From: Dehalococcoidia bacterium
GTDB lineage: Bacteria > Chloroflexota > Dehalococcoidia > Bin125
Assembly (NCBI GenBank): GCA_963663235.2
Contig: CAXXNO010000005.1
Location: 1-64,000 of the forward strand
Length of the DNA: 64,000 nucleotides
Direction of reading: 5' to 3'
Shown: in pieces, positions 1-64,000 of the stretch
Layout of the letters: every line of letters begins with the position of its first letter
Position numbering within the stretch: the first letter of the stretch is position 1
The notes under the pieces: generated by a model
The model's input: only the letters and a program-made list of their open reading frames with translations
Database searches by the model: none
What the model was told of the DNA's origin: nothing
Translations under genes and position numbers: made by a program

Positions 1-872
1 TGAGCATCCCCACCGTGCGGTTCTGCGCCAGGAAATGGCGCGCCACCGCCGCCGCCGTCGTGACGCCGTACTCCACCGTCGATTCGTCGCCCTCGCCGGC
101 CTGCGCCGGCCGGCTCAGATCGAGGATCACCCAGAGGTGCGACGAGGGATCCAGTTCAAACGTCTTGACCATCAACTGCCCCGTGCGCACGGTGCTGGGC
201 CAGTGGATGCGATTGAAACTGTCGCCGGGCTCGTAGCCGCGCACACCCGCGGCGTTTGGGGTGACGTAGTGAGTCCGGCGCCGGTAGCGTCCTTCACCAG
301 GCAGGTTGGCCGGCGGCACGTTGTAGCCGGGGCAGGTCGAGCGGGCGCGGGTACACCAGGATCTCCTGCGGCCGGCCGAAGTGCTGTTCGGAGCGGAACA
401 GGTCAAAGAGATCGGCGACGCGCACCGTCACGGCGCCCAGCGTGTAGGCCCCCCGCCGGACGCACGGCGTGGCGACCTCCCAACTGCGGCGCGACCGCGA
501 CGGCAACGAGATCACCCGCCGCACCCGCCGGCCGGGAAAATCGGATTCGGCGTCCACCTCCAGCCACAGCTTGGGCAGGAGCGCCTGGTTCTCTACCTCG
601 AACCGCTCGACGATCGACTCCCCCACTTGCAGCCGCGTGCTCGCCAGCCGCCGCTGCAGCCCCAGCCCGGAGCCGTGCGCCCAGGTCCAAAACGCGCCCG
701 CCGCCAGCCCGAACAGCAGGAAATAGCCGATACGGAACGGGAGCCAGTGGTTGGAAGCGAACGCTAGTACGAAGGCGATCACCAAGGCGATGACCACTCC
801 GGTTAACGCCGGCCGCGTGCCCAACGTGGCGCCGTACGCGCTCCGCAGCATCCCCGGGCCGGGCGCCGTCAT
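1..872 (-). CDS. DUF58 domain protein (MoxR partner); 3' end outside window, one frameshift near 330
   Basis: ATG at 872 overlaps the MoxR stop (ATGA). N-terminal TM pair, then RRGAYTLGAVTVRVADLFDLF...ILVYP. Removing one C from a C run near 330 continues into VRGYEPGDSFNRIHWPSTVRTGQLMVKTFE, the DUF58 signature. Confidence 0.85.
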
Positions 873-1829
873 CGCGATCCCGCGCGTGCACCTGGCACCG
901 ACACTCGGCTGAGCGCCTCCTCCACTACGCTCCGGGAATCGGTCTCCTGGGCCTGCGCCGTGGGGCTGACGATGATGCGATGAGCAAGGGCCGGGCCGGC
1001 CAGCGCCTTGACGTCGTCGGGGATGCCGTAGTCGCGGCCGCTGAGCAGGGCCTCGGCCTGGGCGCAGCGGAAAAGCGCCAGCGACCCCCGCGGCGACGCA
1101 CCCAGGTACACCGCCGGGTGGCTCCGCGTCGTGTTTGTGATCTCCACGATGTATTGCTTGATCAGCGGGTCCACCCACACGTTCCGCACGGCCGCGTGGA
1201 GTTCACGGATCGTCTCCGGGTCGGACACGGGCTGGAGACTCCGTGATCGGATGGCGCTCTTGCTGGCCCTCCAGGATCGCCACCTCGTCCGCGGGATCCG
1301 GGTACCCCAGGTGAAGCCGCAGCAAGAATCGGTCCAGTTGCGCTTCCGGCAAGGGCAACGTCCCCTCGTATTCCACTGGATTCTGCGTCGCCATCACCAT
1401 GAACGGCTGCGGCAATGGCCGCGTCACGCCGTCGACCGTGATCTGCCGCTCTTCCATCGACTCCAGCAGCGCCGACTGCGTCTTCGGGGTGGCGCGGTTG
1501 ATCTCATCGGCCAAGACGATCTGCGCCACGATCGGCCCGGCCCGGTATTCGAAATCGCCGCTCTTCTGGTTGTAGATCGAGACGCCCGTGACGTCAGATG
1601 GCAAGAGGTCGGGCGTGAACTGGATCCGGCTGAACCCGCAGCCCGTCGAGACCGCCAGCGCGCGCGCCAGCATCGTCTTGCCCGTACCGGGCACGTCCTC
1701 GATCAGCAGGTGGCCGTTGCTCACGAGCGCGATGACGGCCTCCGCCACCGCGCGGCTCTTCCCCAAGATCACCCGCTCGACGTTTTGCGTGATCCGCAGC
1801 AGACTCCCCTGCGGGTCGTCCACTTGCAT
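869..1829 (-). CDS. moxR: MoxR-family AAA+ ATPase, one frameshift near 1241
   Basis: [13 protein letters not shown] (Walker A), [55 protein letters not shown]. The C-terminal GASPRG...PDDVK..LAHRII lies in the adjacent frame (869..1228). Confidence 0.92.
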
Positions 1830-1959
1830 CCTCCGCCGTCGCCCGTCCGCCCGTCGAACTCTGTGGCCCGACGATACCACGCCGCGCGCCCCGTTCTGCC
1901 ACGGGTCCCGGTTGAGGATAGCGCCCTCGGCCCGATTGGCGGCGCGCCGTCAGGGTGCG

Positions 1960-2330
1960 GTATGGCCGAGTCGCGTGGTAGGAGCGAACGTACTCGCACA
2001 GGATCCGCCGGCGGTGTCCCTCACCGAGGATGATCAGGTGGTCGAGACACTCGCGGCGGCCATCCCGACCCAGCGCTCTGCGATGGTGTTCGCCTGCGGA
2101 GTGCGCACGCGAGTGAGCACGGTTTCAATCCCAATGGCCCGAGCGCGTGGCACGAAGCCGCCGCCGTAGCACGTGTCGCGATCGCGGATCAGACAGCGCG
2201 GCTGCCGGCTCCCGGGCGTTGCCGCGATGAACCGCCGCCACCCCCACGTCACCGTCGGATGGGCCGTCACGTTCCAATGCACGATCTGGCGGCGGTCGTA
2301 AGCGCGTTGACCTGGGTCGCGAGCATCCAC
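1960..2330 (-). mobile_element. Degraded integrase-core (rve) IS transposase fragment
   Basis: RRQIVHWNVTAHPT...CLIRDRDTCYGGGF...GIETVLTRVRTPQANTIAERWVG resembles the DDE core of IS3/IS481-like transposases; truncated at both ends. Confidence 0.8.
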
Positions 2331-2367
2331 GCGGCATGCGATACGGACGAGGCGCAACCGGCGGGCG

Positions 2368-4712
2368 TTACTCTGCTGCCGGCGCTCCCGCGGCCGAGCC
2401 TGCCACCTCATACGTCCACGCGCTCGACTCGGTCATGATGAGGAATACAGGTTGCAAGCGATCGAGTTCCGCGACCTGCGTGAGGAACGCAGGGCCGTCC
2501 GGGCGGTACGCCAGCCACTGCTGCGTTACGGAAATCGTGTACGAAGGCTGCCACGAGTCCGGGGGACTTCCCCGAGGATGTCGTCAATGGGCCCGCTCGC
2601 GCCAGTGTAGGAGACGAGATTCGAACCGGTCCGGAGGGCGATGCGCCTCATCCCACTGGCCGGCAGAAGGTCGATCTGGCTGAACGGCGCCGTTCGGTCC
2701 ACTGCCAGTAGCAGCGCGTCGCCTTGCTGCAGCGTCGTCAGCGTATTGACGAAGGCCGGGGCGCCGAGAGTAAACGTCTCGTACTGCTGCGTGGCCGAAT
2801 TGAACCGGAAGACCGCGGTCACCGCTCCGCCGAACGAAGCGACGAATTCCTCCACCCTGGTTCCTGAGACGCCTGTGAACGTGAGCGCGTTGAAGCCACT
2901 ATCGAGTGTAGGGATCGCAGCGGGGAGGAAGAAATCAAGGCTCCACTCCGGGAATTCGCTCGGGGGTGCCGACCCCACGGGAGCGAGGATCAGGCCGTTG
3001 AGATCGTCCTCCAGATGGAAGAGTGCGCCGGCGGGCGGAGCATCCCAGCCCGCACTGAACGCGAAGTCCGGCGGCAGGATCACCTGCACGCAAGTGCCAA
3101 GGCTCGCGAGCTGCGCGCCGGCTCCGTAGCCCAGGGCGATGGCAACGACGTCCCGGAGGGGAGCCAGCGTATACGACTGTGTGGTGAGTTCGCTCAGGCT
3201 GCACCCGCCGCCAAGCTGCGCCGTGCGAATCCCAGCCGCTCGCAGTACGGACGGAGGCAGAGAGAGGGGAGTTTCTTGCCGCACCTGACTTACGGCCAGG
3301 GCGTGCTTCGCTGAAATCATCGCCGAAGAGGAGATCGAAGTCCACGACAGGTGGCTCGCCGTCCACGCTGGTCAAGTCGCTGACGACAGGGTTGTGCCGC
3401 GGAACTCAATATGGAGTCGTGAGCGCCGCTCAAGATCGGGTTGTGGACCCCGCTGAGCGTCGGGCTGTGCGCGCTGCTGACGGTGGGGTCGTGGGCGCCG
3501 CTCAGCACCGCATCGTGGAAGCCGCTGAGGTGCGGGTCATGCGCGGCGCTGGCCAGCGGGTCGTGCGCGGAACTCAACGTGGCATCGTGCGCCGCACTGA
3601 GCACGGAGTCGTGGAAACCGCTCAGCGTCGCATCGTGCGCAGCGCTCTCTACGGGGCTGTGGAAGGTGCTGAGGTCTGGGGCGTGCTCCCCGCTCAAACT
3701 GAACGCCGGGTCTTGGAGGCCACTCCACGTGGGATCGTGATCCGCACTGAGGGCCGGGCCGTGTGCCCCACTGAACAAGGGGTCGTGGGCGGCGCTGAGC
3801 TCGGGATTATGCGCCGCGCTGTACAACGGGTCGTGCAGGCCGCTAATCACGGCGTCATGGCCGCCACTGAGGACGGGGTCGTGCAGGCCGCTCGTGAACG
3901 GCGTGTGCGCACCACTCAGAGTCGAGTCGTGCTGGCCGCTCAGCAATGGATTGTGCACGCCGCTCAAGAACGGATCGTGGGCGCCGCTGCTGGCCGGCTC
4001 GTGCGCGCCACTCATCGCAGGATCATGGAGGGCGCTGACGAAGGGGCTGTGGGGCAAGTGTAATGACACCACTGAGCGCCGGATCGTGCGCCCCGCTCGT
4101 CGCCGGATCGTGGCCAGCGCTCAACACGGGATCGTGGGCGGTGCTGAACGTGGGGTCATGGAGCCCGCTCGTGAAGGCGTTGTGGACGCTGCTCAGCGTA
4201 GGATCGTGGGCTCCGCTCAAGAACGGGTCGTGGCCATCGCTGAGCGCCGGGCCATGGGCGCCGCTGAAGAACGGAATCGTGGACGCCGCTGATAACGGGG
4301 TCGTGGCCACCGCTCACGAAGGGGTCGTGGAAGCCGCTGATCTCGGCGTCGTGGCCACCGCTCACGAAGGGGTCGTGGAAGCCGCTCACCACCGGGTCGT
4401 GCGTACCGGCATCGCTGAACGCGGGGGTCGTGCAGGCCGCTCACGTAGGGATCATGTCCACCGCTCGCAACGGGATCGTGCGCCCCGCTCAAGACCGGGT
4501 CCTGGGCCCCGCTCAGCACCGCGTCGTGGCCGCCGCTGAGGAACGGGTCCGTGGACGCCGCTGATCGCGGGGTCGTGCCCGCCGCTGGCGGCGGGGTCGT
4601 GGAAGCCGCTGGCGGCGGGGTCGTGCAGTGGCTCTCCGGCCTTCAGTGCCGTCGGCGTGAGCACCAACAAAAGCATGAGTGATGGCAGGAAGGCGACCAG
4701 GCGACGGATCAT
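2368..4712 (-). CDS. Secreted His-rich octapeptide-repeat protein with C-terminal tandem ~75-aa module; reconstructed across several single-base frameshifts
   Basis: Signal peptide MIRRLVAFLPSLMLLLVLTPTALKA after a GGAG RBS. About 51 HDPxxSGx repeats are spread over ORFs 4452..4712, 4217..4519, 4156..4392, 4023..4310 and 3317..4072. The globular part is ORF 2526..3320, and the last segment QQWLAYRPDGPAFLTQVAEL... ends at TAA 2370-2368. Confidence 0.7.
3372..4626 (-). repeat. Coding tandem repeat, 24-nt unit (about 51 copies)
   Basis: Plus-strand units such as ...gctgag/gctcag...gggtcgtg recur with a 24-nt period and translate on the minus strand to H-D-P-x-x-S-G/A-x. Confidence 0.9.
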
Positions 4713-5202
4713 GTCAGCAACTCCACCGGATCAGCGAAACGCGGCGCTGCCGAAGGCAACTGCTCGACGCTTGTTGGCTTCAGGAAATCGCGGCCTAGAG
4801 GGCATGCGGCTCCCGCTCTTGAGTCGATTCCTTCACTTAACAGTCGAGGGAAGGCACGACTTGTGACGCGACCCACGCATCAGGCCATCGTCGGTCGGGG
4901 CGGCTCCCTCTCGTCCGCTGTCCCGAAGGTCGGGGACTCAACGACTCGAATCGATCATCGGCAGGGAGCGGCGATCCACGCAGACTGCGAGTTCGTGCCG
5001 CGTTGGGACCACGGGGCCGTATCCCCCAATGAACCGCAGCGGGGCGCGGTTTGCGACACCACCAAGGTGGGTGCTCCGCGAGACAGACGGCTCCGGCGCC
5101 AAGGGGCTGGGCCATCCAACCGCCGGGTTTCCCCGCACAGACGGCGGACTCGATCGGACCGACGATCTCCCTGGAGGGTGCCACCCTCCCCGAGGCTGTG
5201 CC

Positions 5203-6348
5203 GTGGCATGTTTCTCCTTGTGGAGATCGGGACTATCGCGCCCGGGCCGTTCGTTGCTCGTCGGGCTCGGGCTCACTGTCGCGACACTGCTCGCGGCGGC
5301 CTGCGCTAGCGACGGAGGGGAGACGACCGCAACTGAGGCTGCGGTGGACGGCGCGACCAGTTACGTGCTCTTTCACGAACGCTTGATCGAGGGGTTCACC
5401 AGCGACGGCGTCGATCTCGACGATGCGGATTCAGTGTTCGCCCGCGTGTTCGCGGCGCTGCCGGACGAGGTCAAGGTGCTGCCGTCGGAGAATTACTACT
5501 ATTCCATCCTCAACGTCGACGGGCGGCAGGTATGGGGAAACCTCCGCCTCCCGGCGGGGCGTCGCGAGCACGGCGTGCTGTCGTTCGGGTACTTCGAGTT
5601 CATCGAGTTCCCTACACTCACGAATCGCGGGATCAGCGGCTCGAAGTTCTACACCGAAGCGGACGGGGTGCGGGTACAAGAGATCGATCCGCTCACCTAC
5701 TCGGTGCGGTTCGACGGCAAGACCGTAACGTTCCACTTCAATCCACTGGACCAGAACATGCCGGATGCACTGGTGCTGTCGCCGGACGAGCGGTTTATCC
5801 AACGCACGTTCGATGAGTCGGGGTACCAGTTCTACCTGATCTTCAACGAGCGGGACGACCATTTCCTCTGGGTGCTTAGCGAGGAGGAACCCGTACCGGA
5901 CGTGCTGGACCCCATGGCAGACGACGTTCTGGTGGGGCGGCGGAGCGGGTTCGCCTTCTGGATGGACAAGGCCCATAACGACCGCAAGGTGTTGATCGGG
6001 GTGCGGCAACTGAACATCCGCCGGAACGATTACTACGACGGACCGTTCGACCAGCTGGCCGACAACTACGCCGACGAGACGCGCATTGCCGAATTCATGC
6101 AGCGCGCGTATCCGAGCCTCTCGGGGCGGATCGATAAGTATGGCTACTACACCGACCGTGAGCAGCCGCTCCGAGTGGCCCTTTCCACGTACTACACGTA
6201 CGCAGCGATCTCCGACTTGATAGCGTTGGCGTCACGAGTCCGAAGTGCGACGGACCCCTACCTGCTTATCTCGCGCGGCGGGCGGCCTGGCGTGGCGACG
6301 TCGCTGGGGAGCGGCGCCGGATCCGAGGCGGCCGTGCAAGGCTCCTGA
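5203..6348 (+). CDS. Hypothetical lipoprotein (start uncertain)
   Basis: Long ORF with coding-like codon use; hydrophobic stretch ending in a lipobox LLAAAC (Cys codon 5302); aromatic-rich globular body (LPSENYYY...WGNLRL; NDYYDGPFDQLADN). No family recognised. Confidence 0.7.
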   Translation: MACFSLWRSGLSRPGRSLLVGLGLTVATLLAAACASDGGETTATEAAVDGATSYVLFHERLIEGFTSDGVDLDDADSVFARVFAALPDEVKVLPSENYYYSILNVDGRQVWGNLRLPAGRREHGVLSFGYFEFIEFPTLTNRGISGSKFYTEADGVRVQEIDPLTYSVRFDGKTVTFHFNPLDQNMPDALVLSPDERFIQRTFDESGYQFYLIFNERDDHFLWVLSEEEPVPDVLDPMADDVLVGRRSGFAFWMDKAHNDRKVLIGVRQLNIRRNDYYDGPFDQLADNYADETRIAEFMQRAYPSLSGRIDKYGYYTDREQPLRVALSTYYTYAAISDLIALASRVRSATDPYLLISRGGRPGVATSLGSGAGSEAAVQGS

Positions 6349-6367
6349 GGCGAGAGCGTGGTTCGGC

Positions 6368-8167
6368 TCAGTTCTGGCCGCGCGCCCGCTGCATCTCGGC
6401 GCGCAGCCGCGCTGTGGCCCCTTCGTCGATCTCGTACTGCAGCGTCCGCCGATCGATCTCATTCACCACCACGCCGTACCGCGCCCGCGCCTCGGCGATG
6501 GTGACGTAGTCATCCATCACATCCTCCAGCACACGCTGGACCGAACGCTCCAGGGAATCCCCGTAACCGCCGCCGCCGGAAGACCAAAAATGCAGGATCG
6601 TTCCCACATCCAAGAAGACATTGACGACGTTCAGGCCCAGCCGCTGCTGCTCTTCCGTCCCCTCCTGCACCACGAGGCCCGCCAGCCCGCCCGGCTCGCC
6701 GCCGAAGATGCCGGGGGATCCGAAGCGCTCGCGGTTGCCGAAATCGCTCATTCGCCCGGAGTGGAACGGCAGCTCGAACACCTGATCCAGCGCCAGCCCG
6801 CCGCGCGACCGTCCGGGGCCGCCGGAATCCGTCAGCAGTTGGTAGCGCCGCCAGAGGACCGGATAGCGGCGTTCCTGCAACTCCACCGGCACGTTCTGGA
6901 TGGTGGCCGCGTACGCCGTGCCGACCGTGTTCGCGCCATCTTTCGTCAGAGTGCCGCCCATGCCGCCGTAGGCCCAGACGTAGAACGTATACGGCGATTC
7001 GAACCCGTCCCGCGAGTCGAAACCGTTGTAGGTCGTGTTCAAGATCGTGGAGTAGACACCGGCGCCCCGCTCAGGCAGCGCCTGGCTGAGCGCCAGCATC
7101 GTCGCGCCGATGATGCACTCCACGCTCGATGAGGCCTGAGTGGAGATGGCCACCGGCGGCTGGGCGTAGACCAGCGAGCCGGGGCGGGCTTTGAGCTCCA
7201 TCGCGCGCAGGATGCCGCCGTTCATCGGCATCGGCGGCAGGATCGCTCCCAGCCCGCACAGGACGCCCGAGAGCGTGGCGGGCCGCGTCGCGTTGATGCT
7301 GTATTCTTTCGCGTCGTCGTTCTCCGTGAGGTCGAAGGTGATGTGCTCACCCTCGATGATCGCCTTGACACGGATGGTCACCGGGTCGCCGGTGGCCAGA
7401 TCTTTGTCGATGCGATCCTCGCCCACGTAGACGCCGTCCGGGAGCTTGCGCAGGGCGGCGCGCAGCATCCGCGCCGCGTAGCCTTGCGTCTCCTCCATGG
7501 ACGCCATGACAGCGTCCAAGCCGTGCCGCTCGATCAGGACTTGGATGCGCGCATCGCCGGTCTGGAGTGCGGCGCACTGGGCGCGGAGGTCGCCCATACG
7601 CTCCCAGCTCTCCCGCATGTTCGCCATCAGGAGCCGGACAAGGTCATCCTGCAGTTCGTCCCGCTGGAAGACCTTGACCGGGGGAATACGCATGCCTTCC
7701 TCATAGAAGGTCCGGGCCTCCGAATTCAGGGACCCGGGGACGGCGCCGCCGACGTCCGTCCAGTGCGCCGTGTTGGCGACGAATGCCACGCGCTTGCCTT
7801 GGTAAAAAATCGGCTTGATGAAGTGGATGTCGTTGCAGTGGGTGCTGGCGACGTAGGGGTCATTGATCATGAAGATATCGCCAGGCTCCATGCCCTCGTC
7901 CCCGACCTGGCGGAGGACCTCGGGCACGGTGCTCATGCTCACCCCGACGAACGCGGGCAGGTCGAACTCGCTGCGGGCCGCCAGGTTGCCGTCGCGGTCG
8001 TACACCGTGCCGGCGAAATCTCGCGCCTCGTTCACCGCGATTGAGTAGGCGCTCTTCGAGAGCACTACCGCCATCTCGGCGCACACCGCGTTGAGCGAGT
8101 TGCGGATGACCTCGAACTGGACTGGGTCAAAGGGGGCCGCATCGGCTTTGCGCGTCGTCTCTGCCAT
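6368..8167 (-). CDS. Hydantoinase B/oxoprolinase family protein (paralog 1)
   Basis: DPVQFEVIRNSL, NDPYVASTHCND, AHWTDVGGAVPGS, DSGGPGRSRGG, GGGGYGD. Likely start is MAETTRK at 8167; the longer ORF runs into REP-like repeats. Confidence 0.92.
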   Translation of the reverse strand: MAETTRKADAAPFDPVQFEVIRNSLNAVCAEMAVVLSKSAYSIAVNEARDFAGTVYDRDGNLAARSEFDLPAFVGVSMSTVPEVLRQVGDEGMEPGDIFMINDPYVASTHCNDIHFIKPIFYQGKRVAFVANTAHWTDVGGAVPGSLNSEARTFYEEGMRIPPVKVFQRDELQDDLVRLLMANMRESWERMGDLRAQCAALQTGDARIQVLIERHGLDAVMASMEETQGYAARMLRAALRKLPDGVYVGEDRIDKDLATGDPVTIRVKAIIEGEHITFDLTENDDAKEYSINATRPATLSGVLCGLGAILPPMPMNGGILRAMELKARPGSLVYAQPPVAISTQASSSVECIIGATMLALSQALPERGAGVYSTILNTTYNGFDSRDGFESPYTFYVWAYGGMGGTLTKDGANTVGTAYAATIQNVPVELQERRYPVLWRRYQLLTDSGGPGRSRGGLALDQVFELPFHSGRMSDFGNRERFGSPGIFGGEPGGLAGLVVQEGTEEQQRLGLNVVNVFLDVGTILHFWSSGGGGYGDSLERSVQRVLEDVMDDYVTIAEARARYGVVVNEIDRRTLQYEIDEGATARLRAEMQRARGQN

Positions 8168-8242
8168 GCGCTGTCTGTCCTTCCCTGCGCGGGCGTCGGA
8201 GCGGCCGCCACGCCTCGCTGCGCGTCGACAGAAGATAGCAGA

Positions 8243-8507
8243 CCTCACCCCCCGGCCCTCCTTCGACCCTTCGACAAGCTCAGGGCAGGCAAGCCCAGGA
8301 CAGGCCTCTCCATCGGGAAGCGATGGAGAGGGGGAATGGTGGGAAGCGAGGGGTAGTGGGGAAACCTCACCCCCTAGCCCCCTCTCCATCGGCAAGCGAT
8401 GGAGAGGGGGAAGGAGAAGGGCAGATCACAGGGCCGCCCCGTTCTCCTTCGACCCTTCGACAAGCTCAGGACAGGCCTCTCCATCGGCAAGCGATGGAGA
8501 GGGGGAG
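8243..8507. repeat. Cluster of REP-like palindromes
   Basis: Three copies of the hairpin CTCTCCATCG-G(G/C)AAG-CGATGGAGAG (8306, 8382, 8477) and two copies of CCTTCGACCCTTCGACAAGCTCAGG(G/A)CAGGC. Confidence 0.85.
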
Positions 8508-8619
8508 ATAAGGAGGGCCAGGAGGAATGCCCAGATTGTGAAGTCCAGCGCATCCATAGCGCTGCGATCCTCGGTGCGTGCAAGGAAACTGCACAAAGTA
8601 CAAATGACTCATTTTCGGG

Positions 8620-8928
8620 TGCGCCCGCCCGCTCCCCAACATCGTGGGCGAGCAGCGGGTGCAGGTGGGCCAACGCATCGTCTCGCTCTCGGCAGGCGGT
8701 GGCGGCTACGGCGACCCCCACACCCGCGACCCCCAAGCCGTCCTCCGGGACGTCGTCGAGGGCTACATCTCCATCGACCGCGCCCGAGCGGTCTACGGGG
8801 TCGCCGCCCGCGGCGACGCGCAGCGGCGCGAGACGCTCTCCGTCGATGCGCCTGGCACCGCCCGGCTCCGCGGGGACCGCACCCGTGATCGCACCGAGCC
8901 CCCCGATCGGTGCCCTGTCACCCTCTGA
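8620..8928 (+). pseudogene. C-terminal remnant of a hydantoinase B gene
   Basis: LPNIVGEQRVQVGQRIVSLSAGGGGYGDPHTRDPQAVLRDVVEGYISIDRARAVYGV aligns by eye with the C-terminus of 52234..54048; about 500 aa of N-terminus are missing. Confidence 0.85.
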
Positions 8929-9005
8929 GCGACGCTGCCGGTGACGTAGAATACCCCGTCACACTACGGCGGCCGCAGGCCGCCAAGGATGTAGAGGAGC
9001 CAGCC

Positions 9006-10235
9006 ATGACCGTGGGACCGCTGACCGGCATCAAGATGATCGAGTGCAGCACCTGGGGGTTCGGACCCTTAGCAGGCCTGATGCTGGGCGACATGGGGGC
9101 GGACGTCATCAAGATCGAGAGTCCCGACCGGCCCGACGCGGCCCGCCACGTCATGAATGTCGCCGGCATCGATAACCAGATGCCGGATGGGCGCAGCGCT
9201 CTCTTCGAGACCGTGAACCGCAACAAGCGGTCGCTGGCGCTCAACCTCAAGACGGAGCGCGGCCGGCGGATCTTCAAAGAGCTGATGAAGGACACGGACG
9301 TCTTCCTGGAGAACTACCGGCCGGGCGCATTCGACAAGATGGGGCTGGGGTACGACGTGCTCTCCAAGTTCAACCCTCGCCTCATCTACGCCTCCACTGC
9401 CGGCTACGGCTTCAAGGGCGAGGAGGCCCACAAGCCGGCGCTGGACGTCGTCGGCCAGGCCCGCTCCGGGTTCATGTGGACCTCCGGCGCGCCGGGTGAC
9501 CCGCCGAACTGGAACACCATGGGCGTCGCCGACATCATGGGCGCGGGCATGCTGGCCTACGGCATCGTCGCCGCCGTGGCGGGTCGGGAGTTGCAGGGCG
9601 GCCGCGGTCAGAAGGTGGAGGTCTCCCACCTCATGGCGAACATGTGGCTCTCCTTCTGGGGAATCAGCGTCTCCATGCTCAAGGGCTACGAGGACTGGCC
9701 CCGATTCGACCGGCACAGCGCCGGCAATCCGCTCTGGAACCTCTACGAATGCAGCGACGGCGAATGGCTGATCCTGGGCATCATCGAGGCCGAACGCCAC
9801 TGGCCGGGATTCTGCGAGGTGGTGGGGCTCGAGAAGCTCAGCGACGACCCGCGGTTCGAGAATATGGAGAAGCGCAACGAGAACGCCGTGGAGTTGATTC
9901 AGATCCTGGATGCGCACTTCGCCACGGCGGATCGCGCCGAATGGGAAGAGCGGCTGAGCCGGAATCCCGATCTCATCTACACGCGCGTGCAGCGCATCGG
10001 CGATCTCCCCAGCGACCCCGCCGTGCTGGCCAATGACTACTTAATCGATCACGAACACCGGCATTTCGGCACGGTGAAACTGCTGTCCCACCCGGTGAAC
10101 TTCACCGCCATGCCGGCGACCATCCGCCGCGACGCGCCCGACTTGGGCGAGCACAGCGCGGAAATCCTGAAAGAGCGGCTGGGTTACAACGACGACCAGA
10201 TCGCCGATCTCGTCGTGGAGGGGGTGCTCTCATAG
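9006..10235 (+). CDS. CaiB/BaiF family III CoA-transferase
   Basis: GPLTGIK, LGDMGADVIKIESP, NRNKRSLALNLK, DVFLENYRPG, APDLGEHS; GAGGAG RBS before ATG 9006. Confidence 0.95.
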   Translation: MTVGPLTGIKMIECSTWGFGPLAGLMLGDMGADVIKIESPDRPDAARHVMNVAGIDNQMPDGRSALFETVNRNKRSLALNLKTERGRRIFKELMKDTDVFLENYRPGAFDKMGLGYDVLSKFNPRLIYASTAGYGFKGEEAHKPALDVVGQARSGFMWTSGAPGDPPNWNTMGVADIMGAGMLAYGIVAAVAGRELQGGRGQKVEVSHLMANMWLSFWGISVSMLKGYEDWPRFDRHSAGNPLWNLYECSDGEWLILGIIEAERHWPGFCEVVGLEKLSDDPRFENMEKRNENAVELIQILDAHFATADRAEWEERLSRNPDLIYTRVQRIGDLPSDPAVLANDYLIDHEHRHFGTVKLLSHPVNFTAMPATIRRDAPDLGEHSAEILKERLGYNDDQIADLVVEGVLS

Positions 10236-10237
10236 CC

Positions 10238-10343
10238 TGTGGAGGCACAAGATTCTATCCGGCTCGCTCCAATCCGCTCACCGCGGCCTGGTAGGTCTTC
10301 GATTGGCCCAGAAACCGAGCGGATGTATTTTTCGTGCGCCACA
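10238..10343 (-). mobile_element. ~105-bp MITE-like element, copy A (inverted); a degenerate copy follows at ~10351-10456
   Basis: Reverse complement begins TGTGGCGCACGAAAAATACATCCG and ends CGGATAGAATCTTGTGCCTCCACA, matching copies B-E. Confidence 0.75.
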
Positions 10344-10585
10344 AGTTTTCGCGCCCCGTACCCAAACCCTATCCGCGCCTAGATCTGGCAGAACGGATCC
10401 GATCAGGCCGAGATCCGCGAGCTAATAGCGGGCGGAAGGAATATTGAGCCACCACAGGGGCCCAACCCGGGCGTCGGAAGCCCGCACGGGAAATCGAGCA
10501 GCAACCTTGCAGTTCCTTCATCAGTTCTTCACAGCGCGATCGCCATGCTCACCACGACGAGTCGATCACGAAGGGAACTCTGAGG

Positions 10586-10792
10586 ATGCCCAGGACCATC
10601 TTGATCGCAGTAGTGGCGTTCGCGCTCGTCGCCCTGACGTTGGTCGCCACCGTGGGAGCCGCGGGGGATCCCCCGCCGGTCGCGAGTGGGGCGACCGGGG
10701 CGCACCAGTGTCAAGCATCATCGGAGGCGCGCTGGACGCCGCATCGCCCGCGGGCGGACGGAATGCTCCGGCCTGCGACGTACAGCGCTTGA
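10586..10792 (+). CDS. Putative small secreted/membrane peptide (68 aa)
   Basis: Signal-peptide-like N-terminus (MPRTILIAVVAFALVALTLVATVGAA); ends 18 nt before the S8 protease start. Confidence 0.4.
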   Translation: MPRTILIAVVAFALVALTLVATVGAAGDPPPVASGATGAHQCQASSEARWTPHRPRADGMLRPATYSA

Positions 10793-10810
10793 AGGGGCGG
10801 AGGTGCTCTT

Positions 10811-13800
10811 GTGAAGCGGCTCCTCGTAGGGCTATGCGTCCTGGTCGCGCTCGTGGCGGCCGCGGAAGGTGGACGGGCGTCCGACCTCCGCGCGGACGAT
10901 CACGATGAAGCACCCTTCGTCCCAGACGAGCTCATCATCAGCTTCAATCCGGGGGTCACGGAGGAGGAGATCGAGGAGTTCTACGAGGACTACGAACTCG
11001 ACGAAGAGGACGACTTAGACGGCGACGACGACGATGACGATCCCGAGGAGGTGCTGGTCGAGCGCCGCCAGGGGCTCGCGGATTCATTCACGGATACTTT
11101 GATCGCCCGCCTGGAGCAAGACCCGCGGGTGGACTACGTCGAGCGGAACTACATCCTTACAGTCGATGCTACCCCAAGCGACCCCGATTTCAGTCAGTTG
11201 TGGGGCTTGCACAACACCGGCCAGACGGGCGGCACGGCGGACGCGGACATCGACGCGCCGGAGGCCTGGGACGTCACGACCGGCTCGTCCGCCGTGATCG
11301 TCGGCGTCATCGACACCGGCGTGGATTACACCCACGAAGATCTGGCCGCCAACAGCTGGACCAACCCGGGAGAGATCGCCGGCAACGGGCTCGACGATGA
11401 TGGGAACGGGTACGTCGATGACGTGCACGGAATCAACGCCATCACCGACACCGGCGATCCCATGGACGACGAGGGGCACGGCACGCACGTTGCCGGCACC
11501 ATCGGGGCCCGCGGGAACAACGGCATCGGCGTGGTGGGCGTCAACTGGACCGTCCAGATCGCCGCGTGCAAGTTCCTCGATTCGTCCGGCAGCGGCACCA
11601 CCGCCGACGCGGTCAAATGCTTCAAGTATTTCAACAGCCTTCGGAACCTCCACGGTCAGAACGTCCTCCTCACCAGTAACAGCTGGGGCGGCGGAGGCTT
11701 CTCGCAAGCGCTACGTGACGCGATGGCCGGTTTGGACCAGCCGGGAATGCCGCCGATCCTCCATGCCGCCGCCGCGGGAAACTCCAACAGCAACACCGAT
11801 CTGAGTCCGCATTACCCGTCGAGCTACACGCTGGACAACCTCATCGCTGTGGCCGCCACCGACGACACCGACGCCTATGCGAGTTTTTCGAGTCACGGTG
11901 TCATCTCAGTGGACCTGGCGGCGCCAGGTGTCAGCATCCGGAGCACCACCATCCCCGGGAACAGCTACGTATCCCTGAGCGGTACCTCCATGGCCACCCC
12001 ACACGTGGCGGGCGCCGCCGCCCTGATCTGGAGCACCGAACTCAGCCTCACGGCCGCACAAGTGAAAGGGCGGATCCTTTCCACGGTTGATCCCTTGAGC
12101 GACCTCTCGAAGAGCACCGTGACGAACGGCCGGTTGAATCTGTTCAACGCCGTAACGAGCGCTACGCCGCCACCGCCACCGCCACTGTCGGACGTCTTCG
12201 CCGACGACGTGGAAGGTGGAGTCGGGACCTGGACCGCGACCGGACTCTGGCATCAGTCCACACGCCGCGCGGACAGTCCCGTCACCTCCTGGTACTACGG
12301 CGACGAAGCCACGGGGACCTACGACACCGGCGACCGCAACAGCGGTGCCCTCACATCGTCGGGCATCAGCCTCGCGGGATCCACGGACGCGGAACTCGCC
12401 TTCTCCGAATGGAGTGCAGTCGAGTCGGGGACCAGTTGGGACCGCACGCGGGTGCAGGCATCGTCGGACGGGGTGACGTGGACGACGGTGTTCGAGTCAC
12501 ACGGCACGGGCACAACTTGGGTCCAACGGACCGTGGATCTCAGCGCCTTCGCCGGCGGGGACGTCTACCTGCGCTTCTGGTTTGACACGATCGACGGCCT
12601 CATCAACACTTTCGAGGGCTGGTACGTGGACGACGCGTCGGTCCGTGCCGCGGGGTCGGCCCCGGCTCCCACGGTCAGCAGCGTCAGCCCGTCGGACGGC
12701 CCCGCCGTAGGCGGCACGCCGGTCACCATCACGGGCGCGGATTTCGCGGCCGGAGCGACGGTGACCTTCGGTGGGGCGGCCGCCACCAACGTCAGTGTGG
12801 ACGCCCCCGGCACCATCACCGCCGATACTCCGGCGCACGCGGCCGGGTCCATCAATGTCGTCGTCACCAACCCCGACCTCCAGAGCGGCGCCTTGCCCAA
12901 CGGCTACGGCTATCTAACGCCTGGCCCGGCTCCCACGGTCAGCAGCGTCAGCCCGCCGGACGGCTCCACTGCGGGCGGCGCGCCGGTCACGATCACGGGC
13001 GCGGACTTCGTGGCCGGGGCCACGGTGACCTTCGGCGGGGCGGCCGCCACCACCGTCAGCGTGGACGACTCCAACACCCTTACCGTCGAAACGCCCGCCC
13101 ACGCGGCCGGGCCCGTCGACGTCGTCGTCACGAACCCTGACCTCCAGAGCGACACCCTGTCCAGCGGCTACGCTTACCTGGAGTCCGCCCCGGCTCCCAC
13201 GGTCAGCAGCGTCAGCCCGCCGGACGGCTCCACTGCGGGCGGCGCGCCGGTCACGATCACGGGCGCGGACTTCGTGGCCGGGGCCACGGTGACCTTCGGC
13301 GGGGCGGCCGCCACCACCGTCAGCGTGGACGGCTCCGGCACCATCACCGCCGACACGCCCGCCCACGCGGCCGGGCCCGTCGCCGTCGTCGTCACGAACC
13401 CTGACCTCCAGAGCGACACCCTGCCCGACGGCTACGCCTACGTCGCGCCCGCCCCGGCTCCCACGGTCAGCAGCGTCGGCCCGCCGAACGGCCCCACCGC
13501 GGGCGGCACGCCGGTCACGATCACGGGCGCGGATTTCGTGGCCGGGGCTACAGTGACCTTCGGCGGGGCGGCTGCCGCCACCGTCAGCGTGGACGACTCC
13601 GGCACCATCAGCGCCGACACGCCCGCCCACGCTGCCGGGCCCGTCGACGTCGTCGTCACCAACCCCGACCTCCAGAGTGGCACCCTGCCCGACGGCTATA
13701 CCTACCTGGCGCCCGCCTCCGCCTCCACGATCCTCTACTTCTCCCTGGGGAGTAGCGGCGCGGTCGACGGTTTGAGTGTCGCCAACGAGGACATCGTCGC

Positions 13801-16177
13801 CTTCGATGGGACCGACTTCACGCTCCACTTCGACGGCAGTGACGTGGGCCTGAGCGGCTTCAGGCTAGACGCCTTCGACGTCATCGGCCCCACCGAGATT
13901 CTGATGTCATTCACGAGCGCTGGATCGGTGCCGGGGATAAGCGGGACCGTCGATGACTCCGACCTGGTGCGGTTCACGGCGACGGGACTCGGCGCGGAGA
14001 CGAGCGGATCGTTCGAGTTGTACTTCGACGGCAGCGACGTGGGCTTGACGAGCAGCGGCGAGGACGTGGATGCCAGCAGACTCCTCGAGGACGGTCGGCT
14101 GCTGCTCTCGACGCGTGGATCGTTCGGCGTCTCCGGCGTCTCCGGCAGGGACGAGGATCTCCTGGCCTTTACCCCGAGCTCATTGGGGGCGAACACGGCC
14201 GGGTCCTGGAGCCTGTATTTCGACGGCAGTGACGTAGGCCTGAGCAGCAGCAGCGAGGACATCAACGCCCTTGGCCTGGATGGGGACGGCACGATCTACC
14301 TCTCCACCACGGGTGACCTGTCGGTGTCCGGCCTCTCCAGCGCCGATGAAGACGTCGTGGTGTTTACGCCCGCGTCGCTGGGCTCCAGCACGAGCGGCAG
14401 CTTTTCCTCGGCCGTGTTCTTCGATGGCAGCGCTTACGGGCTGAGCAGCAACGACCTGTACGCCATCGACATCCCGACCGGGCCCGCCAACGGCGTCCCG
14501 GTCGCGGACGACCAAGGCGTGGCAACGCTCGAAGATGCCGCTGTGCCTGTCACCCTCACTGGGAGCGATCCAGACGGCGATCCGTTTACTTATCAGGTGG
14601 CGACCGATCCTGCTCACGGGAGCCTCAGCGGCGCCGCGCCGGATCTGACCTACGTCCCGAGCGCAGACTTCAACGGGGCGGATAGCTTCACCTTCACGGT
14701 GAACGACGGAACCGCCGATAGCGATCCGGCCACGGTGACAATCGCGATCGCCGCGGTGAACGATGCCCCTGTGGCCGACGACCAGGCCGTGACGGCGAAG
14801 GAGAGTACGGACCTCGAGAACACCCTCACGGCGACCGATATGGATGGCGACGCCTTGACCTTCAATGTGCTCTCCGACCCCGCGCATGGGGCGCTGAGCG
14901 GCGCCGCGCCGGACCTGACCTACACGCCGGATGTCGGCTACACGGGAGGCGATAGCTTCACCTTCGACGCGAGCGACGGGGACGCGGGCAGCAACGTCGC
15001 CACGGTTTCCATCACGGTGGCTCCCAACAGCGCCCCCGTGGCCGACGCCGGTCCCGATCAGACGGTGAGCGACAGCGACGGCACCGGGAGCGAGTCCGTC
15101 ATCCTCGACGGCAGCGGCTCCTTCGACCCGGACGGCACCATCGTCTCCTACGTGTGGAAGGAGGGTGGGACCCTCGTCGGCACAGGGATGAACCCCACGG
15201 CCACGTTTGGCGTCGGAATCCACACCGTGACGCTGACCGTGACGGACAATGGGGGCGCGACGGGTCTGGCCGCGACTGTTGTCATCTCCGTGGCCCCGCC
15301 CAACCAGGCGCCGGTCGCCAACGCGGGGCCGGATCAGGCAGGCGACGAGGGGAGCTCGATCGCCTTTGACGGTTCCGGCTCGTCCGACCCCGACGGTGCG
15401 ATCGTCGCGTATGCCTGGGACTTCGGGGACGGAGGGAGCGCGACCGGCGTCGCGGCCGCGCATGACTACGCTGATAACGGGAGTTACACCGTGACCCTGG
15501 CGGTCACGGACAACCAAGGGGCTACCGCGACAAACACTGCGACCGTCACGATCGCCAACGTGGCGCCGATCGCCGACGCCGGCGGACCCTACTCCGGGAA
15601 CGTCGGGGCGCCCATCACGTTCAGCGGCGCTGCGACCGACCCGGGCATCCTCGATACGCACGCGTTCAGCTGGGACTTCGGGGACGGGAGCGTGGCCAGC
15701 AATGGTCAGACGGTGACGCACACGTACACGGCGGCGGGGGGCTACACCGTGACGCTGACCGTGACGGACAACGGGGGCGCCACAGATATACACGCCGCGA
15801 CCGTGTCGGTCAGCGCGGTTCCTGTGGGTGACGGGATCAAGCTATCCAAGAACGCCGATTTCTCCACGGAGGATCTGGAGTTCGCCTTCGGCGAGACGGT
15901 CTACATCCTCGTCTGGAGTGATCAGCTGGACTTCAACGAGATCAAGGAAGCCCGGTGGCAGCTGGAAGGAGCGGAGCAGCCGCTCATCAATAACCTCAAC
16001 GGGACCTATGCTGCCGAGGTGGTGATCGATGATAGCGTCAAGCAGCTCAGCCCCGGCGAGATCGCCGAGAGCACACTGACGATCCAGATAGAGGACGAAT
16101 TTGGGAATCAGTTGGAGATCGAGATGGACGTCACCTTGATTGGACCTCCCGACACGGGAGCTCCCGGAGGCGACTGA
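10811..16177 (+). CDS. Secreted S8 (subtilisin-like) serine peptidase with IPT/TIG x4, FDGSDVGL repeats, cadherin-like Ig and PKD domains
   Basis: Signal peptide; catalytic motifs VIDTGVD, HGTHVAG, GTSMATPHVAG; four PTVSSVSP..G...GG..VTITG repeats; PKD-type motifs YAWDFGDG and FSWDFGDG. Confidence 0.95.
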   Translation: MKRLLVGLCVLVALVAAAEGGRASDLRADDHDEAPFVPDELIISFNPGVTEEEIEEFYEDYELDEEDDLDGDDDDDDPEEVLVERRQGLADSFTDTLIARLEQDPRVDYVERNYILTVDATPSDPDFSQLWGLHNTGQTGGTADADIDAPEAWDVTTGSSAVIVGVIDTGVDYTHEDLAANSWTNPGEIAGNGLDDDGNGYVDDVHGINAITDTGDPMDDEGHGTHVAGTIGARGNNGIGVVGVNWTVQIAACKFLDSSGSGTTADAVKCFKYFNSLRNLHGQNVLLTSNSWGGGGFSQALRDAMAGLDQPGMPPILHAAAAGNSNSNTDLSPHYPSSYTLDNLIAVAATDDTDAYASFSSHGVISVDLAAPGVSIRSTTIPGNSYVSLSGTSMATPHVAGAAALIWSTELSLTAAQVKGRILSTVDPLSDLSKSTVTNGRLNLFNAVTSATPPPPPPLSDVFADDVEGGVGTWTATGLWHQSTRRADSPVTSWYYGDEATGTYDTGDRNSGALTSSGISLAGSTDAELAFSEWSAVESGTSWDRTRVQASSDGVTWTTVFESHGTGTTWVQRTVDLSAFAGGDVYLRFWFDTIDGLINTFEGWYVDDASVRAAGSAPAPTVSSVSPSDGPAVGGTPVTITGADFAAGATVTFGGAAATNVSVDAPGTITADTPAHAAGSINVVVTNPDLQSGALPNGYGYLTPGPAPTVSSVSPPDGSTAGGAPVTITGADFVAGATVTFGGAAATTVSVDDSNTLTVETPAHAAGPVDVVVTNPDLQSDTLSSGYAYLESAPAPTVSSVSPPDGSTAGGAPVTITGADFVAGATVTFGGAAATTVSVDGSGTITADTPAHAAGPVAVVVTNPDLQSDTLPDGYAYVAPAPAPTVSSVGPPNGPTAGGTPVTITGADFVAGATVTFGGAAAATVSVDDSGTISADTPAHAAGPVDVVVTNPDLQSGTLPDGYTYLAPASASTILYFSLGSSGAVDGLSVANEDIVAFDGTDFTLHFDGSDVGLSGFRLDAFDVIGPTEILMSFTSAGSVPGISGTVDDSDLVRFTATGLGAETSGSFELYFDGSDVGLTSSGEDVDASRLLEDGRLLLSTRGSFGVSGVSGRDEDLLAFTPSSLGANTAGSWSLYFDGSDVGLSSSSEDINALGLDGDGTIYLSTTGDLSVSGLSSADEDVVVFTPASLGSSTSGSFSSAVFFDGSAYGLSSNDLYAIDIPTGPANGVPVADDQGVATLEDAAVPVTLTGSDPDGDPFTYQVATDPAHGSLSGAAPDLTYVPSADFNGADSFTFTVNDGTADSDPATVTIAIAAVNDAPVADDQAVTAKESTDLENTLTATDMDGDALTFNVLSDPAHGALSGAAPDLTYTPDVGYTGGDSFTFDASDGDAGSNVATVSITVAPNSAPVADAGPDQTVSDSDGTGSESVILDGSGSFDPDGTIVSYVWKEGGTLVGTGMNPTATFGVGIHTVTLTVTDNGGATGLAATVVISVAPPNQAPVANAGPDQAGDEGSSIAFDGSGSSDPDGAIVAYAWDFGDGGSATGVAAAHDYADNGSYTVTLAVTDNQGATATNTATVTIANVAPIADAGGPYSGNVGAPITFSGAATDPGILDTHAFSWDFGDGSVASNGQTVTHTYTAAGGYTVTLTVTDNGGATDIHAATVSVSAVPVGDGIKLSKNADFSTEDLEFAFGETVYILVWSDQLDFNEIKEARWQLEGAEQPLINNLNGTYAAEVVIDDSVKQLSPGEIAESTLTIQIEDEFGNQLEIEMDVTLIGPPDTGAPGGD
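12661..13712 (+). repeat. Four 264-nt intragenic IPT/TIG repeats
   Basis: cccggctcccacggtcagcagcgtc recurs at 12661, 12925, 13189 and 13453. Confidence 0.9.
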
Positions 16178-16308
16178 CGCCCGCATCGCGCTGGATTGGC
16201 CCAGCATCCGGCGGCCGCTGCTGCGGTCGCGGGGCCAGTGCCGGGACGTCCACTACCAGAGCAAGAGGCCAGAGTCGCCTTGGATCCGAACGGCGGGGTG
16301 GAGCGCGG

Positions 16309-16447
16309 AGCGCTCACGGGCTGAGTAGCAACGACCTGTTCGCCATCGACATCCCGACCGGCCCCGCCAACGGCGTTCCGGTCGCGGACGACCAGGGCGT
16401 GACAACGCTCGAAGATGCCGCTGTGCCTGTCACGCTGACGGGGAGCG
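16309..16447 (+). repeat. Diverged non-coding copy of an internal S8-gene segment (14429-14567)
   Basis: 139-nt direct repeat with 10 mismatches counted by eye, 7 of them synonymous in the protease frame. Confidence 0.9.
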
Positions 16448-16665
16448 CAGTCACACGAGTGAGCAGGTTGCGTACTTCGTCTTCGATGCCGTTCCGTAGG
16501 CATAGCCTGTCCTGGCCCGCGAGTTGCGATCAGACAGCGGTGGTATGAGCGTGGCGCACGGATCTTCCATCCGCCTGAATCCAACTCGCTGATCGCGAGT
16601 CCTCGTGACGATCGGAACCCCAGTCCGTCGGGGATTGCTGGTCGTCCGTGAGACGCCGCAGGCCG

Positions 16666-17532
16666 CTACGAGAGCCGTCGCGCGAAATCCGCATAGCGAT
16701 CCAACATCGGAAGAACGATGTCGGCGGAGGCCGGGGGGAGACCGAACACCAGTCGGTCGAATCCCAGCTCGATCAGCTCTCGCGCCTCCCTCTTGCCTTG
16801 TTCCGGATCGTCCAGTGGGCGGAATTGGTACGCCGTTAAGTTGATCGTGTCCATGGTCCGGCCCGCTCGTGCCGCGGTCGCTTCGAGATCGGCAAGGGCG
16901 GCCGGCAAGTCATAGCGGCCGGTCAGGGGCATCCAGCCATCGCAGTAGTCCACGATGCGGGCGTAGGCCCACTGCGTCGCGTTCGCACCAAGGAGGATCG
17001 GCGGGCCACCCGGCTGCACCGGCTTCGGATACGACCGGATCGGGGCGAAGTCGACGAACCGTCCGTGAAACTCTGGCTCTTCCTGGGTCCAGATCGCCCG
17101 CATGGCGAGGACGCGCTCGCGGGTGACCTCCCAGCGATCGCTGAGGGCCACCCCATGATTCGCCAATTCTTCCGCGTTCCACCCCGCGCCGATGCCCAAG
17201 ATCACCCGTCCGCTGGAGATTAGGTCCAGCGACGCCACCTCTTTCGCGGTGATGATCGGGTCGCGCTGGGCCACGAGACACACCCCGAACGCTAGCTTGA
17301 TCGTGGTCGTAGCTGCCGCAGCCGCCGCCAGCGCCACGAACGGGTCGTGCATGTGCCAGTACTCCGGTGGCATTTCGCCGCCCTGAGGAAACGGCGTCTC
17401 CCGGCTCGCGGGAATGTGCGTGTGCTCAGGGAAGAACAGGGACTCGAACCCGCGCTCCTCCGCGGCCCGCGCCATCTCTGCCGGCTGAATCGCGCCGTCA
17501 GTTGGAAATATCGCGACGCCGAAGTCGATCAT
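16666..17532 (-). CDS. LLM class F420-dependent oxidoreductase (Rv2161c-like)
   Basis: AEERGFESLFFPEHTHIP, DPFVALAAAAAAT, RDPIITAKEVASLD, GAGWNAEE, PKPVQ. Confidence 0.92.
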   Translation of the reverse strand: MIDFGVAIFPTDGAIQPAEMARAAEERGFESLFFPEHTHIPASRETPFPQGGEMPPEYWHMHDPFVALAAAAAATTTIKLAFGVCLVAQRDPIITAKEVASLDLISSGRVILGIGAGWNAEELANHGVALSDRWEVTRERVLAMRAIWTQEEPEFHGRFVDFAPIRSYPKPVQPGGPPILLGANATQWAYARIVDYCDGWMPLTGRYDLPAALADLEATAARAGRTMDTINLTAYQFRPLDDPEQGKREARELIELGFDRLVFGLPPASADIVLPMLDRYADFARRLS

Positions 17533-17616
17533 CCTCAATCCTTCCGGAAACTATCCAGCTGCCGTCTGCGGGTGGCTACCGCACAGCGGGCAGATGATAC
17601 CCATCATCATCGGTGC

Positions 17617-17721
17617 CGTGGGGGTGCGAAAACACATCCATTCTGATCGGCGGCCATGGACCGTGTCGGAATCCGCGTTCAGGGCGTCCAAGTGCCGCGG
17701 ATGGAGTTTTGTGGCTCCACA
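17617..17721 (+). mobile_element. ~105-bp MITE-like element, copy B
   Basis: CGTGGGGGTGCGAAAACACATCC...CGGATGGAGTTTTGTGGCTCCACA; interior similar to copy D; an extra right-end fragment follows at ~17725-17750. Confidence 0.8.
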
Positions 17722-17832
17722 GCCAGGCGGACGGAATATTGGGCTACTGTACCCACCGCGTTTCGCAGTCCGCATCTGGTACCATCGGAACCGCTCCGGA
17801 TCTGGCACCGGAGCTGCGCCGGGAGAACCGCC

Positions 17833-19101
17833 ATGATCGACTCCGGAGATACCGCCTGGCTCTTGGTGTCCACAGCGTTAGTCCTGCTCATGACACCGGG
17901 CGTCGCCTTCTTCTACGGCGGACTCGTCCGCGGCAAGAATGTTGCGGCCACCATCATGCACAGCTTCATCACCGTCGCCGTCGTCGGCGTGGTGTGGGTG
18001 CTCTGGGGGTACACGCTCGCCTTCGGCCATGACGCCGGCGGTCTCGGCTTCATCGGCGACGGCGGCTTTTTCGGCCTCCGACACGTCACGGGCGACCCGG
18101 ACCCCCTCGGGTATGCAGACACGATCCCGCATCTGCTCTTCATGGCGTTCCAGATGATGTTCGCGGTGATCACCCCAGCACTGATCACCGGCGCCTTCGC
18201 CGAACGCATCAAGTTCAGCAGCTGGCTCGTCATGATCGTCGCTTGGGTCACATTTGTTTACGCCCCCATCGCCCACTGGGTCTGGGGCGACAACGGCTGG
18301 ATCGGCAACGAGCTCGGCGCGCTCGACTTTGCCGGCGGCACCGTGGTCCACATCAGCGCCGGCGCGGCCGCTATCGCCGCTGCGCTCATCATCGGCAAAC
18401 GTCGCAGCATCCACCTACCCCATAACGTGCCGATGATCGTCCTCGGCGCTGCGCTCCTCTGGTTTGGCTGGTTCGGCTTCAACGCCGGCTCCGCCCTGAC
18501 CTCCGGGGGCGATGCCGCCAACGCTTTTGTCACGACCAACACCGCCGCCGCCGCGGGCGCCATCGTCTGGTTGGCCGTCTCTTGGTTCCATACCGGCAAA
18601 GCCTCTGTGGTCGGCGCGGCCACTGGAGCGATCGCGGGCCTCGCCGCCATCACCCCCGCCGCCGGCTTCGTCGGCGAGTGGCCCGCCTCGGACGGGTTCG
18701 CCAATGCCATGCCCGCCCTCATCATCGGCGCCGTGGCCAGCATCGTGGGCTTCTACGCCGTTCGACTCCTGAGTCGCGTGCGCGCCTTGGACGACGCTCT
18801 CGATGTCTTCGCGGTGCACGGCGTCGGCGGCCTCTGGGGTGTCTTCGCCACCGGCATCTTCGCCGTCACGACGATCGGTGGCGTCGACGGCCTCATCGCC
18901 GGCGAAGTCGACCAGCTCTGGCGGCAACTGGGCGCCATGGGCGCCACCTTTGGCTGGTCCTTCGTCGTCACCAGCATCATCCTCCTTGCCATTAAATTCA
19001 CCATGGGGCTGCGCGTGAGCGAAGAGGGCGAACGTGCCGGTCTCGATCGGAGCGAGCACGGCGAGCCCGCGTACCTATACGACGAGCCGGATGGGCTTTG
19101 A
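17833..19101 (+). CDS. amt: Ammonium transporter
   Basis: DSGDTAWLL, LMTPGVAFFYGGLVR, FQMMFAVITPALITGA, DFAGGTVVH, LLWFGWFGFNAGS, DDALDVFAVHG, GLDRSEHGEPAY. Confidence 0.97.
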   Translation: MIDSGDTAWLLVSTALVLLMTPGVAFFYGGLVRGKNVAATIMHSFITVAVVGVVWVLWGYTLAFGHDAGGLGFIGDGGFFGLRHVTGDPDPLGYADTIPHLLFMAFQMMFAVITPALITGAFAERIKFSSWLVMIVAWVTFVYAPIAHWVWGDNGWIGNELGALDFAGGTVVHISAGAAAIAAALIIGKRRSIHLPHNVPMIVLGAALLWFGWFGFNAGSALTSGGDAANAFVTTNTAAAAGAIVWLAVSWFHTGKASVVGAATGAIAGLAAITPAAGFVGEWPASDGFANAMPALIIGAVASIVGFYAVRLLSRVRALDDALDVFAVHGVGGLWGVFATGIFAVTTIGGVDGLIAGEVDQLWRQLGAMGATFGWSFVVTSIILLAIKFTMGLRVSEEGERAGLDRSEHGEPAYLYDEPDGL

Positions 19102-19188
19102 CGCCGAGTTCAAGTTCCACAGCGAAGGCCAGGCGCACGTCTCCCCGCTGCGGCGCGCACGCCCACCGGCTCGGGTGTATGGCCGTGC

Positions 19189-19293
19189 TGTGGGGCACGA
19201 ATAACACATCCGCTCTGATCTCAACGGCTCTGCTCACTAGACCGACCCGATGCGCGACCCACAAGTGGGCGGATCGAATAGTGGGCCACTACA
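19189..19293 (+). mobile_element. ~105-bp MITE-like element, copy C
   Basis: TGTGGGGCACGAATAACACATCCG...CGGATCGAATAGTGGGCCACTACA. Confidence 0.8.
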
Positions 19294-19329
19294 GCGTTCG
19301 CCCCGTATGCAGGGCGAACGTCGCGGAAG

Positions 19330-20046
19330 TCATCGCCCGCGCGAGCGCGTTGCGGACCGCGGCGTGGACGGGTCGTTGAACGGCACGACAAGAACGCAAG
19401 GAGGCGCCGCGGGATCCCGCAGCGCCTCCTCCGCCGCGCGCGCGATCAGCACGAACCCCAGCGCCAAGACGGCGGCGTTCAGTGGCACGCTGACGACACG
19501 ACTCCAGAGCACGTATTCAGAGGCCGAGAGCTGATCGAGGAGGACGATCCGCACGCTGCCCGTGGCGGCGTTCGCCAGGGCCCACACGAGCGTCAGAACG
19601 ACGAACACGCGGGCCCGTTCCGCGAGCACGTGCTGGAGGCGCGGCGAAAGCTCGCGGGCCATCAGGCCGAAGAGCGGCCGGCCGTAGAGCACGCTGCCGA
19701 GGGCGACGCCGACGGTCAGGAAGTCGCCGACGACATCGTTGGCGAGGAAGGCCTTGTCGCTGTCGAGGATGATCCCGACCGCGCCTCCGCCCGCCACGAC
19801 TACAACGGCCATCAGCGCCAGCAGGCCAATGGCGCCGCGATGGCGGTTCGTGGCGAAGACCAGCAGAGCCATGGCGACGGCCGCGGCCACGGCCACCTGC
19901 GTCTCCGCGACACGCCCCACGCTCCAATAGACCACAATGGGCAGGATCCCCAGGCCGATGCGCGGACTGAACAGCGGAAGCGCCTCCGCGGCGCTCGGAG
20001 CCTCGCCGACGAGCGCGTCGGGCGGCGTGGAGTGCTTGCAGCTCAT
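19330..20046 (-). CDS. Multi-pass membrane protein (DUF3159/VC0807-like)
   Basis: About six hydrophobic segments; motif ALGSVLYGRPLFG...RVFVVLTLVW. Family call is tentative. Confidence 0.65.
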   Translation of the reverse strand: MSCKHSTPPDALVGEAPSAAEALPLFSPRIGLGILPIVVYWSVGRVAETQVAVAAAVAMALLVFATNRHRGAIGLLALMAVVVVAGGGAVGIILDSDKAFLANDVVGDFLTVGVALGSVLYGRPLFGLMARELSPRLQHVLAERARVFVVLTLVWALANAATGSVRIVLLDQLSASEYVLWSRVVSVPLNAAVLALGFVLIARAAEEALRDPAAPPCVLVVPFNDPSTPRSATRSRGR

Positions 20047-20130
20047 TGCGCGGGCATCTTATCGCGGGCGACCCCGACCGGCCCCGGCGATGGCGCGGCG
20101 CAGGCGCGGCTCCAGACCTCGACGAGTGAG

Positions 20131-21084
20131 TCAATCAGCGTCGCCGCCGGAGCCAAGCCAGGTCTCGGCGTTGCGATGCAGGATGCCCTCGATCTCCGCG
20201 TCGCTGAACGTGATGCCGGCGGCGGCCACCTCCGGGGGCGGCGCGCGGAACGCCTGCACCCAGCGTCCCACAGCCCGGGCCGAGCCGTAGTAGGGGTAAT
20301 CGCTGGCGAAGCAGATCTTGTCGGGGCCGAGCAGGTTCAGATCGGCGCGGAGCCGTCTGTAGAAGCCCATGAGGTCGCTGCGGCGCAGGCTCTCGGTGCC
20401 GCAGACGTCCAGCCAGAGGTTCGGATGGAAGCGGGCCAAGGCCACCGCCTCGTCCCGCCAGACGCCGCCCATGTGGGCACAGATGACGCGCAACTCCGGG
20501 AAGTCGATGCAGACGTCGTTCAGATAGATCGGCTGCCCGTAGCGGCTTCGGATCGGTGGTGGGTCGATGCCCGCGTGGATGAGCACCGGGATGCCCAACT
20601 CCACACAGCGCTCGTAGATCGGGTATACCTCGCGTTGATTGGGATAGAAGCCGGCGAGGGGATGCAGCTTTAGCCCCCTGACGCCGTAGTCGGCGACCAT
20701 GCGATCCAGGAGGCGCAGCGCCCGGTCGCCGCGGAGCGGATCGACGCCGGCGAACGGGATCAGGCGCTCCGGGTAGCGGGCGCAGAGTTCCGCCGTCTCT
20801 TCATTCTGCCGCTCGATTGATACCTCCGGCTCCGGCGTGGCCGAGCCGAAATCCAGCGGCAGGAGGACCATACGGTCGATCCCGGCGACATCCAGACTCT
20901 CGACGAGAGCCTCGCCGCACATCGCCTCCACGCGGCGGGCATACTCGCCGACCGCTTCCTCCAGCGCGACCGCTCGACCCTCGCGCCGGTAGGCCTGCTG
21001 GACCAGATAGCCCAGCGAGCGCCACCACTCTTCGTGGAGGTAGCCGCGGCGCGTGTGATGCGCATGCGCGTCGATGACGGTCAT
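20131..21084 (-). CDS. Amidohydrolase family 2 protein
   Basis: IDAHAH, RGLKLHP, PVLIHAG, VICAHMGG, FASDYPY. Confidence 0.92.
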   Translation of the reverse strand: MTVIDAHAHHTRRGYLHEEWWRSLGYLVQQAYRREGRAVALEEAVGEYARRVEAMCGEALVESLDVAGIDRMVLLPLDFGSATPEPEVSIERQNEETAELCARYPERLIPFAGVDPLRGDRALRLLDRMVADYGVRGLKLHPLAGFYPNQREVYPIYERCVELGIPVLIHAGIDPPPIRSRYGQPIYLNDVCIDFPELRVICAHMGGVWRDEAVALARFHPNLWLDVCGTESLRRSDLMGFYRRLRADLNLLGPDKICFASDYPYYGSARAVGRWVQAFRAPPPEVAAAGITFSDAEIEGILHRNAETWLGSGGDAD

Positions 21085-21102
21085 GGTCGGGCGCGCCGCC
21101 GG

Positions 21103-21870
21103 TCAGGGCGCAGCGTACTTGGGGTCGCGACGTTCAGCGAAGGCCGCCGTCCCCTCGCGGGCGTCGTCGGAGTTGTGGACCGCGCGACTGTACTCCTGAT
21201 AGAGGCGCAAGCCCTGCTCGATAGGCAGGTCCGCGCCGCGCAACGCCAGTTCCTTGGTCATGCGCACCGCCATGGGGCCGTTGCGAGCGATGGCCGCGGC
21301 GATCTGGCTCGCCGTCGCCAGAAGATCGTCCCGCGGCACCACCCTGCTCACCAGACCAACCTGCAAGGCGCGGCTTGCGTCGATGAACTCGCCGGTCAGG
21401 AGCATTTCCATCGCCGTCGAGGTGGGGATCATTTGCGGCAGGCGCACCGCCCCGTAGCCGTGCAGAATGCCCCATTTGACCTCCGGACAACCGAAGCGGG
21501 CGTGCTCGGCGGCGATGCGGATGTCGCAGGCCAGGGCCAGCTCCAGCCCACCGGCCAGGCAATAGCCGTTGATGGCCGCGATCAGCGGCTTGCCACACTC
21601 CAGGCCGTGGTCGAAGCGATCGGCCCGGAAGGCGCGCCAGCCGCCGCCTCCCTCGCCGCTATCGTGCATGCGGACCAGATCGGCGCCGGCGGAGAAGGCG
21701 CGGGTGCCCGCGCCCGTGATGATCCCGACGCGTGCCTCATCGTCACGGTCGATGTCGATGAACGCCTGCGTGACCGCCGCGTACATCTCGACCGTCATGG
21801 CGTTCAGCTTCTCCGGGCGGTTCAGCGTCACGGTTACCACAGGACCATCGCGGGTGACTTCGATGTCCAC
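21103..21870 (-). CDS. Enoyl-CoA hydratase/isomerase
   Basis: LNRPEKLNA, AFSAGADL, KPLIAAINGYCLAGGLELALACD, FGCPEV; GTG start at 21870 after a GGAGG RBS. Confidence 0.95.
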   Translation of the reverse strand: MDIEVTRDGPVVTVTLNRPEKLNAMTVEMYAAVTQAFIDIDRDDEARVGIITGAGTRAFSAGADLVRMHDSGEGGGGWRAFRADRFDHGLECGKPLIAAINGYCLAGGLELALACDIRIAAEHARFGCPEVKWGILHGYGAVRLPQMIPTSTAMEMLLTGEFIDASRALQVGLVSRVVPRDDLLATASQIAAAIARNGPMAVRMTKELALRGADLPIEQGLRLYQEYSRAVHNSDDAREGTAAFAERRDPKYAAP

Positions 21871-21989
21871 TTGATGTCCTCCATGAGTGTGTGCCGAGTG
21901 GCTGGAGGCTAGCACCAAGGCGCAACCTGTCAACGCGGCCGAGGGTGAGGTAGGTTGCCGTGGAACCGCTGCGTACCAAAGGGGAGCGC

Positions 21990-22361
21990 ATGCCGTTCGA
22001 TGCGCGGCACGCTGTCGACCTGTTCTGCTACCTCACGACCACGGGCCGTGTGACTGGCAAGCCGCACGAGATTGAGATCTGGTTTGCGCTGCGCCACGGG
22101 ACGCTCTACATGCTCTCAGGCGGCGGCGATGGCGCGGACTGGGTCCAGAACCTGCGCAAGACGCCCGCCGTATGCATTCGCATCGCCGAGACGGCGACGT
22201 CGGGCATAGCGCGGGTGGTTGACGCGGGAACCGAGGAGGACGCGCTGGCGCGACGCCTGCTGCTGGCCAAGTACCAGCAGGGCTACGGGGGTGACCTGAG
22301 CGGATGGGGCCGCACAGCCTTGGCGGTCGCCGTCGATTTCGCAGCCGTCAGCGGCGACTAG
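21990..22361 (+). CDS. Deazaflavin (F420)-dependent nitroreductase family protein
   Basis: YLTTTGRVTGKPHEIEIWF, ADWVQNLRKTP. Confidence 0.85.
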   Translation: MPFDARHAVDLFCYLTTTGRVTGKPHEIEIWFALRHGTLYMLSGGGDGADWVQNLRKTPAVCIRIAETATSGIARVVDAGTEEDALARRLLLAKYQQGYGGDLSGWGRTALAVAVDFAAVSGD

Positions 22362-23707
22362 AGCCTGCCGAGCTCCCGCATCTCCAGGAACGACCTCTGG
22401 AAAGCGTCGATCGTCTGATCCACATCCGCGGGGGTGTGCGCCGTGGAAAGCAAGAAGAAGTGCACGCCCGGAATGAGGACGCCGTTCTTGAGCAGCACCG
22501 TGTAGAACTCCTGAGCCAGCTGGGTGATCTCCGGGGACGTCTGGACGTCGCGGGCGGAGCCGATGCGGCCGCGCTGGAACTGCAGGTAGAACATAGAGGC
22601 GGCGTTCATCAGCTGCACCGGGAACTCTTCCTCGAGCAAGAAGGTGTTGATGCCGTCGGCGAGGCGCTCGCCCTGCTCATGGAGATACGGGTAGATCTCC
22701 GGGTGCTCTTTCATGTAGGTCACGGCCGCGCAGCCCGCAACGGAAGCCAGCGGGTTCCCACCAAAAGTGCCGCCGGCGAAGATCGGCTGCCTGCCCGCCG
22801 GGTGGGCACCGTCGGATCGGAACACGTCCATCACGTCCGAGCGACCGGCCACCGCGCCGATCGGCATGCCCCCGCCCAGCGCCTTGCCGTAGGTGGCCAG
22901 GTCCGGCGTCACACCGAAGTACTCCTGCCCGCCGCCGTAGGCCAAGCGGAATCCGGTCACGACCTCATCCATCAGGAAGAGCACATCCGCCTCGCGGCAG
23001 ACCTCCGCCAGACCCTTGAGGAAATCACCGCAGTCGAGCCGTGGATTGCTGCTCTGCACCGGCTCGATCATCACCAGGGCCAGATCGTTCTTGCGCCGGC
23101 GGATGATGTCGAAGGCAGCCTCCTGGCGGTAGGGCAGCATGATCACCTGGTCGATGGTCTCGTGCGGGACGCCGCCGCCGCGTGGCACGGCGACGGGGGC
23201 GTCGCGCGGACTGTCGGGATCGGCGACCGCGAGGACGTAGTCGTGCGCGCCGTGGTAGCTGCCGTCGAAGAGGCCGATCTTCGTCTTGCCGCTGTAGGCG
23301 CGGGCGGCCCGGATGGCCCACATGGTCGCCTCGGTGCCGGAGTTGCCGAAGATCACCGCGTCGGCGCAAGGGGCCGCATCGACCACCAGCCGGGCGAGCT
23401 CCTCTTGATACCGATGCTGTAGCCCCCACTGGAGGCCGCGCGCCGCGCCTTCCTGTACCGCCGTGACCACCACGTCAGGCGCGTGACCGAGCACATGCGG
23501 GCCGTAGCCCATGGTCAGGTCGATGTACTCGTTACCGTCCACATCCCACACGCGCGAGCCCTTGGATTCCTCGACGAACAGGGGGTAGTGCATGGCGATG
23601 GAGCCGGCTAGCTCCATGGGGATCAGGCGCCGCGACGTCTCCGCCAGCGCCCCGGAACCCGGCGTCCGGCTTCGCAACTCGTCCCGAACGTCGTCGATGG
23701 TGACCAT
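22358..23707 (-). CDS. Class III aminotransferase (glutamate-1-semialdehyde aminomutase-like)
   Basis: WDVDGNEYID, NSGTEA, GSYHG, MDEVVTGFR, PDLATYGKALGGG (PLP lysine), GTFGGNP. Confidence 0.92.
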   Translation of the reverse strand: MVTIDDVRDELRSRTPGSGALAETSRRLIPMELAGSIAMHYPLFVEESKGSRVWDVDGNEYIDLTMGYGPHVLGHAPDVVVTAVQEGAARGLQWGLQHRYQEELARLVVDAAPCADAVIFGNSGTEATMWAIRAARAYSGKTKIGLFDGSYHGAHDYVLAVADPDSPRDAPVAVPRGGGVPHETIDQVIMLPYRQEAAFDIIRRRKNDLALVMIEPVQSSNPRLDCGDFLKGLAEVCREADVLFLMDEVVTGFRLAYGGGQEYFGVTPDLATYGKALGGGMPIGAVAGRSDVMDVFRSDGAHPAGRQPIFAGGTFGGNPLASVAGCAAVTYMKEHPEIYPYLHEQGERLADGINTFLLEEEFPVQLMNAASMFYLQFQRGRIGSARDVQTSPEITQLAQEFYTVLLKNGVLIPGVHFFLLSTAHTPADVDQTIDAFQRSFLEMRELGRL

Positions 23708-23797
23708 CTCACGCGCTCCTTGGAATATGCGTCCGCGGGGGGCAAGGATAGCCGTCGCCGGCGGCCGGGGCCAAGTGGCGTGATCTGTCTCCCGGCG

Positions 23798-25507
23798 TCA
23801 CTCGATGTGACGCTGCCGGCGCTGGACCATGGCCTGGCGGATCTCCGTCAGCGTCACGCCGTAGCGATGCAAGGTGGCGTGCGCGAGCTCCAGGCCGACC
23901 TCTTGCATCGGGTCCACGACCACATCGGCCCCGGCCGCCAGCACACGCGCCTGGCGCTCCGCGCCATCGGCGCGCGCCACGATGTGCAATCGCGGGTGCT
24001 CCTGCCGCGCGCGGCGCACCACCGACTCCGTCACCACCACATCCGGCACCGCGATGGCGAGCACCAGGGCGGTCTCCAGGGACGCGTCCTCCAGCGTGGA
24101 AGGGTTGGCGAGGTCGCCCCAGATGTAGGGCGTGTCTCCGCCGGCGAGATCGTCCGGGAAGTTCGGGTCGAAGTCGACCACTAAATAGCGAAAGCCGCGG
24201 CGCTTGAGCACCCGCGCCAGTTCGTGCCCGACCTCCCCGTAGCCGGCAATCACGGTGTGCCGCTGTAGTGCCTCACCGGATTGACCGACCTGCGGCTCGA
24301 ACGTCCACCGCGCTCGCACGAACGGGATCGTGAGCAAGCCGCGCTCGATCGCATCGTTGAGGCCGATCATGCCCGCCGACACCGCCATGCTCACCGCGCC
24401 GACCGCGATGATGACGCCGCCTGCCTCTTCGGCCGGCCCCTGGGACGCCGTCTCCGCCAGCAAGAAGGAAAACTCTCCGACCTGTCCCAGGATTAAGCCG
24501 ACGCGCAGCGCCCGGCTCGCATCGAAGTGGGCCCAACGAGCCAGCGCGAAGATCAGGAGCACCTTGCCGAGCGCCCCCCAGAGGAGAAGGGTCGTGAACA
24601 GTTGCCACTCGTCGCCGACGACCGAGAGATCCAAGAGCACGCCGATGCTGACGAAGAACGTGGCGGCGAACAGGTCGCGCAGCGGCACCAGTTCGTGCAG
24701 GGCCCGCGTGGCGTACGGGGACTGCGCCGTCGCCAAGCCGGCGAGGAAGGCGCCGAAGGCCAAGGAGAGGCCCACCGCGAAGCCGCCCAGCGCGACGCCG
24801 CTGGCCAGCGCGAAGGTCGCCATCAAGAAGAGCTCGCGCGAACGCGCCGCCAAAGCCTGCCGGAGGATCCAGGGGACCAAGAAGCGGCCGCCGATGAGGA
24901 CGGCGGCCACGAGTCCCACCCCCTTGCCGAGGGCGACGAGCGTGTCTTCAATGACCTCTCCGCCCGAGCCCTCCCCCAACTGCGGCAGGACCACCAAGAG
25001 CGGCACCGCGACCAGATCCTGCGCCAGCGCGATGCCAAGCGCCCACTGTCTATCCACGCGGCCTCGCTCGCGCCCCTGCGCGAGGATGCGCACCAGCAGT
25101 GCCGTGCTCGAGAAGGCCACGGCCCCGGCGACGAGCGTGGCGGCAGCGTCGCTCAGGCCGAACGTCTGCCCCAGCGCGAAGCCCCCAGCGCCCAGCACGC
25201 CGATCTGGATCACCGCCGCCGCGTACAGGCGGCCGCCCAAACGACGGAACTGCCGCAACGGGAACTCCAGACCGATCGTGAACAGCAGGAGTGCGATCCC
25301 CAGCTCCCCGATGAAGGTGACATCGCTGATGTCGCCGACCAGCCCGGCGGCGGAGGGCCCAACGATCAGCCCTCCGGCGATGTAGCCGACGATCAGCGGC
25401 GTCCGCAGCAGACTGGCCGCGAACCCGCCGACGACGGCGGCCGCCACGAGGATCACGAGCTCCCCCGCGACGTCGGTGCTGCCGGTGAGCGGGAGGAAAG
25501 GCATCAA
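23798..25507 (-). CDS. CPA2 (Kef-type) cation:proton antiporter with C-terminal TrkA-N domain
   Basis: LLLFTIGLEF, FSSTA, AQDL, GAFLAG, RDLFAATFFVSIG, QVGEFSF, HTVIAGYGEVG. Confidence 0.92.
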   Translation of the reverse strand: MMPFLPLTGSTDVAGELVILVAAAVVGGFAASLLRTPLIVGYIAGGLIVGPSAAGLVGDISDVTFIGELGIALLLFTIGLEFPLRQFRRLGGRLYAAAVIQIGVLGAGGFALGQTFGLSDAAATLVAGAVAFSSTALLVRILAQGRERGRVDRQWALGIALAQDLVAVPLLVVLPQLGEGSGGEVIEDTLVALGKGVGLVAAVLIGGRFLVPWILRQALAARSRELFLMATFALASGVALGGFAVGLSLAFGAFLAGLATAQSPYATRALHELVPLRDLFAATFFVSIGVLLDLSVVGDEWQLFTTLLLWGALGKVLLIFALARWAHFDASRALRVGLILGQVGEFSFLLAETASQGPAEEAGGVIIAVGAVSMAVSAGMIGLNDAIERGLLTIPFVRARWTFEPQVGQSGEALQRHTVIAGYGEVGHELARVLKRRGFRYLVVDFDPNFPDDLAGGDTPYIWGDLANPSTLEDASLETALVLAIAVPDVVVTESVVRRARQEHPRLHIVARADGAERQARVLAAGADVVVDPMQEVGLELAHATLHRYGVTLTEIRQAMVQRRQRHIE

Positions 25508-25716
25508 GGAACCGATCGTCCAGATAGCCCGCTACCGCAGGCGACGCTCATTGCAGTTGGGCACCCAACCCTCTGGACTGTAGTTTTCCTGCCGTCAGGT
25601 CGCTACACACTGCACGGCATCGACGGCGGGTGTGGCGGCAGCGATCCCCGTAAGATAGACGAACTCTCAGCGGGAGCTGCGCCGGCAGTTCGGCCTGGAG
25701 AGTCGAATGAGGACCG

Positions 25717-26805
25717 ATGATCGGGATCGCGGCGGGACTGGGCGCGTCGATCACGTGGGCGATCGCCAGCACGTTTCTGGGGTCGCAGACGGCGCGCATG
25801 GACACGATCTCGCTGATGGCGATGCGAGCCGTCTGGGGAACGCTGACGTTCACCGTCGCCCTGTTCGCCGTCGGGGCCCACACCGACCTCATCGACATGT
25901 CGTTCGACAGCATGTGGCAGTTGGCGGGAGCCGGTTTCCTGGCCTCCGGCACTGGCGATGCCCTCTACGCGGTGGCGTTCTTTCTTTTGGGGATGAGCCG
26001 CGCCTTCACCATCGTCACGGCGTTGAACGTGCTGCTCGCGTTCGCGCTCGCGTCGATCTTCCTGGGCGAGACGGCCACGTTGCCGGTCGGCCTCGGCGCC
26101 GGGTTAATCCTGATCGGCGTCTACCTGGTCGCGCTCTACGGCCAGCCGCGGGGCGGTGGCTCGCTGGCGATGGGCAGCGCCCCGAGCGAGGCAGGGCCCC
26201 GCTTCCGGCTTCGGCGCTCGCGCAAGCGGCAGGCGATCGCGGCCGGCGCGCCGCCGCCGGTCGAGGAGCCGGGGCACGGGCCTGCGGCCGCGCAGGCGCT
26301 CGCCCTGGCCTCGTCGCGACCGGCTGGAGCGGTCGCAGGACAGGATGGGCGCGGCCTGTGGCGCTGGATTTTGGCGAACCGGCAGGTCATCGGGGTGGTG
26401 GTCGCGGCCGCGGCCGGCCTCAACTGGGCCGGCGCCATCGTTTGGCTGCGCGGCGCCGGGGCGGACGTGGACCCCGTGGCGGCGGTCTTCGTGCGGATGC
26501 CCGCGGTCCTCGCGGTCTTCTGGATCACCGCCCTCGTTTGGCCCCGTTCAAGCATCCGCCGCCGCGAGATCGACCGGCAGAGCGTGATAGCGATGGCGGT
26601 CTTCGGCGTCGTCGGCATGGGGTTCGCCTCGCTGCTGATCATGGTGGCGATCCAGGAGATCGGCGCCGGGGAGGCGGTTTCCCTGCTGTCCACGGGGCCG
26701 CTTTTCGGCCTGCCGTTGGCGGTGATCTTCTTGCGGGAGCGGATCACCCGCTGGGCGATCGTCGGTACCGTGATTGCGGTGTCGGGCATCGTGCTGATCG
26801 CCTGA
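25717..26805 (+). CDS. DMT/EamA family transporter
   Basis: Two EamA halves (IFLGET; IFLRERITRWAIVG) separated by a long Arg/Ala/Pro-rich linker. Confidence 0.85.
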   Translation: MIGIAAGLGASITWAIASTFLGSQTARMDTISLMAMRAVWGTLTFTVALFAVGAHTDLIDMSFDSMWQLAGAGFLASGTGDALYAVAFFLLGMSRAFTIVTALNVLLAFALASIFLGETATLPVGLGAGLILIGVYLVALYGQPRGGGSLAMGSAPSEAGPRFRLRRSRKRQAIAAGAPPPVEEPGHGPAAAQALALASSRPAGAVAGQDGRGLWRWILANRQVIGVVVAAAAGLNWAGAIVWLRGAGADVDPVAAVFVRMPAVLAVFWITALVWPRSSIRRREIDRQSVIAMAVFGVVGMGFASLLIMVAIQEIGAGEAVSLLSTGPLFGLPLAVIFLRERITRWAIVGTVIAVSGIVLIA

Positions 26806-27057
26806 CGGTCGGGTGCCCGTGGCACGACCGTCCATCGGCTTCTGGTAGATGCGATCAGTCTTGTAGGCGGGCGCATCGACCTCGGCGAGCGTCGCGTTCG
26901 GCAGCCCGTTGTCCTCCAGCACCCAGCCCCGTCCCGCCCCTCGTAGCCCCGCCGCCGCCCACCCCCGTGAACCCCGCCGATCAGCGCAAATTCCAGACCC
27001 GCCAGAGGAGATCGATGAACGGCTCCGCATCGCGCCGGCCGTGGACCGGCCACACGA

Positions 27058-28884
27058 TCAACGTCCCCGCGATCCACTTCGCTTTCGTCGGCGGAGTGTC
27101 TGGCTCAATTCAACCTTGCGTGGCCGTACGATGCACGGCGTGACCTCGAGACACTCGTCCTCGCCGATGAACTCAAGCGCTTGTTCAAGCGAGAGCAGGC
27201 GTGGAGGAATGAGCTTCTCCGTCTCCTCCTTGGTGGAGGATCGCACGTTCGACTGCTTCTTCTCCTTGGTCGGATTCACATTCATATCGTCCGGGCGCGG
27301 GGCCTCCCCGATGATCATGCCCTCGTACACGGCGAGGCCGGGGCCGATGAACATGACGCCGCGCTCCTGCAAATTGAGCAGTGCGTAGGCATTGCTGGCT
27401 CCGCTGCGGTCGGCGACGAGGCTCCCGGTGGGACGGATTCGCAGGTCGCCGTGCCAAGGTTCGTACCCCTCGAAGACGTGGTGGAGAATTCCCGTTCCGC
27501 GCGTCTCCGTGAGGAAGGCCGTGTGGAAGCCGATCAGACCCCGCGCGGGGACAACGTATTCCGTTCGCACGCGGCCGCTGCCATGGTTGATCGTGCGCTG
27601 CAGGCGCCCCTTGCGGGGACCGAGGATCTGCGTGACCGCTCCCACGTACTCCTCCGGCACATCGACGGAGAGACGCTCCGCGGGCTCATAGAGCCGGCCG
27701 TCGGTTTCACGCGTCACGACATCGAGTTTTCCGACGGTCAACTCGAAGCCCTCGCGGCGCATCGTCTCGACCAACACGGCGAGCTGGAGTTCGCCGCGAC
27801 CCTGCACGGTCCAGGTATCGGGCCGCTCGGCGGGCAGGACGCGAATGGATACGTTGCCAACGGCCTCCGCGTCGAGGCGATTCTTTACCAATCGGCCGGT
27901 CAGCTCCGTGCCGTCCTGGCCGGCCAGCGGTGAGGTGTTGACGCCGATCGTCATCGCCAGACTGGGCTCGTCGATGTTGATGAGCGGCAACGGGATCGGG
28001 TTCTCTGCGTCCGCCAGGGTCTCGCCAATCGTGATGTCCGGGATTCCGGCGATTGCGATGATCTCCCCAGGGCCGGCTTGGTCAGCATCGATTCGCTCCA
28101 GCGCCTCGGTGACGAGCAGCTTAGTGATCTTGACGAGCTGCTGCGACCCATCGGTGCGGCAGCGCATGACCATCTGCCCCTTCCGGATTGTGCCCTCGTG
28201 AATACGGCAAAGTGCGATCCGCCCGAGATACGGGGAGGCATCCAAATTGGTCACAAACGCCTGTAGGTGGGAGCCCTCGGTAAACGTGGGTGCCGGAATC
28301 GATTCGAGCAGGACGTCGAAGAGGGGGCACAGGTCCGTGCCGGGTGTTACTTGATCAAGCGTTGCGGTGCCGGTGCGGGCATTGCAATAGACGATAGGAA
28401 AATTGATCTGCGACTCGTCGGCGTCGAGGTCGAAGAAAAGTTCGTAGACTTCGTCGACCACTTCTGCGATTCGCGCGTCGGGCCGGTCAATCTTGTTGAT
28501 CACGAGAACGATCGCGAGGCGCGATTCCAACGCCTTGCGCAGCACGAACCGCGTTTGCGGGAGCGGACCTTCGCTTGCGTCCACGAGCAGGAGCGCGCCG
28601 TCGACCATCGTCAGGCCACGTTCGACTTCGCCACCGAAGTCTACGTGGCCCGGCGTGTCCACGATGTTGATCTTGGTACCGCCGTAGTGAACCGCCGTGT
28701 TCTTGGCGAGGATGGTGATGCCTTTCTCGCGCTCCAGATCCATGGAGTCCATCACTCGTTCGGATACCTCTTGATGTGCGGCGAACGACCCCGACTGGCG
28801 CAGAATGGCGTCGATGAGCGTGGTCTTTCCGTGATCGACGTGAGCGATGATCGCCACGTTCCGCAGATCGTCGCGAGTAGGCAT
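27058..28884 (-). CDS. typA: Translational GTPase TypA/BipA
   Basis: [63 protein letters not shown]. Confidence 0.96.
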
Positions 28885-29018
28885 AAATATCGTTCCGGCC
28901 GCCCGATGGATGGAATTCGCCGCCGAGGGACAGTCCGTCAGCGCGATGCTGCTTTCAGCGTAGACGTTGAGCCGCGCCCGTTCTGCCTCCGCGGTCGCAG
29001 AGCAAGTGATCGGTGATG

Positions 29019-29190
29019 GTGTCGGGCCACACAATCCCATCGCATGAGGCGGCGCGCCGTTCGTCGCGATGATGGAGCCCGCCGAGCACCGGGACAGCCG
29101 TCACCGGGCCCTCGCGCTCCATCGGTCTCGGGCTGGCTGGCGGCTCGCGCGCCAGCTTTCGGTGCGGGCGGGTGGCATTGCAGACCGTGA
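29019..29190 (-). mobile_element. C-terminal remnant and right end of an integrase-core IS
   Basis: Minus strand reads NATRPHRKL...[21 protein letters not shown] (typical tail of these transposases), followed by CGATGGGATTGTGTGGCCCGACA, which resembles the right end of the 105-bp elements. Confidence 0.75.
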
Positions 29191-29193
29191 CGT

Positions 29194-29297
29194 CGCGGGG
29201 CGCAAAAGCACATCCGATCTGATCGGAGGCCTTGGTCCGAGCCGGAATCCGCGCTTCGGGCGTCCAAGTGCCGCGGATGGAGTTTTGTGGCTCCACA
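29194..29297 (+). mobile_element. ~105-bp MITE-like element, copy D
   Basis: CGCGGGGCGCAAAAGCACATCCG...GGGCGTCCAAGTGCCGCGGATGGAGTTTTGTGGCTCCACA; the 3' 40 nt are identical to copy B. Confidence 0.8.
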
Positions 29298-29334
29298 CGC
29301 GCTCCGACATGCGATCACGCCGAAAACAGAACGG

Positions 29335-29900
29335 ATGTATTACTCGTGCTCCACGACCTCGGAGGCGTGGTCGGTCTCAAGGCCGCCCTCGATCACCCGG
29401 AGCGCGCGCGGGCCCTCGTGGCCGTCAACACCTTCGCCTGGCCGCCGGACCAGTTCGGACTGCGGCTAATGCTGCGGATCATGGGCAGCGCGCCGCTGCG
29501 TGAGATCGACGCCTGGACGAACTTCCTGCCGCGCATGAGCGCGACACGGTTTGGCGTCGGCCGGCGTGCGTCGAAGGCGGGGCGCCGGGCGTTCTTGGGG
29601 GGCTTCCATCGGCGCTCCCCGCGTCGCTCGTTCCATCGCCTCATGCAAGACGTGCGCCGCGCAACTCCGCTGTTCGCCGAGGTGGAGCACGGACTGCGGA
29701 CCGAGTTGCGTGATCGGCCGCTGCTGACGGTCTTCGCCGCAGGGAATGATCCGTTCGGCTTCCAGGCTCGCTTCGGCTCTCTGGTCGCGGAGGTTCAGGA
29801 AGTCGTCGTACCGGGTCGGAGCCACTTCCCCATGTGCGACGATCCCGACGCGTTCGCCGATGCCGTCTCCCTTTGGTATGCGAGTCACGTTGCCGACTGA
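29335..29900 (+). pseudogene. 5'-truncated alpha/beta hydrolase (haloalkane dehalogenase-like)
   Basis: Begins at the nucleophile elbow HDLGG; VAVNTFAW and SHFPMCDDP are present; the N-terminal ~100 aa are replaced by IS/MITE sequence. Confidence 0.8.
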
Positions 29901-29979
29901 AGCCCGGCGTGCGCGCCGGCGGGCTCTCGACCCAGCCCGGCTGGCCATCAACGTTCCAGGTATAGAGTAAGACGTTGCA

Positions 29980-32184
29980 ATGATCGCCCCCCCCTCCACC
30001 GCATCGCTCGCGTCGAGCGCCGCCCGCCACCCGTGGCGCACGCTGGCCCTCTGGCTGGTCCTCATCCTCGTGGCCGGCTACTTCGCTTCTGGGCTGGGTG
30101 ACGTCACCGACGACGTGAACCGCAGCAGCAGCAAATCGTCTCGCGCGGACCTGCTGATCGAGCAAGAGATCCGGTCGATGGGGCCGGCTCTCGAGTTTGT
30201 CGTCGTCGAAGCTCCCGCCGATGCGGACCCCGCCGCGCTCGATGCAGAGGTGGACGCGCTGGCGCGGCGGTTGCGCCCGTTGCCTGCGGCGAGCCAAGTG
30301 CAGAGCCACGTCGATGGGCGTCCCGACCTGCTCGCCGCCGATGGCCGCACCGCGTTGATTCAGGTGGCGCTCGCCCCGGGTGACCCCGGCGATATCGCCT
30401 CCTCCGTTGTCGACACGGTCGCCGCGGCCAATGCAGACTCCGAGTTCCGCATCTCGATCGTGGGTGAGGGCAGCGTTGAGGGAGAGATCGCCCGGCTCAG
30501 TGAGGAGACGCTGCTGCGAGGCGAGATCATTGGGATCTCACTGGCGTTGGTCATCCTCTTGGTCGTGATGGGAACGGTCGTCGCCGCGATTCTGCCGATC
30601 CTGCTGTCGGTTTGCGCCATCGTCGTCGCGACGGGCGCCGCAGCCCTCGTCGGCGAGATCATGAATCTCAACGAAGTGGTTCAGAATATCATCGCGCTCA
30701 TCGGCCTCGCCGTCGGAATCGACTACTCCTTCTTCATCGTGCAGCGCTACCGCGAGGAACGGGACAAGGGACGCGACACGATCGCCGCAGTGACCGTGGC
30801 GGGCGCAACGGCGAATCGTACGGTCTTTTTCTCAGGCATCGCCGTCGCGATCGCGTTGGCGGGGATGTTCATTATCCCCTTCGACATCTTCCGCAGCCTG
30901 GCCGTGGGAGCGATCCTGGTTGTCGCCGCTGCCGTCGCCGCGGCCTTGACGCTCTTGCCTGCCGTACTGAGCGTGCTGGGCGGTCGCGTCGATCGGCTGC
31001 GAGTACCGGTCGTGGGCCGCAGGGCCTCCGCCGCGGGCGAGAGCCGCTTCTGGAGCGTGGTGATCAAGGCGGTCACGGCGCGGCCGGCGCTGAGTGTCCT
31101 GGTCACGGTCATCGCCCTCGGGGCCGTCGCTGGCTTCTACTTCAGCATCAATCTGGGCGCCAACGGGATCAACACCTTTCCCGAAGACAACGACTTCCGG
31201 CGTGCGCTGGCGATCGTCAATGGACAGTTTTCGGACGGCGTCACGAGTGCGGATATCGTCGTCGACGCCCGGGGCGCCGGCGTCGCCGACACCACGGACG
31301 CGATTGCGGCGCTGGAGGCCTCGCTCGAAGCCGACCCCGTCTTCGCGGAGCGCAGTATCCAGCGCAATGAACAGGGCGACCTGACGCTGATCCAAGCGAC
31401 GATGACCGTCGATCCGACGGCTGAAGCGGCCAAAGATGCGATTGGACGGCTGCGCGGTGCCTACGTCCTGGACGCGTTCGACTCGAGCCAGGCGGAGGTC
31501 CTGGTGGGCGGCGACGCGGCGGAGTTGGTCGACGCCGTGGGCATCGTCGATACCTATCTACCAATCGTGTTGAGCGTCGTCTTGGCGCTCAGCTTCCTCC
31601 TGCTGCTTCTTGTCTTCCGCTCTCTGATCGTGCCGATCAAGGCGATCCTGATGAACCTGCTCTCGGTCGGCGCCGCCTTCGGCCTGCTGGTGCTCGTCTT
31701 CCAGGAGGGCGTGGGCGCGAGCTTACTGGGCTTCCAGCGCAGCCCGCAGATCGAGTTTTGGATCCCGCTTTTCCTCTTTTCGATCCTCTTCGGCCTCTCG
31801 ATGGATTACCACGTCTTCATGCTGAGCCGGATCAAGGAGCGATTCGACCTCACGGGCGACAACTCCGACGCAGTGGGATTTGGGCTGCGCTCCACCGGTG
31901 CGATCATCACGGGCGCGGCGTTGATCATGGTGGCGGTCTTCGGCGGCTTCGCCGCGGGAGATCTAGTCTTCTTCCAGCAGTTGGGCTTCGGTCTCGCGGT
32001 CGCGATCATCCTCGATGCCACGATCGTCCGGCTCGTCCTGGTCCCGGCCGCGATGGAGCTGCTGGGCGACCGCAACTGGTACTTCCCGAGCTGGCTCGAG
32101 TGGCTGCCGCGGATCCAGATCGAGGGACGCGAAGCGTTCGCCGAGCCGTCGCCGGAGATACTGGCCGGGCCTGCAGGCGACTGA
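29980..32184 (+). CDS. MMPL/RND family transporter
   Basis: IGLAVGIDYSFFIVQRYREE, LFGLSMDYHVFMLSRIKE, IITGAALIM, LDATIVRLVLVPA. Confidence 0.95.
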   Translation: MIAPPSTASLASSAARHPWRTLALWLVLILVAGYFASGLGDVTDDVNRSSSKSSRADLLIEQEIRSMGPALEFVVVEAPADADPAALDAEVDALARRLRPLPAASQVQSHVDGRPDLLAADGRTALIQVALAPGDPGDIASSVVDTVAAANADSEFRISIVGEGSVEGEIARLSEETLLRGEIIGISLALVILLVVMGTVVAAILPILLSVCAIVVATGAAALVGEIMNLNEVVQNIIALIGLAVGIDYSFFIVQRYREERDKGRDTIAAVTVAGATANRTVFFSGIAVAIALAGMFIIPFDIFRSLAVGAILVVAAAVAAALTLLPAVLSVLGGRVDRLRVPVVGRRASAAGESRFWSVVIKAVTARPALSVLVTVIALGAVAGFYFSINLGANGINTFPEDNDFRRALAIVNGQFSDGVTSADIVVDARGAGVADTTDAIAALEASLEADPVFAERSIQRNEQGDLTLIQATMTVDPTAEAAKDAIGRLRGAYVLDAFDSSQAEVLVGGDAAELVDAVGIVDTYLPIVLSVVLALSFLLLLLVFRSLIVPIKAILMNLLSVGAAFGLLVLVFQEGVGASLLGFQRSPQIEFWIPLFLFSILFGLSMDYHVFMLSRIKERFDLTGDNSDAVGFGLRSTGAIITGAALIMVAVFGGFAAGDLVFFQQLGFGLAVAIILDATIVRLVLVPAAMELLGDRNWYFPSWLEWLPRIQIEGREAFAEPSPEILAGPAGD

Positions 32185-32243
32185 CTTGCCGCGCCCCCTT
32201 CGCTTGGTTTCGGCCGGGGGCGTTGCTGGCAGATCCAGCGGCC

Positions 32244-32350
32244 TGTGGGGCACGAAAAACCCAACCGCACTGAATTCTGCGACCCTGATCCGCTGATCCG
32301 ACCGCGATCGGCGGATCAGAGCCAGGTGGATGGAATAGTGGGCCACTACA
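32244..32350 (+). mobile_element. ~105-bp MITE-like element, copy E
   Basis: TGTGGGGCACGAAAAACCCAACCG...TGGATGGAATAGTGGGCCACTACA. Confidence 0.8.
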
Positions 32351-32437
32351 AGGTTCGGGGGCCGGTCGATCAAGACGGAAAACGATTTGACACGTAGCGA
32401 CTGGCACTTGCCGTCCGGCGCGTCTACGATAACTACA

Positions 32438-32550
32438 GCGAAACGCAAAGACTTCGAGGCTTGAGAAGTCTCCCGCCAAGCCTCGCGCGACGTTGCCACT
32501 AGCGAATCCATCGAACTTGGTTCGGGCTGGCCGGGTACGTCCAGCAACGG
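32438..32550 (+). promoter_or_regulatory. Structured 5' leader of the DEAD-box helicase with a candidate H-type pseudoknot
   Basis: AGACTTC/GAAGTCT stem whose loop GAGGCTTG is complementary to downstream CAAGCCTC; a further CGTTGC/GCAACG stem lies before the RBS. Confidence 0.5.
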
Positions 32551-32569
32551 TTATCCGGAGAGATTCTTC

Positions 32570-33901
32570 ATGTCATTCGATACGCTTGGCCTGCGCGCCG
32601 AGCTCCTACGAGCGATCCGCGATCAAGGCTATGCCACGCCCACTCCCGTGCAGGAACGCGCAATTCCGCCGATCCTTGCGGGCCGCGATCTCATGGGCGC
32701 GGCCCAGACGGGAACGGGAAAGACGGCGGCCTTCACCCTGCCATTGTTGCAACGACTGATGATCAACGACCGTAGCGGGCGGCAGCCGGTGCGCGCTTTG
32801 GTAGTGGTGCCAACGCGAGAACTCGCGATGCAGGTCATGGAGAGCATTCGTATCTATGGCAAGCACCTGCCGCTGAGGATCATCGCGATCTTCGGCGGCG
32901 TCGGGATCCACCCGCAGATTTCGGCTCTGCACCGAGGGGTCGATATTGTGATCGCCACGCCGGGGCGCCTGCTCGATCATGCGCGTCAGGGCACCGTGGA
33001 TCTGGCGAACGTTGAGATCTGTGTGCTGGATGAAGCCGATCGCATGCTGGACATGGGGTTCCTTCCAGATGTCCGGCGCATTTTGGCGCTGATGCCTAAG
33101 CGCCGACAGAATTTGTTGTTTGGCGCGACCCTTTCCGGCGAGATCGCAACGCTGGCCGAAGGCCTGCTACACAACCCGGAATTCGTCAACCTGACGCCCC
33201 GCAGCGTCGCGGCCGATACCGTGGAGCAGTTGGTCTACCGCGTGGACACCAAGCGGAAATCCGCCCTGCTCGCCGAACTCTTCGGGACTGAGAGGTGGGC
33301 CCAAGTGCTGGTCTTCACTCGCACGAAACATCGCGCCAACCGAGTAGCCGCGGACCTGAGAGCCGTCGGCATCAAGGCGGAGGCGATCCACGGAAACAAG
33401 AGCCAAGGCGCCCGCACCCGCGCCCTTGCCGGCTTCAAGGCCGGCCGGATGCAGGCGTTGGTTGCCACGGATCTCGCATCGCGCGGACTCGACATCAGCG
33501 GCCTGCCGCAGGTGGTGAACTTTGAACTGCCGCTCGTGCCGGAGGATTACGTGCATCGCGTCGGCCGAACCGGCCGCGCGGGCGCGGGCGGTGTGGCGGT
33601 TTCCCTGGTGTGTGCAAGCGAAAACCAACAACTACGCGCGATCGAACGGGTGCTCGGACGGAAGTTACCCGCGGAGACCATCGCTGGATTCGAGCCCGAC
33701 CCCACAATTCACCACGAGCCGATCAGGCAAGGGCAGGGTCGGCCGCCGCGATCCGGCCGCCGCCGGCAGCCAGAGTCGCATCGGCCAGGCGGCCGGTCGG
33801 AAAGCAACGGCGGCCGCGCCGGCGCCCGACGCCACCGGCGGTCGAGTAACGGATCGGGTGCGCGCGCTGCCAGCGCTCCATCACGTCAGGGACGACACTA
33901 A
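32570..33901 (+). CDS. rhlE: DEAD-box RNA helicase, RhlE type
   Basis: AQTGTGKT, PTRELA, TPGRL, DEADRMLDMGF, HGNKSQGARTRAL, YVHRVGRTGRAG; basic C-terminal tail. Confidence 0.9.
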   Translation: MSFDTLGLRAELLRAIRDQGYATPTPVQERAIPPILAGRDLMGAAQTGTGKTAAFTLPLLQRLMINDRSGRQPVRALVVVPTRELAMQVMESIRIYGKHLPLRIIAIFGGVGIHPQISALHRGVDIVIATPGRLLDHARQGTVDLANVEICVLDEADRMLDMGFLPDVRRILALMPKRRQNLLFGATLSGEIATLAEGLLHNPEFVNLTPRSVAADTVEQLVYRVDTKRKSALLAELFGTERWAQVLVFTRTKHRANRVAADLRAVGIKAEAIHGNKSQGARTRALAGFKAGRMQALVATDLASRGLDISGLPQVVNFELPLVPEDYVHRVGRTGRAGAGGVAVSLVCASENQQLRAIERVLGRKLPAETIAGFEPDPTIHHEPIRQGQGRPPRSGRRRQPESHRPGGRSESNGGRAGARRHRRSSNGSGARAASAPSRQGRH

Positions 33902-33928
33902 CCGGCCTCTCGATCACCCAGACAGGCA

Positions 33929-33960
33929 TGACCTGCCCCCGATTGGTCTACCAATCGTTA
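33929..33960 (+). mobile_element. Possible isolated IS3-family terminal repeat
   Basis: TGACCTGCCCCCGATTGGTCTACCAATCG resembles IS3-type TG-initiated ends; no partner end or transposase was seen. Confidence 0.3.
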
Positions 33961-34211
33961 AGTTCGTCCGGGCAAGAAATCAGCAGGTTACGCCAAGGTG
34001 GAGCGGGATCGAGCTCTCCCGCTGGAAACCGCTGTGGGCGGGTACCCTTGATGTCAGTGCCGACGCTTCACCCTGGGCCCAAGCGGCAAACCTTTGCGCG
34101 TGAGCTGGCTCCGTGGAGCACAAGGGGCTAGAGATGGTGAAGACCGGCCCGCCGTAGGTGGTGGGCGCGGTCGTCGGCGGCCCTACCTTCGGCCGGGTGG
34201 GAGGCGCACAG

Positions 34212-35660
34212 GTGCAACAGGCAGCTACCCCCACGTTCTCCGCGCGCTGGGGCACGAAGATCGTTGCGACCTTGGGCCCGGCCTCCGCCGCGCCCGACAC
34301 GATCCGCGGCATGGTGGAAGCCGGCCTCGACGTCGTTCGGCTCAATTTCTCCCACGGCGACCACGCGACGATGGCGCGCTGGTACGCTGACGTCCGGGCC
34401 GCGCAGAACGCGGCCGGGAAACCGCTGGCGGTCATCGCCGACCTCCAAGGCCCCAAGATCCGGCTGGGCGATCTCCCCGCGCCGCGCCCACTTCTGGCGG
34501 GATCCTCGCTGCGCATCGTCACGGATCGCGACGGCGCGCGGGACGGTGCGGTGGTGTGTGACTACGACCAGCTGCCGGCAGAGGTGAGGCCCGGCGACCG
34601 GATCTTCGTGAAGGATGGAGAGATCGAGCTGGAGGTGCACGCCGTCGAGCCCGGCGTGATCGAGACCGTGGTCGTGACGGGGGGCACTCTGACCAGCCGG
34701 GCGGGCGTGAACGTGCCCGGCATCTCGCTCCGGGTGGAGGCGATCACCGCGAAAGATCGGGAGGATATCCGCTTCGCCTGCAAGCTCGGGGTGGACTACC
34801 TCGCCCTCTCGTTCGTGCGCAGCGCGGTGGATGTCGTGATGGCCCGGGAGATTGTCGAGGAGATAGGCGCGGACGTGGGAATCCTCGCCAAGATCGAGAC
34901 TGCGCTTGCGCTGGAGCGGCTCGACGCGATCGTAGAGGCGGCCGATGGAGTGATGGTCGCGCGCGGCGACTTGGGTGTCGAGGTCGGGCCGGAGAACGTG
35001 CCGATCTGGCAGCGCCGGATCATCCAGGCGGCCGGGCGGAAGTTGGTGCCCGTGATTACGGCGACGCAGATGCTGGAGAGCATGGTCGAGAACGCGCGGC
35101 CGACGCGCGCGGAGGCGAGCGACGTGGCCAACGCAGTCTGGGACGGCACCGACGCGGTGATGCTCTCGGCCGAGACGGCGGTCGGCGCCCATCCGGTGGA
35201 GAGCGTCGCCATGATGGCGCGCATCATCACCCGCGCGGAGGCCGAGGATGCGGGGCGTATGCCGCGCTTCATGGCGCCGGAGTGGGCGGCGGACCCGTCG
35301 CGCAACATCAGTCTGGCCACGCGCGATATCATCGACCGTAAGGCCGACGTGCGCGGAGTGATCGCGTTCACGATGGGCGGCTACACCGCTCGGCTGGTCG
35401 CGAAGGACCGCATGCCCGTTCCGGTGGTGGTGCTCGCGGCGGACGCCCGAGTGGAGCAGAGGGCCGCTCTCCTCTGGGGCGTGCGGCCGGTGCGCTGCCC
35501 TCCCCCGCAGACCTTTGAGGAGATGCTCGCTGCCGTGGAGCGGTCGGCGCGCGATGTGCTGGGCTGCGATACCGGCGACACCGTGGTGGTGGTCGCCGGG
35601 CTACCTCTGGGCCAAGGCGTGCCCACCAACTTCCTCAAGCTCCATACCCTGGCCGGCTAG
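34212..35660 (+). CDS. pyk: Pyruvate kinase
   Basis: TKIVATLGPAS, RLNFSHG, DLQGPKIR, AKIE, MVARGDLGVE, ATQMLESM, PTRAEASDVANA, MLSAETA. Confidence 0.97.
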   Translation: MQQAATPTFSARWGTKIVATLGPASAAPDTIRGMVEAGLDVVRLNFSHGDHATMARWYADVRAAQNAAGKPLAVIADLQGPKIRLGDLPAPRPLLAGSSLRIVTDRDGARDGAVVCDYDQLPAEVRPGDRIFVKDGEIELEVHAVEPGVIETVVVTGGTLTSRAGVNVPGISLRVEAITAKDREDIRFACKLGVDYLALSFVRSAVDVVMAREIVEEIGADVGILAKIETALALERLDAIVEAADGVMVARGDLGVEVGPENVPIWQRRIIQAAGRKLVPVITATQMLESMVENARPTRAEASDVANAVWDGTDAVMLSAETAVGAHPVESVAMMARIITRAEAEDAGRMPRFMAPEWAADPSRNISLATRDIIDRKADVRGVIAFTMGGYTARLVAKDRMPVPVVVLAADARVEQRAALLWGVRPVRCPPPQTFEEMLAAVERSARDVLGCDTGDTVVVVAGLPLGQGVPTNFLKLHTLAG

Positions 35661-36020
35661 GGCACGCGGACGGACAAACTGGAATAGTCCGCCCCGCTCG
35701 GTGCCACTGCGGTCTACGCAGTGGCTGGCATCTACGTCGAGACGCCGATTCGCGGTCCGGCACGCCGCTTCTCCGACGCACCCCCATCCGTCCCATCCGC
35801 GATGGGTCGTCCGCCCCATGCCCTCGACACGCATCCCACCGATGCTCCGTTTCGAAGCACGCGCTGCGAAAGGGAGATGCGCGCCATGACTATGCGACAC
35901 AGCGCCCCGCAAGTTCGCACACTCACAATCTTCACAGGTGGAGGCGTGCGACCTGAGCCTGCTGCCGCGCACGACGGCGCGCGGCCGAATAGCGGCGGAT
36001 CTTCGTAACGGGAGATCGAG

Positions 36021-37436
36021 ATGGCAGCATCTTCAGACGATCCTGACCGTACCTGGTCCGATCTGGCGGACCTTGACGAGGCCGCGCGGGAAAGCGCGAT
36101 GCGGGAGCGTTTCCTCACGCTCCTTGTCCTGGCCCCGGAGGAGCGCCGGGACGCGCTGCGTCGCATGATCCTCGCGGAGTATCGGCTCGGCCCCCTGCGG
36201 CTCGTCCCCTTCATCCACAGCCGTCTTGGGGTCTGGCTCACCTTGAATGGCGACGCCGCCGGGACGCTAGCCGACGACTACGCCGCTCTCACCCGAGAGC
36301 TCCCGGAGTTGGTGGCCGAGCGACGGTCGAGCGCTGATGCGCTGGCCTGGCGCCGGCTCTCACCCGACCAGCGAGCCGCGCTGCAAACGCGGCTCCCGGC
36401 CGTGACCGCGCAGATGCAGCCGCAGCCAACAGCCGGCGCCTTCGAGACCGCGGCCTATCGACGCGATGAGGTTGCGACGGTCGCATCCGCAGGCGCCCGC
36501 GAGGCCGGTGCGCCTCAACCAGGCGCTCCGACGCGGAGACGTTGGCGGGCTGTCGCCCGCGTCGTCGAACTGTCCAACCGCATGACTGCGCGGGTATGGG
36601 ACGCACAGCTCTTGCTCGTCGAGCGGCTGCGTCTGTTCTGGAACAGGGCCATGCGCACGACGCGCTTTGTCACCTACGACGCTCCGCGCTGGCTCTTCGT
36701 CACACTGCCGCTCCAAGGCTGGGACGCCGTCCGCCAGTTCACGCGCTGGCTCTTCCTCACGCTGCCGCGCGAGGCCTGGGCCGCCGCGCGCTGGTTCGCC
36801 CGCTCGCTCTTCGTCACGCTGCCGCTCCAAGGCTGGGCCGCCGCGCGCTGGTTCGCCCGCTGGCTGTTCGTGACGCTGCCTCGGCGCGCCTGGGCCGCCG
36901 CCCGCCGGTTCCTGCGCTGGCTGTTCGTGACGCTGATCCAGCAGGCCTGGGCCGCCGCCCGGCGGTTCCTGAGCTGGCTGTTCGTGACGCTGCCTCGGCG
37001 CACCTGGGCCGCCGCCCGCCGGTTCCTGCGCTGGCTGTTCGTGACGCTGATCCAGCAGGCCTGGGCCGCCGCCCGGCGGTTCCTGCGCTGGCTCTTCGTG
37101 ACCCTGCCGCGGGAGATCGCGGACGAGATCGCCGGCTACCTGCGCTGGCTCTTGGTGACGCTGCCGCGGGAGGTCTGGAAGGCGGCCTGCCGGTTCCCGC
37201 GCTGGCTCTTCGTGACCCTGCAGCGCGAGGTCTGGGACGCTGTCCGCTCCTTCGTGCGCTGGCTGGGCGAACTCGTCCGCACGTTCAAAGAGGAAATCAT
37301 GAGAGTGCTGAAAGATTGGTGGGAGCGGCTCGGCGATCTGCTCACCTGGGCGCTTGCCCTGCTGATTACCCCCTTCACCGCCGCGTGGCTCTTGCTGCGG
37401 GGTGCCTCCCGCCGAATCATCGGCCCGCTCGACTAA
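36021..37436 (+). CDS. Hypothetical protein with ten 19-aa Trp/Arg-rich amphipathic repeats
   Basis: GGAG RBS; helical N-terminal domain; repeat RWLFVTLPxxxWAAARxFx; hydrophobic C-terminal segment. Confidence 0.75.
   Translation: MAASSDDPDRTWSDLADLDEAARESAMRERFLTLLVLAPEERRDALRRMILAEYRLGPLRLVPFIHSRLGVWLTLNGDAAGTLADDYAALTRELPELVAERRSSADALAWRRLSPDQRAALQTRLPAVTAQMQPQPTAGAFETAAYRRDEVATVASAGAREAGAPQPGAPTRRRWRAVARVVELSNRMTARVWDAQLLLVERLRLFWNRAMRTTRFVTYDAPRWLFVTLPLQGWDAVRQFTRWLFLTLPREAWAAARWFARSLFVTLPLQGWAAARWFARWLFVTLPRRAWAAARRFLRWLFVTLIQQAWAAARRFLSWLFVTLPRRTWAAARRFLRWLFVTLIQQAWAAARRFLRWLFVTLPREIADEIAGYLRWLLVTLPREVWKAACRFPRWLFVTLQREVWDAVRSFVRWLGELVRTFKEEIMRVLKDWWERLGDLLTWALALLITPFTAAWLLLRGASRRIIGPLD
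36687..37256 (+). repeat. Coding tandem repeat, 57-nt unit x10
   Basis: cgctggct(c/g)ttcgt(c/g)ac(a/g/c)ctg recurs every 57 nt from 36687 to 37257. Confidence 0.92.
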
Positions 37437-37607
37437 CCGGCGCCGCCGATGCTCCGACCGGCGAGGGCGCCTAACCGCCGACGTGCGTGAGACCGTGCGC
37501 ATCGACTTTGGAGTTGGCGGGCCGATGCCTGTAGACTTCTCGGCTGAGGAAGCGCGGCGCTCTCAGCACCGCGCTGGCGCGTTCTTGCTCACAAGGAGGA
37601 CGAGGTA

Positions 37608-39410
37608 ATGGCGGCGACTAGCAAAGCAACGGCCCGAGTTGACCCGATCACCATCGAGGTGCTGCGCAGCGCCTTCATCGCGACCTGCAACGAGATGGCT
37701 CTCACCGTCGCCAAGACCGCCTATTCCACCCCGGTCAACGAAGGTCACGACTTCGCCACCGGCCTGTACGACAGTCACGGCAACCTCGTCTCACAGGGCG
37801 AGTTCGACCTGCCTGCGTTCGTGGGCCTCACGTTGCTCACTGTGCCGGAGGTCATGCGGCAGATCGGACCGGAGAACATCGAGCCCGGCGATATCTACAT
37901 TATCAACGACCCCTACGTGGCGACGACCCACTGCAACGATATTCACTTCATCAAGCCGATCTTCCACGGCGGTGAGCTGGTGGCCTTCACTTCATCCACC
38001 GCGCACTGGTCCGACGTGGGCGGCGTGGCGCCGGGGACGCTGAACACCGCGGCGCGCAGCCACTACGAGGAGGGGATGCGCATCCCCGCCGTCTCGCTGT
38101 ACAAGCGTGGGGTGTTCAACGAAGACATCGTCGCCCTGTTGCTGGTCAACATGCGCCAATCGTGGGAGCGGATCGGCGATCTCAACGCCCAAATTGCGTC
38201 GGTCAAGGTCGGCGAGCAGCGGATCTTGAAACTGATCGACAAACACGGCGTGGAGGCGGTGCTGGCCACGATGGACGTGGTGCAGGACCACTCGGAGCGG
38301 CTGGCGCGCGCCGCCTTCGCCGGCCTGCCGGACGGGGTCTACGACGCCGAGGACAGCGTCGACCAGGATCAATACACCGGCCAACCCAAGACGATCCGGC
38401 TTACGCTGACGATCGAGGGCGATCACGCCATCTTCGATTACAGGAAGAGTGACGGCCCCGCGCTCTCCGGCATCAACGGGACGATCGCGGGGACAACGTC
38501 GGGCACCTTCATCGCCATCGCCTCCATCTTGCCGCCGATGCCGATGAACGCCGGAGTGATGCGTGCCATCGAGATCAAGGCGAAGCGAGGGTCGATCGTC
38601 TGGGCGGAGCCACCGGTCGCTGTCTCCGTGATGACGATTACGGTCATGGACTGTGTGATCGGGTCGGCCACGCTGGCGCTGGGGCAAGCATTGCCCGAGC
38701 GCGCGGTCGGGATGGCGTCGGCGATCCTCAACTCGACCTACGCGGGAAACGACGACCGGCCGGGCTTTCAGGCGCCCTTCATCAACTACAGCTGGTCCTT
38801 CGGCGGAATGGGCGGGGCGCCCACGCACGACGGCCCCAATTCCACGGCGCCCCCGTTCGGCGCCAGCGTGTCGAACATTCCCAGTGAACTGCAAGAGCGC
38901 CGCTACCCAGTCTTGTACCGGCGCTCCAACCTCCTGGCCGATTCCGGCGGGCCGGGAGAGTCTCGAGGCGGCGCGGCCCTCAATACCATCGTCGAGTTCC
39001 CGTTCAAGGAAGTGAGCGGGGCCGGACTTTCGACGCTGGGCAATCGCGAACTCTTTGGACCGCCCGGGATCTTCGGAGGAGGAGTCGGCCAGGTCGCGCG
39101 CTTGTCGCTCAACGACGGGACCGAGAACGAACGGCACTTGGGCACGACGTCCACGAACGCGCCGGTGCAGCATGGCGATGTCTTGACCTTCCGCACGAAC
39201 GGGGGCGGCGGCCACGGCGATCCGCTCCAGCGGTCGCCCGAGCGCGTCCTGGAGGACATCAAGGACGACTACGCCACGATCGCAGGAGCGCGCGAGCAGT
39301 ACGGCGTTGTGGTGAAAGAGATCGACCGCCGTGCGCTGGTCTACGAGGTAGACGAGGCGGCGACGGCGAAGATGCGCGCCGGGATGCGCGCCGTTCGCGG
39401 CGCACGCTGA
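37608..39410 (+). CDS. Hydantoinase B/oxoprolinase family protein (paralog 2)
   Basis: DPITIEVLRS, NDPYVATTHCND, AHWSDVGG, DSGGPGESRGG, GGGGHGDP; closely similar to 6368..8167. Confidence 0.94.
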   Translation: MAATSKATARVDPITIEVLRSAFIATCNEMALTVAKTAYSTPVNEGHDFATGLYDSHGNLVSQGEFDLPAFVGLTLLTVPEVMRQIGPENIEPGDIYIINDPYVATTHCNDIHFIKPIFHGGELVAFTSSTAHWSDVGGVAPGTLNTAARSHYEEGMRIPAVSLYKRGVFNEDIVALLLVNMRQSWERIGDLNAQIASVKVGEQRILKLIDKHGVEAVLATMDVVQDHSERLARAAFAGLPDGVYDAEDSVDQDQYTGQPKTIRLTLTIEGDHAIFDYRKSDGPALSGINGTIAGTTSGTFIAIASILPPMPMNAGVMRAIEIKAKRGSIVWAEPPVAVSVMTITVMDCVIGSATLALGQALPERAVGMASAILNSTYAGNDDRPGFQAPFINYSWSFGGMGGAPTHDGPNSTAPPFGASVSNIPSELQERRYPVLYRRSNLLADSGGPGESRGGAALNTIVEFPFKEVSGAGLSTLGNRELFGPPGIFGGGVGQVARLSLNDGTENERHLGTTSTNAPVQHGDVLTFRTNGGGGHGDPLQRSPERVLEDIKDDYATIAGAREQYGVVVKEIDRRALVYEVDEAATAKMRAGMRAVRGAR

Positions 39411-39444
39411 GGTGGGCTCTGAGATGATCGCTTCGCGAACCAGC

Positions 39445-41240
39445 CTAGCGGCCGCCTGATCCGGACAGCACTTCGATACGGACCGAAAGTCGTCCCTCCG
39501 TCAGGTCACCGATCTGCTCGAACGCGGCTTCGGAGAGATCTACATCGTTCGGCGGCAGCAAGCCTCCGTCTCGCACGACGACGTCGACGAACCGGTCGCC
39601 CCGCCACACCCTGAGGCGCGTGCCACATGGCCAACTCGTCGCGGCCGCGATGGCGGGATCGCGACGATCGTACGTCCCGCCGCAAAACATCGGGTCCCCG
39701 TGCAATGTCGGATGATAGAACGTCGCTTCGCCATCGACGGTGTCGCCGCCGGGGAAGACGGCGATAAAGTCCGCGCTCACCCAGCCCACCGCGCCGCCGA
39801 CACGGACGTGGAGCCACTCGCGGCCGATCGTATCGCGCGCGGTCTCTCCCGTGGGCTCCACGGGAGTCCCGACACGCAGGCACGCCAGCGGCGGAGCGTC
39901 CACGGTCGTGGGCGCCGGCCGGAGGTGCAGGCACCCGGGTCCCAGGACCCGAGCCTGCACCCCATCCGGGATGGGGCTCGATGCTGGCCGCGACTCCCAA
40001 ACGGTTGCCCGCTGTACCTGCACCCACACGGCTTGCCCGATCTCGAGTCTCGTCAGATCGTTGAGCAACCGTGGACCATCGGGGCGGTAGCTGCGGTAGC
40101 GTTGAGTCGGCGCGTCCAACGCGTAGACGCCGATCAACGTCTCAGCCAGCGCGACCGTCGCCTCCTCGATTGACGTCCCGGCTCCGGTCCACGTGACAAG
40201 GTTGAAGCCTTCGGCCAGTGGCGTTGCGCGCGGCTCCCCAAGCGGCGGGAGCGTCCAGCGCACACCATCCTCGGCTGTGACGTGGACGAGCAGACCGGTA
40301 GCGGGCTGAAGTGCGGGGAGTGTACTTACGATGGCGGGGGCGTCCGGCGCATGGCGCCGGAAGTCCTGCAGCGCGGCGTCGTAGCTCATGATGACGTCGA
40401 CGCCCTCGCCAATCTGTGCCATCAGCGCCTCTAGCGCCGTGCCGTCGGTCCACCCCACCGCGTTCCAGCCGGGATAGAGGTACTGGGACGTCGGGCGCAC
40501 CCGCTCGGCGTCGAGGTCGTCTCCGGCGTTGGTCTCGTCCGGGGTCGGAGTCACCCCCCCGGACTCGCCCGTAGGCGCCGTCGGACTCGCCGCGTGATTC
40601 GTCGATACGAATGTCTCCCCCGCGTAGGCGTTGAACGTGTCGGTCGGCAGCAGCTGGCGCCCGTCCAGCGCGTAGGCGCCTGTCAGCGGGATGGTAGCCC
40701 GCAACTGACCCGCGCCCTCGGTGCGATGGACGGGCCAAATGGAGGTGAGCGAGCCCGTTGTTCTCGGCCATGCCCGCGGGCGCCATCGTGCCGATTCGTT
40801 GGCCCTGTGCAACAGACGCTCCCACCTGAAGACCCGGTAATGGGAATAGGTGACAGAGCAAGACGGCCAAGCCATCGTCGCTGCCAATCGTGAGGCAGCT
40901 CGGCGATAACCAGGCGATGGCGCCGCCCTGAGGTGCGAGCACGGGCGTGCCGGCTGTGAGTGCATCGTCTCGAACGAGATCGATCGCGTAGGGATCTTCA
41001 TCAGTGTGTGTCGCAGTGTTGTAGCCGGCGACGATGCGCCACACGGACTCAGGAGGCGCGGGAAAAAGAAATCGACCGTGGTCTGCGCGCACCGGTGCGG
41101 CCCATTCGAAAGTCGCGAGGCACGTCAGGATCACGGCGACCATCAGCGCGTACCGAAACCGCCAGCCTGAGGCGCGAGCGCGGCTCGGAACGATTCGCCA
41201 CGTGCGCCATCGCACGCCCCGCGGTCGCGTTGGGACCGGA
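39445..41240 (-). CDS. Secreted M23-peptidase / tandem module / SH3-like / RlpA(DPBB)-like multidomain protein; frameshift near 40735, start uncertain
   Basis: M23-like H...YAIDL, LCHL, VAQGQRIG, AHLHL. Removing one C continues into two ~75-aa modules, then CLHLRPAP...WLHVRVGGAVGWVSADF (SH3-like) and GEATFY...WPCGTRLRV...VVVRDGG...DLSEAAF (DPBB). Confidence 0.75.
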
Positions 41241-41952
41241 GTCGGAACGCGCATGGCTATAGTCGCCTACCGCTTGTCTGCCTTGAACTCTGCACGTTGC
41301 GCCATTCGTCCTGTCCTATACGACAAGGGACAGGGCCTCATGTGACGGGAGCACGGGGTTCGGGCTGCGGCAGACGGAGCGCAAGGCGGGGCGTCTCGAG
41401 GAGGGCGTGCACTGGCGCCGACCCCTGTGTGGATCATTCGGGCCTCCAGCGAGGCTGGTGCTGCCCTGGGACGCCGGCCCCGCGGACTATCTGCTCCAGG
41501 GCCGGTACGAGGTGAACCCTCTACCCCGACGATGACGCTGATGGAGTCACCGTCGATTTGTGTGCAGGCGTGCGCGACCTGGCGGACGTGGCGGAGTCAT
41601 TCAACATCATCGCGAATTCACGAGACGCTGTTGCGGCGACGGTCTACAGTCGGGAGGAGGAAGGGAAGATACTTACTTCCGAGACAAGAAGTGGCGAGTT
41701 CACGGATGTCGAGACCGGCACGACTCGGATGAGCGCCGGCCGCGCAGCAATGGGTCCTCTGGGTGGCGCGCAGCCGCAGCAGTGCTTCGTGGCGCCTCGT
41801 TCTGCCTCGCCTGAGTCCCGTCCCAGCCTCGTTGATGGCGCTCCCCTGTCCGAATACCGAGGGCCTGCACGTTGGCCTCGCGAATGTTCGCGCGGCCTTG
41901 CGCAGGGCGTCCGGTCGGCCCGGCGCTCGATCGCCATGCGCGGGCTCTGGGC

Positions 41953-43074
41953 GTGACCGTCGTGGATCCGCTCGCCCCCACCTGGGCCGAGGTGGACCTT
42001 GCGGCGGTGCGTGACAACGTCGCCACGCTCTGTCGCCTCGCCGACGGCGCGGAACTCATGGCCGTCGTCAAGGCGGACGGCTACGGCCACGGTGCGCTCC
42101 CTGTGGCGCAGGCGGCGCTTGCGGCGGGCGCAAAGAGGCTCGGCGTCGCTCGTGTCACTGAAGGACTGGCACTGCGGGCCGGGGGCGTGACCGCCCCGAT
42201 CCTCGTCCTCAGCATCGCCTTGCCCGCTGAGATCCCGAAGGCGGTTCGGGCGGATCTCACACTCACGCCCCACAACGTCGAGACGCTGGCCACCGCCGCG
42301 GCCGCCGCCCGAGCGCGGGGGCGGCCCGCGCCCGTGCACATCAAGGTGGATACGGGAATGGGGCGCTTCGGCCTGAGCCCGCCGGATGCAATGCGCATCG
42401 CGGCTCAAGCCGCCGCCGACCCCAATATTGAGCTAGAAGGCCTCTACAGCCACCTGGCCGCCGCCGACGAGCCGGACTGTGCTGTCAGCCGCGCTCAATT
42501 TGCGCGCTTCCGCCGGTTCGCCCAGGCTGTCGATCCTCACCACCAACTCGTCTGGCACGTGTGCAATACCGCCGCACTGCTCCGCTTCCCCGAGATGCAC
42601 CTCGGTATGGTGCGGCCTGGTATCGGGATCTACGGCCTGTCTCCCGCCCCCGGGCTGACCGCGGGCGTCGACTTGCGCCCCGCCATGGCGCTCAAGTCGG
42701 TGATCGCTCGAGTGTTCCGCCTGGAAACCGGTGACACGGTTGGGTACGGCGGTGCCTTCACCGCGCCGGCGCCGATGCGCGTTGCCACTGTGCCCTGTGG
42801 CTACGGCGACGGCTTGCCCCGGCTGCTGTCGAATCGTGGCGCGGCCTTAGTGCGTGGCTGCCCCTGCCCCGTGGTGGGTCGCGTCTCCATGGATCACTGC
42901 ACGCTCGATGTGTCCCAGGCGGGACCGGTCGCGGAAGGCGACGAAGTGGTGTTTTTCGGTCGCCAGGGAGACGCCACGATTCACGTCGGCGACGTCGCCG
43001 CGCTCGCCGAGACCATCCACTACGAAGTGGTCTCGGGAATCCTCGCCCGTGTGCCTCGCCGCTACCGCTCCTGA
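41953..43074 (+). CDS. alr: Alanine racemase
   Basis: AVVKADGYGHG (PLP lysine), HIKVDTGMGRFG, VRPGIGIYG, GYGDG, GRVSMD, TIHYEV. Confidence 0.96.
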   Translation: MTVVDPLAPTWAEVDLAAVRDNVATLCRLADGAELMAVVKADGYGHGALPVAQAALAAGAKRLGVARVTEGLALRAGGVTAPILVLSIALPAEIPKAVRADLTLTPHNVETLATAAAAARARGRPAPVHIKVDTGMGRFGLSPPDAMRIAAQAAADPNIELEGLYSHLAAADEPDCAVSRAQFARFRRFAQAVDPHHQLVWHVCNTAALLRFPEMHLGMVRPGIGIYGLSPAPGLTAGVDLRPAMALKSVIARVFRLETGDTVGYGGAFTAPAPMRVATVPCGYGDGLPRLLSNRGAALVRGCPCPVVGRVSMDHCTLDVSQAGPVAEGDEVVFFGRQGDATIHVGDVAALAETIHYEVVSGILARVPRRYRS

Positions 43075-43503
43075 CCAGGTCGATCCGTGAGCGCAGAAGG
43101 ATCCTGGCGGGCGCCAGGCTCCATCCGCTGGAGTCTCGCACGCTGATCCCACTCGGATTCGCGTCGGGATCCGCCAAGTGCAGGACGGATGGGCGCTCCG
43201 TGCTTGTCGGCCGCCAACCTCCCCTCCGCGCGAGACTCGAGCACGGAGCGCGGGCTGCACGTACCGTCTGACCGAGGGAACTCGTCGTCCGTTCTCGCAG
43301 GGACGGCCATTCTTCCGTCGCTCCTTCGCCGCACACGCGCACGGTGGTTGTCGCGAGCCCGGCTCCACCTCGGCGCCTCTCGTGCGGTCGTGCGGCGGCG
43401 AGGGGGCGCCGTATAATCGTCTGCGCTCTCCGGGACCGGGCGACGCCCTCGCGCCGATGTCGGGCGCCAGCAAAGGAGCGTCGCGCTGTCTCCCGTCGCC
43501 GAC

Positions 43504-44799
43504 ATGCGCCCATTCGCCTCGGTCCTACGCGGCCGCCGTCGGATCTACTACGGCTGGTGGCTGATCCTCGGCTCCATGGTGGCGGTGGGCATCCTCAGCG
43601 GCATCGCGATCTGGTCATTCACCCTGTTCGTGGAGCCGCTGGAGGTGGAGTTTGGCTGGTCGCGCGCGCAGGTAGTGTTGGGGGCGTCGCTCGCGGCGCT
43701 GACGGGTGGGGTGTCGTCGCCGTTCGTAGGGCGGTGGGTCGACGCGCAAGGACCGCGACGCGTAATTCTTGTCGGCGTCGTGTTGAGCGTCCTCAGCCTG
43801 ATCCTGCTGAGCACGACCAGCGCCCTCTGGCAGTGGTACCTGTACAACGGCGTGTTCGGCGTGGGGATCGCCGCCTCCTACTTCATCCCTTTTCAAGCGC
43901 TGGCATCTCGCTGGTTCGACCGGCGGCGCGGGATGGCGATCGGATTGCTTGGGGTGGGCATCGCCCTCGGCGGTCTGGGGATCGTCCTGGCCATGCGCGT
44001 GGTCATCGATGCGTTTGACTGGCGGGGTGGCTTCCTCTTCGGCGCCGCGCTGATGGGCGCCTACATGGTGCCGCTGACGCTGTGGTTGTTGCGCGACCGG
44101 CCCAGCGACGTGGGAGCGCGGATCGACGGGCAGCAGGTCCGAACCGACGAGGCCAGACGGGCCGTGCCGCTCACCGGCGTGGCGCTCTCACATGCGCTGC
44201 GCACGCCCCTGTTCTGGACGCTGACGCTGGCCATCGGGCTGTTCTTCTTCGGAGCGTTCGGCTGGGTGGTGCACGCCGTGCCCTACTACGAGTCCCGGGG
44301 AATCGGCACTGGACTGGCGGCGGGCCTGGTGGCCATCAGTCTTGCGGTCGGGGCCGGAGCGCGGTTGGCCGGGGGATGGATCGTCGACCGGAGCCAGAGC
44401 TTCGAGCGGCTAGCCATGGGCATGGCCGTGCTGGGCGGGCTGGCCATGCTGTCGCTACTGACGCTGCCCGGCTTCGTCGGCGTCGGCTTGTTCATCTTCC
44501 TCTGGGCATGCTCCAACGTGGGGCCATTCATGCTGGAGCCCGTGGCGATGAGCCGGGCGTTCGGCGTGCGGCACTTCGCCACCATCATCGGCGTGGTGAC
44601 CGTTCTGCGCACCGCGCTGCAACTCCTCGGCCCGCTGGTCGCCGGGATCATCTTCGATTCCACGGGGAAGTACGACTGGGCGCTGATCACGTTCATCGCC
44701 ATCTTCGGCGTCGCGGCCGCGCTCTTCTACGTCGCCGCGCGGCTCCGGCGGCCCGACTTCCCGCCTGCGCTCGGGGAGGGCGCACCCCAACATCGCTGA
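43504..44799 (+). CDS. MFS transporter (OFA/MCT-like)
   Basis: YYGWWL, EFGWSR, GRWVDAQGPR, RWFDRRRGMAIG; about 12 TM segments. Confidence 0.92.
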   Translation: MRPFASVLRGRRRIYYGWWLILGSMVAVGILSGIAIWSFTLFVEPLEVEFGWSRAQVVLGASLAALTGGVSSPFVGRWVDAQGPRRVILVGVVLSVLSLILLSTTSALWQWYLYNGVFGVGIAASYFIPFQALASRWFDRRRGMAIGLLGVGIALGGLGIVLAMRVVIDAFDWRGGFLFGAALMGAYMVPLTLWLLRDRPSDVGARIDGQQVRTDEARRAVPLTGVALSHALRTPLFWTLTLAIGLFFFGAFGWVVHAVPYYESRGIGTGLAAGLVAISLAVGAGARLAGGWIVDRSQSFERLAMGMAVLGGLAMLSLLTLPGFVGVGLFIFLWACSNVGPFMLEPVAMSRAFGVRHFATIIGVVTVLRTALQLLGPLVAGIIFDSTGKYDWALITFIAIFGVAAALFYVAARLRRPDFPPALGEGAPQHR

Positions 44800-45025
44800 G
44801 CAGCAACGAACGGCCGCGACGCTAGACCAGCGGATGGGGCGTCGTGCCCCCTGAAGATGGACGGCGCGCTGCCAGCGCCCCTCCCCCCACCCAACGGCAC
44901 ATCGCACAGGAGCGTCCGCCATCCGCCATTCATTTGCGCGCTCCGGCGCACAACGCCCTTCGGATCACCACAGGCGCGCTCGTGTACGATTGAAGATGAG
45001 CAATCGGTGATGGAGGAGGTGGAGT

Positions 45026-45687
45026 GTGGCGGAAGCGGAATCCCTGGAAGCGAAGCTCGCGCAGATCCGCGCCGACGCGGAGAAGAATCTGCCGCGCGAA
45101 TATCAGGAAGGGGCCACGCGCCTGGTCCATGAGCTCGACGAGGCGGTCATCGCTGAGGCCGTCAACGTCGGCGACGAGGCGCCGGACTTCACCCTCGCCA
45201 GCGCACAAGGCCAACGCCACACGCTGACGGATGCGCTCCATCGCGGCCCGGTGGTGCTCAACTTCTACCGCGGCTTCTGGTGACCGTACTGCCGTACGGA
45301 GCTGCAAGGTTTGCAGCAAGTCTACGACGAGATCCAGGCGCTCGATGGCGTGATCTTCTCCATCGGGCCGGAGACGTTGAAGAACGCCGGCAAAATGCAA
45401 AAAGCACGGGCGCAACCAGCCCCGTGCTCCTCGATACTGACGGCGCCGTGATCCGGGCCTACAAGATCGGCTACGACGTCCCCGACTATCTCCGCTCCTT
45501 CTTCGAGGGCTGGAAGATCTCCTTACCGCAGTTGAACCCGGACACTGGCTGGCTCCTGCCCATCCCGGCGACGTATGTGATCGATCAGCAGAGCGTTGTC
45601 CAGATGCGGTACGCCAATTCGGACTACACGCGCCGGGTCGAGCCGGCCGAGGTGATCGCTACCTTGCGCCGCATTCAAGGCCGCTGA
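45026..45687 (+). CDS. Peroxiredoxin-like (AhpC/TSA) selenoprotein, UxxC; frameshift in an A run near 45400
   Basis: GPVVLNFYRGFW-TGA(45281)-PYCRTELQGLQ matches the family motif RGxWCPYC with U in place of C. The C-terminal LPIPATYVID...DYTRRVEP is restored by adding one A. Confidence 0.85.
45301..45317 (+). promoter_or_regulatory. Candidate bacterial SECIS hairpin (Prx-like gene)
   Basis: GCTGCAA-GGT-TTGCAGC: perfect 7-bp stem with a G-containing loop, starting 17 nt after the UGA. Confidence 0.65.
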
Positions 45688-45788
45688 GAACACCCCCGAC
45701 CGGACGGCAATGAGCCTGCTTGCGTGCCGCATTAGGTCGCCATCCGGCGACCATCGTGGTGCGTCGGCGAGGGGGCGCCGACCCGGAC

Positions 45789-47207
45789 TCAGGCCACGAT
45801 GGCAGGGCGGATCGCGCCGACCTGGGTGGCGGCCTCAAAGGCGTGGGCGAGTTGCAGGACCGCGAAGTCTGCCTGGTGCCGCCCGACGATCTGGAGGCCG
45901 ACCGGCAGCCCGTCCGCAGTGAACCCGGCGGGGACGGAGATGGCGGGGAGGCCGGTCACGGTGATGGCGTAGGTGAGCCCCAGCCAGTCGATGTAGGTCC
46001 CGAGCGGCTGCCCGTTGATTTCGCTGACGTAGCGCTGCCCAATCGGGAACGGCGGGACGCTGACAGCCGGAAGGACCAGGAACTCGTAACGCTCGAAGAA
46101 GCGCCGCACACGGTCGTAGAGCTGTGAGCGCTTGATTTCGGCCTGGGCCACCGTCAAGGCGTCGAGGGACAGCCCTTGCTCGATATTCCAGACCACGGTG
46201 TCTTTCAACAGGTCGCGGTGCTCCCGATAGGCCTGCTCGTACTGGCCGGCGAACGCCCAGGCGCGCAGCACCTGGAAGATCTCGTCGACATCGCTGAGGT
46301 CGGGCGCGGCCTCGTCGAGCAGGCAACCGAGTTCCTCAAAGACGGGGCGCTGGCGGTCGCAAACGGCTGTGACGGCCGAGTCGACGGGGTAACGGCTGAG
46401 GTCGCGGCTCCAGGCGATGCGGGCGCCCCGGAAGTCGCGTTCCAGGGGGGCGGCGAAGAGGCTGCCGGCTTCGCGGATGGCGATTGGAGAGCGCGGGTCG
46501 GGGCCGGCGAGGACGGAGAGTTGGAGAGCGACGTCTTCCACGACGCGCGCCATGGGACCTTGGACGCTGAGTGAACTCCAGGCCGTGGAGACTGGCCAGG
46601 TGGGGACCCTCCCGAGTGAGGGGCGGAAGCCGACGACGTTGCAGAAGCTCGCCGGGTTGCGCAGCGAGCCGCCCAGGTCGGAGCCGGATGCGAGGGGGAC
46701 CATGCCGCAGGCGAGCGCGACGGCAGAGCCGCCGCTGCTGCCACCGCAAGTCTTCGCGAGGTCGTACGGGTTGTGCGTCTCGCCGAAGAGGGTGTTGAAG
46801 GTCTGAGCGCCGGCGCCGAACTCGGGCGTATTGGTCTTGCCGACGACGATCGCTCCCGCGCTCCTGTAGCGCTCGACGATGAGGGCGTCCTGCTCGGGGA
46901 CATGGTCCCGATAGATGGGGGAGCCGTAGGTGGTGCGGATTCCGCGGGTGTCGACGAGATCCTTGATGCCCACGGGTAGGCCGTGGAGCGGCCCCGCTAT
47001 GCCGCCGCGCGCGAGGGACGTATCGGCCGCTTCGGCGGCGCAGAGCGCTTGCTCCGGGATCAGGGTGCAGAACGCGTTGACCTGGGCGTTAAGGCGTTCG
47101 ATCTGCGTGAGATGCGCCTCCATGACCTCGACGGCCGACAGTTCGCGTGCCTTCAGACGTCGCCCCAGTTCGGCCGCGGTGAGAAAGCAGAGATCTGGTG
47201 CAGTCAC
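45789..47207 (-). CDS. Amidase (amidase signature family)
   Basis: GPLHGLPVGIKD, GKTNTPEFG, GGSSGGS, GSDLGGSLRNPASFC. Confidence 0.95.
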   Translation of the reverse strand: MTAPDLCFLTAAELGRRLKARELSAVEVMEAHLTQIERLNAQVNAFCTLIPEQALCAAEAADTSLARGGIAGPLHGLPVGIKDLVDTRGIRTTYGSPIYRDHVPEQDALIVERYRSAGAIVVGKTNTPEFGAGAQTFNTLFGETHNPYDLAKTCGGSSGGSAVALACGMVPLASGSDLGGSLRNPASFCNVVGFRPSLGRVPTWPVSTAWSSLSVQGPMARVVEDVALQLSVLAGPDPRSPIAIREAGSLFAAPLERDFRGARIAWSRDLSRYPVDSAVTAVCDRQRPVFEELGCLLDEAAPDLSDVDEIFQVLRAWAFAGQYEQAYREHRDLLKDTVVWNIEQGLSLDALTVAQAEIKRSQLYDRVRRFFERYEFLVLPAVSVPPFPIGQRYVSEINGQPLGTYIDWLGLTYAITVTGLPAISVPAGFTADGLPVGLQIVGRHQADFAVLQLAHAFEAATQVGAIRPAIVA

Positions 47208-47412
47208 GTGGTTGATCCTGTTCCGTCCGGTCGGCGGCGATGTTAGCAGCCGACGAGACAATTGATAGCGCAAGGCATACCCACCTGATCGGGCCGTAGG
47301 GCCAAGCGGCGGCGCGACTCGCAGGCGACGTCTGTCACCCCCCACCTCGCTGCGGCGGGCGGTCCGTTCTGTTCTCGGCTCCGATGCGGAAGGAGTGCTC
47401 GTGCCCGATGGG

Positions 47413-47997
47413 CTATTCGATGGACAGGAGCTCGATCTCGAACGTCAGCGTTTCGCCTGCCAAGGGATGGTTGGCATCGACGCGGACGATGTCGTCCGTG
47501 ATCTCCACCACGGTACCCGCCGCGCCCCCGCCGAAGCTCACAGGGCCACCGACCTGCACGCCCGGCGGGGCCTGATCGAGTGGAACGTCGATGATGAGCG
47601 CGGGGTCGGGATCGCCATAGGCGTCGACGGGAGGAATCGCGACCGTAACGACGTCGCCGACACTCAGTCCAATCACGGCGGCATCGAAGCCGGCGATCAC
47701 CTGCCCAAGCCCGACGACGAAGGAGAACGGCGCGCCACGGTCGCGGCTGGAATCGAAGACATCACCGCCGTCGAGAGTGCCGTGGTAGAAGACGCTGTCG
47801 CCGGACTCGGCGCGCCGCCCGTTCGTCTCCTCGGGCGGCCCCTCTGCGGCGGGGGCTAGCTGGGCCGCGGGCGTCTCGGAGGGCAGTGCCGCTTGTGCAT
47901 CGGGGGCCGAGTCGGAAGATCCGCCGCAAGCCGCAGCGAAGACGACAACCACGGGGACTGCACTCAGCCCCCAACGCTTGCTGCTTAGTCGGAGCAT
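47413..47997 (-). CDS. FKBP-type peptidyl-prolyl isomerase (SlyD-like) with lipoprotein signal
   Basis: Lipobox FAAACGG; YHGTLDGGDVFDSS, GQVIAGFD, DAYG, VDANHPLAGETLTFEIELL. Confidence 0.88.
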   Translation of the reverse strand: MLRLSSKRWGLSAVPVVVVFAAACGGSSDSAPDAQAALPSETPAAQLAPAAEGPPEETNGRRAESGDSVFYHGTLDGGDVFDSSRDRGAPFSFVVGLGQVIAGFDAAVIGLSVGDVVTVAIPPVDAYGDPDPALIIDVPLDQAPPGVQVGGPVSFGGGAAGTVVEITDDIVRVDANHPLAGETLTFEIELLSIE

Positions 47998-48291
47998 GAC
48001 GTTCCCTCTCCTGGCGCCCTCGGCGCGCTCTTCACCATCGTGACACGGTCGCCGCTGTCTGTCGTCCTCGCGGCCGCCGTTGAGAGAGAGGTCGTTTGGA
48101 CTGCGCCGGCGCGGGACGGCTGGCTGACGGTCGTGGCCGTGGGCTGGCCCGGGCGGGCAGAGCGCGCCACTCCCGTGTACGCTTCGTGACGGCGATGAGC
48201 GGGCGCCTTGGCCTGCGAGATCGCCGTCCAGCGGCCCCCGGCCGGATCGACGGCCGCTGTTGCCGCGACGACACCTGGGAGAGGAACATCG

Positions 48292-49308
48292 ATGGCTGGC
48301 CTGGGCATCAAATTTCCGGACACCGACTCGCTGCAAACCGAAGACGTGTTGGAGTGCGCCAAGGCGGCGGACGCCGCGGGCTTCGAGTCGCTGTGGATGT
48401 CGGACTACGCGTCGGGGGACGTCTTCGCCGTGCTCTCCGCCTGCGCCGTGGTCACCGAGCGGATCCAGCTCGGCACCGGCATCGCGGTGATCTTCAACCG
48501 CTCCCCCATCGCCATGGCGATGGGGGCGGCGTCGCTGGACACGATCTCGAAAGGGCGCACCATCCTGGGGCTGGGGCAAGGCCATCGCGCCATCGTCGAG
48601 GAGCAGATGGGTCTCACGTACGACCGGCCGCTGCGGCGGCTGCGCGAGTACACGGAGATCATCCGGGCGCTGCTCCGAGACGGGGAGGTCTCGTATCGGG
48701 GCGAGATCTTTTCGCTGGACTACAAGCCCTGGGTGCAGTTCTATCGGCAACGCATCCCCATCGTGCATCCGCCGCTGGTGCAGAAGAGCGCGCGGCGCGC
48801 GGGCGGCATCGCCGACGGCACCCTCTCGACTCTGGTGACGCCCGATCGCCTGCGCAACCTCATCCGCTGGATCGCGGACGGAGCACGGGAAGCCGGCCGC
48901 GATCCGGCCGAGGTGGAGATCGGCGCTTATCTATGGACGGTTGTGGCCCCCGACGCTGAGTCCCGTGACCGAGGCCGCCGGCTCATCAGGCAGCAGATCG
49001 CCTGGTACGCGGGCAACCTCCCCCTGTACGCGAACCTGGTGCGTGAGAGCGGCTTCAGCGAGAACGTGGACCGGGTCGCGGACCTGTGGCAGAGCGGCGA
49101 CCAGGACGCGGCCGTCGACGCTGTCGCGGACGGCCTCGTGGACGCCGTGGGCGTCGTGGGGGACCTGGATTACTGCCGCGCCCGCATCGATGAGTACCGC
49201 GCCGCCGGCCTGCAGCGACCGGTCATCTACCCGTTGCCGCTGAGCCCGCGCGAGACCAAGCACGCCTTCCTCAGCGCCGTCGAGATCCTGGACGGCGCGA
49301 GCGCCTGA
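48292..49308 (+). CDS. LLM class flavin/F420-dependent oxidoreductase
   Basis: AADAAGFESLWM, TERIQLGTGI, GRTILGLG, GIADG, EAGRDP. Confidence 0.9.
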   Translation: MAGLGIKFPDTDSLQTEDVLECAKAADAAGFESLWMSDYASGDVFAVLSACAVVTERIQLGTGIAVIFNRSPIAMAMGAASLDTISKGRTILGLGQGHRAIVEEQMGLTYDRPLRRLREYTEIIRALLRDGEVSYRGEIFSLDYKPWVQFYRQRIPIVHPPLVQKSARRAGGIADGTLSTLVTPDRLRNLIRWIADGAREAGRDPAEVEIGAYLWTVVAPDAESRDRGRRLIRQQIAWYAGNLPLYANLVRESGFSENVDRVADLWQSGDQDAAVDAVADGLVDAVGVVGDLDYCRARIDEYRAAGLQRPVIYPLPLSPRETKHAFLSAVEILDGASA

Positions 49309-49395
49309 ACCTCAGTCGAGCCGATCACGCTCAGCCATCGTTGAGCGCGTTGGGCTCGCCGGGGTGCGCGTGAGAGACGCACGGCCGGAAGGGTG

Positions 49396-49869
49396 CTATG
49401 GCACCTCGGGTGGGGGGTCGATGTTGCTCTTGTCCGATGGCTCCTCACCATCCGTGACCCGATTGAACGTGACCATGAACTGCGAGGATTGCTTCACCCG
49501 CTCCACGGCCATCCGCGCAACGAGGGTGGTCAGCCCGCCCAGCGCCTTCCGCTGAGGCACGTCGGCGATGCTCACGACGGTCCATCCGTGCTCCGCCGCC
49601 GCCTCGATGCCGCGTCGCATCGACTCCTCGTCGGGGAACCCCTGCGTGTGCGTCGGTGCGCTGGCCTGCTCGAACCAACGCTCACGGCGCTCCCCCTCCC
49701 GGCGCCGCTCTTCGAGTTTGGCGTCCAGCCGAGCGCGGCCCTGCTTGCTTTGCTCCCTCGCGGCGGTGCGTGCTCGCTCCGCCATCTCTTCCGCCCGCGC
49801 CCGCGCCTCCGGTGCCCTCTCCTGTGCGATCTGCTTCGCCCGCTCCAGACGTTCGCGCCAGCTCGGCAT
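49396..49869 (-). CDS. Hypothetical protein (coiled-coil N-terminus)
   Basis: GGAGG RBS before ATG; charged helical N-terminus and a small alpha/beta C-terminus. Confidence 0.55.
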   Translation of the reverse strand: MPSWRERLERAKQIAQERAPEARARAEEMAERARTAAREQSKQGRARLDAKLEERRREGERRERWFEQASAPTHTQGFPDEESMRRGIEAAAEHGWTVVSIADVPQRKALGGLTTLVARMAVERVKQSSQFMVTFNRVTDGEEPSDKSNIDPPPEVP

Positions 49870-50153
49870 CGTTCTGTACCTCCACCGGGCGCTCCCGGCC
49901 TAACGGCCCGGATGATCCCCATCTGCGGATATGCAAGCGACCGCCGTAGGAAGACCGGCTTTGCATGCTACCACCGCCATTGCGGATCGACCTCCCCGCA
50001 CAGAAGGAGCGCCCCCGAAGTCGATGCTCGGCGCCGGGATCGTGCCGAGTGAGCGACGCCGCCGATCACGGATCACCGTCGAGAAGACGTAGCAGTCGCT
50101 GAGTTGGACGGAGGGCGGTAGAATGACCCGCACTGGAGGAGGAGATGACGCCA

Positions 50154-50408
50154 ATGAAAACCGATGGACTGGAGATCCGCGTCGAGTACTGCGCCACCTG
50201 AAACTACTTACCGCGAGCCCTCTGGATGATGGGCGAGATCATGACAGACATTCAGAACGACGTGAGAAGCGTGGTGCTCAACCCTGGCAGCGGCGGCGTC
50301 TTCGAATGGTCGGTGAATGGGGATCTGGTCTTTAGTAAGGCTTCGACCGGCCGCTACCCCGAGATGAAGGAGCTCAAAGAGCTCATCTACGCCAAGCTGG
50401 ATGCGTGA
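50154..50408 (+). CDS. SelW/SelT/SelH (Rdx) family selenoprotein, CxxU
   Basis: MKTDGLEIRVEYCAT-TGA(50199)-NYLPRALW...PGSGGVFEWSVNGDLVFSKASTGRYPE; in frame with ORF 50226..50408; GGAGGAGG RBS. Confidence 0.92.
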
Positions 50409-50417
50409 GGGTGCGAC

Positions 50418-50951
50418 ATGAAATCGATGGTCCGAGTCCTCAACCCGGTGGGGCATGTCCGCGTCAAAGAAGTGCAGGCGGCCCTGCGGCCGCGGTCCTT
50501 GGCCAACCTTCGCCCGGGGATCCTGGAGAATCGCAAGGCCAACGCCCGCCTGCTGATGGAGACGATGGTTGATCGCCTGCGCCAGCGCATGCCGCTCGGG
50601 GAGCTCACCGTCGGGAGCAAGCCCGTCGCCGCGCCGCCGAGTCGCGCCACCCTCGATCGCCTCGTCGCCAACTGTGACTTCGTCCTCGTGGGGTCGAGTG
50701 ATTGAGGCTCCTGCACGGCGTGGAGTGTCCACGCCGCCATCCTGCTTGAGAGCCAAGGAATCCCGACCGTAACCGTCGGTACGGACGCCTTCGCAGAGTT
50801 GCTGCGGATGGAAGCGGAACAGCGCGGCATGCCCGATCTGCCGCACGTCCTCGTGCCGCATCCGCTCGGCGGCGTGAAAGAAGACGCGGTCCGCGCCAAG
50901 ACCGTGCCGGTGGTGGACGACCTCATCGACGCACTGACGAGCGCCGGGTGA
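50418..50951 (+). CDS. UGSC-family selenoprotein
   Basis: ...CDFVLVGSSD-TGA(50703)-GSCTAWSVHAAILLESQGIPTV...GMPDLPHVLVPHP; the frame stays open to TGA 50949-50951, which overlaps the next start. Confidence 0.9.
50716..50736 (+). promoter_or_regulatory. Candidate bacterial SECIS hairpin (UGSC gene)
   Basis: CGGCGTGGA-GTG-TCCACGCCG: perfect 9-bp stem starting 10 nt after the UGA. Confidence 0.7.
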
Positions 50952-52036
50952 GCGATCCCCCGACGGCGCCGGGCGGCTCGCTCGGCGACGGCCGGGCCGC
51001 GGACGTTCTCGATCTGCCCGCTGACCCGGTCGCGTTCGCGGCGGAGTGCATACGGCGCAACTGGTCCAACGGACTGCCGCTCATCCCGCCGACGGAAGAG
51101 CGCGTCGCAGCCATGCTCGCCGAGGCGGGTCGGGACGCCCTGCAAGTGATCGCGGTGCTCGCGCCTCGCCAAGGGGAGGCGACCGTGCAAGCGATCGCCA
51201 CGAACGCGGTCATGGCCGGCTGCGAGCCGAAGCATCTGCCCATCGTCGTGGCAGCCGTACAGGGAATCGGCAGCGCGCGGTTCAACGTCGACGCCATCAA
51301 CGCGACGACGCACCCGTGCGCCGTCTTGGTGCTGGTCAACGGACCGATCGCGCGAGAGGCCGGCATCCATGGCGGCAGCGGTTGCTTCGGGCCCGGGTAT
51401 CCCGCCAACGCAACCATTGGTCGGGCCGTGCGACTCGTGCTGCTGAACGTTGCCGGGGCTCTCCCCGGTCACGGGGACAACGCCACGCAGGGCACGCCCG
51501 CCAAGTTCGCCTTCTGTGCCGCGGAGCGGGAAGATGCCAGCCCGTGGCCGCCATTTCACACCACGCGTGGCCTCGCGCCGGCAGAAAGCGCCGTGACCGT
51601 CTTCGCCTGTGAGGGACCGCACAACATTCAGGACCACGGCAGCAACACGGCGGACGGTGTTCTCAAGACGATCGCCGGCGCGATGGGTCAGGCCGGCAGC
51701 AACAACATCCTTGCCCGCGGCGAGCCCCTCCTGGTCTTGGGTCCGGAGCACGCCGCCACGATCGCGGCCGAAGGCTGGGGGCGCGAGGAGATCCAGGAGT
51801 TCCTCTTCAAGCACGCTCGCTACCCCAACGACCGGCTTTCCCCTGAGTTCTTGGATGTCGTCCAGCAACGACTGCAGGGCGACGAAGGCGGCACGCCCAT
51901 CGACATCACAGCCCCGTTACCGATCTCCGACCGGGCTGAGGAGATCCACATCATCGTCGCCGGCGGGCCCGGCAAGCACTCGGCCTGGATGCCGTCGTTC
52001 GGCGGCATGACCCGTCCTATAACTGTGCCGCTCTGA
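50948..52036 (+). CDS. Conserved hypothetical protein of UGSC operons
   Basis: WSNGLPLIPPTEERVAAML, IATNAVMAGC, ATTH, VNGP, ANATIGRA, IVAGGPG; translationally coupled (GTGA) to the UGSC gene. Confidence 0.85.
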   Translation: MSDPPTAPGGSLGDGRAADVLDLPADPVAFAAECIRRNWSNGLPLIPPTEERVAAMLAEAGRDALQVIAVLAPRQGEATVQAIATNAVMAGCEPKHLPIVVAAVQGIGSARFNVDAINATTHPCAVLVLVNGPIAREAGIHGGSGCFGPGYPANATIGRAVRLVLLNVAGALPGHGDNATQGTPAKFAFCAAEREDASPWPPFHTTRGLAPAESAVTVFACEGPHNIQDHGSNTADGVLKTIAGAMGQAGSNNILARGEPLLVLGPEHAATIAAEGWGREEIQEFLFKHARYPNDRLSPEFLDVVQQRLQGDEGGTPIDITAPLPISDRAEEIHIIVAGGPGKHSAWMPSFGGMTRPITVPL

Positions 52037-52233
52037 CTCTCGCCCGCCCCGCTGGAGCGTGCCGCCGTGTCGCGTCCGAATCCTCCACGAGCGGTCCATC
52101 GTGGCAAGACCGCTGCTAGACTCCCGCCTGGGCGGTGTCGGAGAAGCGGGACGAGCGCCGTCGCTCTCCGCTCGCATCGATGGCCCGCGGGCCCTCGGAG
52201 GCCCGCTTTTGCATCTGACGAGGAGATCGCCCG

Positions 52234-54048
52234 GTGACACCGAGTGACGGTAGCGCGACGGCATCCGCCATCGATCCGATCCAGCTTCTCATCATGGCCA
52301 ACCGCCTCGACGGCGTCGTCCGCGAGATGACCAATACGCTCGTGCGCACCGCCCAGTCCGCCACCCTCGCCGCCCGTGATCTCTCCACCTCTATCTCCAG
52401 CGCAGACCACGAGCTCTTCGCCGCCCCCGAAGGCATCCCCGTCCACGTCTACGGCTCCGGCCTCCTCTGCGAGGCCATGGCCGAGATCCATCCCGACTTC
52501 AAGGAGGGCGACGCCTTTCTCCACAACGATCCCTACCTGGGCAACACCCACGCCGCCGACCACACCGTCTTGGTACCCGCCTTCTGCGAGGGCGAGCACG
52601 TCTTCACCATGTGCGTCAAAGCGCACCAGGCGGACATCGGCGATTCTCTCCCGACCACCTACATGCCCAAAGCGGTCGACGTGTACGCCGAGGGTGCCCT
52701 CATCTTCCCCTGCGTCCGCATCCAGGAGCACTACAAAGACGTGGCGGACATCATCCGCATGTGCGAGAAGCGCATCCGCGTTCCTGAGGTCTGGTACGGC
52801 GACTATGTGGCCATGATCGCGGCGGCCCGGGTAGGCGAGCAGGGCGTCAAGGAGTTCTGCGCCAAGTTTGGCCTGGAGACCGTGAAGGCCTTCGTGCGCG
52901 AATGGCTCGACTACTCTGAGCGCCTCGCCGACGCCGCGATCCGACGCCTCCCTGCCGGCCGCCTCCACGCCAGCTCGACCTTCGATCCCTTCCCGTACCT
53001 CCCGGAGGGTCTAAAACTCCAAGCCAACATCGACGTCGATCCGGACGCGGGCCACGTCACCGTGGACCTGCGCGATAACCCCGACTGCATCCCCACCGGG
53101 CTCAACCTCAGCCGCGCCACCGCCACGAACGGCGGCATCTCCGGCGTCCTCATGGTCCTCAACTCCATGCGCGATGTGCAGACCCAAGTCCCCAACAACG
53201 CCGGGACTTTCCGCCGCATCCACGTCCTGCTCCGCGAGAACTGCGTCGTCGGAATCCCTGTCCATCCCACCTCCTGCTCCATGGCCACCACCGGCATTGC
53301 TTGTCACCTCGAGAGCATGGTCGAATCTGCCTTCGCCCGTCTGCGGGACGGCATCGGTCTAGCGGAGCCCGCTCGGGGACAGGGGCCGTACATGGCGGTC
53401 GTGTCCGGCTTCGACCGGCGCCGCAACGAGCCCTACACGCTTTCGTTGTTCACCGGCAGCGCCGGCGGCCCGGGCGGTCCCGACGTCGACGGCTGGCTCA
53501 CGTTCCTGATGCCTGGCTCGGCCGGCGTGCAATATATCGACGCGACCGAGCTGCTCGAGCAGAAATATCCCTTCCTCGTCTTCGAGATGCGAGTCCGGCC
53601 CGACTCCGAAGGCGCGGGTCGTCAGCGCGGCGCGCCCGGCGGCATCACCGTCTATGGCCCCCTGGACGACCCCCAGGAGGTCCACTACTCCATGGATGGC
53701 ATGATCAACGCTCCGAAAGGCGTGCAGGGAGGCGGCCCCTCCCGCGGACCGGCGGCGCAGCTGATCGACCGCCAGGGCGCGACCCACGATCTGCCGAGCA
53801 TCGTTGGCGAACAGACGCTGCACGCCGGAGAGCGGATCGTCTCGCTCTCGTCCGGCGGTGGTGGCTACGGTGACCCCTTCACCCGTGATCTGGACGCAGT
53901 CCTTCGTGACGTCGTCGACGGCTACGTCAGCGTCGACCGCGCCAGTGAGACCTACGGTGTCGTCGTCACCGGCGACCCCACCCGTGTCGAAACCCTCGCC
54001 GTCGACCGTCAAGCCACCGCAGCATCCCGGGCGCGCGGGCGCCCGTAG
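52234..54048 (+). CDS. Hydantoinase B/oxoprolinase family protein (paralog 3, distinct subfamily)
   Basis: HNDPYLGNTHAADH, KAHQADIG, DSEGAGRQRG, GGGGYGDP. Confidence 0.93.
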   Translation: MTPSDGSATASAIDPIQLLIMANRLDGVVREMTNTLVRTAQSATLAARDLSTSISSADHELFAAPEGIPVHVYGSGLLCEAMAEIHPDFKEGDAFLHNDPYLGNTHAADHTVLVPAFCEGEHVFTMCVKAHQADIGDSLPTTYMPKAVDVYAEGALIFPCVRIQEHYKDVADIIRMCEKRIRVPEVWYGDYVAMIAAARVGEQGVKEFCAKFGLETVKAFVREWLDYSERLADAAIRRLPAGRLHASSTFDPFPYLPEGLKLQANIDVDPDAGHVTVDLRDNPDCIPTGLNLSRATATNGGISGVLMVLNSMRDVQTQVPNNAGTFRRIHVLLRENCVVGIPVHPTSCSMATTGIACHLESMVESAFARLRDGIGLAEPARGQGPYMAVVSGFDRRRNEPYTLSLFTGSAGGPGGPDVDGWLTFLMPGSAGVQYIDATELLEQKYPFLVFEMRVRPDSEGAGRQRGAPGGITVYGPLDDPQEVHYSMDGMINAPKGVQGGGPSRGPAAQLIDRQGATHDLPSIVGEQTLHAGERIVSLSSGGGGYGDPFTRDLDAVLRDVVDGYVSVDRASETYGVVVTGDPTRVETLAVDRQATAASRARGRP

Positions 54049-54347
54049 GGCCTCGGCCGCGCCGAGGCAGGGATCTCGCTTGCGAGCCGTCCCGCGACTC
54101 CGGAGAATGCCGAAAGAGGAAGATCAGGGCCACGCTCAACGAACAGATCAGTGGGGGGCAGGGATTCCGCATCGTCATGTCGTTGCCGGAACGTTCCACG
54201 CGGAGCCTTGAGGAGGGCCGTCGTCTGGTGGGCCCGTGATGAGGCTGGAGTAGAAGCCGGTCGAACACCCGCGTCCGCCATGCCGTCTCTCCTAGAGGAC
54301 GTGTGTGCCATGGTCGGCCGCGGGCGAATTGGAAAGAGGGAACGCAC

Positions 54348-54878
54348 GTGAAAAGCGAGTTCACAACCCAGCAGGAGCTCGACGCGGGGCTCTCGCACGT
54401 CCTCGAGTCGCCTCAGGACGGCGGAAGGTTGGAGGCCATCTTCGTCCGGCCGGCAGTGGACAAGCGCGAGTCTCCGGAGACGGCCTCGCTTTCGCCTGCC
54501 GGCGGCGTTCACGGCGACAAGTGGGCGTCCTCCGGGGCAGATCCCCGCGCGCAAGTGACGCTCATGAACGCTCGGATTCTCAACCTGGTCGCGGGAAGTC
54601 GCGACCGTTGGGCTCTTGCCGGTGACCAACTCATCGTCGACTTGGATCTGAGCCAAGAGAACCTCCCTGCCGGTCAGCGGCTGGCCATCGACGATGCGGT
54701 GCTGGAAGTGAGCGAGCTCCCCCACACCGGGTGCCAGAAGTTCTCGCAGCGCTACGGAACGACGGCGGCTCGATACATCAACGCGCCCGCGCGGGCGAGC
54801 CTCAACCTGCGCGGCGTCAACGCCATCGTGGTCAAAGCCGGGACCGTGCGACGCGGGAGCGAAGTGCGCAAGGTTTGA
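54348..54878 (+). CDS. MOSC domain protein
   Basis: GGVHGDKW, AQVTLMNAR, LAGDQLIVDLDLS, PHTGCQKF, NLRGVNAIVV. Confidence 0.88.
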   Translation: MKSEFTTQQELDAGLSHVLESPQDGGRLEAIFVRPAVDKRESPETASLSPAGGVHGDKWASSGADPRAQVTLMNARILNLVAGSRDRWALAGDQLIVDLDLSQENLPAGQRLAIDDAVLEVSELPHTGCQKFSQRYGTTAARYINAPARASLNLRGVNAIVVKAGTVRRGSEVRKV

Positions 54879-55155
54879 GCTCCCAAGACCTCGGCGCTCA
54901 GACGGGGTCCGATTCCGCCGGAACGCCCCACGTGACTCTCACGGATCGGGACACGGTAATCCGGCGTCGAATTCGTCGTGAGAGGACCAACGGCGCTCCG
55001 CCGCGCGCGGCACGCCGACTCTCGCATTGAACCGACCGGAGGCGCGAACCGATGCGGGTCATGCGCAGCCTCGCCGCGCCGGCCCCGCCGGTGACGGCGG
55101 CGAGCGCTAGCATCGGACTCGGAGGCAGCCGCCTACCGCAAGAAAGGTCGGACGC

Positions 55156-55938
55156 ATGGGCATCCTCGACGGAAAAGTCGCGGTGATCACGGGCGGAGCC
55201 TCCGGCATCGGCGCCGAGACCGCCCGCCTCTTCGCACGGGAAGGCGCGCAACTCGTAATCGGCGACTTGCAGGCGGAGCGCGGACGGGCGCTGGTCGAGG
55301 AGATCGGCCGGGAAGGAGGCGACGCCACCTTCGCCCGCACTGACGTGACCCGGACGGAGGACGTGGCGGCGCTGATCGCCGCTGCCGTCGATCGCTGGGG
55401 CGGTCTCGACGTCCTGTTCAACAATGCGGGCATTCACGTGCATCAGGGCCTGCTCGTACAGAACTCGGTCGAGGAGTTCGATGAAGTCCTCGCCGTCAAC
55501 CTGCGCGGCCCGTTCTTGGGTATGCAACACGCCATTCCCCACATGATCGCACGCGGTGGCGGCTCCATTATCTGCACGTCGTCCACGGGCGCGCGGGTCG
55601 GGCACATGCGCAATGCCGGGTACTGCGCCAGCAAAGCGGGTGTGCTGGGTCTGGTGCGAGTCGCCGCGATTGAGTACGCGGACCAGAACATCCGCGTCAA
55701 CGCGATCCTGCCGGGGATCATCGCCACACCAATGGGGTTGGCGGATCCCTGGCTGCATGCGGCGAGCCCAGAGGAGCGAATGGCGACGCTGGCACGGTCC
55801 CAGCCGATCCCACGGGCGGGTTTGCCGGAGGACATCGCGCGGGTCGCGCTCTGGCTCGCCGGCGACCTCTCCGCCTGGGTCACCGGGCAGGAAATCGTCG
55901 CCGACGGCGGCTATCTCGCGGATTCGCAGCGAGGCTAG
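55156..55938 (+). CDS. Short-chain dehydrogenase/reductase
   Basis: ITGGASGIG, NNAG, YCASK, IRVNAILPG, VTGQEIVADGG. Confidence 0.95.
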   Translation: MGILDGKVAVITGGASGIGAETARLFAREGAQLVIGDLQAERGRALVEEIGREGGDATFARTDVTRTEDVAALIAAAVDRWGGLDVLFNNAGIHVHQGLLVQNSVEEFDEVLAVNLRGPFLGMQHAIPHMIARGGGSIICTSSTGARVGHMRNAGYCASKAGVLGLVRVAAIEYADQNIRVNAILPGIIATPMGLADPWLHAASPEERMATLARSQPIPRAGLPEDIARVALWLAGDLSAWVTGQEIVADGGYLADSQRG

Positions 55939-56130
55939 ATCCGCGAAGTCGCACAGTCCTTCACTGCGAGGCCACCGAAAACACACGCTGAGCCGTCCCG
56001 GGCTCGGCGGCGTGCTGGTAAGTAGTGCTGCCCTTAGGCTCGGTGCTCGCGACGGACCAGTCCGGCACGATGGGCGCCCGATCAGACGTTCGGCGGGTCG
56101 TCCCGCTTGGGACCGGCGGATTCGGGAGTA

Positions 56131-57667
56131 TCAGGAGTCCGCGCGGAGCCGGAACCGCTGGATCTTGCCCGTCATCGTCTTCGGCAGGCTCGTCGCGAAC
56201 TCGACGACGTGAGGGTATTGGAACCGTTGCAGTCGCGTTTTGCACCAGGTTTGGAGCTCGCTGGTTAGATCGTCGTTCGGGCTCCCCTCATCACCCAGCA
56301 CGATGACGGCCTTGATCCGCATGATCCCATCAACCCGCACGCCGATCACGGCAGCTTCGTCCACGGCGGAGTGCTCCAGGAGCACGTTCTCAATCTCGAT
56401 CGGCGAGACCCATTCGCCGGCCTACCTTGATCATGTCATCCGCGCGCCCCTCGTACCAGTAGAACCCCTCCGCGTCGACCCTGTAACGGTCGCCGGTGAA
56501 CACCCACTCGCCTTGCATCGTCTCCCGGCTCTTCTCGCGACGGTGCCAATAGAACGGCGCCGCGCTTCCGCCCTTCACCAGGAGGTTCCCCGTCTCGCCG
56601 GGGGCCACGGGGCGGTCATAGTCTCCAATGATCCGCAGCTCGTAGCCCGGCACGGGCTTGCCGCTTGAACCGGGCTTTACGGCGTCCGCCGTGTTGGAGC
56701 AGAAGATGTGCAGCAGCTCCGTCGATCCGATCCCGTCGAGGATCGTCAAGCCGAACTGCTCCTTCCGCCGTCTCCAGGTTTCCGGCGGCAGCGGCTCCGC
56801 GGCGGAGATGCAGAGCCGGACGGACGACAGGTCGAACGATGCAGAGGCCGGGTCGTTGAAGATGGCGTTGTAGAGCGTCGGCACAATGCAGAAAACCGTG
56901 GGGCGGTAGCGCTGCACGGCCTCCAGGACACCCTGAGGAGTCGGACGCCCGGGACTGAAGATGCTTGACGCCCCCACCCAGAAGGGAAAGGTGATGGCGT
57001 TGCCCAGCCCGTAGGCATGGAAGAGGACGCGTCCGAAGACGATGTCGTCTTCGCGGATCTGCAGGACGTGACGAGCATATGTCTCGCAGGTGTACGGGAT
57101 GTCTCTGTGGAGGTGGACCACCGCTTTCGGGTTCCCGGTGAAACCGGAGCTGTAGAGCCAAAAGGCCATGTCATCGCGATGGGTGTTTGCCGGCGCCAGC
57201 ACCCCGGGCCGATCGTCGAGCAGGTCTTGCATTCGATGCGCGTCCGGTCGTTTCTCCCCAGTGTTGATGATCGTCACTCGCCCTCGTCGATCCTTGAGAG
57301 CCTCGCTCAGCGGATCGAGGAACTCGTCGTCAACGACGACGACGCGGGCGTCGCTGTCCTCGACGAAAAAGCGGTAGTCCTCCGCCCGGTAGCGTGGGTT
57401 CACGGGCACAGGCACCGCCCCGATCCGCGTCGCCCCGAAGAAGGCCACCGGGAAAGCGGGCGAGTCGTCGAGCACCAGCAGGATCCGCTCCTCCGGGCGG
57501 ACGCCCAACTCCGTCAGCGCGTTCCCCATACGGCACACGCGGTCGAAGAGCTCCTCGTAGGTCACCCGCTCATCGCCGCAATAGATCGCCACCTTGTCGC
57601 CGCGACCGGCATCAAGGTTGGCATCGAGGATCTCGCTGACGTTGTACCGTTCGGGTGGAACGAGCAT
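56131..57667 (-). CDS. Benzoate-CoA ligase family protein; frameshift near 56420
   Basis: FWLYSSG.TG.PK, LFHAYGLGN, DGIGSTELLHIF, TGDRY, GRADDMIKV. The C-terminal domain (LPKTMTGKIQRF) lies in the adjacent frame; divergent from boxC. Confidence 0.9.
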
Positions 57668-57816
57668 GGTTTGCCCCGGCGCCACTCTCGGTTGCCGGCT
57701 CCGGTCACGAGAAAATCGACCGGCGCCGCCCCGTCCGCTCCCTGGGGCCAAGCGGCCGACGCCTCCGCGGAAGCCTATAATAGCGTCCGACGAACCGCCG
57801 GCTGGGAGGTGTGGCG

Positions 57817-59499
57817 ATGTCCCAGGATCCGCCGGCTGCATCGCACCCCCCGATCGACTTCGTGACGAACCCCGAGCAGTACCGGCACTGGGGTCTCTCC
57901 TTCCTCGGTTCAGTCGCCGTCCTCGAAATGCGCGTGCAGCCGGACCAACCGCTCCGGCCCGGCTACACGCTCAAGCGCAACTCCTACGACCTCGGCGTTG
58001 ACATCGAGCTGGCTGATGCGGTCCAACGCCTCCGGTTCGAGCACCCGGAGGTGGGCTGCGTCGTGATGACGTCCGCAGACGCGCAGGTCTTCTGTGCCGG
58101 CGCGAATATTCAGATGCTGAGCAGTTCCAGTCACGCGCACAAGGTGAACTTTTGCAAGTTCACCAACGAGACGCGGAACGCCATGGAGGACGCCTCGGCG
58201 CACTCCGGCCAGACCTACCTGTGCGCCCTGGCGGGCCCGGCGAGCGGGGGCGGCTACGAGCTGGCGCTGGGCTGCGACTACATCATGCTCATCGACGACG
58301 GCAGCTCCGCCGTCTCTTTGCCGGAGCTCCCGCTGCTCGGCGTGCTGCCCGGCACCGGCGGCCTCACGCGACTCGTCGATAAGCGCCGCGTCCGACGGGA
58401 CCGTGCGGACTACTTCTGCACCCTCCCGGAGGGCATTCGCGGTAAACGCGCGCTCCAATGGGGCCTCGTGGACGAACTAGTCCTCCGCTCGCGGTTCATG
58501 GACCTCGTGATGGAGCGGGCACGCGAGTTCGCCGGCCGATCGGACCGCCCGCGCGACGCCGAGGGAATCATCCTCAATCCAGTACCGCGCACGGTGGAAG
58601 CGGACGGCGTCCGCTACCCGCACCTGACGCTCGACATCGACCGCGAGAAGCGGGTCGCCGCCTTGTCGATCATGGGCCCGGCCGAGCCCCAACCGCAGAC
58701 GCCGGCGGAGATCAGAGCGGCCGACGCCGAGTTCTGGCCGCTCGCCTTCGCCCGGCAGCTTGATGACGCGCTGCTACACCTACGCCTAAACGAGGAGGAG
58801 ATCGGTACGTGGCTCTTCACGACGGAGGGCGACAACGGCCGACTGGCGGCGGTCGATGACGTCCTCGTTCGGCACGCCGACGATTGGCTGGTCCGCGAGA
58901 TCACGCTCCTGCTCCGACGCACCCTCAAACGTCTCGATCTCAGCGCCCGGAGCAGCGTCGCCCAGATTGAGCCGGGGAGTTGCTTTACGGGCACGCTGCT
59001 GGAAGTAGCGCTCGCCGCGGACCGCAGCTACATGCTGGACGGGACAGATGATGACGGCGCCCGCCCCGCGCCGGCGCTCCGGCTCACGCCGATGAATTTC
59101 GGACCGCTCACCATGAGCAACGGGCTGACCCGCCTGGCCACGCGCTTCCTTAACGATCCGGAACACATCGAGCGTCTTGAGGCGCGCGCTGGTATCGACC
59201 TCGACGCGCAAGCCGCGGATTCGCTCGGCCTCGTTACCTTTATCCCGGATGAGATCGATTGGGAAGACGAGGTGCGCCTCGCCCTCGAGGAGCGCGCGAG
59301 CTTCTCGCCGGACGCGCTGACGGGGCTCGAGGCAAACCTCCGCTTCCCCGGTCCTGAGACGCTTGAGACCAAGATCTTCGGCCGGCTCAGCGCCTGGCAG
59401 AACTGGATCTTCCAGCGCGACAATGCGGCAGGAGACGATGGCGCCTTGCGACGGTACGGGACGGGCCGGCCGCCCAAGTTCGACTGGAAGCGGACCTGA
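57817..59499 (+). CDS. boxC: 2,3-epoxybenzoyl-CoA dihydrolase
   Basis: NSYDLGVDIELADAVQRLRFEHPEV, HAHKVNFCKFTNETR, LPLLGVLPGTGG, ETKIFGRLSAWQNWIFQR. Confidence 0.96.
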   Translation: MSQDPPAASHPPIDFVTNPEQYRHWGLSFLGSVAVLEMRVQPDQPLRPGYTLKRNSYDLGVDIELADAVQRLRFEHPEVGCVVMTSADAQVFCAGANIQMLSSSSHAHKVNFCKFTNETRNAMEDASAHSGQTYLCALAGPASGGGYELALGCDYIMLIDDGSSAVSLPELPLLGVLPGTGGLTRLVDKRRVRRDRADYFCTLPEGIRGKRALQWGLVDELVLRSRFMDLVMERAREFAGRSDRPRDAEGIILNPVPRTVEADGVRYPHLTLDIDREKRVAALSIMGPAEPQPQTPAEIRAADAEFWPLAFARQLDDALLHLRLNEEEIGTWLFTTEGDNGRLAAVDDVLVRHADDWLVREITLLLRRTLKRLDLSARSSVAQIEPGSCFTGTLLEVALAADRSYMLDGTDDDGARPAPALRLTPMNFGPLTMSNGLTRLATRFLNDPEHIERLEARAGIDLDAQAADSLGLVTFIPDEIDWEDEVRLALEERASFSPDALTGLEANLRFPGPETLETKIFGRLSAWQNWIFQRDNAAGDDGALRRYGTGRPPKFDWKRT

Positions 59500-59502
59500 G
59501 CA

Positions 59503-60876
59503 ATGGCGATCAACTATGGCGACCGGATCCCTAACAATGTCGACCTCAACGACGACCGGCGGCTACGGCGCGCCTTGGAGGTGTGGCAGCCCAGCTACCT
59601 GAAGTGGTGGCGGGATCTCGGTCCGCACGACTCGCAAGAGTTCAATGTGTACCTCCGCACCGCTACGCACGTAGGAGCGCGCGGGTGGGCGCACTTCGAC
59701 TACGTGAAGATGCCGGACTACCGTTGGGGCATCTTCCTCGCGGAGCCCGAGCCCGGCCGGACGATCCCTTTTGGAGACCATAAAGGGAAGCCGGTTTGGC
59801 AGGACGTTCCCGGCGAGTACCGCCCGCAGCTCCGTCGGCTCATCGTGACGCAAGGGGACACCGAGCCTGCCTCCGTGGAGCAACAGCGCTTCCTGGGATC
59901 GACCTGCCCGTCCATGTACGACCTTCGCAACCTGCTCCAGGTGAACGTGGAGGAGGGGCGCCACCTCTGGGCGATGGTCTACCTCCTGCAGGCGCACTTC
60001 GGCCGCGACGGCCGCGAGGAGGCCGAGGCGCTGCTGCAGCGGCACTCGGGTGACGCCGACCACCCGCGCATGCTGGGCGCGTTCAACGAACCGACGCCGG
60101 ACTGGCTCGCGTTCTTGGCCGAATCCGGCTTCGATCCGCTCGCCCGGACCTGCCAGTTCATGCTGACGGAGGAGGCCTACCACATGTTCGTGGGTGAGAC
60201 GGGCGGCCTCCGCGTCGCACAGCGGACCGCCGAGGTGATGCGCGACCTTCGCACCGACGATCCGGGGCGGCTCCGGCTCGCCGGAGTCATCGACCTCCCG
60301 ACCATCCAGCGCTACCTCAACTTCCATTACTGCGTATCGCTCGACCTGTTCGGGAGCGAGATCTCGACAAACGTGGCCACGTACTTCGGCGCCGGGCTCA
60401 AAGGTCGCTACCAAGAGGCCAAGATCACCGACGACCACCTTCTGACCGATATCACTTGGCCTGTCGACGTCGTGCGCGGCGATCGGATCGTGAGCGAACA
60501 GCATCCCGCGAGAACCGCGCTCAACGATCGCCTGCGCAAGGACTACATCGACGACTGCCAGCGCGGGGTGGAGCGCTGGAATCACGCGATCCATGACGCC
60601 GGCGTGGACGCCGCGCTCCGGCTCCCGCACCTTGGCTTCAACCGGCGGGTTGGGCAGTTCGCGGATGCCCGCGTCGCGCCGGACGGGCGGTTGCTCACCG
60701 AATCCGAATGGGAGGCGCAACGCTCGGCCTGGCTGCCGACCGACGACGACAAGGAGTTTGTGGCGTCGCTGATGGGACGGGTGGTCCAGCCGGGCGTCAT
60801 GGCGAGCTGGATCGCGCCGCCCGCGCGAGGAATCAACGGCCGGCCGCTTGATTTCGAGTACGTGCGCTTCAGCTGA
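59503..60876 (+). CDS. boxB: Benzoyl-CoA 2,3-epoxidase subunit BoxB with an internal in-frame deletion
   Basis: IPNNV, YVKMPDYRWGI, QGDTEPASVEQQ, VNVEEGRHLWAM, LAESGFDPLAR, MLTEEAYHMFVG; the conserved FMFTYFTDRDGK segment is absent. Confidence 0.93.
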   Translation: MAINYGDRIPNNVDLNDDRRLRRALEVWQPSYLKWWRDLGPHDSQEFNVYLRTATHVGARGWAHFDYVKMPDYRWGIFLAEPEPGRTIPFGDHKGKPVWQDVPGEYRPQLRRLIVTQGDTEPASVEQQRFLGSTCPSMYDLRNLLQVNVEEGRHLWAMVYLLQAHFGRDGREEAEALLQRHSGDADHPRMLGAFNEPTPDWLAFLAESGFDPLARTCQFMLTEEAYHMFVGETGGLRVAQRTAEVMRDLRTDDPGRLRLAGVIDLPTIQRYLNFHYCVSLDLFGSEISTNVATYFGAGLKGRYQEAKITDDHLLTDITWPVDVVRGDRIVSEQHPARTALNDRLRKDYIDDCQRGVERWNHAIHDAGVDAALRLPHLGFNRRVGQFADARVAPDGRLLTESEWEAQRSAWLPTDDDKEFVASLMGRVVQPGVMASWIAPPARGINGRPLDFEYVRFS

Positions 60877-60942
60877 CGGCGGCCTGAAGCAGCGGCGGCA
60901 GAATTCGGGAGGCGCCCGCCATGGCAGGCCGCGAGAAGTTCG

Positions 60943-61871
60943 TTACGCCTGAGCCAGCTCCCAGAACCGTTCCATCTGCGACACGATCTCCTCAACAGTA
61001 TCCACCCCGGTCGTCTGGCAAGGGTCGAACAGGAGATCCGCCGGCTCAATGGCGCGCATCGCCGCAACGTCGGCCGCGATCTGCTCCGCCGAGCCGCTGA
61101 ACATCGGGCGGTCGTCTCCCTGTGGCGCATCGCTGATGCGGCCGTTCGCCCGCACCACCAGCTCCAGCTCCGCCGGATCCCGACCAGCCTCCTCCGCCAT
61201 CGTCTTGATGGTCCCGAACATCTCCGTCATCACCTCCGGCGGGAAGAACACCGGGTTCCAGCCATTACAGAGCGTCGCAATGCGCGGGAACGCACGTCTC
61301 TCGAAAGCGCCCATGTAGATCGGCGGGTGGGGTTGCTGCACTGGCTTCGGGAAGATGTGGGATTTAGGCACGTGGTAGAACTCGCCATGGAACTCCACGG
61401 GATCGCTGGGCCAGATCGCCTTGAGGACCTGAAGGAACTCGTCGGCCCGCCGGCCCCGCTCGCGCATTAGGACGCCGAAGACGTCGCACTCGTCTTCCGA
61501 CCAGGCGATGCCGAAGGCGACGCGCAGCCGCCCCGCTGAGAGGACGTCCAACGTGGTCAGCCGCCGCGCCAGCATCACGGGGTTGTAGTACGGAATGTTG
61601 ATCGTGCTCGTACCCAGGGCGACGCGGCTCGTGTGGGCCGCGTCGAACGTCAAGGTCTCTAGCGGATCGAGCACGATCTTGTAATGGTCCGGCAGCATCC
61701 CGTTTGCCGAACCGGGGTACGGGGGGTCTTGGGTTCGAGCGGGTAGAGGAGGCGCTCCGTCACCCAGACCGACTCGTAGCCCAGCGCCTCCGCCCGTTGG
61801 GCCACTGCGATGAGCGCTTCCGGACTCGCGGCCGGGCCGATGTGCGGGAGTCCGAATCCAAGACGCATCAC
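60943..61871 (-). CDS. LLM class F420-dependent oxidoreductase; frameshift in a C run near 61725
   Basis: MRLGFGLPHIG...AEALGYESVWVTERLLYP, then LDPLETLT...LARRLTTLDVLSAGRL...PKPVQQPHPPI. Confidence 0.88.
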
Positions 61872-62043
61872 TTCCTCCGATCGTCCGAGCTACCGCTCCG
61901 TCGTTGTGTGCCCGTTCGCCGCGGCCCCGCTGATCGTCGGCCTCCCCCACGAAGACCAGTGGGCTGCATGAGTTGTGCCCCTGTCCCCTATGAAAGATGC
62001 ACCCCAGCCGGCCTGCTTCAGACGAGGCTCCAGAAAGACGCGC

Positions 62044-62511
62044 TCATTGCTCCGGCGGGAACGGTGTCTTGACCCAGCCATCCTCGTACGGGGTCATGAA
62101 GGCCGGGTTCACCTTGACGCGCGAAAACTTCCACACACCGTCCTCTTTACGATATCGGTCCTCGTACGTCGCGGCGACGAACATCGCCACGCCGGCAATC
62201 GTGGCCGTCTCCCATATGTACCAGGTGCCGCTCGCCTCGGTGCCCGACGGATCGAGATCGATGACGGGGCCACACATATAGTGCAGCGCAAAGGTGAATC
62301 GCTTCGACACGTCGGCGAAGAAGTCGTGGATCGCCTGCCGCCCCTCGAATCGCCCAAGCGGTCCCATCTCCCACACCGCGTCTTCAGTGAACAGCGGCGC
62401 GAGCGCCTCCGGATCGTAGTTATTGTCGCAATGCTGCGCGTAGACGATCTTGAGCTTGCGGATTGCCTCGATCTCTTCCAGTCGCTGGATCCGTTCGTCG
62501 AGCGTCGGCAT
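62044..62511 (-). CDS. NTF2-like/SnoaL family protein (LinA-like)
   Basis: RLEEIEAIRKLK..YAQHCD, LFTEDAVW, ALHY, YEDRYRKEDGVWKF; GAGGAG RBS. Confidence 0.88.
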   Translation of the reverse strand: MPTLDERIQRLEEIEAIRKLKIVYAQHCDNNYDPEALAPLFTEDAVWEMGPLGRFEGRQAIHDFFADVSKRFTFALHYMCGPVIDLDPSGTEASGTWYIWETATIAGVAMFVAATYEDRYRKEDGVWKFSRVKVNPAFMTPYEDGWVKTPFPPEQ

Positions 62512-62705
62512 GGCTCAGTCCTCCTCTGTAACCGTTCGCGCTTTGCAGCCTACCGAGCGGAGCGCGATCCCACAACGAGCGGCGCTCGGTGTCGTCCTCG
62601 CCCAGCAGGCATCGACGAGCGCTGTGGTGTCCGCGCTGCTGCGGCGCGCCGTCTCTGGCATACTGTCGCCGCGCGGGCACTTCCGCCCCAGCTGAGGAGG
62701 ACGTG

Positions 62706-63814
62706 ATGGAACTGGGCTACTTCGCCATGCCGCTCCACCCGCCGGGGTCGGACTTCACCCAGACCATCCGCGAGGATATGGAGCAGATCGTCCTGCTCGA
62801 CAGCCTCGGCTACCGGGAGGCGTGGATCGGCGAGCACTTCACCAGCGCCTGGGAGAATATCCCCTCGCCGGAACTCTTCATCGCGGAAGCGCTGGCGCGG
62901 ACCGAGCACATCGTCTTGGGCACGGGCGTCACCTGCTTGCCCAACCACAACCCGTTTCACATCGCTCACCGCATCGCTCAGCTCGACCACCAGGCCCAAG
63001 GTCGCTTTCGCTGGGGGATCGGCTCTGGCGCGACGCCGCTCGACTTCGCCGTCTTCGGCGTCGACGACGAGGCAGGCGAGCATCGCCCGCTGACTCTTGA
63101 GACGCTCGACATGGTGCTGAGGATCTGGGAGGGGCTTCCGCCGGGGACCTACGAGAACAAGTTCTGGCGCTTCACCATACCCCCGCCAATGGAGGAGCTC
63201 GGGTTCTGGGTGCATTTAAAGCCCTATCAGCAGCCCCACCCGCCCATCGCCGTCGCTGGTCTCACGTCGCGCTCCGAGACCCTCATCCTCGCCGGGGAAC
63301 GTGGCTGGATCCCGATGAGCATTAACTATGTGCCGCCCTGGGTGCTGAAAACACACTGGGAGGCGGTAATCGAAGGTGCGAGCCGCAGCGGCCGGGCGCC
63401 GAGCCGCTCTTCCTGGAGAATTGCGCGGGAGGTCTTCGTCGCCGAGACCACGGAGGAGGCGCGCGAGGAGGCGCTGAATGGCACCATAGCCCGCGACTTC
63501 CTCGGCTACTTCAGGCCGATCCTGGAGAGATACGGCTTCCTCGAGATCGTGAAGCACGACGCGAACATGACCGACGACGACGTGACGGCGGCGTACATGG
63601 TCGACAACGCTACCTCGTTGGCAGTCCAGCGGATGTCGCGGGCCAGATCCGCACGCTCTACGACGAGGTCGGCGGCTTCGGCGTGCTCCTCGCGATGGCC
63701 CACGAGTGGCAGCCGCGCGACAAGTGGGAGCGGTCGATGCGGCTGCTCGTCGAGGAGGTCTTGCCGCGCCTCGCAGACCTGACGCCGGCCGAGCCGGCCG
63801 TCGCGTCGCCCTGA
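62706..63814 (+). CDS. LLM class flavin-dependent monooxygenase; frameshift near 63610
   Basis: GYFAMPLHPPG, AWIGEHF, LGTGVTCLP, KPYQQPHPPI. The shifted tail YLVGSPADV...EVGGFGVLL...SMRLLVEEVLP ends at TGA 63812-63814. Confidence 0.9.
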
Positions 63815-63963
63815 GGGCTGATCACGATGAGTGCTGGGAGGCCGCCGCCGGACGGGTCCCGGCTACGCGCTTGACGGGCGCACGCTCGCCGACAATCCTG
63901 GCGCTCTGCAACGCTCGCGCCGCGCCCCGCAACGGCCGGCGCTCAACTCGCAAAGGAGTCCCG

Positions 63964-64000
63964 GTGCCACAGATTTATGATGAGATGCCCCTTGGTCACG
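63964..64000 (+). CDS. Start of an unidentified gene running out of the window
   Basis: AAGGAG RBS followed by GTG; frame open to the window edge (MPQIYDEMPLVT). Confidence 0.35.
   Translation, partial: MPQIYDEMPLGH

Follow-up and report, generated by a model that had tools for sequence, protein, structure and literature searches.

A selenoprotein with the UGSC motif, fused to a second conserved domain named 'Unknown_1', was already published in 2008 by Zhang and Gladyshev (PMC2398784, Fig. S1A), and in the sections of that study considered here SelW-like/Rdx proteins rank first in abundance among the marine selenoprotein families of GOS. The sections of the published descriptions consulted assign no function to UGSC, as the sequence-only reading of this DNA had stated, and do not mention UGSC and Unknown_1 as fixed genomic partner of SelW-like/Rdx proteins. 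The window, i.e., the whole 64-kb stretch of DNA analyzed in this study, contains a Rdx/SelW-like gene, a UGSC gene and a gene for a partner protein of the Unknown_1 type (Table 1). Similar to the published fusion, the UGSC motif has Sec in first place and the partner domain is identical in kind, with the block 'A-x-N-x-V-M-A-G-C ... N-A-T-T-H-P' shown in Fig. S1A corresponding, when matched by eye, to residues 84-123 of the window protein. In contrast to the fusion, UGSC and partner are encoded in the window by two separate genes instead of one chain, the UGSC stop codon TGA (50949-50951) and the GTG start of the partner sharing the GTGA overlap noticed earlier, and in the clade of the window a Rdx gene lies ahead of the pair in 75 of 80 loci (best 80 of 288).

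The B-type selenoproteins of the glycine, sarcosine, betaine, and D-proline reductases (GrdB, GrdF, GrdH, and PrdB) are about 240-436 aa long, compared to about 177 aa for UGSC. They resemble the trio as a UxxC selenoprotein combined with a substrate-binding subunit and with thioredoxin/thioredoxin reductase as electron donors, whereas the partner has no likeness to GrdE or PrdA, no evident pyruvoyl-forming site and no GrdA at its side. Another comparison is offered by thiol-dependent reductases with a redoxin module of their own, e.g., a peroxiredoxin or methionine sulfoxide reductase joined to a thioredoxin-like domain. Like these, the partner has conserved cysteines and occurs fused to swappable CxxC/UxxC modules and to a thioredoxin reductase-like flavoprotein; unlike these, its domain falls outside any described family.

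Table 1. Features of the Rdx-UGSC-partner locus (positions in the window).
Feature	Position	Strand	Description
Rdx/SelW-like selenoprotein gene	50145..50408	+	87 aa, motif C16-A-T-U19; translation with TGA = U, Pfam and NCBIfam
Sec codon (TGA) of Rdx	50199..50201	+	aligned codons of 76 sequences
Candidate SECIS hairpin of Rdx	50217..50234	+	6 bp, one-base bulge, loop UGGAU
UGSC-family selenoprotein gene	50418..50951	+	177 aa, motif U96-G-S-C99; Pfam UGSC
Sec codon (TGA) of UGSC	50703..50705	+	TGA in aligned relatives
SECIS hairpin of UGSC	50716..50736	+	9-bp stem in window; conserved core and frozen synonymous codons
Partner gene, 'Unknown_1' domain family	50948..52036	+	362 aa; AF2 model, motif compared with Fig. 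S1A of PMC2398784
Terminator-like hairpin and TTTTGCATCT	52187..52216	+	7 GC pairs; between module and hydantoinase-B gene

Translated with TGA as Sec (U), the Rdx frame, which starts at ATG 50145 or ATG 50154, reads MTPMKTDGLEIRVEYCATUNYLPR..., and the UGSC frame contains ...LVGSSDUGSCTAWSVHAA.... The earlier proposal that family-typical sequence continues beyond both in-frame TGAs is borne out by Pfam matches spanning each of them: Rdx (PF10262) with 77.6 bits against a cutoff of 22.6 (8.3e-22, residues 10-81 of 87) and UGSC (PF24696) with 158.5 bits against a cutoff of 25 (2.3e-46, residues 7-174 of 177). Recognition of both as selenoprotein families likewise stood, the window Rdx resembling described SelW-like proteins in its CxxU motif near the N-terminus, its length and its scores above the curated cutoffs (NCBIfam TIGR02174, 65.4 bits, cutoff 34.2), while the UGSC equivalog model NF041046 yielded 121.5 bits, 3.5 below its cutoff of 125. 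A table-11 listing of open reading frames breaks the two genes into three fragments (50226-50408, 50418-50705, and 50799-50951), the splitting that had been predicted for standard gene calling. Elsewhere in the window TGA is an ordinary stop, terminating 17 of the 27 Pfam-supported genes.

The codon of UGSC Sec96 is TGA in 81/81 species-level sequences (best 80 of 288 loci plus the window), with protein conservation on both sides. Of 19 whole fused homologues, 13 have Cys at this position; the UGSC domains of the remaining six have neither Cys nor Sec there, therefore no redox-relay role is possible in those proteins. For Rdx, 71 of 76 sequences (75 of the best 80 of 288 loci, plus the window) have TGC at the aligned position, two have TGT and three have TGA. 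The orthologues in this clade thus differ from the SelW-like type in being mostly CxxC (73/76), the three Sec forms being the window and loci L005 and L044. The alignments thereby confirmed the Cys/Sec interchange that the earlier reading had named as a check.

Hairpins follow both UGA codons, as had been described, and both are SECIS-like, agreeing with all four constraints of the published bSECIS model. In UGSC, a perfect stem (50716-50724/50728-50736) closes a GUG loop that begins 19 nt past the UGA; in Rdx, the stem is imperfect (GCCCUC/GA-U-GGGC) and the loop begins 21 nt past the UGA. In DNA of 67% GC, the stability of either hairpin alone does not exceed chance, with 17 of 200 shuffles folding equally well for UGSC (z -1.43) and 35 of 200 being as stable for Rdx (MFE -9.1 kcal/mol, z -0.86). 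The signal beyond chance comes from conservation (TGA in 81/81, frozen codons, Cys in 73/76) and not from folding energy. All 81 UGSC sequences (best 80 of 288 loci plus the window) share a 6-bp core, CGUGGA/UCCACG, with the GUG loop, and the codons over the hairpin are frozen (ACG 80/81, AGT 81/81, GTC 81/81, and GCC 79/81). Synonymous variation is 0.25 in codons 97-106 compared to 0.66 elsewhere, with the lowest 7-codon window of the gene located there (p = 0.0012); this loss of synonymous freedom exactly over the hairpin argues for a SECIS element. No pair was altered on both sides among the 81 sequences, i.e., compensatory changes were not seen. For Rdx, the hairpins of L005 and L044 have loop and place in common with that of the window and differ in stem sequence; as there are just three Sec-type sequences, two of them near-identical over the hairpin, the Rdx element is a candidate with a narrow basis. 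Taken as a whole, Rdx and UGSC are almost certainly genuine selenoprotein genes in which UGA is recoded with the aid of a hairpin 19-21 nt downstream.

Genes for selA, selB, selC, and selD were not seen within the 64-kb window, and a scan of 60 loci for tRNA-Sec yielded none. A third gene of the Sec type, encoding an AhpC/TSA protein with a WUPYC motif, lies 5 kb upstream of the trio and speaks in favor of recoding; this candidate has a frameshift, hence the assembly or its genes are not flawless. In the part of PMC13326102 considered here, Dehalococcoidia genomes are listed with 46-49 selenoproteins.

The survey of gene neighborhoods that had been suggested for the trio covered 80 related loci, the best-scoring of 288 and all from Chloroflexota, so its figures describe one clade only. 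In 80/80 of these loci UGSC immediately precedes the partner, the aligned ends being a median of 51 nt apart, and Rdx lies upstream of UGSC in the same orientation in 75/80; the trio inferred in the earlier reading is therefore a conserved co-oriented module. The distance between Rdx and UGSC is within 150 nt in 54 of these 75 loci, 1.0-4.3 kb of inserted genes separate them in another 20, and three loci whose flanks are complete have no Rdx upstream. The genes flanking the trio vary between related loci. UGSC and the 362-aa partner are very probably an obligate pair, always adjacent in this clade and often fused elsewhere, in either order: 54 of 70 partner-family representatives of at least 400 aa contain a UGSC domain, comprising 32 open reading frames that begin just past the Sec position, 18 with a whole N-terminal UGSC and four with a C-terminal UGSC ending right before Sec. 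In L044 and P0124 the partner domain shares a chain with a redoxin/AhpC-TSA domain that carries CPTC, and P0128 combines it with a C-terminal pyridine-nucleotide-disulfide oxidoreductase (thioredoxin reductase-like) with CAVCD.

The partner itself matched no Pfam or NCBIfam model (E <= 0.01) and, by sequence, no solved structure at E below 0.2; its family matches 5022 clusters. Conserved residues include R159, E193, Cys92 (in 'MAGC') and Cys190; among 152 family members, Cys92 is kept in 139/151 and Cys190 in 134/152. A third cysteine, Cys146, is conserved together with these two in the close family and is present in just 55 of 150 wider members. Foldseek searches with the AF2 model (pLDDT 85.5) found no convincing structural relative, the best TM-score being 0.24, and because of this the partner is called an enzyme from conservation alone. 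The UGSC model (pLDDT 88.5) has a flavodoxin-like beta-alpha fold and places Sec at the start of helix 97-112, directly after strand 88-94.

On balance, the trio probably forms one transcription unit for a thiol/selenol-dependent reductase system, and the most likely arrangement is an NAD(P)H-fed relay from Rdx via UGSC to the partner enzyme. The partner would be the catalytic subunit, using Cys92 and Cys190 and becoming oxidised, or carrying a substrate adduct, in each turnover, and Sec96-x-x-Cys99 at the helix N-terminus of UGSC would resolve the oxidised partner, yielding a selenenylsulfide. This step, for and against which we see about equal weight, draws on the conservation of Cys92/Cys190, the redoxin and thioredoxin reductase-like fusions, the likeness to GrdB/PrdB and the modelled placement of Sec. 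Somewhat more tentatively, thioredoxin-fold Rdx (Cys16-x-x-Sec19) would re-reduce UGSC and would in turn be reduced by a thioredoxin reductase-type flavoprotein with NAD(P)H, as suggested by the co-oriented upstream position of Rdx in 75/80 loci (best 80 of 288).

An alternative that we consider rather unlikely, though worth weighing, is a Stickland-type catalysis in which UGSC is the small counterpart of selenoprotein B: its Sec would attack a small molecule held by the partner and cleave a C-N, C-S, or C-X bond, Cys99 would then form a selenenylsulfide that is reduced by Rdx or thioredoxin, and the partner would play the role of GrdE/PrdA, its own cysteines not being the redox centre. The searches point to a weak sequence relationship of UGSC to the Sec region of GrdB/PrdB, with recurrent matches among 29 sequences to GrdB (TIGR01917; 21, best 6e-6), GrdF (16), PrdB (11), and GrdH (8), and residues 81-162 of the window UGSC align with GrdB model positions 332-407. 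Table 2 of PMC2398784, in the portion considered, gives the UxxC motif for both PrdB and UGSC. The same study counts 255 Sec forms versus 21 Cys homologues in GOS, and together with the invariant TGA in the present set (81/81; best 80 of 288 loci plus the window) this near absence of replacement is more in keeping with catalysis by this residue than with a relay role. Against it, the GrdB score is far under the family cutoff (16.3 versus 602 bits) and Pfam GRDB gave no match, so that membership of UGSC in the GrdB/PrdB family was rejected; the equation of the two Sec residues derives from coordinates alone; and the partner has no similarity to GrdE/PrdA in Pfam/NCBIfam (E <= 0.01) or in Pfam at E <= 5. 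Moreover, a redoxin CxxC or thioredoxin reductase-like domain replaces UGSC beside some partner domains, and some fused UGSC domains are missing the redox residues. It is improbable that the partner is an iron-sulfur hydro-lyase-like protein of the class I fumarate hydratase kind, with a cluster on Cys92, Cys146, and Cys190 whose protection, assembly or reduction would fall to UGSC and Rdx. Such hydratases were the top Foldseek matches (E 1.5e-4, probability 0.96, 15 of the first 18 chains) and all three cysteines are kept in the close family, but the TM-scores of 0.21-0.25 come with an rmsd of about 17 A, most relatives are natural C146 variants, and neither solved structures (E below 0.2) nor Pfam matched by sequence.

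The sequence-only reading had also suggested a possible link of the trio to the adjoining hydantoinase-B, MOSC, and SDR genes, which would place them all in one pathway; reductive handling of a cyclic amide would be an example. These genes are co-oriented with the trio, the window carries three hydantoinase-B paralogues and an amidase, and Foldseek weakly matches the partner model to Toblerone-fold cyclic amide hydrolases (E 0.015-0.6), although at a TM-score of about 0.2, under any useful level. This reading is very improbable and largely refuted by synteny: all 80 loci (best 80 of 288), which differ in their neighbors, lack a hydantoinase-B relative at a distance of up to 8 kb from the partner, and the 197-nt gap ahead of the hydantoinase-B start holds a terminator-like hairpin with T-run (52187-52206), called by a consensus scan only that found four sites in the region versus 2.4 expected. 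There is next to no likelihood that the TGAs are true stops, i.e., that pseudogenes, sequencing errors or split genes are present and no selenocysteine is inserted. The lack of visible Sec machinery in the window, the frameshift in the nearby AhpC/TSA candidate and the unexceptional hairpin energies would fit such stops; opposed to them are the invariant TGA within conserved protein, the frozen synonymous sites over the UGSC hairpin, Cys in homologues at both positions and the established status of both selenoprotein families.

The earlier description of the operon as 'hidden', and the novelty that this implied, had been overstated, as the fusion was published in 2008 and family models exist in Pfam and NCBIfam. 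Both selenoprotein families and the UGSC-partner association were known already, the latter from the sections of PMC2398784 considered here. As a genuine case of a pairing already described, the trio is useful without being a new kind of system, and its enzyme-like partner, although widespread, is not covered by any Pfam or NCBIfam model.

Judged from their sequences, the Rdx/SelW-like and UGSC genes of the window very probably encode genuine selenoproteins, both from families already described. The window Rdx protein exceeds the cutoff of Pfam family PF10262 over the whole domain, spanning the TGA (77.6 bits vs. 22.6, residues 10-81), and passes the NCBIfam model TIGR02174 (65.4 vs. 34.2), failing the narrower, Campylobacter-type equivalog NF041051 (72.6 vs. 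88). Alignment with the Rdx genes of 75 related Chloroflexota loci (designated by L numbers) placed the Sec of its CxxU motif on the Cys of CxxC forms, the codon being TGC in 71, TGT in two and TGA in three of the 76 sequences, the last group comprising the window, L005 and L044. With a Cys codon in 73/76, the claim of the sequence-only reading that an in-frame TGA occupies a redox Cys position was confirmed for this gene.

The UGSC protein matches Pfam family PF24696 across its TGA (158.5 bits vs. a cutoff of 25, residues 7-174) and narrowly misses the NCBIfam equivalog NF041046 (121.5 bits vs. 125). Its Sec codon is TGA in all 81 sequences compared (80 loci and the window), and the predicted interchange of Sec and Cys was found once fused homologs were included, 13 of 19 whole UGSC fusions carrying Cys at this position. 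The remaining six fusions contain Ile (two), Ser, Gly, Gln or Leu (one each). The Leu form, P0102 (565 aa), is a whole UGSC-partner fusion reading N-L-G-S-C in an otherwise near-identical context, which may reflect a TGA-to-TTA change or a translation artefact of the source.

Coordinates of the Rdx-UGSC-partner genes, the associated hairpins and the adjacent hydantoinase-B gene
Feature	Position	Strand	Description
Rdx/SelW-like gene	50145-50408	+	87 aa with TGA as Sec, motif C16-A-T-U19
Rdx SECIS candidate	50217-50234	+	6 bp and one bulge, 5-nt loop UGGAU, 21 nt spacing, -9.1 kcal/mol
UGSC gene	50418-50951	+	177 aa with TGA as Sec, motif U96-G-S-C99 (SSDUGSCT)
UGSC SECIS hairpin	50716-50736	+	9 bp, loop GUG, 19 nt spacing, -16.7 kcal/mol (centroid hairpin)
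Partner gene	50948-52036	+	362 aa; without Pfam or NCBIfam family
Hydantoinase-B gene	52234-54048	+	Pfam 1.2e-115

Since TGA terminates 17 of the 27 Pfam-supported genes and is the commonest stop in the window, a reassigned genetic code does not explain these frames. As the sequence-only reading had noted, both genes are split at the TGA when ORFs are listed with table 11, and the UGSC stop overlaps the GTG start of the partner gene in a GTGA. The window contained no tRNA, no sel genes were present among the window ORFs scanned, and a scan of 60 of the 80 loci gave no tRNA-Sec near the trio. A tRNA-Ser (anticodon UGA, reading UCA, not tRNA-Sec) recurred in 15 of these 60 loci at one relative place, which lies downstream of the partner gene at about 8.3-9 kb from its start (L003, L004, L007, L008 and 11 further loci), with a seryl-tRNA synthetase gene nearby in L003.

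Hairpins following both UGAs had also been reported, and these fit the published bacterial SECIS model. According to the available text of PMC13188914 (Fig. 2 legend), such elements have an upper stem of 4-16 bp capped by a loop of 3-9 nt, a G at loop position 1 or 2, usually followed by G or U, a distance of 16-37 nt between UGA and apical loop, and an MFE of at most -7.5 kcal/mol; the UGSC and the Rdx hairpin both lie within these limits on all four points. The folding z-scores (-1.43 and -0.86, respectively) are unremarkable on their own in GC-rich DNA, and the window has no match to any Rfam family at gathering score. The six core pairs of the UGSC hairpin form in all 81 sequences, with no pair changed on both sides, a value equal to that of the shuffles, and with one-sided changes from G-C to G-U only. 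Because no covariation was found, support for this hairpin is drawn from the conservation of synonymous sites. Codons 100 (ACG, 80/81), 103 (AGT, 81/81), 104 (GTC, 81/81) and 106 (GCC, 79/81) are practically frozen. Relative codon entropy averages 0.25 across codons 97-106 vs. 0.66 for 72 others (one-sided Mann-Whitney p = 0.0012), and the hairpin codons constitute the lowest 7-codon window of the gene. Conserved UGSC codons outside the hairpin vary freely in the same sequences, so that relatedness is controlled for within the data set. For Rdx, where only three Sec forms are available, the hairpins of L005 and L044 share loop and distance with the window and differ in stem sequence, an agreement that is suggestive, at most, of a SECIS function.

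Gene order was surveyed in species-representative genomes scanned with a 31-sequence alignment, by which 288 of 413 candidate stretches were confirmed; the best 80 of these 288, all Chloroflexota MAGs, served as locus sample, so that the following figures describe this clade only. In tblastn searches, UGSC lay directly upstream of the partner gene on the same strand in 80/80 loci, and Rdx was located further upstream in 75/80. Two of the five loci without Rdx end at a contig edge (L036 and L065), and three lack the gene (L040, L047 and L078). Among the 75 loci with Rdx, 54 have it no more than 150 nt from UGSC and one has it at 157 nt; in the other 20, the two genes are 1.0-4.3 kb apart. By gene order the trio is a conserved three-gene module of this clade. 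No paralogs of the trio were found in the window.

A fast-evolving, co-oriented protein of about 540 aa lies between Rdx and UGSC in 12/80 loci (e.g., L004:4918-6534; also L007, L011, L025, L026, L028, L029, L032, L034, L046, L073 and L080). It shows 27-48% identity between loci, its N-terminus resembles a signal peptide, and neither Pfam nor the Atlas gave a match; given its presence in 12/80 loci only and its absence from the window, it was rejected as a core component. A luciferase-like monooxygenase is often encoded directly upstream of Rdx in related loci (about 28/80). It was not counted as a trio member, the window copy being 31% identical to that of L003. The window contains four such paralogs within 64 kb, at 16669-17538 (-), 48208-49305 (+), 60946-61950 (-) and 62589-63779 (+), the nearest being 840 nt from Rdx.

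Concerning the partner, more than 7000 of 8000 candidates scored were relatives, and all named relatives in this candidate search were "hypothetical proteins" from Dehalococcoidia. Searches against PDB sequences yielded nothing below E 0.2. An AlphaFold2 model of good confidence (pLDDT 85.5, pTM 0.86) had no convincing structural neighbor in Foldseek; the best matches, class I fumarate hydratases (E 1.5e-4, TM 0.24, rmsd 17 Å) and Toblerone-fold cyclic amide hydrolases (E 0.015 or worse), were set aside as low-TM matches. ESM Atlas look-alikes without Pfam assignment carry the automatic label "thiol-disulfide oxidoreductase" or "thioredoxin family" (score 0.97), which is taken as a lead only. 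Residues 84-123 match, in a comparison by eye and not by computation, the block around a conserved Cys in Fig. S1A of PMC2398784, and this block is fused to UGSC as in the "Unknown_1" domain described there. In a comparison of 152 members of the family, 139/151 retain Cys92 and 134/152 Cys190, but only 55/150 Cys146; R159, E193 and G91 are nearly invariant.

A full HMMER pass with the partner returned 5022 cluster representatives at E ≤ 0.001 (1223 at E ≤ 1e-30). Of 150 listed representatives, the 70 with at least 400 aa were subjected to a Pfam fusion census; the remaining 80, stand-alone proteins of about 250-400 aa, lie outside it. A UGSC domain was detected in 54/70, of which 32 begin inside UGSC just past the Sec position, 18 contain a whole N-terminal UGSC and four a C-terminal UGSC ending at "...D" right before Sec. 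The truncated forms are the gene caller's product from a Sec-containing fusion, and these 36/70 cuts at the Sec position show that ORF callers truncate UGSC-type genes at UGA. No Pfam domain was present in 15/70, and P0128, another partner-family protein, combines the partner domain with a C-terminal pyridine-nucleotide-disulfide oxidoreductase containing CAVCD. A search with UGSC itself found no longer relatives at E ≤ 0.001, which is weak evidence, the fusions having surfaced via the partner instead. In L044, a 568-aa paralog (1133-2836, -) with a redoxin/AhpC-TSA domain containing CPTC fused to the partner domain is encoded on the opposite strand, 2.2 kb upstream of the Rdx(Sec)-UGSC-partner trio of this locus; its identity to the window partner is 39%. 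The modules linked to the partner thus appear interchangeable, comprising UGSC with Sec or Cys, a redoxin CxxC and a thioredoxin reductase (TrxR)-like domain, and the census points to a probable thiol/selenol reductase.

Because the redox modules are interchangeable and two cysteines are conserved, the partner may be a catalytic subunit that needs a dithiol or selenol reductant. In this reading UGSC would serve the partner as a dedicated redox subunit, with Rdx as the following carrier on the way back to NAD(P)H. The strongest rival to it is a mechanism like that of GrdB, the selenoprotein B subunit of a Stickland-type reductase, in which the Sec of UGSC would attack the substrate directly. 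The near absence of Cys forms is in line with such a role, the codon being TGA in 81/81 sequences of the clade and the available text of PMC2398784 counting 255 Sec forms vs. 21 Cys homologs of UGSC in the GOS data; the occurrence of redoxin CxxC or TrxR-like domains in place of UGSC and of UGSC fusions without redox residues argues against it.

A comparison with selenoprotein B (models TIGR01917, TIGR01918, TIGR04483 and PF07355) bears on the same question. Among 29 UGSC sequences, weak profile matches were obtained for GrdB (21, best 6e-6), GrdF (16), GrdH (8), PrdB (11) and the general selenoprotein-B model (11); Pfam GRDB gave no match at E ≤ 5. The window UGSC reached 16.3 bits vs. the 602.2 demanded of a full-length selenoprotein B, over residues 81-162 only, which align to GrdB model positions 332-407, and from these coordinates we infer that the two Sec residues are aligned. 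No likeness of the partner to GrdE/PrdA-type proproteins was found in Pfam or NCBIfam. In our reading, UGSC is probably a distant relative of the Sec-bearing part of selenoprotein B rather than a member of that family. Its AlphaFold2 model (pLDDT 88.5) has a five-stranded beta-alpha fold whose structural neighbors are flavodoxin-like, e.g., azoreductases and FMN reductases (E 2e-5, TM 0.45-0.50), with Sec at the start of helix 97-112, directly after strand 88-94. This predicted fold differs from the Trx-like fold that was supposed in 2008, according to the available text (PMC2398784). An extended version of the rival, in which Sec96 would be the catalytic nucleophile and "Unknown_1" would bind its substrate, with a new partner fold and Rdx as dedicated electron carrier, would make the trio an unrecognized class of selenoenzymes, related to the GrdB/PrdB reductases but compact and non-Stickland, with a partner fold spread over about 5000 clusters; we regard this as unlikely.

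The suggested link between the trio and the downstream hydantoinase-B gene did not hold, as a hydantoinase-B relative was present near the trio in 0/80 loci, and in the window the two are separated by 197 nt containing a terminator-like hairpin with a T-run. A hydantoinase/oxoprolinase pathway module was rejected on the 0/80 count, and the other trio neighbors vary between loci. A promoter scan of 49200-54400 gave no sigma-70-like site. The window holds two further hydantoinase-B/oxoprolinase paralogs at 6371-8395 (-) and 37608-39407 (+), the three being about 30% identical to each other, and a short fragment at 8617-8871 (+) with 62% identity to residues 515-599 of the paralog downstream of the trio; the window ORFs scanned included no hydantoinase-A partner.

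Two other genes of the window deserve mention. A third selenoprotein candidate, the AhpC/TSA gene at 45011-45687 (+), is peroxiredoxin-like (Pfam AhpC-TSA, 1.3e-17 for the first and 3e-4 for the second part), with a TGA at 45281-45283 in the motif FYRGFW-U-PYC and a 7-bp hairpin with loop GGU 20-36 nt after the UGA start (z -2.40, 1/200 shuffles as stable). Its C-terminal third lies in another frame, shifted near an A-run at about 45396-45405, either by an assembly error or in a pseudogene. The gene at 10811-16174 (+) encodes a secreted-type protein of 1788 aa with a subtilase domain and TIG, PKD, Big_9 and cadherin-like repeats.

The core UGSC-partner pairing is already known, the association with "Unknown_1" having been published as a fusion in 2008, and UGSC and SelW-like proteins were counted among the most abundant selenoprotein families of ocean and freshwater metagenomes, as far as the available text states (PMC2398784). 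In the accessible parts of the literature, UGSC is still termed uncharacterized or of unknown function. Within the freely accessible selenoprotein literature covered, to which the Sargasso Sea study of 2005 does not belong, and as far as its text was available, neither the Rdx-UGSC-partner trio, nor a kinship of UGSC with GrdB/PrdB, nor redoxin or TrxR fusions of the partner are mentioned; no mention of PF24696 was found in the freely accessible literature. To the known pairing the present analysis adds the apparent conserved membership of Rdx in one clade, the predicted flavodoxin-like fold of UGSC with its hint of a GrdB-like nature, and the fusion census of the partner family.

The gap in UGSC function is hereby turned into a defined test object, namely three small genes with an always-adjacent partner carrying two conserved cysteines, and natural fusions of the partner with a redoxin and with a domain resembling thioredoxin reductase point to likely electron donors. 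The partner also draws attention to a family of some 5000 clusters for which neither Pfam nor NCBIfam has a model. If the trio did represent an unrecognized selenoenzyme class, this would be the first biochemical role for UGSC and for bacterial SelW-like proteins.
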